This document shows, in pieces, positions 1-64,000 of a stretch of 64,000 nt of DNA. The notes below the pieces were generated by a model, which was not told where the DNA came from, searched no databases, and saw only the letters and a list, made by a program, of their open reading frames with translations. This DNA comes from Sphagnum compactum (lineage: Eukaryota), in assembly GCA_965153455.1 (NCBI GenBank), contig OZ234493.1, forward strand, positions 12,762,213 to 12,826,212, written 5' to 3'. A program made the position numbers and the translations under genes. The first letter of the stretch is position 1. Every line of letters starts with the position of its first letter.

Positions 1-156
1 TTTTCAAGTAATCATGAATGCATGAAAGTCATGTTACACAATATCACAAATTATAGATTTAGGTTTTAATTTTGGGTCAAATCCCCCTCCCACCCACTCA
101 AAATAATTTTGAGATCGGGCATATATAATGATAATTTGTTGAGAACCATATGGCAA

Positions 157-191
<35 letters not shown>

Positions 192-2519
192 GGGGGTGCA
201 AGGGATTTTGGAACCTTCCCCTTGAGGAAAGGTATTACATTCATATTGTATGAAAAAACCATTGGACATGTTGAGAGATACATTTCCATTGCAAAAAATG
301 AAATTAGGCTATTGCCAAATTAAAACGAATACCTTGATCAAGCAACTGAGATTCTAAAGCAAGGTCGTGTATAACACTACAAGAACATCACTCATAGCGT
401 AAAGGAAAAAACTTTCAATCATGCCGACATCTTTCATTCACCAATCATTTTGGTTCCTTTGAGCAATTTTTAGGGTTTCCTTTTTCCCAAATCTTGTCCT
501 CTTTTGACTCAAAACTCGTGCTTCAACTTTACTCAAAACAAAAAGGAACAAGGACCTAAAAATGTTTTGTATCTCTCTCTCTCTCTCTTTCTCTCTTAAT
601 TTAATGCAATTGTACCTAATTCGAACTCTTTAGAAGGGGGATGAAAGAAGAAGGCCAAATGGTCCCAAATTTTTGTACAAATCAATTTTTCTTGAGGAAG
701 TCCTTTTTTACCCCAAAAATATTCATGGATTATTATACCCTTTACCTTTCCCTAGGTTGGGAACTTTAGAGAAACCCCATGTGCCAAAACCCTAAACCCT
801 AAATGGATAGGTAGGTAACCTATATTTACCATGATTTGCTTGTGACAAGCCATTCTAGGGTTTAGAATACACACACCAAAGAAAAGGGTGTGGATCAAGA
901 ACTCTATCACTTTATATATCAAAAGTGAATGAAATGAAAGCAAAAAAAGCACAAAGAGGTTGAAACAAAGAACTATGGAAACCAACCAAGAAAGAGTAAA
1001 AATCACAAAACTCTTTTTGGCTTGGATGGAGTGAGAATCAATTTGATGAGTATGAACATGTGGAAATGTAAAGCTTCATTCACTAGGGAGAAATCTTAGG
1101 GCACCTTATAATGGTGAATATCCCTCCTAGAAAAGAGAGGAATGATATTACACCTACTCATTAATAGTGTAAGGACCTTGGGCCTACTACTTATGGATAT
1201 TACTAGGCATAAGACCCCTTCATTATAAAAGAGTAGGTGTAAAGACCCTTCCCCATCCTATGGCTCTTTAAATGTGGGGCTTGATTTGGTTACCGCCTTA
1301 TCTTAGGCCCCTTATTTTGGGAATAGGGTAAGGACTAGATGGGAGGAAATGCTCCAAATGTGAGACCAAACTTGAATACCTCCTCATCTTAGGCCCCTTA
1401 TTTTGGGGAATGCCCCCAACTACTTGAGGGGCTTTATCTTAAACCAATGTATTTTTTTAATTGTGAAAATTTTCCATTTTTTTGGAAATTTTTTTTGTAA
1501 ATTTTTTTTTAAAAAATTCACAAAATTTTCTAGTTTTTGAGAAAAACCGTCAAAAAAAAGAGAGAGAAATTTCTCAAAATTCAACGAAATCTCTCACAAT
1601 TGCCAATAACATGAAATGTGCTTTATGCTTTTTCTACTTTCATATTTTTGAATATTTGCCAAATTTGGCTAAATGTTCTTAGGGATGATAACCACTTGAG
1701 CAACATCACAAAATTGACAAAAAAAAAGAAAAAAAGAAAAAAAAATGCACTAAACATAACTATACTCTTTCGAGGTTGCTTAAAAAACTACACATTTTCC
1801 TTGAATACATTCAAATTAACTTAACCATGTTACATAGTCCGGCGGTTGTGGTTTTAGACATCTATATAACAAAGAGAACAAGGAACCATTACACAATGAG
1901 TCACTTTGTTCATGAACACAATCAAATGCCCCGCAAGAAGCAAACCATGGTTGGTTCTTCTCCGACCAACCATGGTCATGCCTTGGGTGAACCAACAACA
2001 CCGAGCATCATCGACACTTGCAAACTTCATAAGGGGGTTGGTTTTACGGTCCTCCTCCTCCTCCGACCGAAAAATTTCAAAATGTTATTGCTTTGAATTT
2101 TTAAAAAAAAAAACAAAGGTCCATAGTCAGGTTTGTGGTCACAAAAATAAAGGTCCGACCGAATTCAGGTCCGTAGTAATCGTAGTCCCAAACCTGCCAA
2201 TTTAATAAGCAAGAAGCAATTCTATTGGATGAGAGCCATAAAATTGGACCCACGGCCTTTAGATTGAGGGTCCAAGACCAAAAAGTGGCAAATCAAGGCA
2301 ATTGGCTCGACCCCACCAAAAAAAGAAAAAGAAAAAACAAGGCTAAACAGGTTAGATTGGTTAAACTTGCCACCTTCCTACCCACCTCACCTACCTACCA
2401 GGAACCGCCACCTACCTACCCACCTCACCTACCTACCAGTTCCATCCCTTTCCCCCCGGCGTGAAGTGTTGCGTCCGAGGCCATCCTCCTCCTCCTCTCC
2501 TCACGGCAGCGCTCTCACA

Positions 2520-2660
2520 GAAGAGAGGAGATTTTCCAGGTCTTGCAAATCGATCGGAGTTGCAGCAGCAGCAGCAGCAGCAAAGAAGAGAGGAGATTTC
2601 CAGGTCTTACAAATCGATCGGAATTGCTGTAGCTGCAGCAGCAGCAGCAGCAGCAGCAGG
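2520..2660 (+). repeat. Duplicated ~65-bp unit with (CAG)n tracts just upstream of the YSL ATG
   Basis: agaagagaggagatt(t)ccaggtctt[g/a]caaatcgatcgga occurs twice, each copy followed by gcagcagca runs. Confidence 0.85.
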
Positions 2661-2699
2661 GGAGCAAGCACTTTGTTGTGGTCTTGTTGAGCAGCAGCA

Positions 2700-5600
2700 A
2701 TGGAAGCGCATACTGGGGATTACACGCCGTTACCCAACAGTGAAGATGTAGTGGAGAGTATAATAGAGTCGCAGCAGTTGCTGCACAAAGGTGGTGATTA
2801 TGGTAATGCTGATGATAGTGAGAACGATCTCTTTTCTTCTAGTAGCTTCAAGGATGTGCCTGTACCGCTCTGGTGGGAGCAGATCACTGTGCGAGGCTTG
2901 GTGGTGAGTGCGATTCTTGGTTGCGTGTTTTGTCTCATCACCCACAAGCTCAATCTCACTGTGGGTATCATTCCTTCGCTCAATGTCGCTGCCGGTCTCT
3001 TGGGTTTCTTCTTCGTTAAGTCATGGACCGTGTTCTTGTCCAAGCTTGGTATCTGGAGCAAGCCCTTCACTCGTCAGGAGAATACTGTCATTCAGACCTG
3101 CGTTGTCGCTTGTATGGGGCTTGCCTTCAGTGGTACGTAAGCTGCTTCTTCTTCTTCCACTAGAACTCATGGGTGTGTGTGTGTGTGACTGATCTGGAAC
3201 CCTAATTTTTCGCTTTGAAGAGTGATCCAGTTTGAGTTCTTCTTTTCTTCTTCTTTCTGGGTTGGTGAGCGAATTTTGAGCTTCTGAATTTTGCAGGAGG
3301 ATTTGGTTCCTATTTGTTGGGTATGAATGGGAAGAGCTATGCAAAGCTTGGACCTGACTACCCTGGGAACAGAGCTGAAGATGTGAAGGATCCTTCCATG
3401 GGCTGGATGACTGCCTATCTGTTCACTGTCAGTTTCCTTGGCATCTTCTCTCTTGTTCCACTTCGTCAAGTAAGTTGTTTCTCTCTCTCATAGGGCATCC
3501 ATCCACATGAACTCTCTATACCTATCCAAGCTTTTCTCTCTTCTCATGTCACTCCAGAAATGGATCAAAGTCAAAGATGAAGAAGAAGAAGAAGATGATG
3601 ATGGAGACAAGTACTGACTCATTTGTGTGATTTTTTTTGGTGAGCAGATCATGATACTGAAGTACAAATTGACCTACCCCAGTGGCACAGCCACCGCTCT
3701 TCTTATCAACAGCTTCCACACAGTGCAGGGTGCTGACATTGCTGAGTAAGTCTCGTCTTCCTCCTCTGATCATCTTGATATTCTCTCACACACAAAATCT
3801 CTGACATGCTTTTGTTTTCTGCTCTTCTTCATGTCCTCCAGGATGATGATGATGATGTCAAGCTGCTGCTGATGTTGGTTATAAGAAGCTGCAGCTGACA
3901 GTAGAGAGGGATGTTGGTGGATGGATGGATGGGTGGTAATTATTGTCGGACAGGAAGCAAGTGGCATGTCTAGGCAAGTTTTTTGGTGGAAGCTTCCTTT
4001 GGAGCCTCTTCAAGTGGTTCTGGAGTGGCATTGGTGACAGCTGTGGCTTCGACAACTTCCCCATCTTGGGGTTAAAGGCATATGCTAACACGTAAAACAA
4101 CGACCTTCACAACATCCTTCTCAATTCCCTTGTACCACCACATCTCACAGAGTTTTTTGTTGCCTCTACCAATTGAACATGATCAATAGACAAAATTTTG
4201 TTTCCCATCTTCTTTTCTTTTCTTGCACAGCAGCTTGATTCACATTGCTGTTCTGCAGTTGTCAATCAGAACGGGAATTTATTTTCACAAGCCAAGAATT
4301 TTCTCCTTGTCAGAGTCATGACAAAGGTGCTGCCTGCAGAAGAATTAGTATGATTGATTTTTGTGGGTGGAATTTGTGGCAGGTTCTATTTTGATTTCAG
4401 TATGACATATATTGGGGTTGGTATGATATGCCCCCACATTGTGAACTGCTCTGTCCTATTGGGTGCCATTATTTCATGGGGCATCATGTGGCCTCTCATT
4501 AGTGCTCAAGAAGGCAAATGGTTTCCTGCAAACCTTCCAAGTAGTGACTTTGGAGGTCTTTATGGTTACAAGGTCTGCTGCATAACAATTACTCTCTGCA
4601 TTTTGTTTCTCCCCACAACCCTTTTACCTTGTTGGCCTTGAAGTTCTCTCACTTGCAACTAAGATTCATTAGGATGATGAGCATTATTGCACTAGAGTTA
4701 GCTGTTCTTGGTTGTGGCTTTTGAAGGTTTACAGAGGCTCTTAGTCCTGAGAGCAACATTGTGATCAAATAGAACTTTTTGTTTTGCAGGTTTTCATTGC
4801 AATTGCACTTGTGCTGGGTGATGGGCTTTACAATTTCTTGAAGATATCAGTCATCACACTCCAAGCTATATATCACCAGACCCGCAATGATCAGCATCTA
4901 CCTGTCAGTACAGGTGTGTGGAGGAGTTCAAGCAGGGCACATTGAATTACCCGTTTGTTATTTTTTTTTATTCCACTCTCCTGACTTGTTTCTTCTAATA
5001 AACCCTAAACCCTAAACCCCTAAACCCTGTCCCAAGAACATGTAAGAGAAGCTGAAATATTGTCAAAGCTTTTATAACTCTTTGTTTTTGAATGCAAGAC
5101 TTTGTATACCACCTTTGAAGGCAAAGTTAGGGTTCTCATTCCTATGTTAGGGTCTTCTTCCGTATTGGAAAAGTTGGAATTTTATTGATTTAAATGGTAA
5201 AAGTCAATAGTAGATCAATGGTGTATGTAGTCTACAACTTTGTGAGGTGCGGGATGGATGGTTGTCTTTTTTTGCAGAGGACTCAATCTTAGGGGAGGCC
5301 GCAGAGGAGATATCACAAGAGGAGAAGCAGCGCAACAAAGTGTTTCTGGAGGAAGGGGTGCCTTTTTGGGTTGCAGGATCTGGCTATGTAGCACTTGCAT
5401 GCATATCCATGACTGTTATTCCTCAAATGTTTCCTGCAGTAAGGTGGTACTATGTGTTAGGTGCTTACATTCTGGCCCCAGTTCTTGCATTTTGCAATGC
5501 TTACGGGTGTGGCTTAACCGACTGGAGCCTTGGGACGACTTATGGAAAACTAGGACTCTTTGTGTTTGCGGGGTGGGCGGGGAGCAATGGTGGTGTGATG

Positions 5601-6236
5601 GCAGGACTAGTTGGATGTGGAGTGATGATGTCGATTGTCTCAACAGCAGCTGATATCATGCAGGATTTCCGAACAGGGTACTTAACTTTGTCATCCCCAC
5701 GTTCCATGTTCATCAGCCAATTGGCTGGAACTGTAATGGGTTGCATTACAGCACCTCTCACATTCTGGTTGTTTTGGACATCATTTGATGTTGGAAATCC
5801 TGAAGGAGAGTACAAGGCTCCGTATGGGGTGTTGTTCCGAACCATGGCTATTGTTGGTGTGGAAGGTCTCTCTACACTTCCACCACACTGCTTAGAGCTC
5901 TGTTGCATCTCCTTTGTTGCCGCGTTTGTGATCAACATTATTCGAGATACAGCGCCAAAGAATGTCAGTGCCTATATCCCGATTCCAATGGCAATGGCAA
6001 TTCCATTCTACATTGGAGCATACTTTGCAATTGACATGTTTATCGGAACAGTGATTTTGTTTTTCTGGCAAAGGCTTTCAAAGCAGGCTGATGTATATGC
6101 TCCAGCTGTGGCTTCAGGGTTAATTTGTGGTGATGGCATTTGGAGTGTCCCATCAGCTGCTCTGTCATTGGCCAAGATCAACCCACCCCTTTGCATGATG
6201 TTTGTCAAATCAGCAGATGCTATTATTGGGGGATAA
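2700..6236 (+). CDS. YSL: Yellow stripe-like (YSL/OPT family) metal-nicotianamine transporter, 7 exons: 2700-3132, 3297-3469, 3648-3745, 3954-4091, 4383-4572, 4790-4913, 5278-6236
   Basis: YSL motifs [108 protein letters not shown]. All six introns are GT-AG and phase-compatible; ends TAA. Confidence 0.96.
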
Positions 6237-6391
6237 GATGTGCACAGGATTGAAAACTAGACTCCACATTCTTTTGTCTGATATTAAAGGGCATCAAGCA
6301 CACATGTGCATATCGGATACAGGATTTTTCTGACAAATTCACTGTACATGTCTACCTGCTAGAAGGTACATTTCCTTATTGGGTGGCACTA

Positions 6392-6590
6392 TTTGTGGGT
6401 ATTGCAGCAGTATGAAGTCCTGTATTCTTTGTGGGTATTGCTGCAGTACGAAGGCCTGTATTCTTTGTTGGGTATTGCGGGAGTACAAAGTCCTGTATTC
6501 TTTGTGGGTAGGTATTGTGGCTGTACAAAGCCCTGTATGCTTTGTGGGTATTGCAGGAGTATGAACTCCTGTATACTTTGGGGTGCAATC
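6392..6590 (+). repeat. Diverged ~36-bp tandem repeat (about 5.3 copies) downstream of the YSL stop, probable 3' UTR
   Basis: Units tttgtgggtattgcagcagtatgaagtcctgtattc start at 6392, 6428, 6464, 6501, 6541, with a partial copy at 6577. Confidence 0.9.
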
Positions 6591-7583
6591 TTTGGTCCAG
6601 ATACTTACTGCATATACAGAAGATCTAGTTGCTAATTGTACATGGGACCTCTTTGATGGTTTTCACCCAATTATGGCATCTTGGACCTTTTGATCAATGG
6701 TCTTGATTTCAAAGGTGAAAAGCATAGCAAGTAGTTGGTCACAGAAGCAAGTTGTATAATAAAGTGAGCCATCATTCTTTTCTTCAATTAAAAATCTAAT
6801 TGTCTTGTTTTCCATTGATTTTGCAAATTTTTTGTGTGGTGAGGGGAGCTGGTACTGATGTCTGAATCAAACCCATACTTTCTGTACAGTAGTTGTCTTG
6901 TGCAGAAGGAGTATTGAAGCAGAAAGGTCACAAGCTGATGATGCAATGCTCTCTCTACAATTCAATATTGTCAAGCTAGCGAATGGGAATTTTCATGGCG
7001 TCTTTAGGTGACAAGTAGCAATCATAGAAATTTTGATAGGAAAGGAAAGCAATTGAAAAACGGCTTCTCCAATGATAATGGGTTCTGTAGTGAAGTATTT
7101 ACTAAAATTGATCAATATTGAACAAATATCAAAGTTGTATATATAATGCAGGTGGTATTCAAAGCTTCAAACTGCTGGATCTTTACATCACAATACATGA
7201 CAAGTCTAATAGCATGGAGACTGCCATTTTCAATGAGAATTTGTTCTTCATTGGTTATAAAATTACATGCAACCTTTGCTGATGCAGGAATTCAGTACAG
7301 TCCTGTCACCCATGACAGTGTGTTCCCTCTCATCCATTACTTTTGGCCCGAATGAAACTCAACAAACTTAAGAAACAGCACATGTAACCAATGCCAGAAC
7401 CCTTGTCTGTTAGTATGAGGAGGATGTTGTACTCTGTTTGGATGTTGTATTACAAAATGTAAGGGAGGGTTTGTGCAACCCTTGGAAGTAAAAATCAGAG
7501 AAGCAGGAGTTGAAAAACCCCCAATTTTATTGCTTATTAAAAAACTCCTTTTGGCAATTTGCATGTCATTTGCATGGGCACAC

Positions 7584-7629
<46 letters not shown>

Positions 7630-7735
7630 TAAAGTACTAAGTCCACTAACCCCATCTCTTATTATTTTGCACGGGTTGAGAGTGCGACAAAGAATGCAAC
7701 ATTAAAGTAGTATATTAAGTCCACTATTATAATAC

Positions 7736-7940
7736 TGCATTCACACTTGATGTTAAGTCAGTGTTAAATGAAAATCTAGGTGGCATCCTGGGTGGCACCC
7801 AATGTTAAAATGGGCGATAGCTTAATGTTAAGCGAGTGTTAACTTAACATAAAATGTTCATCATAAGTTGGTGTAAATCCTAAATGACATGGTGTAAAGG
7901 GGACTCAACACTAGAGTCCCTAACACCAAGTGTGATTGCA
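7736..7940. mobile_element. MITE-like repeat (tgcattcacact...agtgtgattgca ends); second copy inverted at ~43353-43570
   Basis: Imperfect terminal inverted repeat. Internal sequence (gtggcatcctgggtggcacccaatg, aacttaacataaaa, tagagtccctaacacca) matches the reverse complement of ~43353-43570. Confidence 0.65.
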
Positions 7941-8604
7941 CGTTTTAAGGCAACTCTCTCTTTAATGGAATTCAAGGCACCAATTTGAACAATCTCATTG
8001 GCCACAAGATTTTCCCTTCATACGTAATAAAGGCTATAATACACGTTTAATAAAGGCTATAATATCACGACATTTTAAATGCAAGTTTACTGAAGAGAAC
8101 TCCTCATAAACATGCTAGTCGGGTACAAAGCGAGGGTTTTTCCTTTTTTTTTTCCTCCAATTTTGTGATGTAGCTGAAGTGGTGATCTATACCCATGAGA
8201 TGATTTAGCCAGATTTGGCTACATATTAGAATATGAAAGTAGAAAATAAAACCAGAATCCTTCTATATTCATTCTTGGGCTACTTATTGGAATTTATCAT
8301 CATAAAAATCTGACAATTTGAATTTTATTTTATTTTTCAAAATCTAGCAAATTTGGGTACATTTTTTTCCCATGAAAAATGCTTTCTATTACCCATGTAT
8401 TGTCTACATGTTGGTCCAATTCTGGTATTAAAAGTCCAGACCAATCCAAGTGTAATTTCCCTCAAGGGATTCATATTTTGGCCCATATGTATGTATGTAA
8501 GTAAGGGAGAGAGACCATGGAACTTCTCTAGTTTCCCATTTGTTCCCACATTTTGAAGTTCCCGAAAAGTTCACTCTAAGTTCACAATAGCATGCATGAA
8601 GTTC

Positions 8605-8884
8605 ATTGTGTTTAGATTCATTATAGAGTATAGTAGCTTAAGGGATTTTTTATAGGCCCCTAGGTGATAAAAATAATAATAAGTCTATTTATTTTTATAT
8701 GAGGATTTTTGAAAGATGATATTTTGGCTTGTGTTGAAACTTGAGATTAGTTATAGAGTTATAATATCTTGAAAGATTTTGGTTTCTTTTAGAGGAATTT
8801 TTGAAGATTACATTTTTGCATGGTGAAAGATTTGAGTGTTCATAACTCTTCTTTTGCATTAAGATACTTTTTAATGCAAATGGC
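8605..8884 (+). mobile_element. ~320-bp HINE-like repeat family, copy 1 (truncated at both ends)
   Basis: Core ttgtgtttagattcattatagagtatagtagcttaaggga...ggcttgtgttgaaacttgagattagttatagag shared with six other copies. Confidence 0.85.
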
Positions 8885-11845
8885 TTGTAGGCTCCTCCTT
8901 GCTAGTTACTCAACCAAGAAGCTTGGTTGAATGAAATATTGGGCAATGAGGTGGGGTTAATCCTAACCCAGGTCTGTCTGTTTTTGTGAATTAAGGTCTC
9001 ACCCTCGGGAGAGACAGTGGTGTAGTAGTCAAAAGTGTGAGTTCGATGGTTAGCATGGACAACTGGAACTTGTGCACATTCAAGGTCACTTTGGTCATTG
9101 ACATGAGGTGTTGTTTAGAATGCTGGACAACCCAATAAACTTTTTGGGTTCATAGAGTCCCATTTGGAGCTTATATATGTCCACATAAATTTCACATAGA
9201 ACAAAAGCTAAGTTAGAGTAAAATCACCCATCACCAAACATCATCCAATTGACTATATACTCTGTACCTAATCAAACAATGGGTTCTTAAAAACTAGTAC
9301 TTCTATAAATTATGTTAGAGTCATCCATAAAGTCACCCTCTATTTCACCCCTTTTCTCCTCTGCTAGTGGTATCCACAAAGTAATGAAATTTTATTAAAT
9401 CTGGGTACAATGAAATGCTGAACTCAGCATTTAATGCGCAGGGTTCGAGCATAACTATAGTAGTTGTACAGGTAGGGTTCGAGCATAACTATAGTAGTTG
9501 TACAGGTAGGAGCAGTGAAAATATATGTAGCAGCGGTGGAGGCGCTCAGGAAAATGGAAGGAAAGACAGGATGAAACTCAGTTTACCACCAAATTTGGTG
9601 GAAGAACTAGTTTGGGTCCCAGTTATTTCCTCTTGTAAGAAAATTTCATTCTCAGTTAGTTACGCGTTTGATGCCCTATTATGCCGAAACTGGATGATTT
9701 TGGTGTGAAAAAAGGATGAAACTTTGTTTGTTCTCCTCAAAGTGGTTGTAAAGAGCTCCAAGTATTCAGTAGCAATAAATTGTAAAAGAGCTTGGTAGCT
9801 TCACATCTGATAGCAAGTTGTGTGCATGGATCCCCCTATTTTTGCTGTTTTGATTATTTAGAGTCTAAAACTCTTAATGACTCCAAAATGGCCTTTTTCT
9901 AAGAGATCTTGATGAGATTCCTTCAAGAAGCATCTCTACTCTACCTATGCACATAAGAAGTTATTTCCATACATGCTAGCTTTATGTGCATAAAACCAAA
10001 CTCCTGGAAGTAACAGCTTGTGACTGCCCATAAATGTTACTATCTATGGCTATCTGCCCATGAATCCTACCATTGAATACACAATCCATGGGCATTATAA
10101 TAAATGGTTGTCTAGTGCATAGTTTTCTTAGGCTGATTAAAATTCCAAAATTAATTTCATGGTCTTAATTGAAGATGTAGAATAAAATAATATTATTTTT
10201 GCAGATTTTTTAAAAATATTGAAGCTGATTAATTTCATGATCTCAATTGATGAGCTAGGGTAAATAATATTTCTGCCTAAATTTAGCTTCATTTGTGGGG
10301 GCTAGGATATAAGCCTTTTATTTTGCGATTTTTTTTCAATTTTATTGTCGCAAATTCAAATGATTTTTTTCAAAATCATCAATTTTTTTTCAAAATCCTA
10401 AAAAAATCCTTAATAAAATCATCAGATTTCTCTACATGGTTCAAGAAAGTAGCCTAGAATATATAACATTACTTAAATTTTTCATTTCATATTTGACTAG
10501 TAGCCAAATTTGGCTAGTTTCACGTATGGATGATCATCACTACCTTGGCTACATCACAAAACACATTGTGAAATTTCTAGCATTGCTTTTACGAAATTTT
10601 AAAAAATACCCAATACCGCCAGGACCATGCTGGTATGTTCAGAAGTGGACACCCGACCAACACTTGCATGTCAATAAATAAATATACCTGAGAACCTACT
10701 AGACTCCGATGAATCCTGGAAACAAAAGCCCTTTGTGGGTGTTCAGCAGTGTGTGCAGTGAAGAACACTAGCCAAAGATCCAAACAATAATGGTTTCAAT
10801 AGGTTCAAAGTATGATCCAAACAATAATGGTTTCAATAGGTTCAAAGTACATGAAGTTTTCAGAAGCTCTCCTTTACCCAGTTGAAGTTAAAGTGCCTGC
10901 TGAGCTTCTCAGAGTCCTCGTTGCAAACTCTGGAAGCCAGCCACCACACAGCTTATGAGTAGTAACTTGTATTACTAATCCGTATATAAATGTGTTGTTG
11001 TTTGGAGTGCAATTCCAGTTTAAATTTCCACTAGTTCTAAACTGAAGTCAGCAAACAGCTAATTTCACTACTCGTATCACAATATCATAGTAGATGATGG
11101 CCAAAAAAACACAATTTCAATATTTTAAAATGAATTCATTATTTGGAAAATAAAATAATTTTTTTTTTGTCAATGTGAAAACCAACCCTAGGCTACATAC
11201 ACGGTATTATAAATAGATGTGAGATTCTTCATCTTTGTGTACATACATCCATTACACTAACTATTAGACAAGCAAGTTTTGTAAGGATTCTTCATTCTTA
11301 GTGTATGCATTAGCTATTACACTAAAAAATAGTTTTTAAAAAAAAAATTCCCAACACTTTTTGGGCTTTATATGGCCACTAAAATGGCCTCACTCAAACA
11401 AGTGAAGGCACCGATGTGGGTGCTAGTTGAGGATGGCCCTCATGGGGTAAATGGACCGGTGTAAGAACCCTCCCTCTCCTATGCCTTCTATTCTATGTAT
11501 GTTGAAGTGTAGGGTAGTGCCCCCACATTGGAGTGGGGGCACTCTTGAAATAAGCACTCACCTTGAGGTGGAGCCTCCGAGTGAACAACACAAAGTTTAT
11601 TTGGGTTTTGCCTTGAGGAAGTGCTTATTTTGGGAACACCTCATTTCCAAGGCCATTACTTGATGAGAAGCACCAGCTCTTCTTCTTTTTTTCCTCTTTT
11701 TTTTGGGGCTCTTTAATTAGTGTGGGACACAAACACCCACCAACTAACAACAAACATTTCTAGAGTTTCATCAACAAACATTTTTAATTAAGTAGCTTAA
11801 TTAACCTTTCTTTCACAATGTTGTTTTGTCTCCGATGCCAAATCC

Positions 11846-12185
11846 AACAATGGGTATATGTCATTGTTTTACATTAAAAACCGTATCTTAAGGCAAAAGA
11901 AGAATTATGGAAACTCAAATAGTTCACCATGCAAAGATATACCTAAACTTCAAAAAAATCCTCTAAAAGAAACCAAAATCCTTCAAGATATTATAACTCT
12001 ATAACTAACCTCAAGTTTCAACACAAGCCAAAATTATCATCTTTCAAAAATCCTCATATAATAAAAATAGACCTATTATTATTATTATTACCTAGGGGCC
12101 TATAAAAAAATCCCTTAAGCCACTATACTCTATAATGAATCTAAACACAACAATATCCTTTTTTGCCTTGGTAGTAGGCAAGGCC
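11846..12185 (-). mobile_element. HINE-like repeat family, copy 2
   Basis: Reverse complement of the family core. Minus strand begins ggccttgcctactaccaaggcaa and ends tgacatatacccattgtt. Confidence 0.85.
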
Positions 12186-12409
12186 AAAACAAACTCCCAC
12201 AAAGTTACATATGTGAACCTACAATTAATGGTAATGACTTCATTGGGTTATCTAGAAAGTCAGATTCAATGAAAAGACTTTATAATCTAGTAGTGGAGAC
12301 TCTCTAGCAGAGGATTCCCACTTTTGTATTTAATGGCCATAATCTGGGTAGAAGCAAAATCACAACTTCCAGAAGCTACCTATTTACCTAGGTCTTCCTT
12401 GTTATAGAA

Positions 12410-12800
12410 TGGGTTACCAAAGTAAAAACCAGATATATTTCTCACATCCAAGTTTTAGTTATTTTACTCTTCTCCAACCCATTAAGTGGTTACCCCCCCA
12501 CCTGCAAAACTAAAACTAGGACTGCAGATAAAAAAATAAGTAACTGGTGGTGGGAGACTACAAATTGCAGCAAACCACCTAGACCAATCATTATGATTAT
12601 TGGCCAATCAGACCCACCCAGGGAGTAGCAGTCAGATCATATTTATTACACTCTTCTCTGGCAGGTATAACGGCTTTGTTGTGCCTGTTACTAGCCTCAG
12701 CAGTAGTGCAACACATCGTGCGAAAAAATGCTGAGCCAAAACCATTTTGCTGAGTCGAACCGACATGTTTTAACTTTCATTCATCCAAATTTAATTTGTC
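12410..12800 (-). mobile_element. Diverged relic related to the Tourist-like MITE at 45004-45383
   Basis: gaccaatcattatgat, atttattaca, tgagtcgaaccgacat match the reverse complement of the 45060-45350 interior. Confidence 0.55.
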
Positions 12801-12803
12801 TTA

Positions 12804-13172
12804 GGCCCACTTTACACTAGGAGTCAAGGCCAATGTTCAACTCAAATCAAGCATTCTTATTGGAGCAAAAGTTGAAATTGGCACCAAGGGCTTTACACTA
12901 GGAGTCAAGGCCGAAATAGAAAAATATTTTCAATCTCCCCCAAGTTACTAATAAATGCTGAACTTTATGGCCTCCTATTGGTTGAAAAAAAGGATACCAT
13001 CAAATTTGGGAAGCCAATTTGCAATGCTGGGGACCAATGTTCCAGCATTTAATAATATCCCGAGGTCAAGTGTTCGAGCATTTATTAGTAACTTGATGCC
13101 AAACAAGCAGCCAAAAATGCTCAAATTTTGCCCCAAGTTTTTTCAGCCCTGACTCCTAGTGTAATGTGGGCC
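12804..13172. mobile_element. MITE with ~27-bp TIRs (ggcccactttacactaggagtcaaggc ... gccctgactcctagtgtaatgtgggcc), PIF/Harbinger-like ends
   Basis: Near-perfect terminal inverted repeats (2 mismatches). Extra internal TIR copy at ~12891-12912. No clean TSD (tta left, aag right). Confidence 0.75.
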
Positions 13173-15639
13173 AAGTAGAGCACCTCCACTCATATACTAA
13201 GGAAAATTTTCCACCAAATTGTGATGCATTTGTGACACTGAAAATTAAATAAGAGTGAATATTTTGATGCAAATTCCTCTTTTCAAAATAGAAATTCACA
13301 CACAAAATTCCCCAACTAAAAAAATAAAATAGTTATGAATTTTTTTGCCCAAAAATAGTTGAATTTTTATGATTTTGTGTATATTTATTGAGTTGGATTT
13401 TAAAATTCCAACATAATCCATGACTTGTGGTCACATTTTTGTGGGTGTTGGTTTGACTTTTGGATTCACACTATTTTGATTAGATGTCAATTAAAGATTG
13501 AGGAATTTGTGTTGGGATGCTCAACATTGTGACTACATTGCAAAAGTGGAAAACAAAAACACTCGGATTCAAACCTAACCTCCTATTTGGACCTCTAGTA
13601 ATATTCATATATTCATGAAGTGAAAAATATATTTTTACTTAGCTACTTTGGGACTTGAGTTAAGAAAACATTAGGTGTAAACAAAAGTTAATCAACAACA
13701 TATGTCATATGTGCTTGAAAACTAGATTTTGTATTTCAAAAGAAGATGCCAAATTTTAATATATAAGCTCATCCATAAAGGGAGTGAGTATTGTAAAATA
13801 TTTATCAATAGGTGGCATAATCTTATAAGTATAAAGTTAATGAATGATAAATATTTATTAAACCTAGATGAAAGGAGTGGATGAATCAATTTTAATTTTT
13901 TCTAGAGAGTATTTTAAGGGCTTACAATTCATTCATCAAGATTGTTCTTCTCATTCTTTCATGTTCATATTTTGATTTTTCTTTTTAAGACTTGTGTGTA
14001 TTGAAACTTATGTCATGATAATCCTAATTTGGTATTTTTATTGTGAAAACATTAATAAGGGGAAGGCTTATGTAGAAGACTTGGTGAATGATCCCCATTT
14101 AAGGCAAGGTTTCTAGAGTTTAAATATGTGTGATGAGATCGAATTTGAAGTGTGTGAATGATTCTTGGCCAACACATGAAAATTGGGTATCTTGCAAATT
14201 TGAGTGTTATGTGAAATTTTATTATTTTTTCTAAAAAAATGTTTATCTAGGATTGTAAGACAATTTTGGTTTGAAGGTTGAACTAATTTGTACATGACAA
14301 CAAGAAACTTTAATGTACTTCTTGAGCTTTTTTTCTTTATTGAATCCATTTTGCATTCAAATCATCTAATTGTATTAGATATAAGGTTTCATGAAAGTTT
14401 ATACCTAATACATTAGGGATACATTAGGTATATTATGGGGAACTATTCATAACTATGAAGGCATGTTTAATAACTAAAATTTTAACTCAATACCTAAAAA
14501 TGACAATAAATATGTCCAACCCATTTTCATGGATTTGGAAGTTCTTTCACAAGTTTAAAAATAGTCAATTTTCTAGATTTAATTGTCATTTAAGTGTGAT
14601 GGCAAAATTTGAATGGTGTGTAAAGACCCTTTTCATGTGATGCAAAGATTGCTAGTTGAAATATAACAACTTGATAAGTGATTTTCAACTTTACAATTGA
14701 TTTTCAACATTTATCTCACATTTCATTTCACATTGAAAAATGTTTTCATTTTAAAGAAAATGAATATCAAAAGGATGTAATCATGGTGATTCAACAATGT
14801 CATTTACAAAATAAAGATGTAAAAAACATTCTTAAAATTGCTATGCCTATTGTAACCTTATTTTGGGTGCACAATCAACTCCCAAGAGGGATAACAAAGT
14901 GTGATTCTCAATGTGAAAGAAGTTGGATGTTGTGATTTTAACACAAAGCTTAGACCAAAACTAAAGCACACCAAAAGAATTAAGTAAAGAGAATGTACTT
15001 AGAGTTCAATGCATTGAAGGATTACAAGGAGGAGAATCACAACTCATTTTAAAGTTTGGCCTATGGTGTGGTTTGTGAATGTGAATTGTGGTTCATTTGT
15101 GCACCATTTTGGTTCCAATTCAAACTAAACATATATATTTTTGGTTTGTATAGATTGATTTCACTTTGAGTTTAACATATTGAATTCATTCAAATCCCAT
15201 CTTAAAGATTGTGCATGCATATTTTGTCCCAATGCATAGATCTAAAGGGTGTGCCCAAAGCTTTCAAGTCTTTTACAAATCAAAAAGTTTATTTTGATAC
15301 CTTGTCCACCAAACCTTTGAAGACATGTCAATGCCAAACTCTATAATCAAAGGTAATATATTTGGTGCACATAACTTTTAAAACAATGCAAGTGCCAAAC
15401 ATGTAAATATTATTGGCATTCAAGACCTCCAGTTATAAATATGAACTTGTTATTAACAATATTGAACATCAACTGTTGTGGGCAATGGTGGAAGCCTTGC
15501 AATGACATGCATCAATACCTTATCAAACATATGAAAAATATCATGTCAGTTACCCAAGAAAAACTTGCCACCACCTTTTTTTATTGCTAATGTTTTAAAT
15601 GTAGTTTTAAACCCTTCCCAAAAAAACCCATAACAAAAT

Positions 15640-16310
15640 GATTTCTTCAAAGATCTTCAAAATCTTTGACATCAAGTACCAGCTTTGGATTTTAGAATGT
15701 GCATGCTTGCAAAAGAATGTGATTTAAATTGTGTCTTTGAATTATAGGCTACACTTCATGAAATTCTTTCACAAATGAAAAACTTGATCAACATAGTAGA
15801 AAAACTTTGAGAACTATGCAATCTTCTTAAATTATCAAGATGCATTTCAAACTATTACTTTTACTTTATGAATATATAAATATGTTCACATGTGTTTGCA
15901 TTTGTTATGAATTTTCTTGATTCTAAATGGGAACCCAAAAATATTAATATTAGTGAGCTTAGGTATCTAAATTACAACCTTCACCACGACCTTGAAGTTA
16001 CTAAAACTCTTTTAGAAAAAATTTCAACCATATGTAAGATGTTTTGCTAATGATGAGATTGCAAAATTAATTAGTATAAGCTAAAAGCTTTAAAGTTAAT
16101 TGTATGACATGGAAGTTTAATGTTGATCCATTTATTATAGAGCTTATGCTTTAGACATGCAATGTCTAAAACTTGCTTGTGCATTACAAATTATGATAAA
16201 ATTTGTAAGCCCTTGTCAATTTATAATAAGCAAATTCAAGCTATGATTCAAAGTTGTATAACATGGAAAATAAAAATTTGACAAAGGTATTTATGAATTT
16301 TTGAAAGCTT
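15640..16310 (+). pseudogene. Highly decayed hAT-like transposase relic
   Basis: Fragments FAFVMNFLDSKWEPKNINI, CFRHAMSKTC (CxxH-like) and SCITW are colinear with the better-preserved relic at 29.4-30.4 kb; many stops and indels. Confidence 0.5.
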
Positions 16311-18494
16311 TGTGAACATTTTATAATGTTGCACTTACATATGTGGTTCAATCATTTCTCATGATTTTGTTAAGAATTATCATAACAAAAAAGTTCAAAT
16401 TATGCAATGAGATGCTTGCTAATACAATATTTTGCTTTTTTTTTCATGCGCTTAATTTGTGTTGCATGATAATACAATTGAAAAACTAATGTTTAAAGAG
16501 ATTTAATCTCTTTACATATTTTCAAATACGTAATGTGAGATTCGATAAACGAAAAAACATCTATATTATAAACACCTTCATTATTGGGTGTCACAAATGG
16601 ATTATTTCATAGAAAAATATTAGTGAAGATATAATTGGAAATTTCAAATCAAACATGAAATTTGAAATTTCATGTTGAATCAATGAAAAGTGAGTTGTGA
16701 CATTTCTTTTTGAGAAGAATTGGGTTTCTAAAAACTTTGGTTAGGTTAAGTTTTAGGGTTTACCTCACCCCCTTGTGATCAAGACTTGTTTTTCTTAGGG
16801 TTTTGGGTATTAAGGAAACATGTAAAAAATCTTAAAATGTTCATTTATTTGAAATTTTTAATGAATTCTAATTTTGAAATGAATGAATTTTACACGATTT
16901 TCATTATCAAAATTGTGAGATGGTAAGTTTGTGACAAGTTATTTTGAACAATCATCCAAAAAATTCATCCTATGGTTGGATCTCAAATAAAATTCTAATC
17001 TTGAAATGATGACGAATGAATTTGGACAAACCTTTAAAAAAAAAATCATCCATCCTAAAAATCAATTATTCGAAACCTTTAAAAAAAATTCTAATCTTGA
17101 AGTGAATGACAAATTATTCAAAAAATCCCATTTCCAAAAGAATCATCCAAAAAGTACACTATTTTGATTGAGCCTTTGATAAGTTCTAATCTTTTAATTA
17201 GACAACCCGTTGCAACGAATCATCCAAAAATCATCCAAAGATCCCCACGAATGAACCCTTTTTTTTTAAAACGAATAATTTCTTGTTTTTTCTTGTCAAT
17301 TGATTCGACTCCAAAAACGGACTCAATTTATTAATGCCAAAAACAAATACTCCCAAACAATACAAAAAAAGTGAAATACATACATACGGTTTTGAATACA
17401 AAGTATTTATACCCTTGACTTGACTCATGGTAGGTATATATATATATACGCAGGAGGTGTGGAGCTTGGTGAGGAATATTCCCAAATACGTAACCCAACA
17501 TAAAAATACCTATGTACGTATTTGATACCACAATGTACGTATTTATACCCATTGACTTCTTCACTCGTGGTTGGGAATTTCGATTTTTTAAAAATGAAAA
17601 AAAAATCACTAATAAAATTTGACACCGAAAAAGAAAATTGATAGTTTTTTTCTTAAATTTTCTGCCAAAATATAGATTAAAAAAATGAAATAAAAAAAAT
17701 CACTAATAACTTAGGGTATAACACAAAATAGAAGTGAATACAGTTTAGAAATACAGAATACGGATTAGAAGTACTGAATACGGTTATACATACATAATAC
17801 TACTACGGATACCCTTGACTCGTCGTAGCTATACGGAACTACGGATTGTGTGGAGCTTGGTTTTACGTGCTTGTTGTTTTTGCTCTTTTGTCGCTTGTTT
17901 GCTTTGTTGCTGCTCTTCTGCCGCTGCTGCTGCTGCTGCTCTGCCGCTTTTTTGCTCTTGCTCTTGTTGTTGTTGTTGTCGTTTTTGTCGTATCCAGCAG
18001 CTTGTCCTTCGTTACTTTGAGTGAGCCGTAGTTGCGAAGAATTAGGTTTTGTAATCTGCTTGTGTGCTGGTTTTTCCCTCTGTTGTCTCTGGATGCCGAC
18101 ATGCGAGGTTCTGGTGTTTCTTTGAGGATTCAACGGAGAACAGGGCACCAGTAGCAGGCAGGAGTAGGAGCAAGAGCAAGTGCAGGAGCAGGAGCAGGAG
18201 AATGAGCACTAGGAGTAGCCATGATGATCATCGCTTTTGCGCATTCTAGTCACCATTGTTTGTAGCAATGGTGTACCATTGCCGATATTGAAGATGATGA
18301 TGATGCCATGAGAGAGTGAGAGAGTGAGAGAGTGAGAGGCTCGTCAGAGGTGATTTGTAAAAAGCCGAGATCAGGATCAGATTTGGAGTTTCCGGAAGTC
18401 CAGACAAGTAAGTACACTGTCTTGCTGTGTTGAGGACGAGTAGGAGGAGGAGGAGACTAGGACTATGTTGGAGGTTTATTGAAGAAGCAAGGGA

Positions 18495-21400
18495 ATGGAG
18501 AGAGCTGTGCCAGACTGCTCTTATCCGGGTTGCTTCTTTTGTGTGATGAAAAAAACTAATCCGGTGAAACGGCGTGCAAGCATTGCCAAGTTCTTCAAGG
18601 ATCTACCAGGACAAAACGAAGATGGACAGGTATCTATTCTCCATTTCCACAGGGAGCGTCAGAGAGAGAGAGAGAGAGAAACTGAGTGTGTGGTGATTCA
18701 TTGCAGGGAGGGGCAAGGCAAATTGATGAGGATTTTTGGTTTTGTTTTTGTGTTAAGAAAAAAAGTGTTGTGTATTATTATCAGAATGAAGAGAGAGCAA
18801 AAAATCTTCTTTTGGAGATTTGTGAGAATGTGTGTACTACTGTAATACGGGGCTTTCATTCTTCTTGCTGATTGATCAACAAAATTCAGTTTTTTTTAAA
18901 AAAAAAAGGGAAAGTAAATGCAGGTGCTGGCTATTAGTGGGCTTTGGAATACGGCAATGGCATATCCGAATGATCCAGAATTTGTGGAACTCGGTGTATT
19001 CGAATGCATGGCACAGCTCATTTGGAAGGGAATACAGAACCGGCAGTGGCTGGCACAAGACCAAAATATCTACATACCCTACTATGCAGCTCACATAATT
19101 GGATCCTACACCATGAACAGGGAAGAGTTTGCGGAGGAGGCTGTTAGGGCAGGTAATATTTCGCAGATAGAAAGAAAAGAAAGTTAGTATTCTGGGTTTT
19201 CTTCTGGTTTTTGCATGTGATCATTTCTTCTTCTTGTCTGCTGACATGATGCTTTTGTGTTGCATCTGTGTATTGCTGAAGAAAGGTTGTTTGTGTATCC
19301 AGGTGTTATACCTCCACTAATGGAGCTTCTGAGGGGAGAGTCAACATGGGTGGAGCAGCGAGTTGCAGTACGAGCACTTGGACACCTTGCCACTTATGAT
19401 AGTACCTTCCCTGCAGTGGCAGCCTATAGAGACATTCTGGAGCTTGCAATCCAACTGGCCATTGAAGCTGTGGAGATAGTATACACCCACTTCTTGCAGT
19501 TTGTAGACAAGCGAATGAGTTACCATTGTGACCTGTTGACGCGAGGAATGGGGGGACTAGAGATGGAGTCCCGGAAGGCAGAGGAGTGGGCCAGTCAGCT
19601 GCAATGCTGGTCACTGCAACTGGTCAATTGTTTTGCTTTCAAGGAAGAGTTCCTCCCCACAATTTGTCAGGCAGATTTCTTGGAGCAACTTCCATGCATG
19701 TGGGGAGGACTTGTGAATGAAAGTTCACCTGCAGGGTTGGGGGTTCTGCGCACCATCTGTTACCAGAGGCTAGGGAGGCCGCCAGTTGCAGAGTCTCCAT
19801 GCATCATTGATGCCTTGTGCAACATTGCACGCTCCTCTGATGACTGGCAGTACATGGCTGTGGATTGTTTGATGTGGCTATTACAAGATTCAAATACTCG
19901 ACTCAAGGTTAAGAGACTCTTCCTTTCTCTCTCTACATTATGCACAGCACTACCTTCATGTCATTTGATGAACTAATAGACATATGACACCCATGCAAAG
20001 TCTTAGGTTTTGAAATAACTGGGTGATGTGCTCCCTCAAAACTATGTCCACACAGGCTGAAAGCAACCCAGTTTCTAACCCCTAACCACTTGTGATTGCT
20101 AAGACAATCCAAGATATAAACAAGGTAAGGATTTAAAAGCAGCAGGGGTTCTTAGCATTGTCAATGGACTCACTAAGCATGGTGAACATCCCATGGGTGA
20201 CTCCTTTTGCCTGTTTCCTTCAAGTTGAGCAGCTCTTGCTTAACCATAGGGCTGGTGTTGTACTTCTGATTGCACACAGCAATTGAGACATGGCAATTCA
20301 TGCTTGTGTCAACAGTTCTCTAGAGGAAAAATGGAATGGATTTTTGTATCCAGTTAAGATCTTCACTGGTGGAGTTATCCCCTATTTTAGAGAGGTGACC
20401 ACCATTGTGTTGCTCTTGCACCCTGGTGCTGCTCTTTTTTACTTAGGTTTCCGTGATCCAAAGAGGGCTTGGGATCTGAGGTGCTGTTTCTACAATTGTA
20501 GGAGTATAGTCTAACCCCTCTAAGGATATGTCATGCAATACATGAAGTGCAGTGTATTCATGCTCTAATGAAGGCAGTCTGAGAAGTAGGTGATTGTCAT
20601 GAAATCTCTCTAGTCTTTTGTGGTTCTATAACTTGAACTATGCTGGTTCTGGTGCCTTCAGCTGTTCCTTTCTCCTCCCCTTCACTGATTTCTCAGCTGA
20701 TTGTTGATTCTGCAGTACATGATGTCAAGCCAATTGTTGATTTTGTTGAAAAGGTAATGCCCTATGCTATGTTACTAACAGCAACATATTGTTCATCAGG
20801 TGTTAGACAAAGCTACAGTGGCGTTGGTAGATCTGGTGGAGCTGCCAAGCTTAGGAGAACACAAGCAGCTAAGTGAAGTCTTGACTAGTGTGCTATTGGA
20901 AGATTACAGGCCACATTCATCCCCACCCAATACAAAAGACCCGTATTTCAGAACGCATAAGCTATTGGACAGCTTTTCTGCACTACAAACAAAATCAAAG
21001 TGGGAAAAAACAGCGCCTAAGGAGGATCTCCAATTAAAGCAAGCAGCAGCACTGGTTGTAAAACTGGAAGGGAATGCTCGTTTTTCTTCAGGAGACATAA
21101 GTGGTGCTGCAGCCAAGTACACTGAAGCTCTGACACTTTGCCCAGTGAAAGCAAAGAAGGAGAGGTTGGTGCTGTATAGCAATCGAGCACAATGCCACTT
21201 GTTACTACGTAATCCAGAAGGAGCCATCAGTGATGCGACACGGGCTCTATGTCTTCATAATCCTGTCAATCGTCATGGCAGAAGTTTGTGGAGAAGGGCA
21301 CAGGTACATTTCTGCCAGGGATCTCCCCAGGTGGCTGAACACAAATCTTTCATGCTTGTTTGATGTTTCTCTTCCAGGAGGGACCCTCTACATTGACAAA

Positions 21401-21990
21401 TCCTTTCACCCATGCCCTCTTACATTCACCACTGCATAGACACCATGCTGGATTGTGTTGCTAATCAAAATTTTGTGTTTTGGGTGCAGGCATATGAAAT
21501 GTTGGGGCTCTACAAGGAAAGCCTGCTGGATGCTATCATGTTTATAAACGAGTGCTCCCAAGCACCTGTGAATGAGACAGACCTAAAGCAGGGAAATAGG
21601 GTTCCTGAGTATGTGGAGCGCCTAGTTATAAAGCAAATGCAAGCAGCTTGGTTATTCAAAGATGCTGCACTAAAGCATGGGGGTATTCACTATACCAGAA
21701 ATCAAGATCTGGACTCAGATTCAAAGGAGGAAAGGGAGGAACATGATGAGTTCAATGATGAAGAGGAAGATGAAGAGGGGAGAGAAGAGGAGGAGGAGGA
21801 GGAGGAAGAGGAGGAGGAAGAGGAGGAGGATGGTTCAGAATGGGAAACTGCTAGTGAGAGTGATGAGGTGCAAGATCAGGCTTTCTCCCAGAATCAAGAC
21901 CCAAATTGGTCACACAAGAGTGAGAAAAAGGCAGGTTCAAGTTCCTCTGTTTTCAAAGGCTCTACACTACGGGATCTTCTCAGTCCTTAG
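18495..21990 (+). CDS. ARM-repeat / tetratricopeptide-repeat (TPR) protein, plant family resembling At5g10200. Exons 18495-18629, 18924-19152, 19303-19907, 20800-21303, 21490-21990; 3' end uncertain, a further exon near 22066-22319 is possible
   Basis: N-terminal CSYPGCFFCVMK; ARM-like GVIPPLMELLRG..WVEQRVAVRALGHLA; TPR KLEGNARF...AAAKYTEAL..C / LYSNRAQCHLLL..PEGAISDATRAL; acidic tail with SEWETASESD. Introns are phase-compatible GT-AG. Confidence 0.9.
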
Positions 21991-23681
21991 TGTGAGAACA
22001 TCTGGTGATTTCACCTCCTGTTGTCTATCCTTCTACTTTGCCATAGGATTTTTCTTACCAACCAGATTTGCTGGAGCCCTTTGTCCTGCACACAAGGGTT
22101 CCAATAAGCAAGGAAACTCTTTTGCAAAAGAGTTTCCGGTCCAGGAGTGAAGAAAAGCTTGTACTCTTATCAAAGAGTACAAACCTGTGGGGGCTTTTCT
22201 CAACACTGAAAGCATCAGAACCAAATCCGGTGGTTGGAGGGTTGAAGTGGGCTCTGTTCCCTTTACTAACACAATTCTCACAGCCAGAGGACATTATTGT
22301 TACTGGTAATATTTCCTGAAAGCTTCCATTGGTACACAAATCCCAAGAATGGGTACATGCGCTAGTTGTCAGATGAGCAACTTGACAGATGATCTTCTGC
22401 TGTCATTTGTTGGATGGTAGGTTTTTGATCACTGCCCCTAACTTACAGCTTACCATCTCATTGCCTTTTGTGATGGGTGGGTATTCAAAGCACTGAATGA
22501 TATGTGGTCAGACCACTCTACAGTGCATGCTTGTGTTGAATTCTCATGGTGCAGGGAGCACCGAGGGCTCTTCATATTATTGGTCTTGTGACAATTATCT
22601 GGTGATGTTGTTGGTTTTAACTTTGTCTTTGCACTTCACATCATCCTACTTGGTCATGGGACTGATCAGAGTGAGGCTTTTGGCTTCTTCAGGCTTTTGA
22701 AATTTCTTCAGGTTGCTGGATTGTTAGCAGAGATTGAAGGTGAGGAGGGTGCATGCTGTTGTGAAGGAAGTGTAGAGTATGAGAGTGTGTACGGAGGGGT
22801 ATATCCTCTGTACACAAGAAATAGTTGGAGACTGACTCTGGTGCAGGGTTGGTGCATCATAGCAATGGAATTGATGTGCCACATGCACTGATTGTTATAT
22901 GTGTAGAAGAAACTATTGCATGCTATGGTTGAGATCAAACTTTTTTGGTTCAAGATTCTTGTCTCTGGAGAAATGCGATCGAGCATAGTCCACCATTGTT
23001 TTTGTTGCAACACCATTCAATGTTGCTGCCATTTCAACAGCAGTTTGCCCCAGTTTCTTCATGGATACATTGATCAACTCTTTGATGCAGCAGTTTCTTT
23101 GACAAAGAGCTCTTAGAAGTTTGCTATATATGATGCATGGTGCAACATCTCCTTGATATATTCAAAGAGACCGTTCCCAAAATCTTCTTGACAAAGTGCT
23201 GAAGTAGATGCAATTGATTTGTTGGATTCAAGAATATAGAGCAGCAAGCAGCTGAGTGCTGAACGATTTGATCAGGAGCAAAGTACTGTTTCTGAATTGT
23301 GTTGTGAGGGATGGGAGCCTTTGTCGGGCTGCAATAGTTTTAAGTGCAGATGGCAAGCAGCTCCTATTGTTAGGTACCTATTTGTGATCTTTGTTGTGAT
23401 CATTGGGAAAGGTCAACATGCATGTGCCTGGTGTTGGCCATGGTGCCGGAGGAATCTCATTTTCCAGACTTGGAGGTGTATGTGGCATGGTGACTTATTT
23501 GTGTAATATGTGCCATAACATAATGTCAAGTTGGAATTTTAATGTAATATATGCCACAATAAACATCACATATTGTACATTGTAGTGGATGAACCCAAAA
23601 GGTTTATCTCACCTGTGTCATGAGCTGTGACCTTTGGTGTGAGAAAAACCACATTCTCTTGTAGTGTTGAAAGGGGATTTG

Positions 23682-23916
23682 GTTTCAGTGAGGAAAAAGT
23701 GTAAGAAGGCTAAGCATTTGGATGATGATGATGACAATTGGGAGACTGCACAGAACAAAGCTTGAGGAGAAGAGGCAGTTGCAGCAGCATCATGAAGAGT
23801 TTCAGTGAGGGAAAAGTGTAAGAAGGCCAAGCAATTTGGATGATGATGATGACAATTTGGAGACTGCATAGAACGAAGCTTGAGGAGAAGATGCAGTTGC
23901 AGCAGCATCATGAAGA
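23682..23916 (+). repeat. Direct duplication of ~117 bp inside a decayed coding-like segment
   Basis: tttcagtgagg.aaaagtgtaagaaggc.aagca.ttggatgatgatgatgacaatt.ggagactgca...gcagcagcatcatgaaga occurs twice in tandem. Confidence 0.85.
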
Positions 23917-26900
23917 GGATGAACTGGCAATATCAAAGAAAAAAAGGGCTCAGAACAAGGCTGCAAAGGATGAAGAAGAGGATGAAGGAGAAGAAGTTGA
24001 GGTGTCTGCTATTATAGTGAAGAAGAGGACTTCCCTTCTTTGCATGCTCAATGGCCTGTTCTACAACTCCAGTAGGCCAAAAATAGAGAGGGTGGTGATG
24101 CAGATGATTCAGAAGATGCAACTGTCTCATTCACATGATGGATACCTGTGACATACCAGAATATCCTTACTAATTAGCAGGCTTTGCAGCATTAGTATCA
24201 CAAATTTCATGAATCTGCAGAGTGGAAATAGAGGATTTCCTGTGGAGAAAGCTACGAGAGTGAACATGTGATGCACCAAGCCGAGATGCATCACAGCAGT
24301 GATGCTGCAAGTGGAAGAGTTCCTGTACTGCAACCTAAGGCTAGATACAAATGGAAATCCCACTGTTGCTGATACTTGTGTGGTTGTTTCAGTGGGCTGC
24401 TTATGTGTGCAAAAAGGTTACACTTTCTCAACCAACTTCTTTGCCAATTCCTTATACTTTTGCATCTAGTCCTTGAGTGTTTAATCTAGAGTTTGGGGTC
24501 CACTGCAGGTAGAAGGTTTTGCATTTGGTTGTTACTGGGTGCGACTAAGGACTTGACAATCTGCACTCTGGGTTGCAGCATTGCAAACACAGATCAAGAG
24601 GGAGAGATGCTGTGAAATCACACTCTATTTAGTCTTAGACTCTACCCAACAGTCCCAGATGGATGTACTTGGAAAATGTATGACCTACGGAGATTTCTCT
24701 GTTTTCTTTTGGCAGGTTTTTTGCAAAGTGGAGGATGAAATTCAAGGCATGGAGCTGTGTCTTCTTCTTGGATGCTGGTGATATCTTATAAAAACCTTAA
24801 TCGTTTCAATGTAGGTTTTTCGCTTTCACCCACTTTTTCATTTAATGTAATGAAGACTTGGGGAGATGTTAAGGTTGTATTTTGTTTTGTTGGTTCAGAT
24901 TGGTGTCTTCTACTCAATGTGCATATGGTTTCAAGTAATCTCCTCTGTTTTGTTCTGTATCTATGCTGGTATCATGGGAATGCAGGTTTTTCTTTTCTGT
25001 GGGTTGCGTTGTCTGTTGAATGCTTGTGACCCGCTTTGAAAAAGGTTCAACTCTTTGTGTTGTGTATTTGTGTTGGATGTGGCAACTGGTCTAGGGTCAT
25101 TCCATACCCATGGTATCTTGTGTGGATTTACATAAGCTGAGCCCACTTTCACATCGCTGTGATGCTCTAACTTCATCCAAAATTTGACATACAGGCTTAA
25201 TGTTGTCAGTACAGGATTTTCATGTTTATGGGTAGGGATGTTCTTACACATATATGCTCACAATCATGTTAAAGCTAATTGAAGGAACAAAGACTTTCAA
25301 AATTGATACCAATTTCATGAACAAAAAAAAAAAACAAAGCAAAGTTCAACTAATGATCAATTTTGTAGGTGATGGATGCTCTATCCCAATTCCAATTCCT
25401 CATGATGCAAAGTCTTCTTTATTGATCTTGGCTTGGATGGAAATAAGAAACCAAATGTAAACTTCACCTTGATGGAGGATTTGAGATTCAACATGGGTTT
25501 AGGGTTTACAACAAGTCAAACATTGTTAAACCCTAAACTTAGGGATTAAACAACAAACTTAAACCCTAAGTTTAGGGTTTACAACAAGTCAAACATTGTT
25601 AAATACAAACTCCATCAATGACTTCATGAGTTTCATGCTAGAAGTGCATTCAAGATTCATTTTTTTCACCAAACCTTTGACATTATTATACTTGCACCCT
25701 TCATTCAACACAAGAGAATTTTAAAAACAATGGAAAGCAAAAGTAAGTTAAGGATTCCAAAAGTAGGAAATGTCCATTCCAACACAGCTCAAAAGTTAAA
25801 AGCTTTAAGCGGTGTTGGTTTGTTCTTTCTTTTTAACAAAACCTTCAATTCTTGTTTTGATGTTAATTTGTTTTGTTTGGCTTAAACAACACAGGATCAT
25901 GACAAAACTCCTTCTAATAAGACGAATTGCGAAATCTATGCAGATGTTTCAACACAAACCCCTCCTTATGTGCTTCCATACATGTCATCACAAAGTCATC
26001 CATCAAAAATCAAAACCCCACACAAAAAAATAAATTCCCAATTACCCTCCCCTTAAAAGATTGTTGACAAAATTAAATATTTTTGTAGCACTCAATTTTG
26101 AATTAGATTCATAGTTGTGAAACTTGAGGCATGCTAAAATTGAAGCTTTGAAGTTAGAAATATTCAAGTCATGCTATGATTGACAATAGTTGCATCGTTG
26201 TTAAACAATATGGAAAATTGTTAATAGAATAAATCATTAGTAGGGTAAAACATTTTGCTTTTTGACAAGTGAAAAATGGGTACTGACCACAAGACTTTAA
26301 CAAAAAGAAAGTTACAACGCAAAAAACAAGATTGCAAAACTTGAAGATGCTTACAAGTTTGTTACTAGCTTCAAACCTTTTCGAAGCTACATTTAAAGCT
26401 TATTAAATCTAATATGCTAGTTGGCAAACTCTTGAATTTTGTTCTATCAACTGCATTGGAATTTGGTCTCCAAACCTCTCCTCCTCATCAAGTTAACAGT
26501 TTAAGGTTTCATTTCGATAAACCTTCTAGCTTTTAACAAATACATTCAAAAATCAATTAGAAAATAAATAATGATCAAGTTCACCATAACATAACATTTG
26601 CAAATTCATGGTATGAGGAGGTCTACACTACCATAGATACATGATTGATGCACAATTTAGGGTTAAGGTTAAAAGTAGGAATTAGAGACTAGGAACTAAT
26701 TGGGTTTAGGACATGTAGATTAGTAAGGAATTATTTAGTGAATTAGCATTGAAGATGGCATCCAAAGCTTAAAATGCAAACTTAATATTGTCAAAAATTT
26801 AGGCACAAAAGAGACAACAAAAATAACGTGCAAATCACATCATTATCATTTATAATTATGACAAAACCTAAAACAATGTTTCATTAGGATCAAAGACTTT

Positions 26901-29389
26901 CAATTCTTCCCAATCTTTTGATTCCAATCTATTTCCTAAATGCATCTGTTAAACTGCATTGAAATTAATGATTTTTTATTTTCAAAGCTTATGGATTAAG
27001 ATTGAAAACATCTAATTCAAAAACCAATTTGGAGGATAATTTGTGCATGAATAGAAAGAAATTTTACAAAGCCAATTTCAATCTCTTCAAGGTTGCTTGC
27101 CTTTGGGGTGAGGTAGTCAGTTGTATAGATGTTATTTAACATGTTAAAATGCAGATGAAGTGTACAAGACTCAATTTGAGAAAAAACATTAAATGCAATT
27201 AGGTATGGGGAAAATCGGTGTGTATAAAAACTTTAAAATAAAAAAACACTATCAAAAAACCCTTGGAATGTAAATATAATAACATAACAACAAAAGAAGA
27301 TATCCAAAACAAGAGAAGAATAACAACACGAGTAAGGCAAACCTAAAAAATGTTAGCCATGGTTGAGGATGAGAACTAGTGCATTTGTTTCAAAAACACA
27401 ATGCAAATGCACAAAATGGCACAAAATGTTTATATGTCTTTTAAGCATATGATTGAAAAATGAAACTTGTTACACAAAAGTGAAAAACTTGTAGGAATGC
27501 AAAAAAAAAAAGGAGAATAAAAAACAAAAGCTTTAATATGAGCTTCAAGTCTTAACAACTTGCTTAAGATCTCATACACATATGGGGTGACATGGTTTCA
27601 TTAACATCCAATATTTTGGACATTGTTCAAAGCCTTTTCCTCAACTCAAGAACTTCCCAGCACTTGTTTTAGGAGTTCTTCAAATAATCATTTTAACCTC
27701 AAAAGATAAAACATTTGATGTCAATAAGGTCAAAACACACTCAAAAGAGCCACTAGCATTACTTCATATTAGGATAACATGTCCTTTTTCCTCAAAATAA
27801 TTTTTTCATATGAATGAATTTTTGAGTGAATTTTTTTGCAACTTGTTTTTAAATGGTTAAGTTGCCCCAATAAATCACATTTTTTTGGGATCATTTTTGA
27901 ATAAATAGGAATTTGTAAAGTTTGTAGATTCTTTGTAAATTTTATGTTTTATTTTGAAAAATGATGATAATTTTAAATCACACCAAAAAAATGTTCATTA
28001 TTTTAAGGTTTGATTTCATGCATTATAAATTTCAATTTTTTTCAATACATCATGTACATTATACCCCATATATATGTGGTAAATCAATTTTGAAATTTTG
28101 AAACGTACTTTGAATTTTAAAATTTTAAAATTCCACATATTGAAAATTATGAATGTTTTCTTTTGTATATCTAATAGGTATTATCATTCAATATTTTTTA
28201 CCAGCAACTTACTTTTATTATATGAGTCCTTTGAAAGTTCTTTGTAAAAATGTCCTTTTTTAATGAAACAAATTTTTGTTTTCAAAAGTCTTTAACTAAA
28301 CTGAGACCCAAAATTGAATCAAATGGATTTTTAATTTGAGTTTCTTGACATTTATATGTGTTATAAAAGAATAACTTTCCATGATTACTATGGTTTCAAA
28401 TGGAATTTTTAAAAAAAAGTCTTTAAATTTTCATGGTAATTTTTGACACTCGATGGCCTTTTTGGTTCCTTTGAATGTGTTTTGACCTAATGGTTGAAAA
28501 TATGTGTGAAAAATAATTACCAAATATCATATGAAAATATAGGAGCAATTTTTTTTCCCCAATTTTGTGAAGTTGTTTGGGTGACAATTATCCAAGATTA
28601 TTTAGCCAACTTTGGCAATATTCAAAATATGAAAGATATAAAATTTTAAGCCCTTTTAAGGTTATAGGTAGTTGTGGCAATATTTGGCCAAAAAAAATAT
28701 GGTGATTTGAAAACCTCTATTTGTTGGATCATAATTTATTCAAGCCAAACATCATTAATATCTATTGTTGTATCATATGGTGACCTTTAAATCAAAGTTT
28801 TTCTCTAAATTTTCAACCTTTAAATGGTCATTTGTTAATTCTAAACTTTTGAAAAGTCCAGATGTACTTATATAAATTATTTGAACTTTTATTCTAAAGC
28901 TTGGGTGGGAAGTTGCATGGATGGGGAACTTATGCTTTGTTCCCATCATGGAGCTACAATTTCTAAATTCTAAACCTCAAACCTCTATCTCCTAAACCTT
29001 TCACTATCACATTTTGTTACTATGGAATTTAAGGTTGCTATAATAATGTGAGTTTTGATTTAATATATTGTTATTTCCTTTTCCAAATTTTCCCCAACTT
29101 CTTGCTAAAAGTGATGGTTTTTTCTTCATATCATATCTTGAGTGCTCATGATATCAACTCTATTGACCAAATCCCTCCAACATTTGCAGGATCTGACGAT
29201 AACTACAATATTGAAAATGTGTAACTATCTCATGGAGGTGTGGAGTTTGGAGTTGAAGATTCCAAAATTGTTGTTGTTGATGAATAATGTCATTGAAATG
29301 CACTTTCAAAATTTGTGAAAACAAAGAGTTGCTTGGAATTCACATTATTGCAATTCACCTATATAGGCATTTTTTAAGGTAGACAATAA

Positions 29390-30430
29390 TCAACCTATGG
29401 ATCTTTCTCAAAACCCAATGATGAAATGCATTATTTGCCGCAATGATAAAATTCCACTTGAAATCTTGGCAATGTGCACTAGATGTAAGAAATGTTTCAA
29501 TGCATACCATAAGTCTAATGGCATAACAACCATGCAAAATCATGTTAAAATTAACCATTCTACCTTATTGAAAAAATTGTTAAAAGATGGAAGTAATGCC
29601 CTAAGATTTCTTCCTAATCATGAATCTAACAAAAGAAAGGCACATGTATCTCCAACTATAATTTCTAGTTTTTAAAATAAGTGAATTTAAAAAATGATAC
29701 AACACAAATGGGTCTTTGGGAGGATTTAATATTGTTTGTGGTTAAGGAACTCCTACCTATGAAGATTATTGAGTCAATTTGGCTCTAGAGTAACATATAG
29801 GTTATTTCCATAGGTTGTCTTCGCATCCAAGAAATTTTTGTTAAAGATATTTTGTTGAAGTTGGTTGAAAAAACCATGCTTATGTATGTCTAACTTGCAT
29901 TTGCCAATTGTTTATCAACCACTTGCACATTTGACTTATGGATGTCAAAAGGAGCACACGATGGGGTTGTTGTTATCAATTGTTAATTTTATTTCATGTG
30001 ACTAAGAGGCAAAACATATCACTATTGGATTGTTTGAAGTGACAAATGCAAGTGATGCAATTATGGTTCTTAAATTACAAGAGTTGTTGAATAGGTGTTC
30101 CATGATTGAAAAAATTGTTGCTTATATTAAAGATGAAGGGTTCAACTTGTAGACCTAGGCAAATGCCTTGACTTCTATTTTATCATGTAATAACTTGGCC
30201 TTTTTAGAGCATTAGATGGCTTGTGTTTGGGGCATGCATTTTCAAAGATGTGCTAATACACTATTACACATGAAAAAGTGTCTATTGGTATGCCTTGTGC
30301 ATCTATAAAGGTTGTTTAATCTCCCATTTAGAAATGTATTACATGGCCCAAAAAAGTTGGCAAGGGTAGGCAAGCATGGGACAAAGCTTGCATTGAATTT
30401 AGATTGAGGCCTATAAAATTAAGCATACCC
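29390..30430 (+). pseudogene. Degenerate hAT-superfamily DNA transposase (BED-like zinc finger plus RNase H-like core)
   Basis: KCIICR...YHKSNGITTMQNHVKINH (BED-like); TCTFDLWMSKGAHD; KHITIGLFEV; IVAYIKDEGFNL; CLGHAFSKMC (CxxH); KCITWPKK. Interrupted by stops and frameshifts. Confidence 0.75.
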
Positions 30431-32749
30431 TTTTAAACTACTTTTTGACTATTTTGTGGTTTCTTTGACATTTATGATTACTTTCTTTATATTTTATGAA
30501 TTTTTCTTTGATTATTTAATAGTTTCGTGGTTTTGATTAGATTTTGATTGTTTATGTGGTTCACTAATGTTACTTATTTTGTTTTTATTGTTATCATAGA
30601 TTTGCAAGTTAGGTATTGTTTTGGAATGCCATTGCATTATGTTATAGTCAACAATTTGTGACATTACAATGTTGTGTACCATCTCTATTAACTAAAGACA
30701 TGTTTCAAAGGATTAGGTGTAAATAGAAGGCCGATGGCTCAACAAAAGGTTCATGAGTTGAGGATTCAAGAGAAATGACAAATGAAGAAATAGGCATGAT
30801 AATTACTGAAAGATCGCCCTACCTTCATTGCTTCACAAGCACACCTTTGAGCACAAAACAAGGTATTAAAAAGAAATTAAAGAAAACACAAAAAGTTCAA
30901 AGTTTAGAATTTGAGCATGAGAGCTCAAAGTGAGAGTTCAAGGTTGTTGAAATTGCAAGATGCACCTTAAACAAAATGTGAATGTAAAGAGATGTGACAA
31001 GTGAAGACCTAAAGCCACATACCAAAAGAGAGTTCCCGAAAAAAAGAGTAATTCTTTTGGTTCATTGATAGATGCACATTGCTCCATGCTTCCTAAAGCT
31101 TGATTTGGTTTTTGTATATGGTACTTTACAATAACCAATACGTTACATTCATGTAACATCATTGTAAATTTTCACGATGCATTGTAAACATTGCAAAGAC
31201 AAAAAGATGACAATAACGAAAAGTGTAAGAAACGAGAAAAAACAAGACAACCAAAGCACATACCGAAACTACAAAACACAAAACGTAACCCTAATTAAGA
31301 CTATGCTACCTATTAAAAGGATATGAATCGAAGTTTTTGGTAGATACCCTCCATTTTTTATTCCCTTTAAGTTGAGTCCGGTTACATATATTTGATTTTA
31401 CGAAAGAGCCCGTTATGAGACGGAGGAAGCAAATAACTTTCACATCATAACAATTACTTTCCGGATTTTTTTCCCCCAAAAAGAGTAATCTCACAACAAA
31501 GTTATCAGTAAAGTCACCCTCTCTTTCACCCCCTATCCCCTCTTTGAGTGGTATCTGCAAAGTAATGAAATTTTTATTAAATCTCAGAGATACAAGAGAT
31601 TTGTGACCATTAAGGAACAAGCCATCGACCACCAAAGTCCTTCTTGATAAGAAAGTCAGTTCCTCTATTGGCTCCGAATTGTGGAGTATCCACTCATTCC
31701 CGAGGGGCACGCCAACACCGCACGACAAATTGTCAACATGCACACGACTCTAGGCGCCAAGGACTGGGTTTGGTAGCATTATTCTGTCTTTCGTGCATGG
31801 CTTATTGGGGGGAATGTCACACCAAAGGTGACTATAGTAAAAGGCGACTTTGGTAGAATATGATGAGTTTTGATGCGTTTCACCTGATTTGGAATAAAAA
31901 GAAAAATGATTAACGATATGGGACAATCATAGAATACTGAAGTTCCTTGGTGTCTTCAGCATAAATTATAATTATTTTTAGAAATAGTGAAAATAATTTC
32001 CAAAAAAAATTACTTTTGTCAAAGAACACAATTTTTTTGTGAAGGAAAATGAAAAAATCATTTCGGAATATTTGGGAATATTCTGTTTGGAAAAAGGGAA
32101 TCTTCATATTTATTTATTTGTTTATTTATTTATTTATCTATTTATTTATTCATTCGGCAGAGATGTGCTAGGGTATTCCCCGGAGCCCCTTTAGCTTGGT
32201 GAACTTAGGGCCTGGTCGAACATAGCAACAAAGTATTGGAAGATGGATGGAGAAGGGTTAACTTGTATCATCCGCACATAACATAGGCAATGCGAAAAAC
32301 CTTGTGGAAGGCAAACTTTTTTGTTTTGTTTTTCATCCATTTCTATTTGGAGGAGCTTGGTGAATTCATTCACCACACTTTGGCTCTCGTGCACCTCAAG
32401 TACCCACCACCGCACATGCCAAGGTTTGATGGGATATGATAAATTTCCTCACTCACTCTCTCTTGAGGGATGATAAGTTTGCCCATCAACATTGATGTGA
32501 GCCAAACAGAACAAATGAATTAATTTTTAAAAAAAAAATCTTACATGTGAAAATTACATAATGTGTAAATGGACAAAGCCCATACAAAGCTCCTTAGGGG
32601 ATAGATATATTTAGTGTCTTCCCAAGAGAATCATGTGGGTGCTAACCATGTGAGTGCTATTAGAGCCCATTGCATTTGCAAATTTCACAATTGGGTTGTT
32701 CAATATCTTCTTCCATTGTTAGTTGAATGTGTATGTATGTGGATATGTC

Positions 32750-33075
32750 GGCCTTGGTAGGTCAAGGCAAAAAGGATATTGTGTTTAGATTCATTATAGA
32801 GTATAGTAGCTTAAGGGATTTTTATAAGCTCTTATGCAATAGGCCTATTTTTATATGAGGATCTTTGAAAGATGATATTTTGGCTTGTGTTGAAACTTGA
32901 GATTAGTTATAGAGTTATGATATCTTGAAGGATTTTGGATTCTTTTAGAGGATTTTTTTTTTGAAGATTATATTTTTTTTTGCATGGTGAAATATTTGAG
33001 TTTCCAAAATTCTTCTTTTGACTTAACATACTTTTAATGTAAATGGCAAGGCCACAATGTGACACATCCCTTGTT
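32750..33075 (+). mobile_element. HINE-like repeat family, copy 3
   Basis: Family core; ends atggcaaggccacaatgtgacacatcccttgtt. Confidence 0.88.
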
Positions 33076-33339
33076 CTCTTTTGGTGTTTGTCCCCACCCT
33101 CGTTTTAGCACCTTGTGATGGGGTTGGATTCTCTCCCTTTCTTTCTTGGGTGCTTTCTATTTATAAAGTTTGGCACATTTGGATTGCCTTGAAGAAGAGG
33201 GAGAGAGAAAAGACAAATGCCTTAGTTGGTATTCCTAAATAAGAGTCTCTTCAACAAAGGGCTACACTTCTCCTTTGTAAATGGAGGGCTCTATGCACCA
33301 CTCCTCTCCTATTCAGCAAATGGCATGGCTCCCAAGTTC

Positions 33340-34590
33340 TGCTTTTGTTCTTTTTGCAATGGGCTTGCCAAGAAAAAACTGAAACTTGGGAAGCTCCCCC
33401 AAAATAGCACTTTCTATGTGAGGATGGAGTGCCTCTCCCCTTTGGCTCACCTATATAGGGGAGAAGGGGAAAGCTTTGAGCAAAGGAAATGGGATAAAGT
33501 GAGGTGCTATTGGAAACACCCTTAGGGAACATCATGGGAACCCATTGGGAACTTGAGAAACATCATTAAGAACATAGGGGACAGACTGGGAACACAAGAA
33601 TAAAAAAAAGTCCATCCTCACACCTATCACCCCCCTCCCCCTCACCCCCAAACCCTAATATTTTTCTATTTGCTTGGTAAAACATAGACTAGTTATTTTG
33701 ATGAAGAAGAGAGTAAAACATTTTGCAATATTTGAACATTTAACATTTGTTCATGTTTATGTGTGTTTTCTTTTTTTGGGGTGAGAATGAAAGTTTTCAT
33801 GTCACATTGCATTTTTTAATGCTTATAAAAATAACACCGAACCATAATGAAGTCCAATTGTGTTGGACAATATGTTTAAATGTCAAACACGGACAAACCA
33901 CTCTATCCAAACATTCAATCATACTCAACAAGTGGCCAACTACCCAAAAGCAAGTCATTTTGTTTTGTCAAGAAAATCTTTTGACACCCACAATATCTAT
34001 CCTACACAAATTTCAAGAGAAATGAGCCCATTTTAAAACACCTCTGAAATGTTGTTGACTTCATCCAAAATTTTACATACAAAACCAATTTTATTATGCC
34101 ATTGGAGATGAGAGCATCTCCACCCACAGCTATGGTGAAGACGAGCACCTACACTCATACTTTCACCTTTCTTGAGTAAGGCCTCCTAGAGCTTATAATT
34201 AATGGAGGAAATGTTTAGTTTGGACTTTAGAGACCTAGATTTAGTCTAGGGTTTAAATTTGGGAAGCATCCAACATAGAGTGCTAATTATTTCTTACTTC
34301 TATTAATTAGTTGGGAGGTGTACCCAAAGTTTTCTTTTTCTCCGTTTTGGTTCCAAGAGCCACTTTGATTGGCCTAATACCAATTTTTAGAAACATCGAA
34401 CACTCCCCCCCCCCCCCCCCCCCCCCCCCCCCAAATCTTAAAAGCCCATCGTGTGCTCCCGTTTGGCCCACATTTATAGTGTGTGTGTGTGTGTGTATAA
34501 GAAAGTTCAAGTATGGCCAAAGCATATGGGATAAAAAGTGTGGTGCTATTGGAACTTGATGGGAACAAGTTGGGAACATACCGAAAGAAA
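33340..34590 (+). repeat. Two diverged copies (~33340-33600 and ~34340-34590) of another interspersed repeat
   Basis: Shared tttggc.cac.t.tatag ... atgggataaa(aa)gtg.ggtgctattggaa ... gggaac repeats. Confidence 0.55.
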
Positions 34591-34731
34591 GGAAAAAAAA
34601 AAAGAGTCAAGCTGGAGATCTCAAAATAAACATGCAATTCACAAGCTGAGTTGACAAAAAAAAAAACTTCGGGGACATGTATTTGAAACATGACAAGACC
34701 CACAAATTATTATTATGTACATACTTTTGTT

Positions 34732-35096
34732 GGCCTTGCCTACCAAGACAAGGATATTGTGTTTAGATTCAATACAGAGTATAGTAGTAACTTAAGGGAT
34801 TTTTATAGGCCCCTAGGTAATAATAATTAATAATAGGTCTATTTTTATATGGGGATTTTTGAAAGATAATATTTTGGCTTGTATTGAAACTTGAGATTAG
34901 TTATTATAGAGTTATAATATGATATTGAAGGATTTTTGGTTTGCTTTAGAGGATTTTTTTTTTTGAAGGTTATATTTTTGCATGGTGAAATAGGTATTTG
35001 AGTTTCCATAATTCTTCTTCTTCTTTTGCCTTAAGATAACTTTTTTAATGTAAATGGCAGGGCCAGAGTATGACACACCCCCCCCCACCTCTTGTT
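34732..35096 (+). mobile_element. HINE-like repeat family, copy 4
   Basis: Begins ggccttgcctaccaagacaagg, contains (aat)n, ends ggcagggccagagtatgacacaccc...cttgtt. Confidence 0.88.
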
Positions 35097-35684
35097 ATTA
35101 TTATTAGGGTTGCTTACTTTAGGCAACAAAGAGGGTGAGCATTGCTACTGCCCCAGTAGCCTAAATGGGACAAGCTGGTGGACTAGTTTGTCAACCTAGC
35201 AAGCCATTGATGGCTGTAGAAAAAGAGAGCTCAGCCCAGAGTTAGCTAGCCCTAATAGCCTAGTCACCTCTGAAGCAACCATCCATATGCATCACACATT
35301 TAGTAGGTACTAGCCTAGTAAGCCACCCATCCATCCACTAGTGCCTTAAATACTTACCTACATAACACGGTTCACCATCTACCACTACCACTAGTGGGTA
35401 CTCGTGACCTTCGGACATTGTGAAGTCCCCCGGTTTCTTTAAACCAAGAGAGACACACACAAAGGCGCAAAGCAGCTATTTTTTAATTTATTTTTATTGT
35501 TTTTGACGAAATTTCGTTGAAAAGTCCCCCATGAAAACATACATGGAGGGAATGTCTGATATATATAAAAGCCCCATTTTAGTCTAATCCAACCCATCCC
35601 CTTGGACGAAACCAAAGCCCAAGCCTTGAAAAAAAATTGGGAGTCCAAAGGAGACCCCGAAGAACCCCATACCCACAAGAAGAA

Positions 35685-38600
35685 TCACTGCAGCACCTCG
35701 CGGTAGACCACATTACTGGTGTAAACGCCAGCAGGGGCCCCATTCAGAGCCGCCCTGCTGCCACCCCGTACCAGCACCCGGACGCCCCGCCGTGAGCCGC
35801 ACCGAGAGAAAGCCACATAAAGCTGCCCGTGGCAAAAAACAGGCTTCGGCAGGTACACCCCCACTGTCTACAGTGTCTGCCCCTGGGCCTTGTTGATAGT
35901 CATGGCAAATGCGGGCCGCAACTGGAACTGTTGCCGGCGGAGAGTAAAAGGCATCCTTTCCGTGTCAGAGGGAGTGATGCTGAGGTGGGGAATGAAAACG
36001 CGCCTACCCTTGTCCGGTCCTGTGACAATGTCAGCATCAATTATGTGCTGCATCAGCTTGACCGCGATAAGCCAAGTGCCATTTGTAAGGCCGCCCGGCA
36101 TATTCCGCAGCAAAATCACCGGGCAGCCTTCCTACAAGGTCAAAGTGTGGGGTGGCACCCCTGACATGCTGAGGGAGTTTAGAAACTCAGTGGGGTAAAC
36201 CCCTCTCTGTTCGCCTTGCACAATAGAATCAGCGCTCTGGTACGTGTGGTGCTGTGCTGGTGGGTCATCAGGTGTGATGAGGTCAAACCGATTCATGATG
36301 GCGGTGTTGATGCTGTCAACGTTCTCGTTCAAAGGAGTTAAAATGGCCCTCTAAATGATGTGCTCATTGCGTGACTGCGAGTCTGTGAAGCGGCCAAGGT
36401 CGCCGTAAACTTCATCCACCAGGCTATCAATGGTGTCACCCTGGCAGCACATGTCTTCTGGGATCAAAACAGCCTCCTCCCCAACTTCAGGAAAGACTTG
36501 CTCTGTGCCCTCCCCAATGCGTTGCAAGTAGTCTGCCCAAGCTTGCTGTTGTTGGGCATCGACCGCGGCGTTGGCTCCGCCCTGTGCCAAAAGCCTCTGA
36601 ACACGCATGTTTTCATGCAGGTGACGCACTTTAACACGGTGCCAAAGGATTGCAGACCTCTAGAGACTGGCATCCACAATTTGGCCTCTCGTGCCCCGGG
36701 GAACCACAGGCAATAGCTGCCTAAAATCACCTCCCATGACAACAACCTTGCCCCCAAAAAGCATGTCCTTTAAGGCAGGGTCAACAGCACCCATAACATG
36801 CTGGAGCGTGCGGTTCACAGCCTCAAACACATGCTTGTGGGCCATGGGTGCCTCATCCCACACAATGAGGCGTGCAGCCCGAATCAAGGCCGCTTGTGGA
36901 GTGTTCAGGGGAACATAGCAAGCAGAGGAGCCACAAAGGCCTGCTATGGGAATTTTGAAACGTGAGTGAGCTGTGCAGTCGCCCTCCAAAAGCAGGGCTG
37001 CAATGCTAGAAGATGCCATCGACAACGCTATGTCACCAGTAGAGCGCACCTTGTTGAGTAGGCACCCGTAGAGGAAAGTCTTGCCAGCCCCTCCCAGCCC
37101 ATCAACAAAAAAGGTTTTGTCCACCGGCCTGGGGTCATGGACCGCGTCAATGACATTGTCGTAAATGGAACGCTGGTGCTGATTTAGCAAAGGCACATCC
37201 CGAGCAAGCTGCTGAGCTTGCCGCGTCACATTGTACCTGGCCCGCTCCTCGGATATAGCGGCGTCCCCCGGGGCGGCCAGCTGTGCCGGGATAGGTAGCT
37301 CAAAATCCTCTAGGGTTTTCCCCCCTTGGGCCTGCAACAGCTACTCCACTTCCCGCAAGCCCTGGTCAAGAATGGCCTGGTCCAGCTGCCGGTTGGGCGT
37401 TACCTGCGCGACGCAATCGGGGGCGGGGGGGGTTCTAATCCAGAAGTGCACATTTATTCATGCTTACAGCTGGCAAGGAAATCTGGTCTGCAATAGGATC
37501 CAGCAGCTCGTTGAACACCACCTCGAGGAGCTTGGCCTTAGGTTCAACAGACGCATCCAGCGGGATTTGCAGCACCAATATGTGATAAGACTCATTAAAT
37601 AAAATGTGTGGAATGATGTTGAGGGAGCAGCTTTCTAGTACATTGAATCCAACAATCGGCCATTCAATAGAGAAGTTTCCAGGCAACAGTTCAAAGAAGA
37701 CAACAGAGCACAACTTATACCATCACAACCCAACGAAAGGGAGGCTTGCAATTTCCTTTGTGGAGGCCTTTTGGCCACTCACTCGTGCTTGGTGCAGGAA
37801 ATCCTCCGTAAGGGCTCCCTTATGCCTGTCCCACAGCCGCCCAGGATTGGTGACGTTGTTGAAAATCAGTAGGCTAGTAAAAAGCTGCTGCAAGCTTTTG
37901 GGGAGTTGCAAGCCAGCAGCTTCTGAAAGGCACTCATCCCATTCAGCATCATCTTGCAGCAAGCCACGTGCAAGGCAGGCAGCTTTAAAAGTAGGGTGCA
38001 CAACTGTGGTAGGCGTGTGGGGCCAGTGGGTAATTCTGAGGTCCTCAAAGCATGTGGCCCCTGCAACGTGGGTAAGCAAAACTCGCAGATAATAACGCTC
38101 GCCCTCTGAGGGTTGCACAAAATACATGCGCCCCACAGTTCCCAATGTGACATGATTGTTTCGGCCTGCACCCCGCCACCCCGCTGCCCTTTTCTGCAGG
38201 TGCCACGCCTTTTTGGATTTGCTCCACACAGCGATTTCGGGATAATCTAGGTATAGTGTGGTCAGCACAGCAGGCAGTGGCGGTGCAGGGTCGTTGCTGT
38301 TGCGAGCCAAAGTGGTTGCAGCCGCGTATTCAAATTTGGCCTTTCGGTTGAAGTCACACCACCCAGTCAAAGTGGTGGAGTTGTTGCGCATCATGGCTTC
38401 CCCAACCGTGGTCCCCTCAGGAAAGTAAGTGGTCTGCTCATTAGGTAGATGAATAGCCAAGCGGTAAACATTGGGGTGCATGCCGTGCAAGTCAAAGGCA
38501 AAAAGCCGATGGCAGACTTTGCTGGCACTGACATACTGCCCATCGAGGTAATTTTGGACTTCATCCCGGGCGGCAGGCACATTGTTCCCATCGGCCCCAC

Positions 38601-41240
38601 CTGCAGCCGCTTGAGGCGCTGCAGCCGGCAGAGCCCCAGCTTCCGGCTGCACCACTGCCAAAGCACGGTCGTGACCCTTGTAAACATATTTGTAAAGGTA
38701 ATTCACAGCCGTGATGGAGCTGCAGACCTCAACATTGATGTGGAACTTGCACCGCATGGTTAGGTAGGCTTTGTACGGGACGACCCAACGGTTGTCAAAG
38801 ACAAAGCCCGAGCTGCAAGGGGGAGGGGGCAGCAACAAGAAGTTATCAGTCACCTTAGCGTCCCTTTCTCGCAGGTTTGGCTTCGCCTTTCTTTCACATC
38901 ATCATGCTTGAGGTGAAGTTTGGGACGCCTAAGAATCTAGAAGAAATGAGTTTCCAGGGCAGACTTAGACACAGACACTTATGGTCAGATGCATAGGAGA
39001 GCAACTCACTTACCAAATTTCCAATAGCTGCACTTACGTGGGGTGGGTGAAGGTCCTGCCGTCGTCCTGTCGCTGGTAGGTTGGGTAGCTGCCGGTGGAG
39101 TCCTCAGTTTGGGGTTGGAAAGTCTTGGGATAACCCTTGCTGCAAGCCCCATTCACCATGCAAGGACATGAGGGATGTAAGGCCCCACAGGGCCCATGCA
39201 ACATGCGAGATGTCACAATGTTGTAAAGCTCGGGGTTGGTGGATTTGTCTGGAAGCTCGGCACACACGATCCGGTCATAATCGCTGCTGTCACGCGGCTT
39301 GTCCTGGCTGCGTAGAATGATCAAAATGTGACCGTGCGGCAAGCTCCGCTTCTGCCATTCTACCACATGGATGTCCGCCACCGCAGTGCCCAAAACACCA
39401 TGCTGCAACAGGTCTTTGAGGAGGGCATTAAGCTTCATGTTGAACACCCTTAATGTTAAGTTAGGGCGGTCGTTGGCTTCCTCCTCAGGCCTTAGCTCAT
39501 GCAGAATCTTTGGCCAATTTGGGTTGCACGTCATGGTTATGAATAGGTCAGGTTTCCCAAACTTTCTGACCAAGGCCATGGAATCCTGGTAGAGCTAGTT
39601 CATGTGGCGGGGGCTACCAGCAAAACTGGCTGGAAGGACCACCATGCGCCCAAAGTTGGTGCTGTTAGCCCCGTCTTGCTGCATGGCATCTACCATTGCT
39701 TTATATTGGTCAGCACGCAGGGTGGTCTGGTGGAGGCGCACCCACCGCAGCCGCTGCCCCTCAACCTTGGAGTACTGGTCAACCACCCACTCTTGATATA
39801 GCCTCTTGCCATAAGTGAACGTGCTGTTGGTGGGAGGGTTGCGGTCATGCATGAAGTAAGCCGCGTATTCCCTGGCAGTAACCTTGCGAGCGATGCGCCC
39901 TGCGGCAGCTCCTCTGCCTCGGCCCCTACCCCTACCACGACCCCTGCCCCTACCCCTGCCCCTACCTCCACCACGCCCGAGGTCCACTGTCGGCTCCGCA
40001 TTAGGCTGCTGCTCATCTTCAGATGGCTGCTGTTGTTCGTCCTCAGATCTTAGCCCATCCACAACCGCAGGGGTAGCGCCAGTAATATTTGGGTGCCAGC
40101 CAGGCTCTCTGTGTGGGTGGTACAGGACAAAATGCAGAGGGTCATAAACACAGTGGGCATCACTAATCCTCCATAACCCCCCGCCCTTAGCCCGCACCTT
40201 GATGTTTCGTGGATTGCTACCTTTAGGGTCACCGTCTGGGTCACCATCGCCTGTGAGCAGGCACAAAAGGGATTAGATGATGGAAGGAACGTGCTGTCGA
40301 GGAACATAGCAATTAGGACGGCCAGCACCATAAAAAACAACACAGAATGGGGCACCAAAAAGCAGCCATGCAGCAACCCCATTCACTCACCAGGCATCAG
40401 GCCGGCCACGTCGCTGGATGTGGGGGCATTGTAGCGGCGGCGGTCAACGCTGCCATCAACACGGATGACAATCTCATAGTTAGCCAGGTCTTGAGGGGGC
40501 AAATCCATGGCCTACACAAAGCGTTGAACATAGACATTGCTCCCCAAAAGCATCTGCTGCAGCTCCTGTAAAGTGCGACGATCCAGGTCTACGTTGCCCT
40601 GATCGAGAGTAGCAAAACGGGCAACAGCCTTAGCATCCGCATTGTCTATGATATACAGCTGGGCAAACTGATGGGGGCTCCCTTGAGGAGGTGCCAACGG
40701 CCCCAGCAAATGATGCACAGCGCCCCTTATGGCAATCATACTGACCCCATCTGCGGGTGACTGGATGTTAATGCCAGAGGAGGCCATCTGCAAGGAGGAA
40801 TTGTATTTCCGGATGTGCTTGCGAAAAGATACGGTGGCAGGGGGGAGGGGTGCACCAGGAGCAGGCTCAGAAGTGAGCAGGTCCCGCAATGGTTGAGGAG
40901 GAGGAATGGGGAAGAGGGCCTCACAGCTACAAGATCTGCCTTTAGCACAGCAAAGGTCTGCGTGTCCTCGGGAAGCCTCATCAGGCCAAATCATAGCTCG
41001 GCACTGCTGGCACTCAGCTGTCCTACCCCCTATGTCAAACACCGTTACACTGGCCTCATCAAATTCTGAAAGGGGGACGCAGGCTGCTGTGTGCAAAGCT
41101 TGTTAACCTCGCGCCTGCTGGTGCCGCTCGTAGTCGCGGTCCCGCTGCTGCTGGCGCTGCTGGTATGTCAACCGGGCATGGGCCTCTGCGTGCTGCTCGC
41201 GGTCGCAGTCCCGCTGTTGCTGCCGGGCTGCGGTGGACAT
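35685..41240 (-). pseudogene. Helitron RepHel (Zn finger + HUH Rep + Pif1-like helicase), ~1600 codons. Exons 41240-40391, 40250-39038, 38812-37783, 37403-35685; start codon uncertain; 8 internal stops
   Basis: CQQCRAMIWPDE..CCAKG; LFITMTCNPNW; VEWQKRSLPHGHILI (HUH); YLYKYVYKG; DGLGGAGKTFL (Walker A); TAHSRFKIP; IVWDEAPM; GGDFRQLLPV; RRQQFQLRPAFAMTINKAQGQTL; HGQLYVAFSR; TSNVVYREVL then TGA. Three GT-AG introns keep phase. Confidence 0.93.
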
Positions 41241-41789
41241 GCGGTCCACATAGTTCCGCTGGTGGTCAACGGCAGACAGCCTGTTCCTGGAGGCGGCGTT
41301 CACAACACATATATGCAATGTGATTTCAGATGGCGATTCTCGTGTACATTTTTCACTTAGCAATTCTGCATATGCGAAATCAAGCACATAGCTATTTTCC
41401 ACTCGGCAATTTTGCATCTGCAAAATTTCACCAGTTCATAGGCTCACACTGGGATCCCCCAAAAGCAGCCTGGTTTTCCTGTGAGTGTTTTCCTGTGCAC
41501 CAAGTCTCCATTACAGAAAACCAACCAATTTACAGTTTCTGGGACATCACCATTACTTGTTATTTACTCACTCATGTTGCCAAGAGCAGTGACTTTGGTC
41601 CTTGGAGATGTCAAACTCTATTCAGGAGCAGTGAAGCAGAGAAATGCTTAGTGGAATGCATCACCTTTGTTGCCCATTCTCCATCCTGGTTTTGCAGAGC
41701 TTGCAATGCATTGATCATGATATCACACTGCAGGAATGCATAACTACAATTGATCAGCCTCAAAACCTTGAAAGCCCTTTCACCATCAC

Positions 41790-42500
41790 TCATACATTGG
41801 AGTGGAAAAATAGCACCTCCCACTCCCCCAATCACGGTTTGTCTCTAACACCTGTTTACGGTATTTTTCGGAGATCCCATCCAAGTTTTCCAGTTTATCT
41901 AAAACCTGGATCTTCTGCTGCTTTAAAGCTTTGCATTCCTTTGAATAATGTTCATACTTCTCATTCACCTCTTGGATCTGCATAGAATATATGTATGCTC
42001 CTATCATTCTCCGTTAGTAAATTCAACCATGCTTGAGTCCTTAGAAATTGCAATTTTTTATCATGTGCGCTACACACATGTTGATGGAATGAGCCAAGTG
42101 TAAGGAATGATGTCTTGGGTTGCTCAAGATTTACATGAGTAAGCGCACCTCCTTGCTTGCCACATCTATCTTCACAAGCTCTTCTGCCCTTGTTGTGGAT
42201 TCTGCATCCACACTGCAAATCATCAGATTCATGCAGGCAATTCTTTTCCCACATGATTATTGCTTCCCAATGCTTTAAATCTATACAATAAACACAGCAA
42301 CTTACTTTCATGCGGGCAACTAGGACAGCAATACCCTCGAAATGTTCTTTCTCAATTTCTTCAATCTTTCTCTTATACTCATCCCGTAGTCTGATCAATT
42401 CAGCAGATTCCAACAGAAGGTTTTGCTCCCTCTCCCTGTAGCATCATACCACAGCAAGCATCTGTCTGTTTCTGTGTTACCTTAGAGAGCTCTTCTCACG
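41790..42500 (-). other. Spliced coiled-coil gene fragment(s) inside the Helitron 5' region (captured or accessory)
   Basis: ELIRLRDEYKRKIEEIEKEH... followed by a gtaagt donor; AEELVKIDVASKE followed by a gtgcgc donor; after a tgcag acceptor IQEVNEKYEHYSKECKALKQQKIQVLDKLENL. One junction is not phase-compatible. Confidence 0.45.
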
Positions 42501-42639
42501 GGCTAAAAACTGCAGTGCCCCTTTCTTATTTCTGTGTTAGTGACGACGCGATCAATACATCCAATCTGGTGGTGAAGTGCCCCTTTCTTACCTCTGTGTT
42601 AGTGACGACGCGATCAATGTCTATGCGAGGAAACGGGAC

Positions 42640-43010
42640 CTCGTTTCTGTCAGGTCGAAATCCGAGAGTGCTGGGCCGGGTCCATCTGTAACAGACCTCT
42701 CCCTCCCCCACCCCCCACGCCGGGCCCGGTCGGCTTGAACGCCGGGCCCCGTCACAGACAGACGTACCAGGAGTGCCGGGCCGGGTCCAGCTGTAACAGA
42801 CCTCTCCCTCCCCCACCCCCCACGCCGAGGCCGATCGGCCTAAACGCCGGGCCCCGTCACAGACATACGTAGTGAAATTTGTGTCAGGTCGAAATCCGAG
42901 AATGCCGGGCCAGGTCCAGCTGTAACAGACCTCTCCCTCCCCCACCCCCCACGCCGGGCCCGGTCGGCCTGAACGCCGGGCCCCATCACAGACAGACGTA
43001 GTGAAATTAA
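42640..43010 (-). repeat. Three GC-rich ~100-130-bp tandem subterminal repeats at the Helitron 5' end
   Basis: gtcca.ctgtaacagacctctccctcccccaccccccacgccg...gccgggcccc.tcacagaca.acgta repeated three times. Confidence 0.9.
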
Positions 43011-43019
43011 TAGATAGGA

Positions 43020-43319
43020 CTAGTGGGTACCCGTGATGTTCGGACACAATCCGCCCGTGCCGTGCCCAGTCCGCCCATGCCCGTGCCTAGTCCCGTGCCC
43101 AGTCCGCTCGTGCCGTGTCCGCCCGTGCCCAGTCCGTCCGTGCCGTGCCCCTCTCCCAGGCCCAGCCCGCCCGTGCCCAAAACAGACTGACAGACCAAGC
43201 CCTGTCACAAACAAACAGATGTAGTGTTGGGCATCGCCCGCTACTTCACCGGCCTCTCCCTCCCCCACCCCCAAAACCCCCGTCACAGACAAACGGACTT
43301 ACTGAATTAATATATATGA
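43020..43319 (-). mobile_element. 300-bp non-autonomous Helitron fused head-to-tail to the large element
   Basis: Minus strand A|TCATATATATTAATTCAG...tgtccgaacatcacgggtacccaCTAG. Both ends resemble those of the 7.6-kb element. Interior is made of ggcacg/ggactg repeats. Confidence 0.88.
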
Positions 43320-45003
43320 TATTCCTACCCATGTTATACGTGGTTAAAAGGTGTGCATTCGCACTCTTTTTGGTGTTAAGGACTCTAATATTAAGTCCCC
43401 TAACTAACACCAAGCTTAGTCATTTAGAACCTAAACCTATTTACCACTAAGGTTTTATGTTAAGTTAATATTCACTTAGTATATTAAATAATCACCCGTT
43501 TCACATTGGGTGCCACCTAAGATGCCACGTAGATTTTCACTTCACATTGACTTAACAAAAGGTGTGAATGGGTATCATAAATAAGTGTGTAGATAATATA
43601 AGTGATAACTAGGTATGTTCATAAGACACTTGATGCCTAATAAGTAGGTAGGTAGGGAGGTAGATAAACGGATATGGGAACTATGGTTAGTAAAGAGGTA
43701 ACGAGCATGATGGTTGACGATAGGACAAGAGTAACCCCTTGTTCACTCTCGTCATGTCGCCTAACCCCTTTCACCGGGCATCCAAAGCGTCACTGGACCT
43801 TGGCAAAGCCCTCTATTAAGTCTATGGAGTCTCACATGCGCAGACTTTTCAAAAGCTTTTGAAGTGGGCAATTTTTTCCTCTTTCTTTTTTTTTTCTTTT
43901 TTTTTCTTTTTTTTTTTCGGTTTTTTGGCATGTTATTTACAACCTGGCCAAAAGGAAATAAAAGAGATACCAAAGGTCCAAAGGGTTTCTTATTTAATTA
44001 TAAAAGTAAGGCCAAGTCGTCACATTGTGAGAAAAAAAAATCTAAAGTCACCATATTTTCCAACAAGTTGGAATTATAGGAGGAATCCCAAAGCTTGGTC
44101 TCACCATTTATCTCTAGACAAAACTTGCACATAATTGGTGTAATTATGCGCAAAGTGCAAACCAGTGTTATGAGCATTTTGTAGGGTTAAAACCGGGGGT
44201 TGAGGTCAAAGTTCTTGTGATCTGAACTCAAGTTGACACTCTTTGGTTGGAACTAGCACAAGAATCAAACCGTGGAACTAGTCTTTTGCTAGATCAAGAA
44301 TCAAAATGAGAATTGTGTAAAAAAAACATTCTTGAACATAGGGTTGAGATTATTTTTTTTTCATTTTCATTTTTTGAAAAGTTGATGAATTTTATGGTTA
44401 AGCTTATATTTTATTTCATTTTTGGCACAAAATGAAAAAAAATTAGTTAAGTACTAATCTCAATTAATTGTTGAGCTCCATATCTGTATAGACTCTTATT
44501 TTAATTTGTTGTAAAACTTTGCACCCATGGAGTGATTAGCATTGAAAAATGTGTAATGTGTACATGGCATTGGACCCCATTTTGGAATGGGACCCAGGGG
44601 TTCTTGAATTTGAAAATATGAGGGACTTTAAAATTAGAATAAATCATGAATACTACCCAAAATTAGTGAATTTATTACTAATAAAAATACTATATAATTT
44701 CTAATAATTATTTTACTATTATAGTGTCAAAACTTGGTTTGCCAAATTCTTTTTTTTGGTAGAACAAATAGTTTCAAACTAGGGCAAATATTAGTTTATT
44801 CTTGTTATAGAACAAACATCCTTTTTTGACTTTGGTGTCAAGCTTTCTTTCCTTTTTCAAGCCCCAAGCCATGCAAGCCCCCTGATCGATGATAACAAGT
44901 GACCGACAACAAGAACATTTCCCCAGAGGCTAATAATACAAAGTCAATGCCGAAATCATGAGTGAGAGTATCAACTTGTGCACCAGCACTTTGTCACACG
45001 TAA

Positions 45004-45383
45004 GAGCATCTCCACCGGTGCACAGTATGTGACTCAAGACAATAAATATTTGCCAAAAAGTCAAAATGTGCCGGTTTAACTCAGGAAATTGGATTTTCGG
45101 CACCAAATTCGTGCACCTTGCCGTGGCTGGTAAAAGGCGCGCAACACAGTTGTGTGCCTCGAAAAAAGAATGTAATAAATTGGACCTGATTGCGGCTCAG
45201 TATTTCTGATTGGTCGATCATAATGATTGGTCCAGGTAGTTTGCTATTAATAGTCCTCACGTATATGCAGTTCCAGTTAGAGGTTTACTGGTGGGGTTGC
45301 CAAAAAACAAAAAAAAATCATCTAAACTTAGACATTTAATTTTATTATCCAGAGTGACATACTGAGTACCGGTGGAGATGCTC
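45004..45383. mobile_element. Tourist-like (PIF/Harbinger) MITE, 380 bp
   Basis: Perfect 16-bp TIRs gagcatctccaccggt / accggtggagatgctc flanked by TAA on both sides (45001-45003, 45384-45386). Confidence 0.92.
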
Positions 45384-45672
45384 TAAGGTCCATGAAAGTG
45401 ATGAGAAGCAGCGCCAAGCTTTTTAATTCTACTACTAAGAACTTGGGGTGTGATGTCCTTGGAATATACAACTACTAGATGGGATTCCAGTCTCCCACCT
45501 CAAGTCCTGACACAATGAGGTAAGAAGGTCATCTAGTAGTATCTATGCTTGATCACTAGATCCACTATCTATTCTCAACTGATCTTGATAGCTCATTAAC
45601 TCTGTCCAGTGCAAGTGGTTTTGATCAATTCTATTGAGCTCATTAGTTGTTTTTTGTTTTCTCTTTTTTCCA

Positions 45673-45994
45673 GGCCTTGCCTACCAAGGCAAGGATGTTG
45701 TGTTTAGATTCATTATAGAGTATAGTAGCTTAAGGGATTTTTATAGGCCCCTAGGTATCTAATAGGTTTATTTTTATCTGAGGATTTTTGAAAGATGATA
45801 TTTTTGGCTTGTGTTGAAACTTGGAGATTAGTCATAGAGTTCTAATATCTTGAAGGATTTTGGTTTCTTTTAGAAGGTTTTTTTGAAGATTATATTTTTG
45901 CATGGTGAAATATTTAAGTTTCCATAATTCTTCTTTTGCCTTAAGATACTTTTTAATGTATATGGCAAGGCCACAGTGTGACACACCCCTTGTT
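45673..45994 (+). mobile_element. HINE-like repeat family, copy 5 (most complete)
   Basis: 5' ggccttgcc-taccaa-ggcaagg; 3' ggcaaggcc-aca-gtgtgacacac-cccttgtt; T-rich flanks. Confidence 0.9.
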
Positions 45995-47502
45995 TTGGTT
46001 TTGGAAATATATCACATCTGGCTCCTATTTGAGCACTTGTGGTGTTGAGTTGTTTACTGGTTGAAATGGCTGGGAGATCCATTTGGGTGAGAGGATTGCT
46101 TCATGAGTAAGATTTTGGCGATTCTTTTAAAGGGAATGGGGTTCATTTAGGTGTTAATTGGTTTTCCAAGGTGGTTGATTCTCACTACCAAGTTTAAAAT
46201 TTTGATAGGTTTTTGGCTATTATGAAAGCATAGTAGGAAAAATTTAGGTTACCTACTTTTAAACAGTAGAGACTCTAGTCCAAGAGTCCAAAGAAGCACA
46301 TAGAAATGAACATATATTTCGAGACTCAACCTTGCACAAGGGCAATGCATGAATCATGATGCAACCAAAACAAACATACAATTGCATAATGCTCATACGC
46401 AAAACTAAAACCCCAAACATACAAAAACAATCAATAATTAGTGATCATTTGTGAAAGGATTGAACCTTTCAAACTGCCTATTGCAACACAAGTATCTTGC
46501 AAAACAAACATTAACCAACAAATAGTAGAACCCAAGAAAAACATATTCTAACTTTTGCATCAAAAAATTGCATAGCTAAAAGCCTTAAACAAATCAAGCT
46601 CCCACCCCATACCAAGGATGCTATGCATGTGTTGAACCATAACCTAACCTAGCAAATCTATCTAATGCAATTTGGAATTGTTCTCCACATTAAAAAAATC
46701 AAATAGCTCTTTGTGAACCTCATATTGGTTTGGGTCATGCTATAAGGTTTGGATAGTTGAACAAGGTGGCAAATTGTATGAACTTCCTACTTCCCCCCCC
46801 CCTCCACCCTATTAACAACCAATTGTGCAACACTAATTCCCTACCCTTAAAGGCATAAGTAACCTCCTTTATGGCATGTTTATAGTCCTTACTAGTGTAT
46901 TAGTCCCCCTTCTTCACCCCTCTGAAAGTTGTTTTTGCTTTTTTACAACACACAAGTTTTGGAATGAACCTCATTTAAGTATTAATAGTTTTTTTTGTTC
47001 CACCCTTGAACAAACTTTGCACTTGACAATATGCACACATCCATAGGATCCATTTACAATTTGGCCCAAGGTAAGTTTGCCACCCATGAAATTTGGAGTT
47101 TCTGGATTGACTCATATAACAAATTTTTTTTCTTGGCTTTTAATGACAACACATGATCACCATGTGTAAGAAGAAAAGCCATAAACTTTGGAGATTTGTT
47201 GACAACAAAGTCTAAAAGTGAATACATTAGAGGACATTCCAAATTTGTACTTTTGAAATTATTAAAACAAATGACCAACACAACATTCCAAGCAATGAAT
47301 GCACCAGGTGTATGTGATTGCACTATTGCCACTTGAAATTGCAACATGAATCATTACAAGTAACCTAAAATCACTAGGGTTACAAGAAGAATAAAATTTT
47401 TGGAACTTGAAGTTTTGCAACAATTGAAGAGGAGACATATTCTTGATCTCAATTCTTGATTGAGAAAACGTGCAAAAGCTTCAAACCCCAATGTAAACCT
47501 TG

Positions 47503-47795
47503 ACAACATCGCTCAAGGATCACAATTCACAATATGCAACACCAAGAACTCAAAAGCTTACAACATCGCTCAAGGATCACAATTCACAATATGCAACACC
47601 AAGAACTCAAAAGCTTACAACATCGCTCAAGGATCACAATTCACAATATGCAACACCAAGAACTCAAAAGCTTACAACATCGCTCAAGGATCACAATTCA
47701 CAATATGCAACACCAAGAACTCAAAAGCTTACAACATCGCTCAAGGATCACAATTCACAATATGCAACACCAAGAACTCAAAAGCTTACAACATC
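47503..47795 (+). repeat. Perfect 57-bp tandem repeat, 5 copies plus 8 bp
   Basis: acaacatcgctcaaggatcacaattcacaatatgcaacaccaagaactcaaaagctt at 47503, 47560, 47617, 47674, 47731. Confidence 0.97.
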
Positions 47796-49631
47796 ATCAA
47801 TAGACTTAAGGAGATTGAACAAAATTCAAAACTCCAACTCATTGATTCAGAAAGAAAAACCTATAACTTATAGATTTAGACATTACAATTTGCCATATGC
47901 AAAGGGCCAAGAATTGAAAGTACTTGATACAAATTAGGTTTGTACCTCTTGAATTGCAACTTGCAAGCTCAAAAATCACATCAATGTTTGAATTCAAGCT
48001 TCAACAACCTCTAGCCTCCAAAATCCAAAGTGGTCATGGTGGCACCAAATTGTAAAATCTTTTCAAATCTTAAACCATTCCGTAACAAACTTGCATTCAA
48101 TGCCCATTACCCATTCAACATTTCCATGATCCATTGCTTCATAAAGTTAAATGCCTCAACTCACAAACTCAATGCTTAATGGCTCGTTGTCATTGTAGTG
48201 CGCACAAATTGCACACAATGCACATTGCACGTACAAGGTTCAAACGAGGTTTAAGCCTTGAAATTTTCATCTTGCAAGTGGGAGAATGAGTGGCAAAAAG
48301 AACCCTAAGTGGCTCGAATTGAACCAAAAGTTCACTTTTCCCCCTTTATTTTCAAGTGTATAGATGGTTGGCCTAAAAAAACTAGGGAAAATTTTGTGAG
48401 TTTTCACCCAAAAGAAAACATTGAAATCACATCTATCATAATTGTTTCTTTCTTCAAATTTGTGAAGTAGGTGAGTTTCACCAATGTGCTTAAGAGGACT
48501 CAGCAAAATTTGGCTATAGGTCAAAAGGGGAAGCAGTAGAAAATTTTAGGATTCCTCCTATAGTTGGCAACTTATTATACCATCCTTGGATTAACTCAGG
48601 CGTTTCTTGGAGTCAAAATTCAACATTTCCAGGGTTACATAGAGGCACAGATGAGATGCCTTACTCAAGAAGGTGAAGGTAACTAACCAGTGTGGAATGT
48701 AGCCAGCCAGGTTGAACCAGCACCCACACTGGTACCTTCACCTTTGTGGAGTGACACCTTTTAGTGGCCATATTCAACCCAGGAAATGTGAAATTTAGAC
48801 TCAGAGACCTTGCTTTAAACTAGTCTTAGGATGGGAGGTTTACCATGGTTAGAAGCTCAACCTAAGAGAATTCAGGATGTTTACCAGCCTGGTTCACCAG
48901 CCAAGTGGGTGGTTGGGTGGGTGGGTGGGTGCTGGTTCATTCTGGACACTCATTAATAAACTCAGTATGACATCATTAGTAGTATGACTTTTGACAAGTG
49001 GCCACAATTAGATAACACAACACTCAATGAACTTAACTCTTCAAAAAAGGAGTTAAGTTTGAGTTTGAATTAAAACAATATCTGTAGTAGAAAAGAGCTT
49101 ACTCACTCATCTCCAAAAGTCCAAAATAGCTCCGAGATTCCCACCTACAGCATCTGGTTCTTTGGCCTATTCTTAGAGCATCTGAGCTACTCACACCCTA
49201 AACCCTAAACCCTCCATCCAACAACATATAGTGTTAATTATTTCCTTCCCCCTCCCCACCCCCTTCCCCAATTCCACCCACAAAACTAACACTCAAAAGT
49301 GAAGAACAACACACATGAAGGTCCCAGACTATTTTAAATGTCACCACCAGCTCAGCCAAACCAAAATAGTAATTTCCTTCTACCAAGCTAACCCTAAACC
49401 CTAAACCCTAAACCCTCCCCCCTCTCTTGGAGGGCGCTCCCATCATCACCCTACTATGTATGTCTCCTGGGCATGCAATTTACCAGGCCCCCATTGAACT
49501 GAAATTCATACATGTCAAGATTCCATGTTGACAAAAAATAATTAACAACTCCAAAAAAAAAATAGACATTCTCACAAGTTAGAGAGAGAGAGAGTGCATT
49601 TTTTGGACATAGAATATCATTTTCCCAACAA

Positions 49632-49992
49632 AACAAAGGGGGGTGTGTGTCACACTGTGGCCTTGCTATTTACAGTAAAAAAAAGGGTAATATCTTTAGG
49701 CCAAAAAAAATAAAAAATGATGGAAACTCAAATATACCTATTTCACCATGCCAAAATATATAATCTTCCAAAAAAAAAATCCTCTAAAAAAAGAAACCAA
49801 AAAAAAAATCCTTCAAGATATTATTATAACTCTATAAATAACTAATCTCAAGTTTTTTCAATACAAGCCAAAATATCATCTTTCAAAAATACTCATATAA
49901 AAATAGACCTATTATTATTATTTATTATTAAAATCCCTTGAAGCTACTATACTCTTTAATGAATCTAAACACAACATCCTTGCCTACTTGCC
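49632..49992 (-). mobile_element. HINE-like repeat family, copy 6, just upstream of the receptor kinase
   Basis: Reverse complement of the family core; minus-strand 3' end gcaaggccacagtgtgacacacacccccctttgtt. Confidence 0.85.
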
Positions 49993-50361
49993 ATCATTGT
50001 TTTTGCAGGAAGAAGGTGCTTTCAGCTGCTGCACTTGTAAGTACTAGTACTACTACCTGCAGAAAAGAGAGCTCTTGATCCACCGCCAGTTCCTGCCCGG
50101 CTGCTTCTTCTTCTTCTACTATTAATGTCTAGATATAGATGCATGCTTGGAAGATGAGATCAAATCAGAGATACTATATTATCGGTGCTATACTGCTCGT
50201 CCTGAGTGAGCAGCATTTTGGTACGAGCGTATTAAGCTACAGACTTTCTTTTGCAAAGGAGTCTGGAGATCATAATTATGGGCCTTGACCACAAGCAGGT
50301 GTCAAGTATGTCTTTTGCAGCTAGCCGGATCAGAAACTCTACTACTGGGTCTGGCAGGATC

Positions 50362-53300
50362 ATGCAGTCGCGGTTTCAGACGATCACTCTCGCAGCGATT
50401 GTTGTGTTGCAGTGCTGCATTTACGTCCGCTTGACATGGGCCCAACCAGGTGCGCAGCTGGTCTTGATCGTCGTCTAGAGGCTACATATCTGTGCTTGGG
50501 AAAAACATATATATGCACTCTAGTAGATATTGATCATGCTCTCTAGTTATGCTGTTCTCGCTGCAATTTCTCTCCAGTAATTTGTAACAGATCAGAAAAT
50601 GCGGTGGTAGCACAGTTGCTCATGTAGATCATTCTTGTGTGAATCTGTGGGAAATTTTTGAGACTTTATGCACTCCTTGTGTGAATTCATCTGGAACTCT
50701 TGGAATAAGATTCTCTGTGAACTTCTTCCTCTCTTCTTTTTGCTTTTTTTTATAAATGTCTGTTGTTATTGTTGTTGTTGTTGCAGGGTTTCTGAGCCTA
50801 GACTGTGGGAGCACTTCGGCTACAGCTTACAACGATCAGAACAACATCACATGGGTACCAGACACAGGCTACATATTCACAGGTGAAGTCTACCAGAAGG
50901 TGCAATACCAGCAGACCTTCATCTCTGAGCCTGCTTGGGGCAGTATGCGCTACTTCCCAGAGAATCGGACCAAGAGTTGCTACGTCTTGCCTGCACTTCC
51001 CTCCCAGACATATCTGATCCGCGCCACTTTCTATTACTCCACCTTTCTGTCTAGTCCGCCCAAGATCATAGTGGAAGTCGAAGCCGAGTTTGCATGTTTG
51101 GTTGATTTCCCCAGCATTCTCCCTACTGCAGATCCAGTACTTCAATGCGAGGTGATCCTGTCTGCCACCACTGACACTTTTTATGTGTGCCTTGCACCCT
51201 ATACTCCCACGGACGTGCCTTTCATCTCTGCCCTGGAGTTGAGGGCTCTTGATACCACCAGTATGTACACCGATGTGCAAAACGCTTACATGTACTATTC
51301 CAAAAGGGAAACTTTGGGTACCTCTTTGAATGAGACAATCATCAGGTACATGTTCAAGCATTACTCTTCAATCACCACGTCCTCCTTATCACCAGCTCTG
51401 GACATGATTCTTTCCTGGACATGATTCTTTCCTTGACTTGATCTCTTCTTCTCAAACCCCAAATGAAAATAACTCATTAGTGGGTCTAAATTCTTGAAAG
51501 GTGTACCACCCAAGACAAAGTAAAAGCAGTCCTAAATGTAGTCCTATAAGTCAAGTGCTAGTTATATGTAAGGGCATTCTACCAGAGCTTGTTTTTCTAG
51601 CTGATTAAAAATCAAGCTATGGGCTTCAACATCTAAGTTGATTTCTTCCATTGTACTTTGCTTGGTTGATCTTTTTAACACCTTCGACATTATTGTTACA
51701 AATGAAAAAAATTCATGTTTGGGTTCATTCACTTGTCACACTGAACAAGATCTAGTGGGGATGATCTAGTGGGGATGTAATGAATTCACTGATCTAATGA
51801 TCAAAGACTAGTGAACTGCACCCACATTTTGTACTAGTGATGTAAAAACAATCTTGAATGTAATTCTATATACGCTAGTTATATACAAGCATTCTACAAT
51901 CACATCTTTGTTTTCTACTAGGTCATGATCAAGGTCCAGAAATTCTTTTCAGGTGTACCACTCAAGACAAAGTAAAGACAATCCTGAATGAACACAGGCA
52001 GTCCTGTATGTGTGCTAGTTAATATACAAAGTTCTGGCTGCTTCCCATTCTAGTGGGGCACAGCTTGTTTTCTAGCTCAAACACTGCTGGCTTCAGTATC
52101 TAGATCTTGGATTAACCAGCTGCTCGTGATCTGATTGTGTGTAGCATATAATATTTTGCTTGCATTTGGGTGTTAATGTAATTGATCCTGCAGGTATCCA
52201 AACGACAAATACGATCGGGAATGGTTTTCAAGAGATGTTTTGCAAGGAGCAACAGATCCAAATGCGTCGATAATCAACACAACCAATGCAGTAGTGGCAT
52301 CTACAGCATCAGATGTGGATATGGTACCGGAGTTGGCCATGCAAACGGCGTATGAATGGGCGCCAGGCACGGGTTTCAACTTCAGCTTTGCATCGTTGGG
52401 ATCAGACACCACGGTGAGGAACTATTATGTGGCGTTGTACTTCGCGGAGATCGATCCCAGAGCTGCCAACAAGAACGAATCGCGCATCTTCGACTTGTTC
52501 CTCAACGGCCAGCTCACGGTTCCCAACATCTCGGTGGCGGCTCTTGCGGGTGGCATGTATAGCACGCTTGAAATCAGTGTGAAGAACGTGACCTTCAGCA
52601 GCACTGGAACCATTCAGTTGATTCCTCATGTGGATTCCACTCTTGGAGCCATCTTGAATGCCTATGAGATCTACTTGTTGGCTGAGCCGGTGCCACTACT
52701 CACTGCTGCAGCAGATGGTAATCATCAACACAAACCCAATCCAACCCAACCCAACCATACCATTTGCATTGAATGATCATTAACAAACACATTTCTATGA
52801 TTCAACACATTTCAATGTACTAGAGAATCGCACATGTATCCAGCTAGAGATCACAGCAATGTTCTGGACCTTAGAAGTCCCATTCTGCATCTCATGAGTT
52901 GCATTCTGCACTCGCACTAACTCAGTCGTCTTGACTGCACTCTAGGTAGGGGTGCAAGCATTCCACCTCCTAGTACAGAATGCCACCCTAGCTAGATGCC
53001 ACATTCTGCACCCTAGTGAACCAGCACCCACCAGCACACCATGAAGGATGAATGAATGATAAGTGGTCAGGAAATAGTTTTCTGTTGGGTTCCAGTTCCC
53101 TAGCTAACCATGGTGATTAACTCAGTTTGCTTTTCTTTTTCTACCTACCTACTAACAAAACCCCACAAAAGCAGGTTGTTAGTAGGTAGGTAGTAAAAAA
53201 GCAGCCCTTATCTATGTATAAACCATCTACTTACTTTCCTAGTAGTTTAAACCTATTTTTTTCTAACCTATCTACCTATATACGAGACCTATTTTCCTAC

Positions 53301-56300
53301 AGAATTGGTTACCAAGGTGAAACCAAATATTAACTCAGTTGAGTAGGTACCTGAGTTTCGTCATACACAGGGTGAGATTAAAAAGAAACTTGCAAAAAAG
53401 TACATTAGCATTCAACCGGGGGTGAAACTCAGAAAACCATCAATTTTGGTGATAAACTAAGTTTTATCATGTCTTTCCTTTTTCCTGAGCACCTCCATAA
53501 CTGAGTAATAATGGGCATCCAGTGGATGGTGTGCTGGTGGGTGCTGGTTCACTGTGGCTAGTTATGGATGAACCTCTCTACCTATTTTTTACACCTAGAG
53601 GCTGCATTCTGCAGCAGCCTAGAAGTCACATTCTGCACCCTAGGAACTGCATTCTATATCACCTAGTGAAAGCAAAACATTATTTGGGTGCAAATGGGTC
53701 CTTAATTATTATTGCAAAGGCTAAAGGCCACAATGAACCTTAGGACAAACTGATGACCTGAGGTAGTACGAAGTGTTCCATAGCATAAAAGGAGTGCATA
53801 TCAGCCTCACCCTACCTTCTAGTGTTCCTTAACATAAAGGTCCATATCGGGCTTTATTTTGTTTGAAAATTTTCAGCTAGTGTAGTAGGACTTTTTCATC
53901 CTAGGACTAACAAATTTTCTTAAGGATTTGTGAAAGTTTGTTGTTCTTTGTTGAAATTGTAGTAATTTTTTTTAAGGTTGTGTATTTGGTTGAATGCAGC
54001 TTTTGCCATAGAGAACATTAAAAAAGCTCTCAACCTCACGACTTGGACCGGAGATCCATGCGTGTACACACCTTACAACTGGATCACATGCACGTCCAAT
54101 TCCACCAATCGAAATGAGATACCTCCTAATATTGTGACTCTGTAAGCCCATTTTCACCTTATTTCCTCAATGAAGGATAATATTACAAATTTTTTTGACT
54201 CATTTTTTCACAACCCAATTAATTGCTTACTCATGATAGGGTTGGGTGAGGGGGTGTTGGGCTCTTGAAGGTTTTTAAACAAGTCTAGAGTTTGGAATAC
54301 ATAGAATATGTGTAAATTTTGGTTTCAAAAATCAAATAGGGAATATATCAAAACATCACAGAATCATACAGACCCTAATAACAAATACGATGAAAATTTT
54401 CCATGGAAACAAATAGTCATCATGGTAATTTGTATTTAATATTAACTACTAAATTCTAATTAGATGTTCTTTGATGATCCTTTTCACAACATTATACCTT
54501 TAAATATGACTTCAAAGAAAGATCATGACTACGGTCTAAACGTGTTCATGGTAAAATGTTGTAATTCAAGACAAGATCACAATTTCCTTTGGAAAACATC
54601 AATTTTTAATATTTTAATAATATGCCATTCCAAATGGGCACATGACATACTAACCTTTTGTAAACTTTTCACACTCCTTTTAACTTCTTTAAGAATAGGG
54701 GAACCCGTATGTCTTGTGGGATATTTTCCACAAACATTGGGGTGCTCTTGTAGCTAAACATAAAGATGCATGCAATCTAATGGGGACTATATACTCGGTT
54801 GTTGCAGGGAGCTCACCAATTACAACTTGACAGGCACCATACCAGATGCCCTAAGTAATTTGACAATGCTCACTACTCTGTAAGCAAGTTTATACACATT
54901 GGTGAACTAAACCCCAAATTTTCAAAACCTTAATTCTCCACTTAAATACTTAGGAGTTGATATGAATATCATGTTTATCGTCAAATATGTTCACAATTTT
55001 CCCATTTCGGTGTGTTTGATGCTTCCAATGTAACAAATGCTTTGTAACTAAAAGCAAAGTTTTCTTTGTGATACGAACTTGGGATGTTGGAGAATTCTTT
55101 GAAATGAACTTCTTCACAAACATTCATCAACTTTTCTTTCTTTTTTAAAAAATTATCAAAAGTGATTATAAGTCAATATCTAATTACCACACTGGGGTGA
55201 ACATGAAACCATAGTTAACAAGTTCAATGTTGGCAAATGGTGTATGTGAATGGTGTGTACTAGGTGGTTGGATGATAACTCGTTGCAAGGCCCTATCCCG
55301 GAATCGCTTAGTGCTTTGACAAATCTTGTATCATTGTGAGTTTACATCACCTTCAAACCTTCAACTGTTTGTATAAATAGGTTCAACTATTTTGCTAAAT
55401 GTTTTGTAGATCCTCATCATAGTTAGAATATGTCATGTTTGCAAACCCTAACCCACAATGTAATTAATGCATTAATATTTTTGTATTTGGAAAGTGGATT
55501 CCTATTCATCCAATGCAATTGATCAATGTCTACCTCGATTTTACAAACTAGTCGATCTTTCAAATATCCAACCCTAAAAACATGTAACATAAATTGTACC
55601 GTATTTTATTCAAAAATTTGCATTTTTGTTACAAGTTGAGAAAACTCATTTTATTGTTGGCTTTGACATTAACAGACGGTTATCAAATAATGAACTTACA
55701 GGCTCCATCCCTACGTGGCTTGAATCCTTAAATTTGCAAGAATTGTAAGTATGCTTCTCACCTTTCCAAAATCAGGAATATATATGTGTTTTGTGAAAGG
55801 ACTTCTCCTTTTATAGTCCCTATTTTATGTTTTTTGGTAATCTAGAGATTTTTTGATGTTCATATTTCAGCTTTCATTTCCTAAGCTTTTGCAATTAATT
55901 AACTACATGTGTGTTATATTTTCCAAGCTAGCCTAATATAGTGGGTTTTTTCTTTTTTTTCTTTTTTTTCTTTTTTAAAAAAATTCAAAGAGTGGTGATT
56001 TTTTTGCTTTAGAAAAAAAACAAAGTAGTGGAAAAGTAGTTCAAAAATTTTAGGCGGTGTTAATAATAATATCTTGAATGTTGATGGGAACAGGATTTTA
56101 TCAAACAACAATTTCTTGGGAATGATACCCCCTGGTCTTTTAAAGAAGGCAAACCTGAATTTTCAGTAAGTTTTGTTCACCTTCTTGCCTTATTTTTTCA
56201 TTCAAATTGTGGAATTGGTGCGAGGAATAAGGATTTTCTTAAAGGTTCCAAAAAATTTAGCACCTAGCCTACATGACAAAGGGATTTGGAAATACATTTA

Positions 56301-58119
56301 TGAAGTTTGAACTTGTTGGGTAGTTATCCAAAAAGGAACCAAACCCCCAAAGTTATCACCATGGCTTGTAGGGTTCATAACCCTAAATTATTGATTGTCC
56401 CAAATCAAAGAACCCTAAGTTACCTAGTGTCCCAAATCAAAGAACCCTAAGTTACCTAGTGTCCCAAATCAAAGAACCCTATGTTACCTACTATCCCGAA
56501 TCAAAGAACCCTAAGTTACCTAGTGTCCCAAATCAAAGAACCCTATGTTACCTACTATCCCGAATCAAAGAACCCTAAGTTACCTAGTGTCCCAAATCAA
56601 AGAACCCTATGTTACCTACTATCCCGAATCAAAGAACCCTAAGTTACCTAGTGTCCCAAATCAAAGAACCCTAAGTTACCTAGTGTCCCAAATCAAAGAA
56701 CCCTAAGTTACCTAGTGTCCCAAAGCAAAGAACCCTAAGTTACCTAGTGTCCCAAATCAAAGAACCCTAAGTTACCTAGTGTCCCAAAGCAAAGAACCCT
56801 AAGTTACCTAGTGTCCCAAATCAAAGAACCCTAAGTTACCTAGTGTCCCAAAACAAAGAACCCTAAGTTACCTACTATCCCGAATCGAAGAACCCTAAGT
56901 CACCTAATGTCCTAGCAACCTTGAATACTCAAGTTATGATGAACACCTTGACACATTGCTAGAGAATGAAAACTCATCAACCCACACAATTGTGTATCTA
57001 ATAGACCCACTTCATACCCCAACATTAGCTTTCTAACTTGGATACCTATTAACTTGTCCATTAACTCCTCTAGGTTTGGCAAGGGTAGGGGAAAATGGAT
57101 ATTATATGACTAGCACAAACTAGCCAATGGCACACCAACTTCACTTCGTGATATATAAATGTCATGTCCACACATAATGTAAATAAATGATTGTAATATT
57201 ATTGCAATAATAATATTGTAATAAATGATTGTAAATAATTATGTAATAAATGAATTTTATTAATAAATTTTCGAGAACTTGTGGTCCTCATGTGTGCACC
57301 CATTCTAGGGCCCCTTGCCATATTGACCAACCCATCTTGGCATCACCTTGATTATATTTTAATGCTAGGAATTTTGGCGATCTAACTAGTCTCTTTTTTC
57401 TCGTTTTTTTCCAATTTTTGTGATGTTGCTCAAGTGGTGACCATCGAATATTTAGCCAAATTTGGTGATATTCAAAATATGAAAGTTTAAAAAATAATCT
57501 TAAGCATCCTTTCATGCAATTGTGGTGAATTTTGGTGAAAAGATTTTCTTCAAAAAACAAGAGTCAATGTGTGAGAGAGTATTCTTTTTCATAATACTAT
57601 TTTTCAGAAAATGGTGAAAATTCACCACAAAAAAATATATTAATAATTAATAATTAATTTCCAAAAAAAATCTGTGATTCTTCTCTAACTTGAATAAATA
57701 TTGCAGGTATTCTGGAAACCCATATTTATGCATATCAACAACTACATGTTCAGCACATTTTTCACCTTCACCATCACCAACAATTGCGCCGCCGCCACCG
57801 AATCCAAACCCTAATCATATAGCAGCTATTGTGGGAGCTATTGTGGGAGGCTTAGTTGTGGCCATGGCAGCCACATTGGTGCTACTCTACTACTTTTGTT
57901 ATTGCAAAACCAAAAACAACAACCATTCTGAAGGGGAGATGGCAATAGCCGAAATGCAATCGCCGGGTCCACAAAAGCCATATGGAACGGGTATGTGATT
58001 TTTTTCTCCATACCTCATGTCCTCGATTATATATTTTTGCTAATTTTTTTATATTTCTAGTTTGTAAATAACAATTTAATTATATTCACGATATCAACCA
58101 TATGACCGGAACTCATTTA

Positions 58120-58169
<50 letters not shown>

Positions 58170-61100
58170 TACATATTCTAGTGTACCCTTTTAGTTCCAA
58201 ATGCCCATCGTCAAATTTATTTACTATTTATCATCAAAATTTGCTTTTCGTTACCTTCACAATTTTAATAACTTTTCAACCCTTTCCAATCTTCAAACCA
58301 AAAGGCAAAAAAGTTGTTCATATGTTCAAGTTCTATTTAGTACTCTTTTTTTTTTAAAGTGGATAGCTACAACTTGTACCATATAAGTTCATGTTTACAT
58401 ATTGGTCATTTCACCTTATAATTTCATATATTAACCATCCTTAATAATGTTAATCCATTTTAGAAGAATGGGTATTTTTTCAAAAATGGGATATTATATA
58501 TTTTTTAAATTTTATTGAAAAATTGAATAAATTCAAAATAATGCTTTCTTAACTCCAAATTGCACATGTGTAGACATTCATGGTAGTAGACCAAGAGGAT
58601 TAGATGAACAACACCAAGTTGGGGGCCCACAAGTTGCACAAGAATATTCATTTGTGGAGGTGATGAGTGCAACAAACAATTTTGCAAAGGTCCTTGGAGA
58701 AGGTAGCTTTGGTGTTGTGTATTATGGAAAACTACCTAATGGACAAGAAGTTGCGGTTAAAAGGTTGTCTACTACTTCGCATCAAGGAGCTAAGGAGTTT
58801 TTCACCGAGGTATGTTTATATATATCTCTCACTAAAACTACCAAGTTAGTACAATTTTAACCTGAAAATATAATTTCAGCATTTTTTTGAATATTAATTA
58901 AATTTTCAAACCTTTGAAATCATTTTTACATTTAATTGAATATTTTTTTACAAGATTTTAGCAAAATTGTCTCTACTACATTGTAATTTACTTTGTTTCA
59001 ATTTTTTTTGTTTATAGGTCGATCTCTTAACCAAAGTGCACCATAAGAACTTGGTGTCTTTGCTTGGATTTTGTAATACGAAAAAGGAGCAACTATTGAT
59101 TTATGAATATATGTCCAATGGAAGCCTGTGTGAAAGCCTTTACGGTAAGATTCACAACTCTTTTAAGATTTTTGCAACGATAATGTGTTATTGTCTATGT
59201 GCTCCATTTTAGGTACGATTTTTTAAAAGTGTCGAAAAAATTGTATTATATAATTTTAAAAGTGTCAAAAATTTGTATTATATCTACAATGTTTTGCCAA
59301 TTGCATTTCAAATTTATACATGTCAATGAATCGTGGGGGTCATGATCTTTTAGGAACTCCAAAGGCGTACAACAATCCAATAAATTGGAAAACTCGACTC
59401 AACATTGCTCTTAATGCTGCACAAGGTTCAAAATATTATATTTTTTTAATACATACCATTATACATACATCATCATTATTTTTATTATTATTTCAAAGGA
59501 AATTTTTTTTATTTACTTTTAAATCATTTTCATTAGTAACAAATGCATCATAATTCCATCAATTATGTGTTTATCACCAAATGTGTTTAATTTTTAAATC
59601 ACATTTTGTTGTAACATACAGGATTGGAGTATTTACACACGGGTTGCAAACATCCCATCATCCACCGTGATATAAAACCTAGCAACATTCTTCTTTCATC
59701 CAAAATGGTTGCTAAGGTTGCCGATTTCGGACTCTCGAAAATTAATGTGAACGAGGGTGCTTCCTATGTCTCCACCCAAGTCAAAGGCACAGCTGGCTAT
59801 ATGGACCCCGAGTATGTGAACTATTCTTTTTTTTTTTTGCCAATTTGTGTCATTTTCCATATCATCGTCTTTTGAAACTTTACTAAAAAAAATTAAATGG
59901 TTTAGGGTTTAGTTCAATTTGTGTCATTTTGCATATCATTGTCTTTTGAAACTTTACTAAAAAAAATTAAATGGTTTAGGGTTTAGTCCAATTTGTGTCA
60001 TTTTCCATATCGTCGTCTTTTGAAACTTTACTAAAAGAAATTAAATGGTTTAGGGTTTAGTCCAATTTGTGTCATTTTCCATATCATCGTCTTTTGAAAC
60101 TTTACTATAAAAAATTAAATGGTTTAGGGTTTAGTCCAATTTGTGTCATTTTCCATATCGTCGTCTTTTGAAACTTTACTAAAAGAAATTAAATGGTTTA
60201 GGGTTTAGTCCAATTTATGTCATTTTCCATATCATCGTCTTTTGAAACTTTACTAAAAAAAATAAATGGTTTAGGGTTTAGTCCAATTTGTGTCATTTTC
60301 CATATCATCATCTTTTGAAACTTTACAAAACATTTAAACGGTTTAAGGTTTAGTCATATGGTATTGGCAAGAATGCTTTTGCAAGGCATTTCTTTCAAAA
60401 AAGGAAATAAATGCCTTGTTCTAGCCACCGGCCAAGTCTTTAAAACCTTATAATGTGGTCTTGTGGCATTCACAATGTCATTTGCGGGTGGGTATATTTT
60501 TTTCTAAACCCATGCAAAATAACGAGTTTGAATTCAATGTCTCGTTGTCTTGTCGGGTTATCGATTGCCCAGGTATTACAAAAACGAGCAATTAACGACA
60601 AAAAGCGATGTCTTTAGCTTTGGAATCGTGTTGTTGGAATTGATATGTGGACGTAAATCCATCAATGTTGAATTACCTCCAAACAAGCGCCAACTCACGG
60701 ACTGGGTATGTTGCTTTTCCATATGCACATGATTATAAAAAAAAATTATTTATATATATATTTTATAATTTATCATTAATTATGGATGATTTATAAAAAA
60801 ATTTGATTTCAAGTTGCCATCCACTTGAAAAATAGTGGCCTTTCATTTATTTAACATAAAAAACTTGGGTACAATTAATTACAAATCAAAACCCAAAATT
60901 AAAAAAATTAAAACTCTTTCGACACAAATAAAAACAATACTTATCACAAATATCCCTAAATTCTTATTAGGGTAGTATTTCCATTTGTCCAAAAAGTTAC
61001 AAAATACTTCTTTGTCCATAGACTTATTGATTATGGTTCAATTACACGTAGAAACACCATGCATTATTTATAGTTCAATTCAAGGTTTTGGCATATTACA

Positions 61101-61879
61101 TGAACCTCCTCTTCATCATTTCCAATTTGATTATGGAATTGATAGAAAGAAAAAAAACCAAACCATTAAACTTAAGACATAAATGAAAAGTTCCGTGTTT
61201 TTAATTTTATTTCAATATTTTAATTTATATTTCAATATTAGTTAGTTTGTTGGCCTTGCCTTGGTAGGCAAGAAGGATATTGTGTATAGATTCATTATAG
61301 AGTATTGTAGCTTAAGGGATTTTTATAGGCCCCTAGGTAATAATAATAATAATAATAGGTCTATTTATTTTTATATGAGGAATTTTGAAAGATGATATTT
61401 TGGCTTGTGTTGAAACTTGAGATTAGTTATTATAGAGTTATGACATCTTGAAGGATTTTGGCTTCTTTTTTAAGAGGATTTTTTGAAGATTATATTTTTG
61501 CATGGTGAAATATTTGCAGGTGAGGTCACACTTACAAGCGGGAGTTATCCATCCCGTTGTCGACCAAGCATTGGGAAACCAATTCAACATCGAAAGCATG
61601 TGGAAGGTAGCCGAGATAGCAATGAGGAGTGTTGAACCATATGGTGCACATAGGCCAACTATGATGCAAGTCGTGGCTGATCTTCGAGAAGCCATGGAAA
61701 TCGAAGAGAATGTGAATCCTTCAAATCGTGCTAACCCTGAACATCAAACAATCAGTAGAACACTATTAGGAGGAAACTTTACAAGTCATGAGAGTTTAGA
61801 TCACGTTGTGGGAGACAACTCACTAACACCTTCAAGCTCAAGTAAAGTGGATATTGACTCCGGCCCACATGCAAGGTAA
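50362..61879 (+). CDS. Malectin-like-domain LRR receptor-like Ser/Thr kinase (LRR-I type), 15 exons: 50362-50449, 50787-51345, 52194-52717, 54000-54141, 54808-54879, 55264-55335, 55676-55744, 56094-56165, 57707-57990, 58574-58809, 59018-59144, 59354-59425, 59622-59811, 60573-60705, 61520-61879 (in-frame upstream ATG at 50278 is an alternative start)
   Basis: Signal peptide ending [12 protein letters not shown]; malectin-like [49 protein letters not shown]; four 69-72-bp LRR exons; GNPYLC; TM helix; kinase [42 protein letters not shown]-terminal GPHAR. All junctions GT-AG and in phase. Confidence 0.96.
53015..53553. mobile_element. MITE-like element with 28-bp perfect inverted ends in kinase intron 3
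   Basis: agtgaaccagcacccaccagcacaccat ... atggtgtgctggtgggtgctggttcact. It interrupts a degenerate cattctgcac repeat tract (~52860-53660). A related shorter IR pair lies at ~48713-48939. Confidence 0.75.
56397..56912 (+). repeat. 32-bp minisatellite, 16 copies, in kinase intron 8
   Basis: gtcccaaatcaaagaaccctaagttacctagt and variants at exact 32-bp spacing. Confidence 0.97.
57410..57640 (+). repeat. Interspersed repeat family (caattttgtgatgt.gct.aagtgg...atttagccaaatttgg...aatatgaaagt). Other copies at ~1590-1720(-), ~8155-8350(+), ~10480-10562(-), ~28558-28700(+); variant at ~48455-48570(+)
   Basis: The same ~100-bp core is recognisable in five or six places and in both orientations; class not determined. 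Confidence 0.75.
59840..60355 (+). repeat. ~74-bp minisatellite, 7 copies, in kinase intron 13; each unit contains a tttagggtttag-like motif
   Basis: ccaatttgtgtcattttccatatcatcgtcttttgaaactttactaaaaaaaattaaatggtttagggtttagt repeated. Confidence 0.95.
61252..61516 (+). mobile_element. HINE-like repeat family, copy 7 (3'-truncated), abutting the final splice acceptor of the kinase
   Basis: Begins ggccttgccttggtaggcaag. Family sequence runs to gcatggtgaaatatttg, then cag|exon 15. Confidence 0.88.
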
Positions 61880-63496
61880 TAACAACAACAACAAAAACCC
61901 TAAACCCTAAACCCTAAGCTTGTTGGATTAAACCCTAAACCCTAAACTTGTTGGATTAAAGTGTATGTTACATAATCATCATCATCATCATCATATCATT
62001 CAATGTCATTCATTACTCATCAAATAAAGTCTTTTAATCTTTTTTGTCTTCCATTCAAAGACTATGGTGATCTCAAGGCTCACCTCACCTCACCTCACCT
62101 TATGGCAGGAGGAGAAAGAAACCCATCTTTCAAACTGAGAATATGAGATCCATCTTTGTTGCCTAAACCCTAACCCTAACCCTGTGCAGTGTGGGGTGGG
62201 GGGAAATTGCCAAATTAGTGTGCAATTAAGTCATGTGCCACACAATTTTGGGGTTTTTATTTGCCATTTCAATCACTTGAATTGGATTTTCACTTGCTTT
62301 GGTTCTATTCTTCTAGGTGTGAGAGAATTTGAGTTACCTCTACCCTAAACCCTAAAACATATTTGTTTTTTTTTTTTTTTTTTTGGGGATGTCCATTTTA
62401 GTTTTTTTGGGTGATCTCCTAAGTATTAACCTTTGGTTCTATTCTAGTTCTAAGAGAGTTTGGGTTACCTATATTGTTTTGTGATATCCATGTTTTTTGG
62501 GAGGTGTTATCTTGACAGTTAGCCCTCCATTCTATTCTCGGTTTGCGAGAAAGGGTGATTGTACAAACTCAACAAACCTACAAACTTCATATTTGCCACT
62601 TTGCCAACTACTTTTGATTCCACCTCAATTTGCATGTTGCCATGAGGATTCTCACCTTGTCACATGTATGTCATGTCTATGTTTCTATGCACCTTTCTTG
62701 GAAAGTTATACTTCATAGGGCTTTACATGAGCTACCCCATGAAGTAACTCCGCCTTCTCTATGCAATGTGTCAAGCATCATTACTCTTCTTCATACCAAG
62801 CAATGCCATAATAGATGTGATCGAATTTGCATTAGGAATATCATTGTGCCTAAGGAAGTGAATGTCTTCGAAGACTTGATGTTATTGGGTGTCACTCCTT
62901 TGATTAAGAATATGTAGTAATTTCGAATATTTGAACTATTGCAACTATTGATCATCATCTACACTCCTCTACATCCATATTCCACACAATGGAAAATCAA
63001 TGTTGTGATAAAAATAAAATCACTACAATAAACAAAAGTGCCCACAACTACCAAAAGGCCATTCCAAAACACAACGGTGGGTCTTTCCTGACCCAGCTTT
63101 TTAAAGTCTAATTCAAACTCAACCAAGCAGGGTCAAATGAAAAATCCTGACACATGAAAAAAAAAAGAGCTAACAATTCACCCAACATAGAGCAGAACAA
63201 AGATAAACAGAAATGACAGAAATAACCTGAACCCGATTATCACAAACACAATACAGTACTAAACTTGAAAGGGAACAGCAGAGTGTGTAGCTGCAGTCTC
63301 AATACCCTCATATATTTTCAATAAACTCAAAAGACTCTCCCCTCTCCATTGGGTCCCTAACCCAACTCCGCAAAAACATTTATTTCAGGCAAGAAAACAA
63401 ACGATTCGTACTCAAAGATTTGGACTTGGGTCATCCTGAAATGAGGAGAAGGAGACTTCTTCACAGACAGAGCGAGGCTTCACCCAACTTATATTA

Positions 63497-63894
63497 TTAG
63501 ACCATGTCTTCGTTTTCCAGTGATGATGGCAAGTTCTCTGTCGAAAGTACTTTTGTTTCGGCTTTTGTTACCGAACCCAACCTCTCCTCCAATGCCCGGG
63601 CACCTCGCTCCCTGTGTCCACCACCCAATCCCATGATCAGAACTATCTACTGACAATACATGTCCAGGCAGATAGTATCAACATTCACACAACGTACTGG
63701 ACAAGTGGATGCTGCACTCACAATTTGATGAGAACTTAACCAAACAATTTATTTACCTTCTGCGGTTGGCCTCCACAGGGTCGGAACCAGGAAGGGGCTT
63801 TCCAAGGTCAAAGTCCTGCCCTTCCTCCAGCACTTGATTCCTCCGCCCACAGAAGATCTTCTCAAAAACAGCAAAAATGGGATCGACAAGAGGT
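63497..63894 (-). CDS. RBL19: 3' end (last two exons, 63894-63757 and 63611-63497) of a rhomboid-like protein 19 / TMEM115-type membrane protein; the gene continues beyond the window
   Basis: Spliced translation PLVDPIFAVFEKIFCGRR...KPLPGSDPVEANRRR|ERGARALEERL...MV*. PLPGSDP.EA.RRRERGARALEERL is recalled as the conserved C-terminus of this plant family. GT-AG intron is in phase. Confidence 0.8.
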
Positions 63895-64000
63895 CTGCAC
63901 CCGAAAGCAAGGTACTCACAAAGTCAAGACCAAGAAAGGCTCTTGCGGGAACTGGAATGTGCAAGCAGCCTCCTGTTGGAACCAGAACTGGAACCCAGAA

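Follow-up and report, generated by a model that had tools for sequence, protein, structure and literature searches.

A family of short non-coding repeats, present in seven copies in the 64-kb window (the whole stretch of DNA that was analysed), is best explained as rolling-circle transposons of the Helitron2 type (HLE2), non-autonomous and decayed, in the genome of a moss, most likely a Sphagnum, a reading to which we assign a probability of about 0.65. Its proposed membership of the Helitron2 type is read from one kind of evidence, the architecture of the ends.

Seven copies of a discrete non-coding unit

The ~320-bp repeat occupies exactly seven loci in the window, as determined by blastn with positions 45600-46100 and by an nhmmer profile of the seven copies, and these are the loci that an earlier reading of the same DNA, made from the sequence alone, had listed. 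The profile detected no eighth copy at E <= 10 in the window, and a search for lone family ends elsewhere in it returned, within three mismatches, only the ends of the known copies. The copies are as follows.

45673..45994, plus strand: index copy, complete, without an (AAT)n tract
32750..33075, plus strand: complete copy; flipped-loop 5' hairpin with a 5-nt deletion; TTGTT end at 33075
34732..35096, plus strand: complete copy; hairpin broken by one G-to-A change; C-run expanded ahead of TTGTT
11846..12185, minus strand: copy with both termini, right repeat deleted; palindrome degenerate; TTGTT end at 11846
49632 to ~49985, minus strand: copy with intact 3' end; 5' end scrambled, with a flipped-loop remnant; TTGTT end at 49632
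61252..61515, plus strand: copy truncated on the 3' side; homology ends 3 nt short of a kinase exon
8606..8884, plus strand: internal fragment without the 5' hairpin; breaks within the right repeat; both ends missing

The arrangement of the ends that had been proposed for the family is found as described in the index copy; across the copies it is less general, both ends being kept in only four of the seven (45673, 32750, 34732 and 11846(-), the last of which has lost its right repeat). The internal (aat)n tract, which had also been attributed to the family, is likewise a feature of most copies and not of all: an (AAT)n-type tract of at least three units and of variable length is present in five of the seven, the index copy and the copy at 32750 being without it.

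Identity between copies amounts to 76-90% when gaps are counted and to 78-94% over the ungapped core columns. In no pair of copies does homology extend more than ~10 nt outside the repeat unit, and the repeat is therefore a discrete short unit and not part of a longer block shared within the window. The longest reading frame inside the copies has at most 65 aa, and the unit is non-coding. Folded as single-stranded DNA, the whole element gives a z of -1.3 against shuffles, so that the family unit is no long hairpin. Copies also lie near genes, in an intron and, in the case of the copy at 49632(-), ~770 bp upstream of an exon of the malectin-like receptor kinase.

Inverted repeats, 5' hairpin and 3' palindrome

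The end motifs pointed out from the sequence alone, namely the 5' repeat, the TACCAA loop, GGCAAGG and the subterminal right repeat, all lie where they had been placed, and the index copy is organised as follows.

45673-45681, plus strand: left repeat GGCCTTGCC
45675-45694, plus strand: 5' hairpin, with its loop in the TACCAA form
45682-45687, plus strand: loop TACCAA
45688-45694, plus strand: GGCAAGG
45964-45972, plus strand: right repeat GGCAAGGCC, followed by ACA
45976-45986, plus strand: 11-nt palindrome GTGTGACACAC, followed by CCC
45990-45994, plus strand: terminal TTGTT

These motifs are far more frequent than chance would predict. The 9-mer GGCCTTGCC occurs six times on the two strands of the window, against 0.46 expected, and six or more occurrences were obtained in 0 of 100 shuffles; the 26-nt 3' motif was found four times and the 22-nt 5' motif three times within three mismatches, in both cases against 0 in shuffles. 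The corresponding features of the other copies are listed below.

33045-33053, plus strand: right repeat of the copy at 32750
33057-33067, plus strand: palindrome ATGTGACACAT of the copy at 32750, both outer bases changed and pairing retained
34732-34740, plus strand: left repeat of the copy at 34732, with TTTTGTT directly before it
35056-35064, plus strand: right repeat of the copy at 34732, one mismatch
35068-35078, plus strand: palindrome of the copy at 34732, one mismatch
12185-12177, minus strand: intact left repeat of the copy at 11846(-), preceded by TTTGTTTT; loop with a duplication of TAC
12090-12076, minus strand: (AAT)n tract of the copy at 11846(-)
49667-49659, minus strand: right repeat of the copy at 49632(-), one mismatch
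49655-49645, minus strand: palindrome of the copy at 49632(-), perfect
61252-61260, plus strand: left repeat of the copy at 61252, preceded by GTTTGTT; hairpin loop flipped (TTGGTA)
61338-61355, plus strand: (AAT)n tract of the copy at 61252

The asymmetric inverted repeat measures 9 bp and forms a perfect pair in the index copy, the neighbouring bases adding no pairing. Its left member is perfect in four of the five preserved 5' ends; the right member, kept in four copies, is perfect in two and has a single mismatch in the other two. The 5' hairpin, which is built on the left repeat and has a stem of 7-8 bp, folds better than shuffles in four of five copies (z -3.37, -2.38, -3.67 and -2.91), while the fifth (z -1.14) is disrupted by one substitution.

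At the other end, 3 nt lie between the right repeat and the palindrome, which is followed by a C-run and TTGTT, and the right repeat is separated from the end of TTGTT by 22, 22, 27 and 32 nt in the four copies that retain it. The sequence-only reading had described a small hairpin at this position, of which the sequence is conserved and the fold is not apparent: the 11-nt palindrome is perfect in three of five copies (in one of them, that at 32750, by way of a two-sided change), carries one mismatch in the copy at 34732 and is degenerate in 11846(-), its stem has only 4-5 bp, and folding beyond that of shuffles was found in 0 of 5 copies (z +0.42, +0.15, +0.82, +1.24 and -1.36). The 3' element thus counts as a conserved palindrome rather than as a demonstrated hairpin. 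The two-sided change by which pairing is kept in the copy at 32750 counts for the Helitron2-type reading.

Two forms of the hairpin loop

The loop of the 5' hairpin exists in two forms. In three copies (45673, 34732 and 11846(-)) it has the TACCAA form; in the copy at 61252 it reads TTGGTA, the exact reverse complement, and remnants of this flipped loop can be recognised in the copies at 32750 and 49632(-). Nine sites of the core are informative about the history of the two forms: five unite members of the flipped set, two conflict, and two involve the fragment that lacks the hairpin. A single inversion in one lineage is thereby weakly favoured over recurrent flipping.

Target sites and termini

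That no target-site duplication is evident, as had been stated before, was upheld in the four complete copies, none of which shares a consistent duplication with the others. When these copies were scanned for repeats of 2-10 nt at every pair of offsets (-45..+5 and -30..+44), a direct repeat of at least 4 nt was present at one shared offset in no more than two of the four; repeats present in three of the four were only 2-3 nt long, as expected from so many trials. Duplications at the inverted repeats themselves, which would mark an ordinary MITE, were looked for as well, and none was found. A free search of the flanks for shared words of at least 6 nt yielded a 10-mer in the copy at 34732 only, and the T-rich 7-mer TTGTTTT plus a 6-mer in the index copy. 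The 10-mer, of the (ATT)n type, stands 26 nt upstream of the copy at 34732 and again directly downstream of it, being displaced by 16 nt on the 5' side; 0.97% of 20,000 random flank pairs share a 10-mer. It could represent a target duplication with filler, or it may reflect insertion into a microsatellite.

The flanks are T-rich, as had also been noted: in the orientation of the element, 97 of 200 positions are T (0.485, against a background of 0.309), a value reached in 3 of 20,000 random sets (p ~1.5e-4). In addition, one short word recurs at the junctions. TTGTT closes all five preserved 3' ends, and (T)TTGTT adjoins the left repeat in three of the five preserved 5' ends; TTTGTT, which has a frequency of 0.0011 per position, directly adjoins the left repeat in two of five copies, and in a third it is set back by 2 nt. 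The two remaining 5' ends are preceded by CCA and GTC, not by T. Counted over both positions, the two bases before the left repeat are TT in three of five copies, TC in one and CA in one, and the base that follows TTGTT is T in two of five copies only. Insertion between T and T is therefore not demonstrated, two of the five left repeats having no T directly before them and a following T being present in only two of five.

It should be noted that the termini are not set to the base, because weak similarity between copies runs 2-10 nt past both ends, stopping 0-10 nt upstream of the left repeat. The left TTTGTT may accordingly be read in either of two ways, as bases of the element itself (the left repeat then being subterminal, as in HINEs) or as a host word 3' of which the element preferentially lands. 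Local realignment of the 60-nt 5' flanks revealed no convincing homology upstream of TTTGTT. By eye, TTAGTTG can be seen ~24 nt upstream in two copies, possibly by chance.

Genes and the canonical Helitron in the window

A Pfam scan of all 103 stop-to-stop frames of at least 90 aa in the window, plus four shorter ones, and inspection of the Helitron ends gave the following features.

2.7-6.2 kb: YSL/OPT transporter gene (Pfam)
19-22 kb: ARM/TPR gene (Pfam)
~35.4-40.3 kb, minus strand: degenerate Rep/helicase, Helitron_like_N + PIF1 (Pfam)
43008 to 35396, minus strand: canonical Helitron (HLE1), which begins TC and ends CTAG then T, without an inverted repeat
50.7-62 kb: malectin-like receptor kinase (Pfam)

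The encoded proteins point to a moss, most likely a Sphagnum, as the host. The YSL6 transporter exon shares 272 of 316 residues (86%) with a protein of Sphagnum jensenii, and liverworts follow as the next named relatives at 69%; the ARM/TPR exon, with 80% identity to Physcomitrium and 87% to its best match, does not decide the matter; and the three best matches of a 391-aa piece of the Helitron protein are from Sphagnum fallax, with 75-86% identity over 29-46% of the query.

The only RepHel of the window is that of the canonical TC...CTAG Helitron, and in the frames scanned neither a second Rep/helicase nor a DDE transposase, a reverse transcriptase or an integrase was found. DUF6570, the marker by which HELIANO separates HLE1 from HLE2 (PMC11417382), gave no Pfam match in the 103 frames of at least 90 aa. 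On the minus strand, two related Helitron 3' ends of the form ...GTACCCACTAG then T are found at ~43010 and 35396, and the TC start of the second element follows directly after the first CTAG.

The sequence-only reading had held that the ends of the repeat family differ from those of this Helitron, and this is the case: the two are related as members of the rolling-circle superfamily and inhabit the same genome, but they have no sequence in common, and no BLAST match connects the family with the Helitron region at 35.4-43.3 kb. Two candidate assignments to the canonical type were tried and rejected. By the definition used here, a canonical HLE1 has a 5' TC, a 3' CTRR, a hairpin 10-12 nt before the end and inserts between A and T, whereas the family has GGCC (or TT GGCC) at its start and TTGTT as its last bases. 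A canonical Helitron in reverse orientation (hairpin then CTAA) was discarded because the spacers, of 7-27 nt, show no relationship to one another, and no shared CTRR lies within 15 nt of the hairpin.

Alternative explanations

An HUH-type single-strand element of another kind, which would either be mobilised by the canonical Helitron or depend on an enzyme that inserts 3' of TTGTT, is an unlikely source of the family. Elements such as IS200/IS605 and IS91 insert beside a short word that is fixed as their target, and an element of this sort could produce both TTGTT at every right end and (T)TTGTT at three of five left flanks; the hairpins at the ends and the lack of a duplication would suit it as well, and the canonical Helitron is the sole source of Rep in the window. 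However, nothing beyond the TTGTT pattern argues specifically for it, two of the five left flanks are without that word, the ends show neither TC...CTRR nor any relationship to the window's Helitron, and the combination of an asymmetric repeat with a 5' hairpin is the signature of Helitron2.

Somewhat less probable still is a MITE of the ordinary cut-and-paste kind, in which the 9-bp inverted repeats would be terminal, a DDE transposase would be responsible for movement, and the 22-32 nt beyond the right repeat would be a conserved target or the mark of a composite. The perfect 9-bp inverted repeat invites this interpretation, as do the size, the AT-richness and the lack of coding capacity, and the left motif begins like the GGCC... 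that presumably forms the ends of some Tourist-like MITEs. Against this, the tail is conserved after the right repeat in four of the five copies that have a 3' end (it is degenerate in 11846(-)) and thus belongs to the element; moreover, neither the 9-mers nor any offset common to the copies is marked by a target duplication, the whole element folds no better than its shuffles, and the window contains no DDE transposase.

Equally improbable is that the unit is a piece of a larger repeat, for instance a solo LTR, a TRIM LTR or a captured fragment. The copies at 32750 and 34732 lie in the same orientation 1.65 kb apart, and the weak similarity of a few bases beyond both ends might be taken as a trace of further sequence. 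Nevertheless, homology between copies never exceeds ~10 nt outside the unit, the ends are not of the TG...CA type, no 5-bp duplication is present, and no reverse transcriptase or integrase was found in the window. An LTR pair formed by the copies at 32750 and 34732 is ruled out by their identity of 79.8%; they are among the least alike of all copies, and each is closer to other copies, which is unlike an LTR pair.

Finally, a SINE or other retroposed element, which would be short, non-coding and dispersed in and near genes as the family is, hardly comes into consideration: ARAGORN found 0 tRNA-like genes in the window, Rfam gave only two matches (E 3.8 and 9.8) far under the gathering scores, and the copies have neither an A-rich or simple-repeat tail nor a flanking duplication. 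A match to a SINE or an LTR element had been named beforehand as an observation that would speak against a Helitron2-type origin, and neither SINE nor tRNA signals (ARAGORN, Rfam) nor LTR features were detected.

A proposed mode of transposition

If the family is of the Helitron2 type, a Helitron2-clade Rep/helicase supplied in trans would nick one strand at the left end and unwind it in the 5' to 3' direction. The right repeat would then pair with the left one over 9 bp and displace the 7-8 bp hairpin, thereby serving as the stop mark, as was proposed by Bao and Jurka for Helitron2 (PMC3627910); beyond this mark would follow the small palindrome of the 3' side and the terminal TTGTT. The released strand would be circularised, and the circle would be pasted into a T-rich site without duplication. 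As TTGTT closes five of five 3' ends and (T)TTGTT adjoins three of five 5' ends, we infer that this pentanucleotide forms the context of cleavage and joining at both junctions. Divergence between copies amounts to 6-22%, and the family is therefore probably no longer active.

Several observations sit less comfortably with the Helitron2-type reading, namely the weak fold of the palindrome, a 9-bp repeat below the published 12-16 nt or 12-15 bp, and flanks that adjoin with a T in only three of five left ends and two of five right ends, with termini not set to the base. To these may be added the 10-mer pair at 34732 and the absence of a Helitron2 RepHel from the window.

The density of copies is also an odd fit to what has been published: seven copies in 64 kb stand against 555 HLE2 insertions listed for the whole genome of Sphagnum magellanicum (PMC11417382). 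Either HELIANO missed the family, or the region is enriched or otherwise unusual, or the host is another species. Were the density of this window typical of the whole genome, the family would number tens of thousands of copies. A more far-reaching reading, which we consider rather unlikely, combines three proposals: a very-high-copy Helitron2-type family of peat mosses that has been missed by Helitron finders, cutting and joining at TTGTT at both junctions, and a footprint of loop flipping. According to this reading, the Rep enzyme would cut and join at TTGTT, the left one lying in the host flank and the right one in the element, and the two orientations of the loop, with three copies each, would be the footprint of a hairpin extruded in the single-stranded intermediate.

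Comparison with known Helitron2-type systems

Helitron2 and Helentron elements are together termed HLE2, which the HELIANO survey reports from 13 of the 74 land-plant species sampled (PMC11417382). Table S10 of that survey gives HLE2 for six of six mosses, with 555 insertions in Sphagnum magellanicum, 105 in Pohlia nutans, 54 in Ceratodon purpureus, 5 each in Thuidium tamariscinum and Antitrichia curtipendula and 1 in Physcomitrium patens, and Helitron2 itself was named from Selaginella (Bao and Jurka, PMC3627910). The sequence-only reading had presented such elements as best known from organisms other than land plants, which is overstated in view of these two reports; because of them, the occurrence of the family in a land plant is less of a surprise, and, with HLE2 already reported from mosses (PMC11417382), the family does not alter the general picture.

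A published case for comparison is the HelenSM92 family of Sphagnum magellanicum, which is described as having short inverted repeats at its termini and as inserting at TT (PMC11417382); the host group is common to both families, and the likeness is one of description. The two 9-mers are absent from the text of the HELIANO supplement. Searches of the literature for Sphagnum together with Helitron or MITE led to HELIANO (PMC11417382) as the only relevant work, and sequence strings of the family, searched for in published papers, were found among the matches listed in primer or clone sequences, none of them in work on transposons.

The family may be of use in several ways. Short Helitron2-type elements are routinely classed as MITEs or left unclassified, and a clear case from peat moss would improve the annotation of bryophyte repeats. 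Land-plant Helitron2 elements form a small set, which it would enlarge by a dense family located close to genes. Furthermore, the recognition of Helitron2 ends could be approached through two concrete, testable features, the TTGTT word at both junctions and the flipping of the hairpin loop.

The earlier proposal of a Helentron/Helitron2 identity of the HINE/DINE type can be followed in part, the Helitron2 architecture and the internal microsatellite being present and the length of the repeat not agreeing. DINE-1 and HINE elements are non-autonomous Helentrons of insects and mites that are readily mistaken for MITEs (Thomas et al. 2014, PMC4067079). As described there, their subterminal repeats measure 12-15 bp, those of DINE-1 having 13 bp, a family is recognised by at least 11 identical bp, the 5' side of a short inverted repeat is nested in the left repeat of DINE-1, and a short 3' stem-loop or a palindrome of 5-10 bp, microsatellites and T-rich or TT targets complete the structure. 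The moss family has in common with them the subterminal inverted repeats, the 5' inverted repeat nested in the left repeat, a short palindrome near the 3' end, the internal microsatellite and T-rich sequence around the insertions (PMC4067079). In contrast, its 9-bp repeat falls short of both the 12-15 bp range and the 11-bp family rule, and its right repeat lies 22-32 nt from the 3' end compared with 38-60 bp in the HINEs of mites (PMC4067079). The HINE/DINE label would imply an endonuclease-bearing Helentron partner; applied to the moss family, it would describe the architecture only.

The definition of Helitron2 by Bao and Jurka (2013, PMC3627910) comprises a 5' terminal T and asymmetric terminal inverted repeats of 8-15 bp, of which the left one lies 0-2 bp from the 5' end and forms a hairpin with downstream bases, while the right one is ~20-30 bp away from the 3' end and has a 3' hairpin directly behind it; insertion takes place after runs of T (TTTT) and without duplication. 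The 9-bp repeat of the moss family is at the low end of this range, though below the 12-16 nt that HELIANO gives for the terminal inverted repeats of HLE2 (PMC11417382). Two differences from the definition (PMC3627910) concern the 3' hairpin, which in the moss family is a mere 11-nt palindrome and is likened by architecture and not by sequence, and the flank, which is (T)TTGTT in three of five copies and not TTTT as such. In the remaining points the moss family and Helitron2 (PMC3627910) correspond: both have short asymmetric inverted repeats with the left one near the 5' end and forming a hairpin, a right repeat ~20-30 bp from the 3' end and ahead of a palindrome or hairpin, and T-rich sequence upstream of an insertion that leaves no target duplication.

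Element sequence at a likely splice acceptor

One of the introns of the malectin-like receptor kinase gene contains copy 61252 of the ~320-bp, probably Helitron2-type repeat (region 61500-61700, + strand). The homology of this copy ends in ...TATTTG, and 3 nt further on there is a CAG, which is followed by the exon for the C-terminus of the kinase and is likely to be the splice acceptor. The pyrimidine-rich stretch ahead of this likely acceptor thus belongs to the element.

Hairpin loops and flanks of the repeat family

The 5' hairpin, the stem-loop built on the left 9-bp repeat, has the loop TACCAA in three copies or remnants and its reverse complement, TTGGTA, in another three; this split agrees only weakly with informative sites elsewhere in the ~320-bp element. 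Loop sites are:

45682-45687, copy 45673
61261-61266, copy 61252
32757-32762, copy 32750

Copy 34732 is flanked by an identical (ATT)n 10-mer, located 26 nt upstream (34706-34716) and directly downstream (35097-35107), an arrangement with a probability of 1% by chance; the copy may have inserted into a microsatellite, or the pair may be a target duplication that has been displaced.

The canonical Helitron and other repeats

The window also contains a canonical Helitron, the Rep and PIF1 helicase of which are disrupted by many stops:

35396-43300, - strand, degenerate autonomous Helitron; TC start at ~43008, CTAG end, followed by T, at ~35396
42511-43008, GC-rich internal tandem repeats in its 5' part, units of ~62 and 105-235 bp

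The GC peak at 36-44 kb, with values of 0.50-0.54, stems from these repeats. The element follows head-to-tail upon a second, related Helitron with its 3' end at ~43010, and the 3' ends of both (~43010 and ~35396, - strand) have in common ...TGTCCGAA..TCACG.GTACCCACTAG. Just outside the upstream Helitron end, 43370-43580 has an inverted match (200 bp, 76%) to 7727-7929, downstream of the YSL/OPT transporter gene; this match may represent another Helitron-related fragment.

A second short repeat family (~110-135 bp, 74-79% identity) has four copies, in both orientations. Three tandem arrays, at 91-99% identity, are also present; those with periods of ~64 and ~74 bp fall within the receptor-kinase gene region:

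1595-1734, 8137-8249, 28549-28676 and 57394-57522, short repeat family
56379-56912, array, period ~64 bp
59840-60355, array, period ~74 bp
47495-47795, array, period ~57 bp
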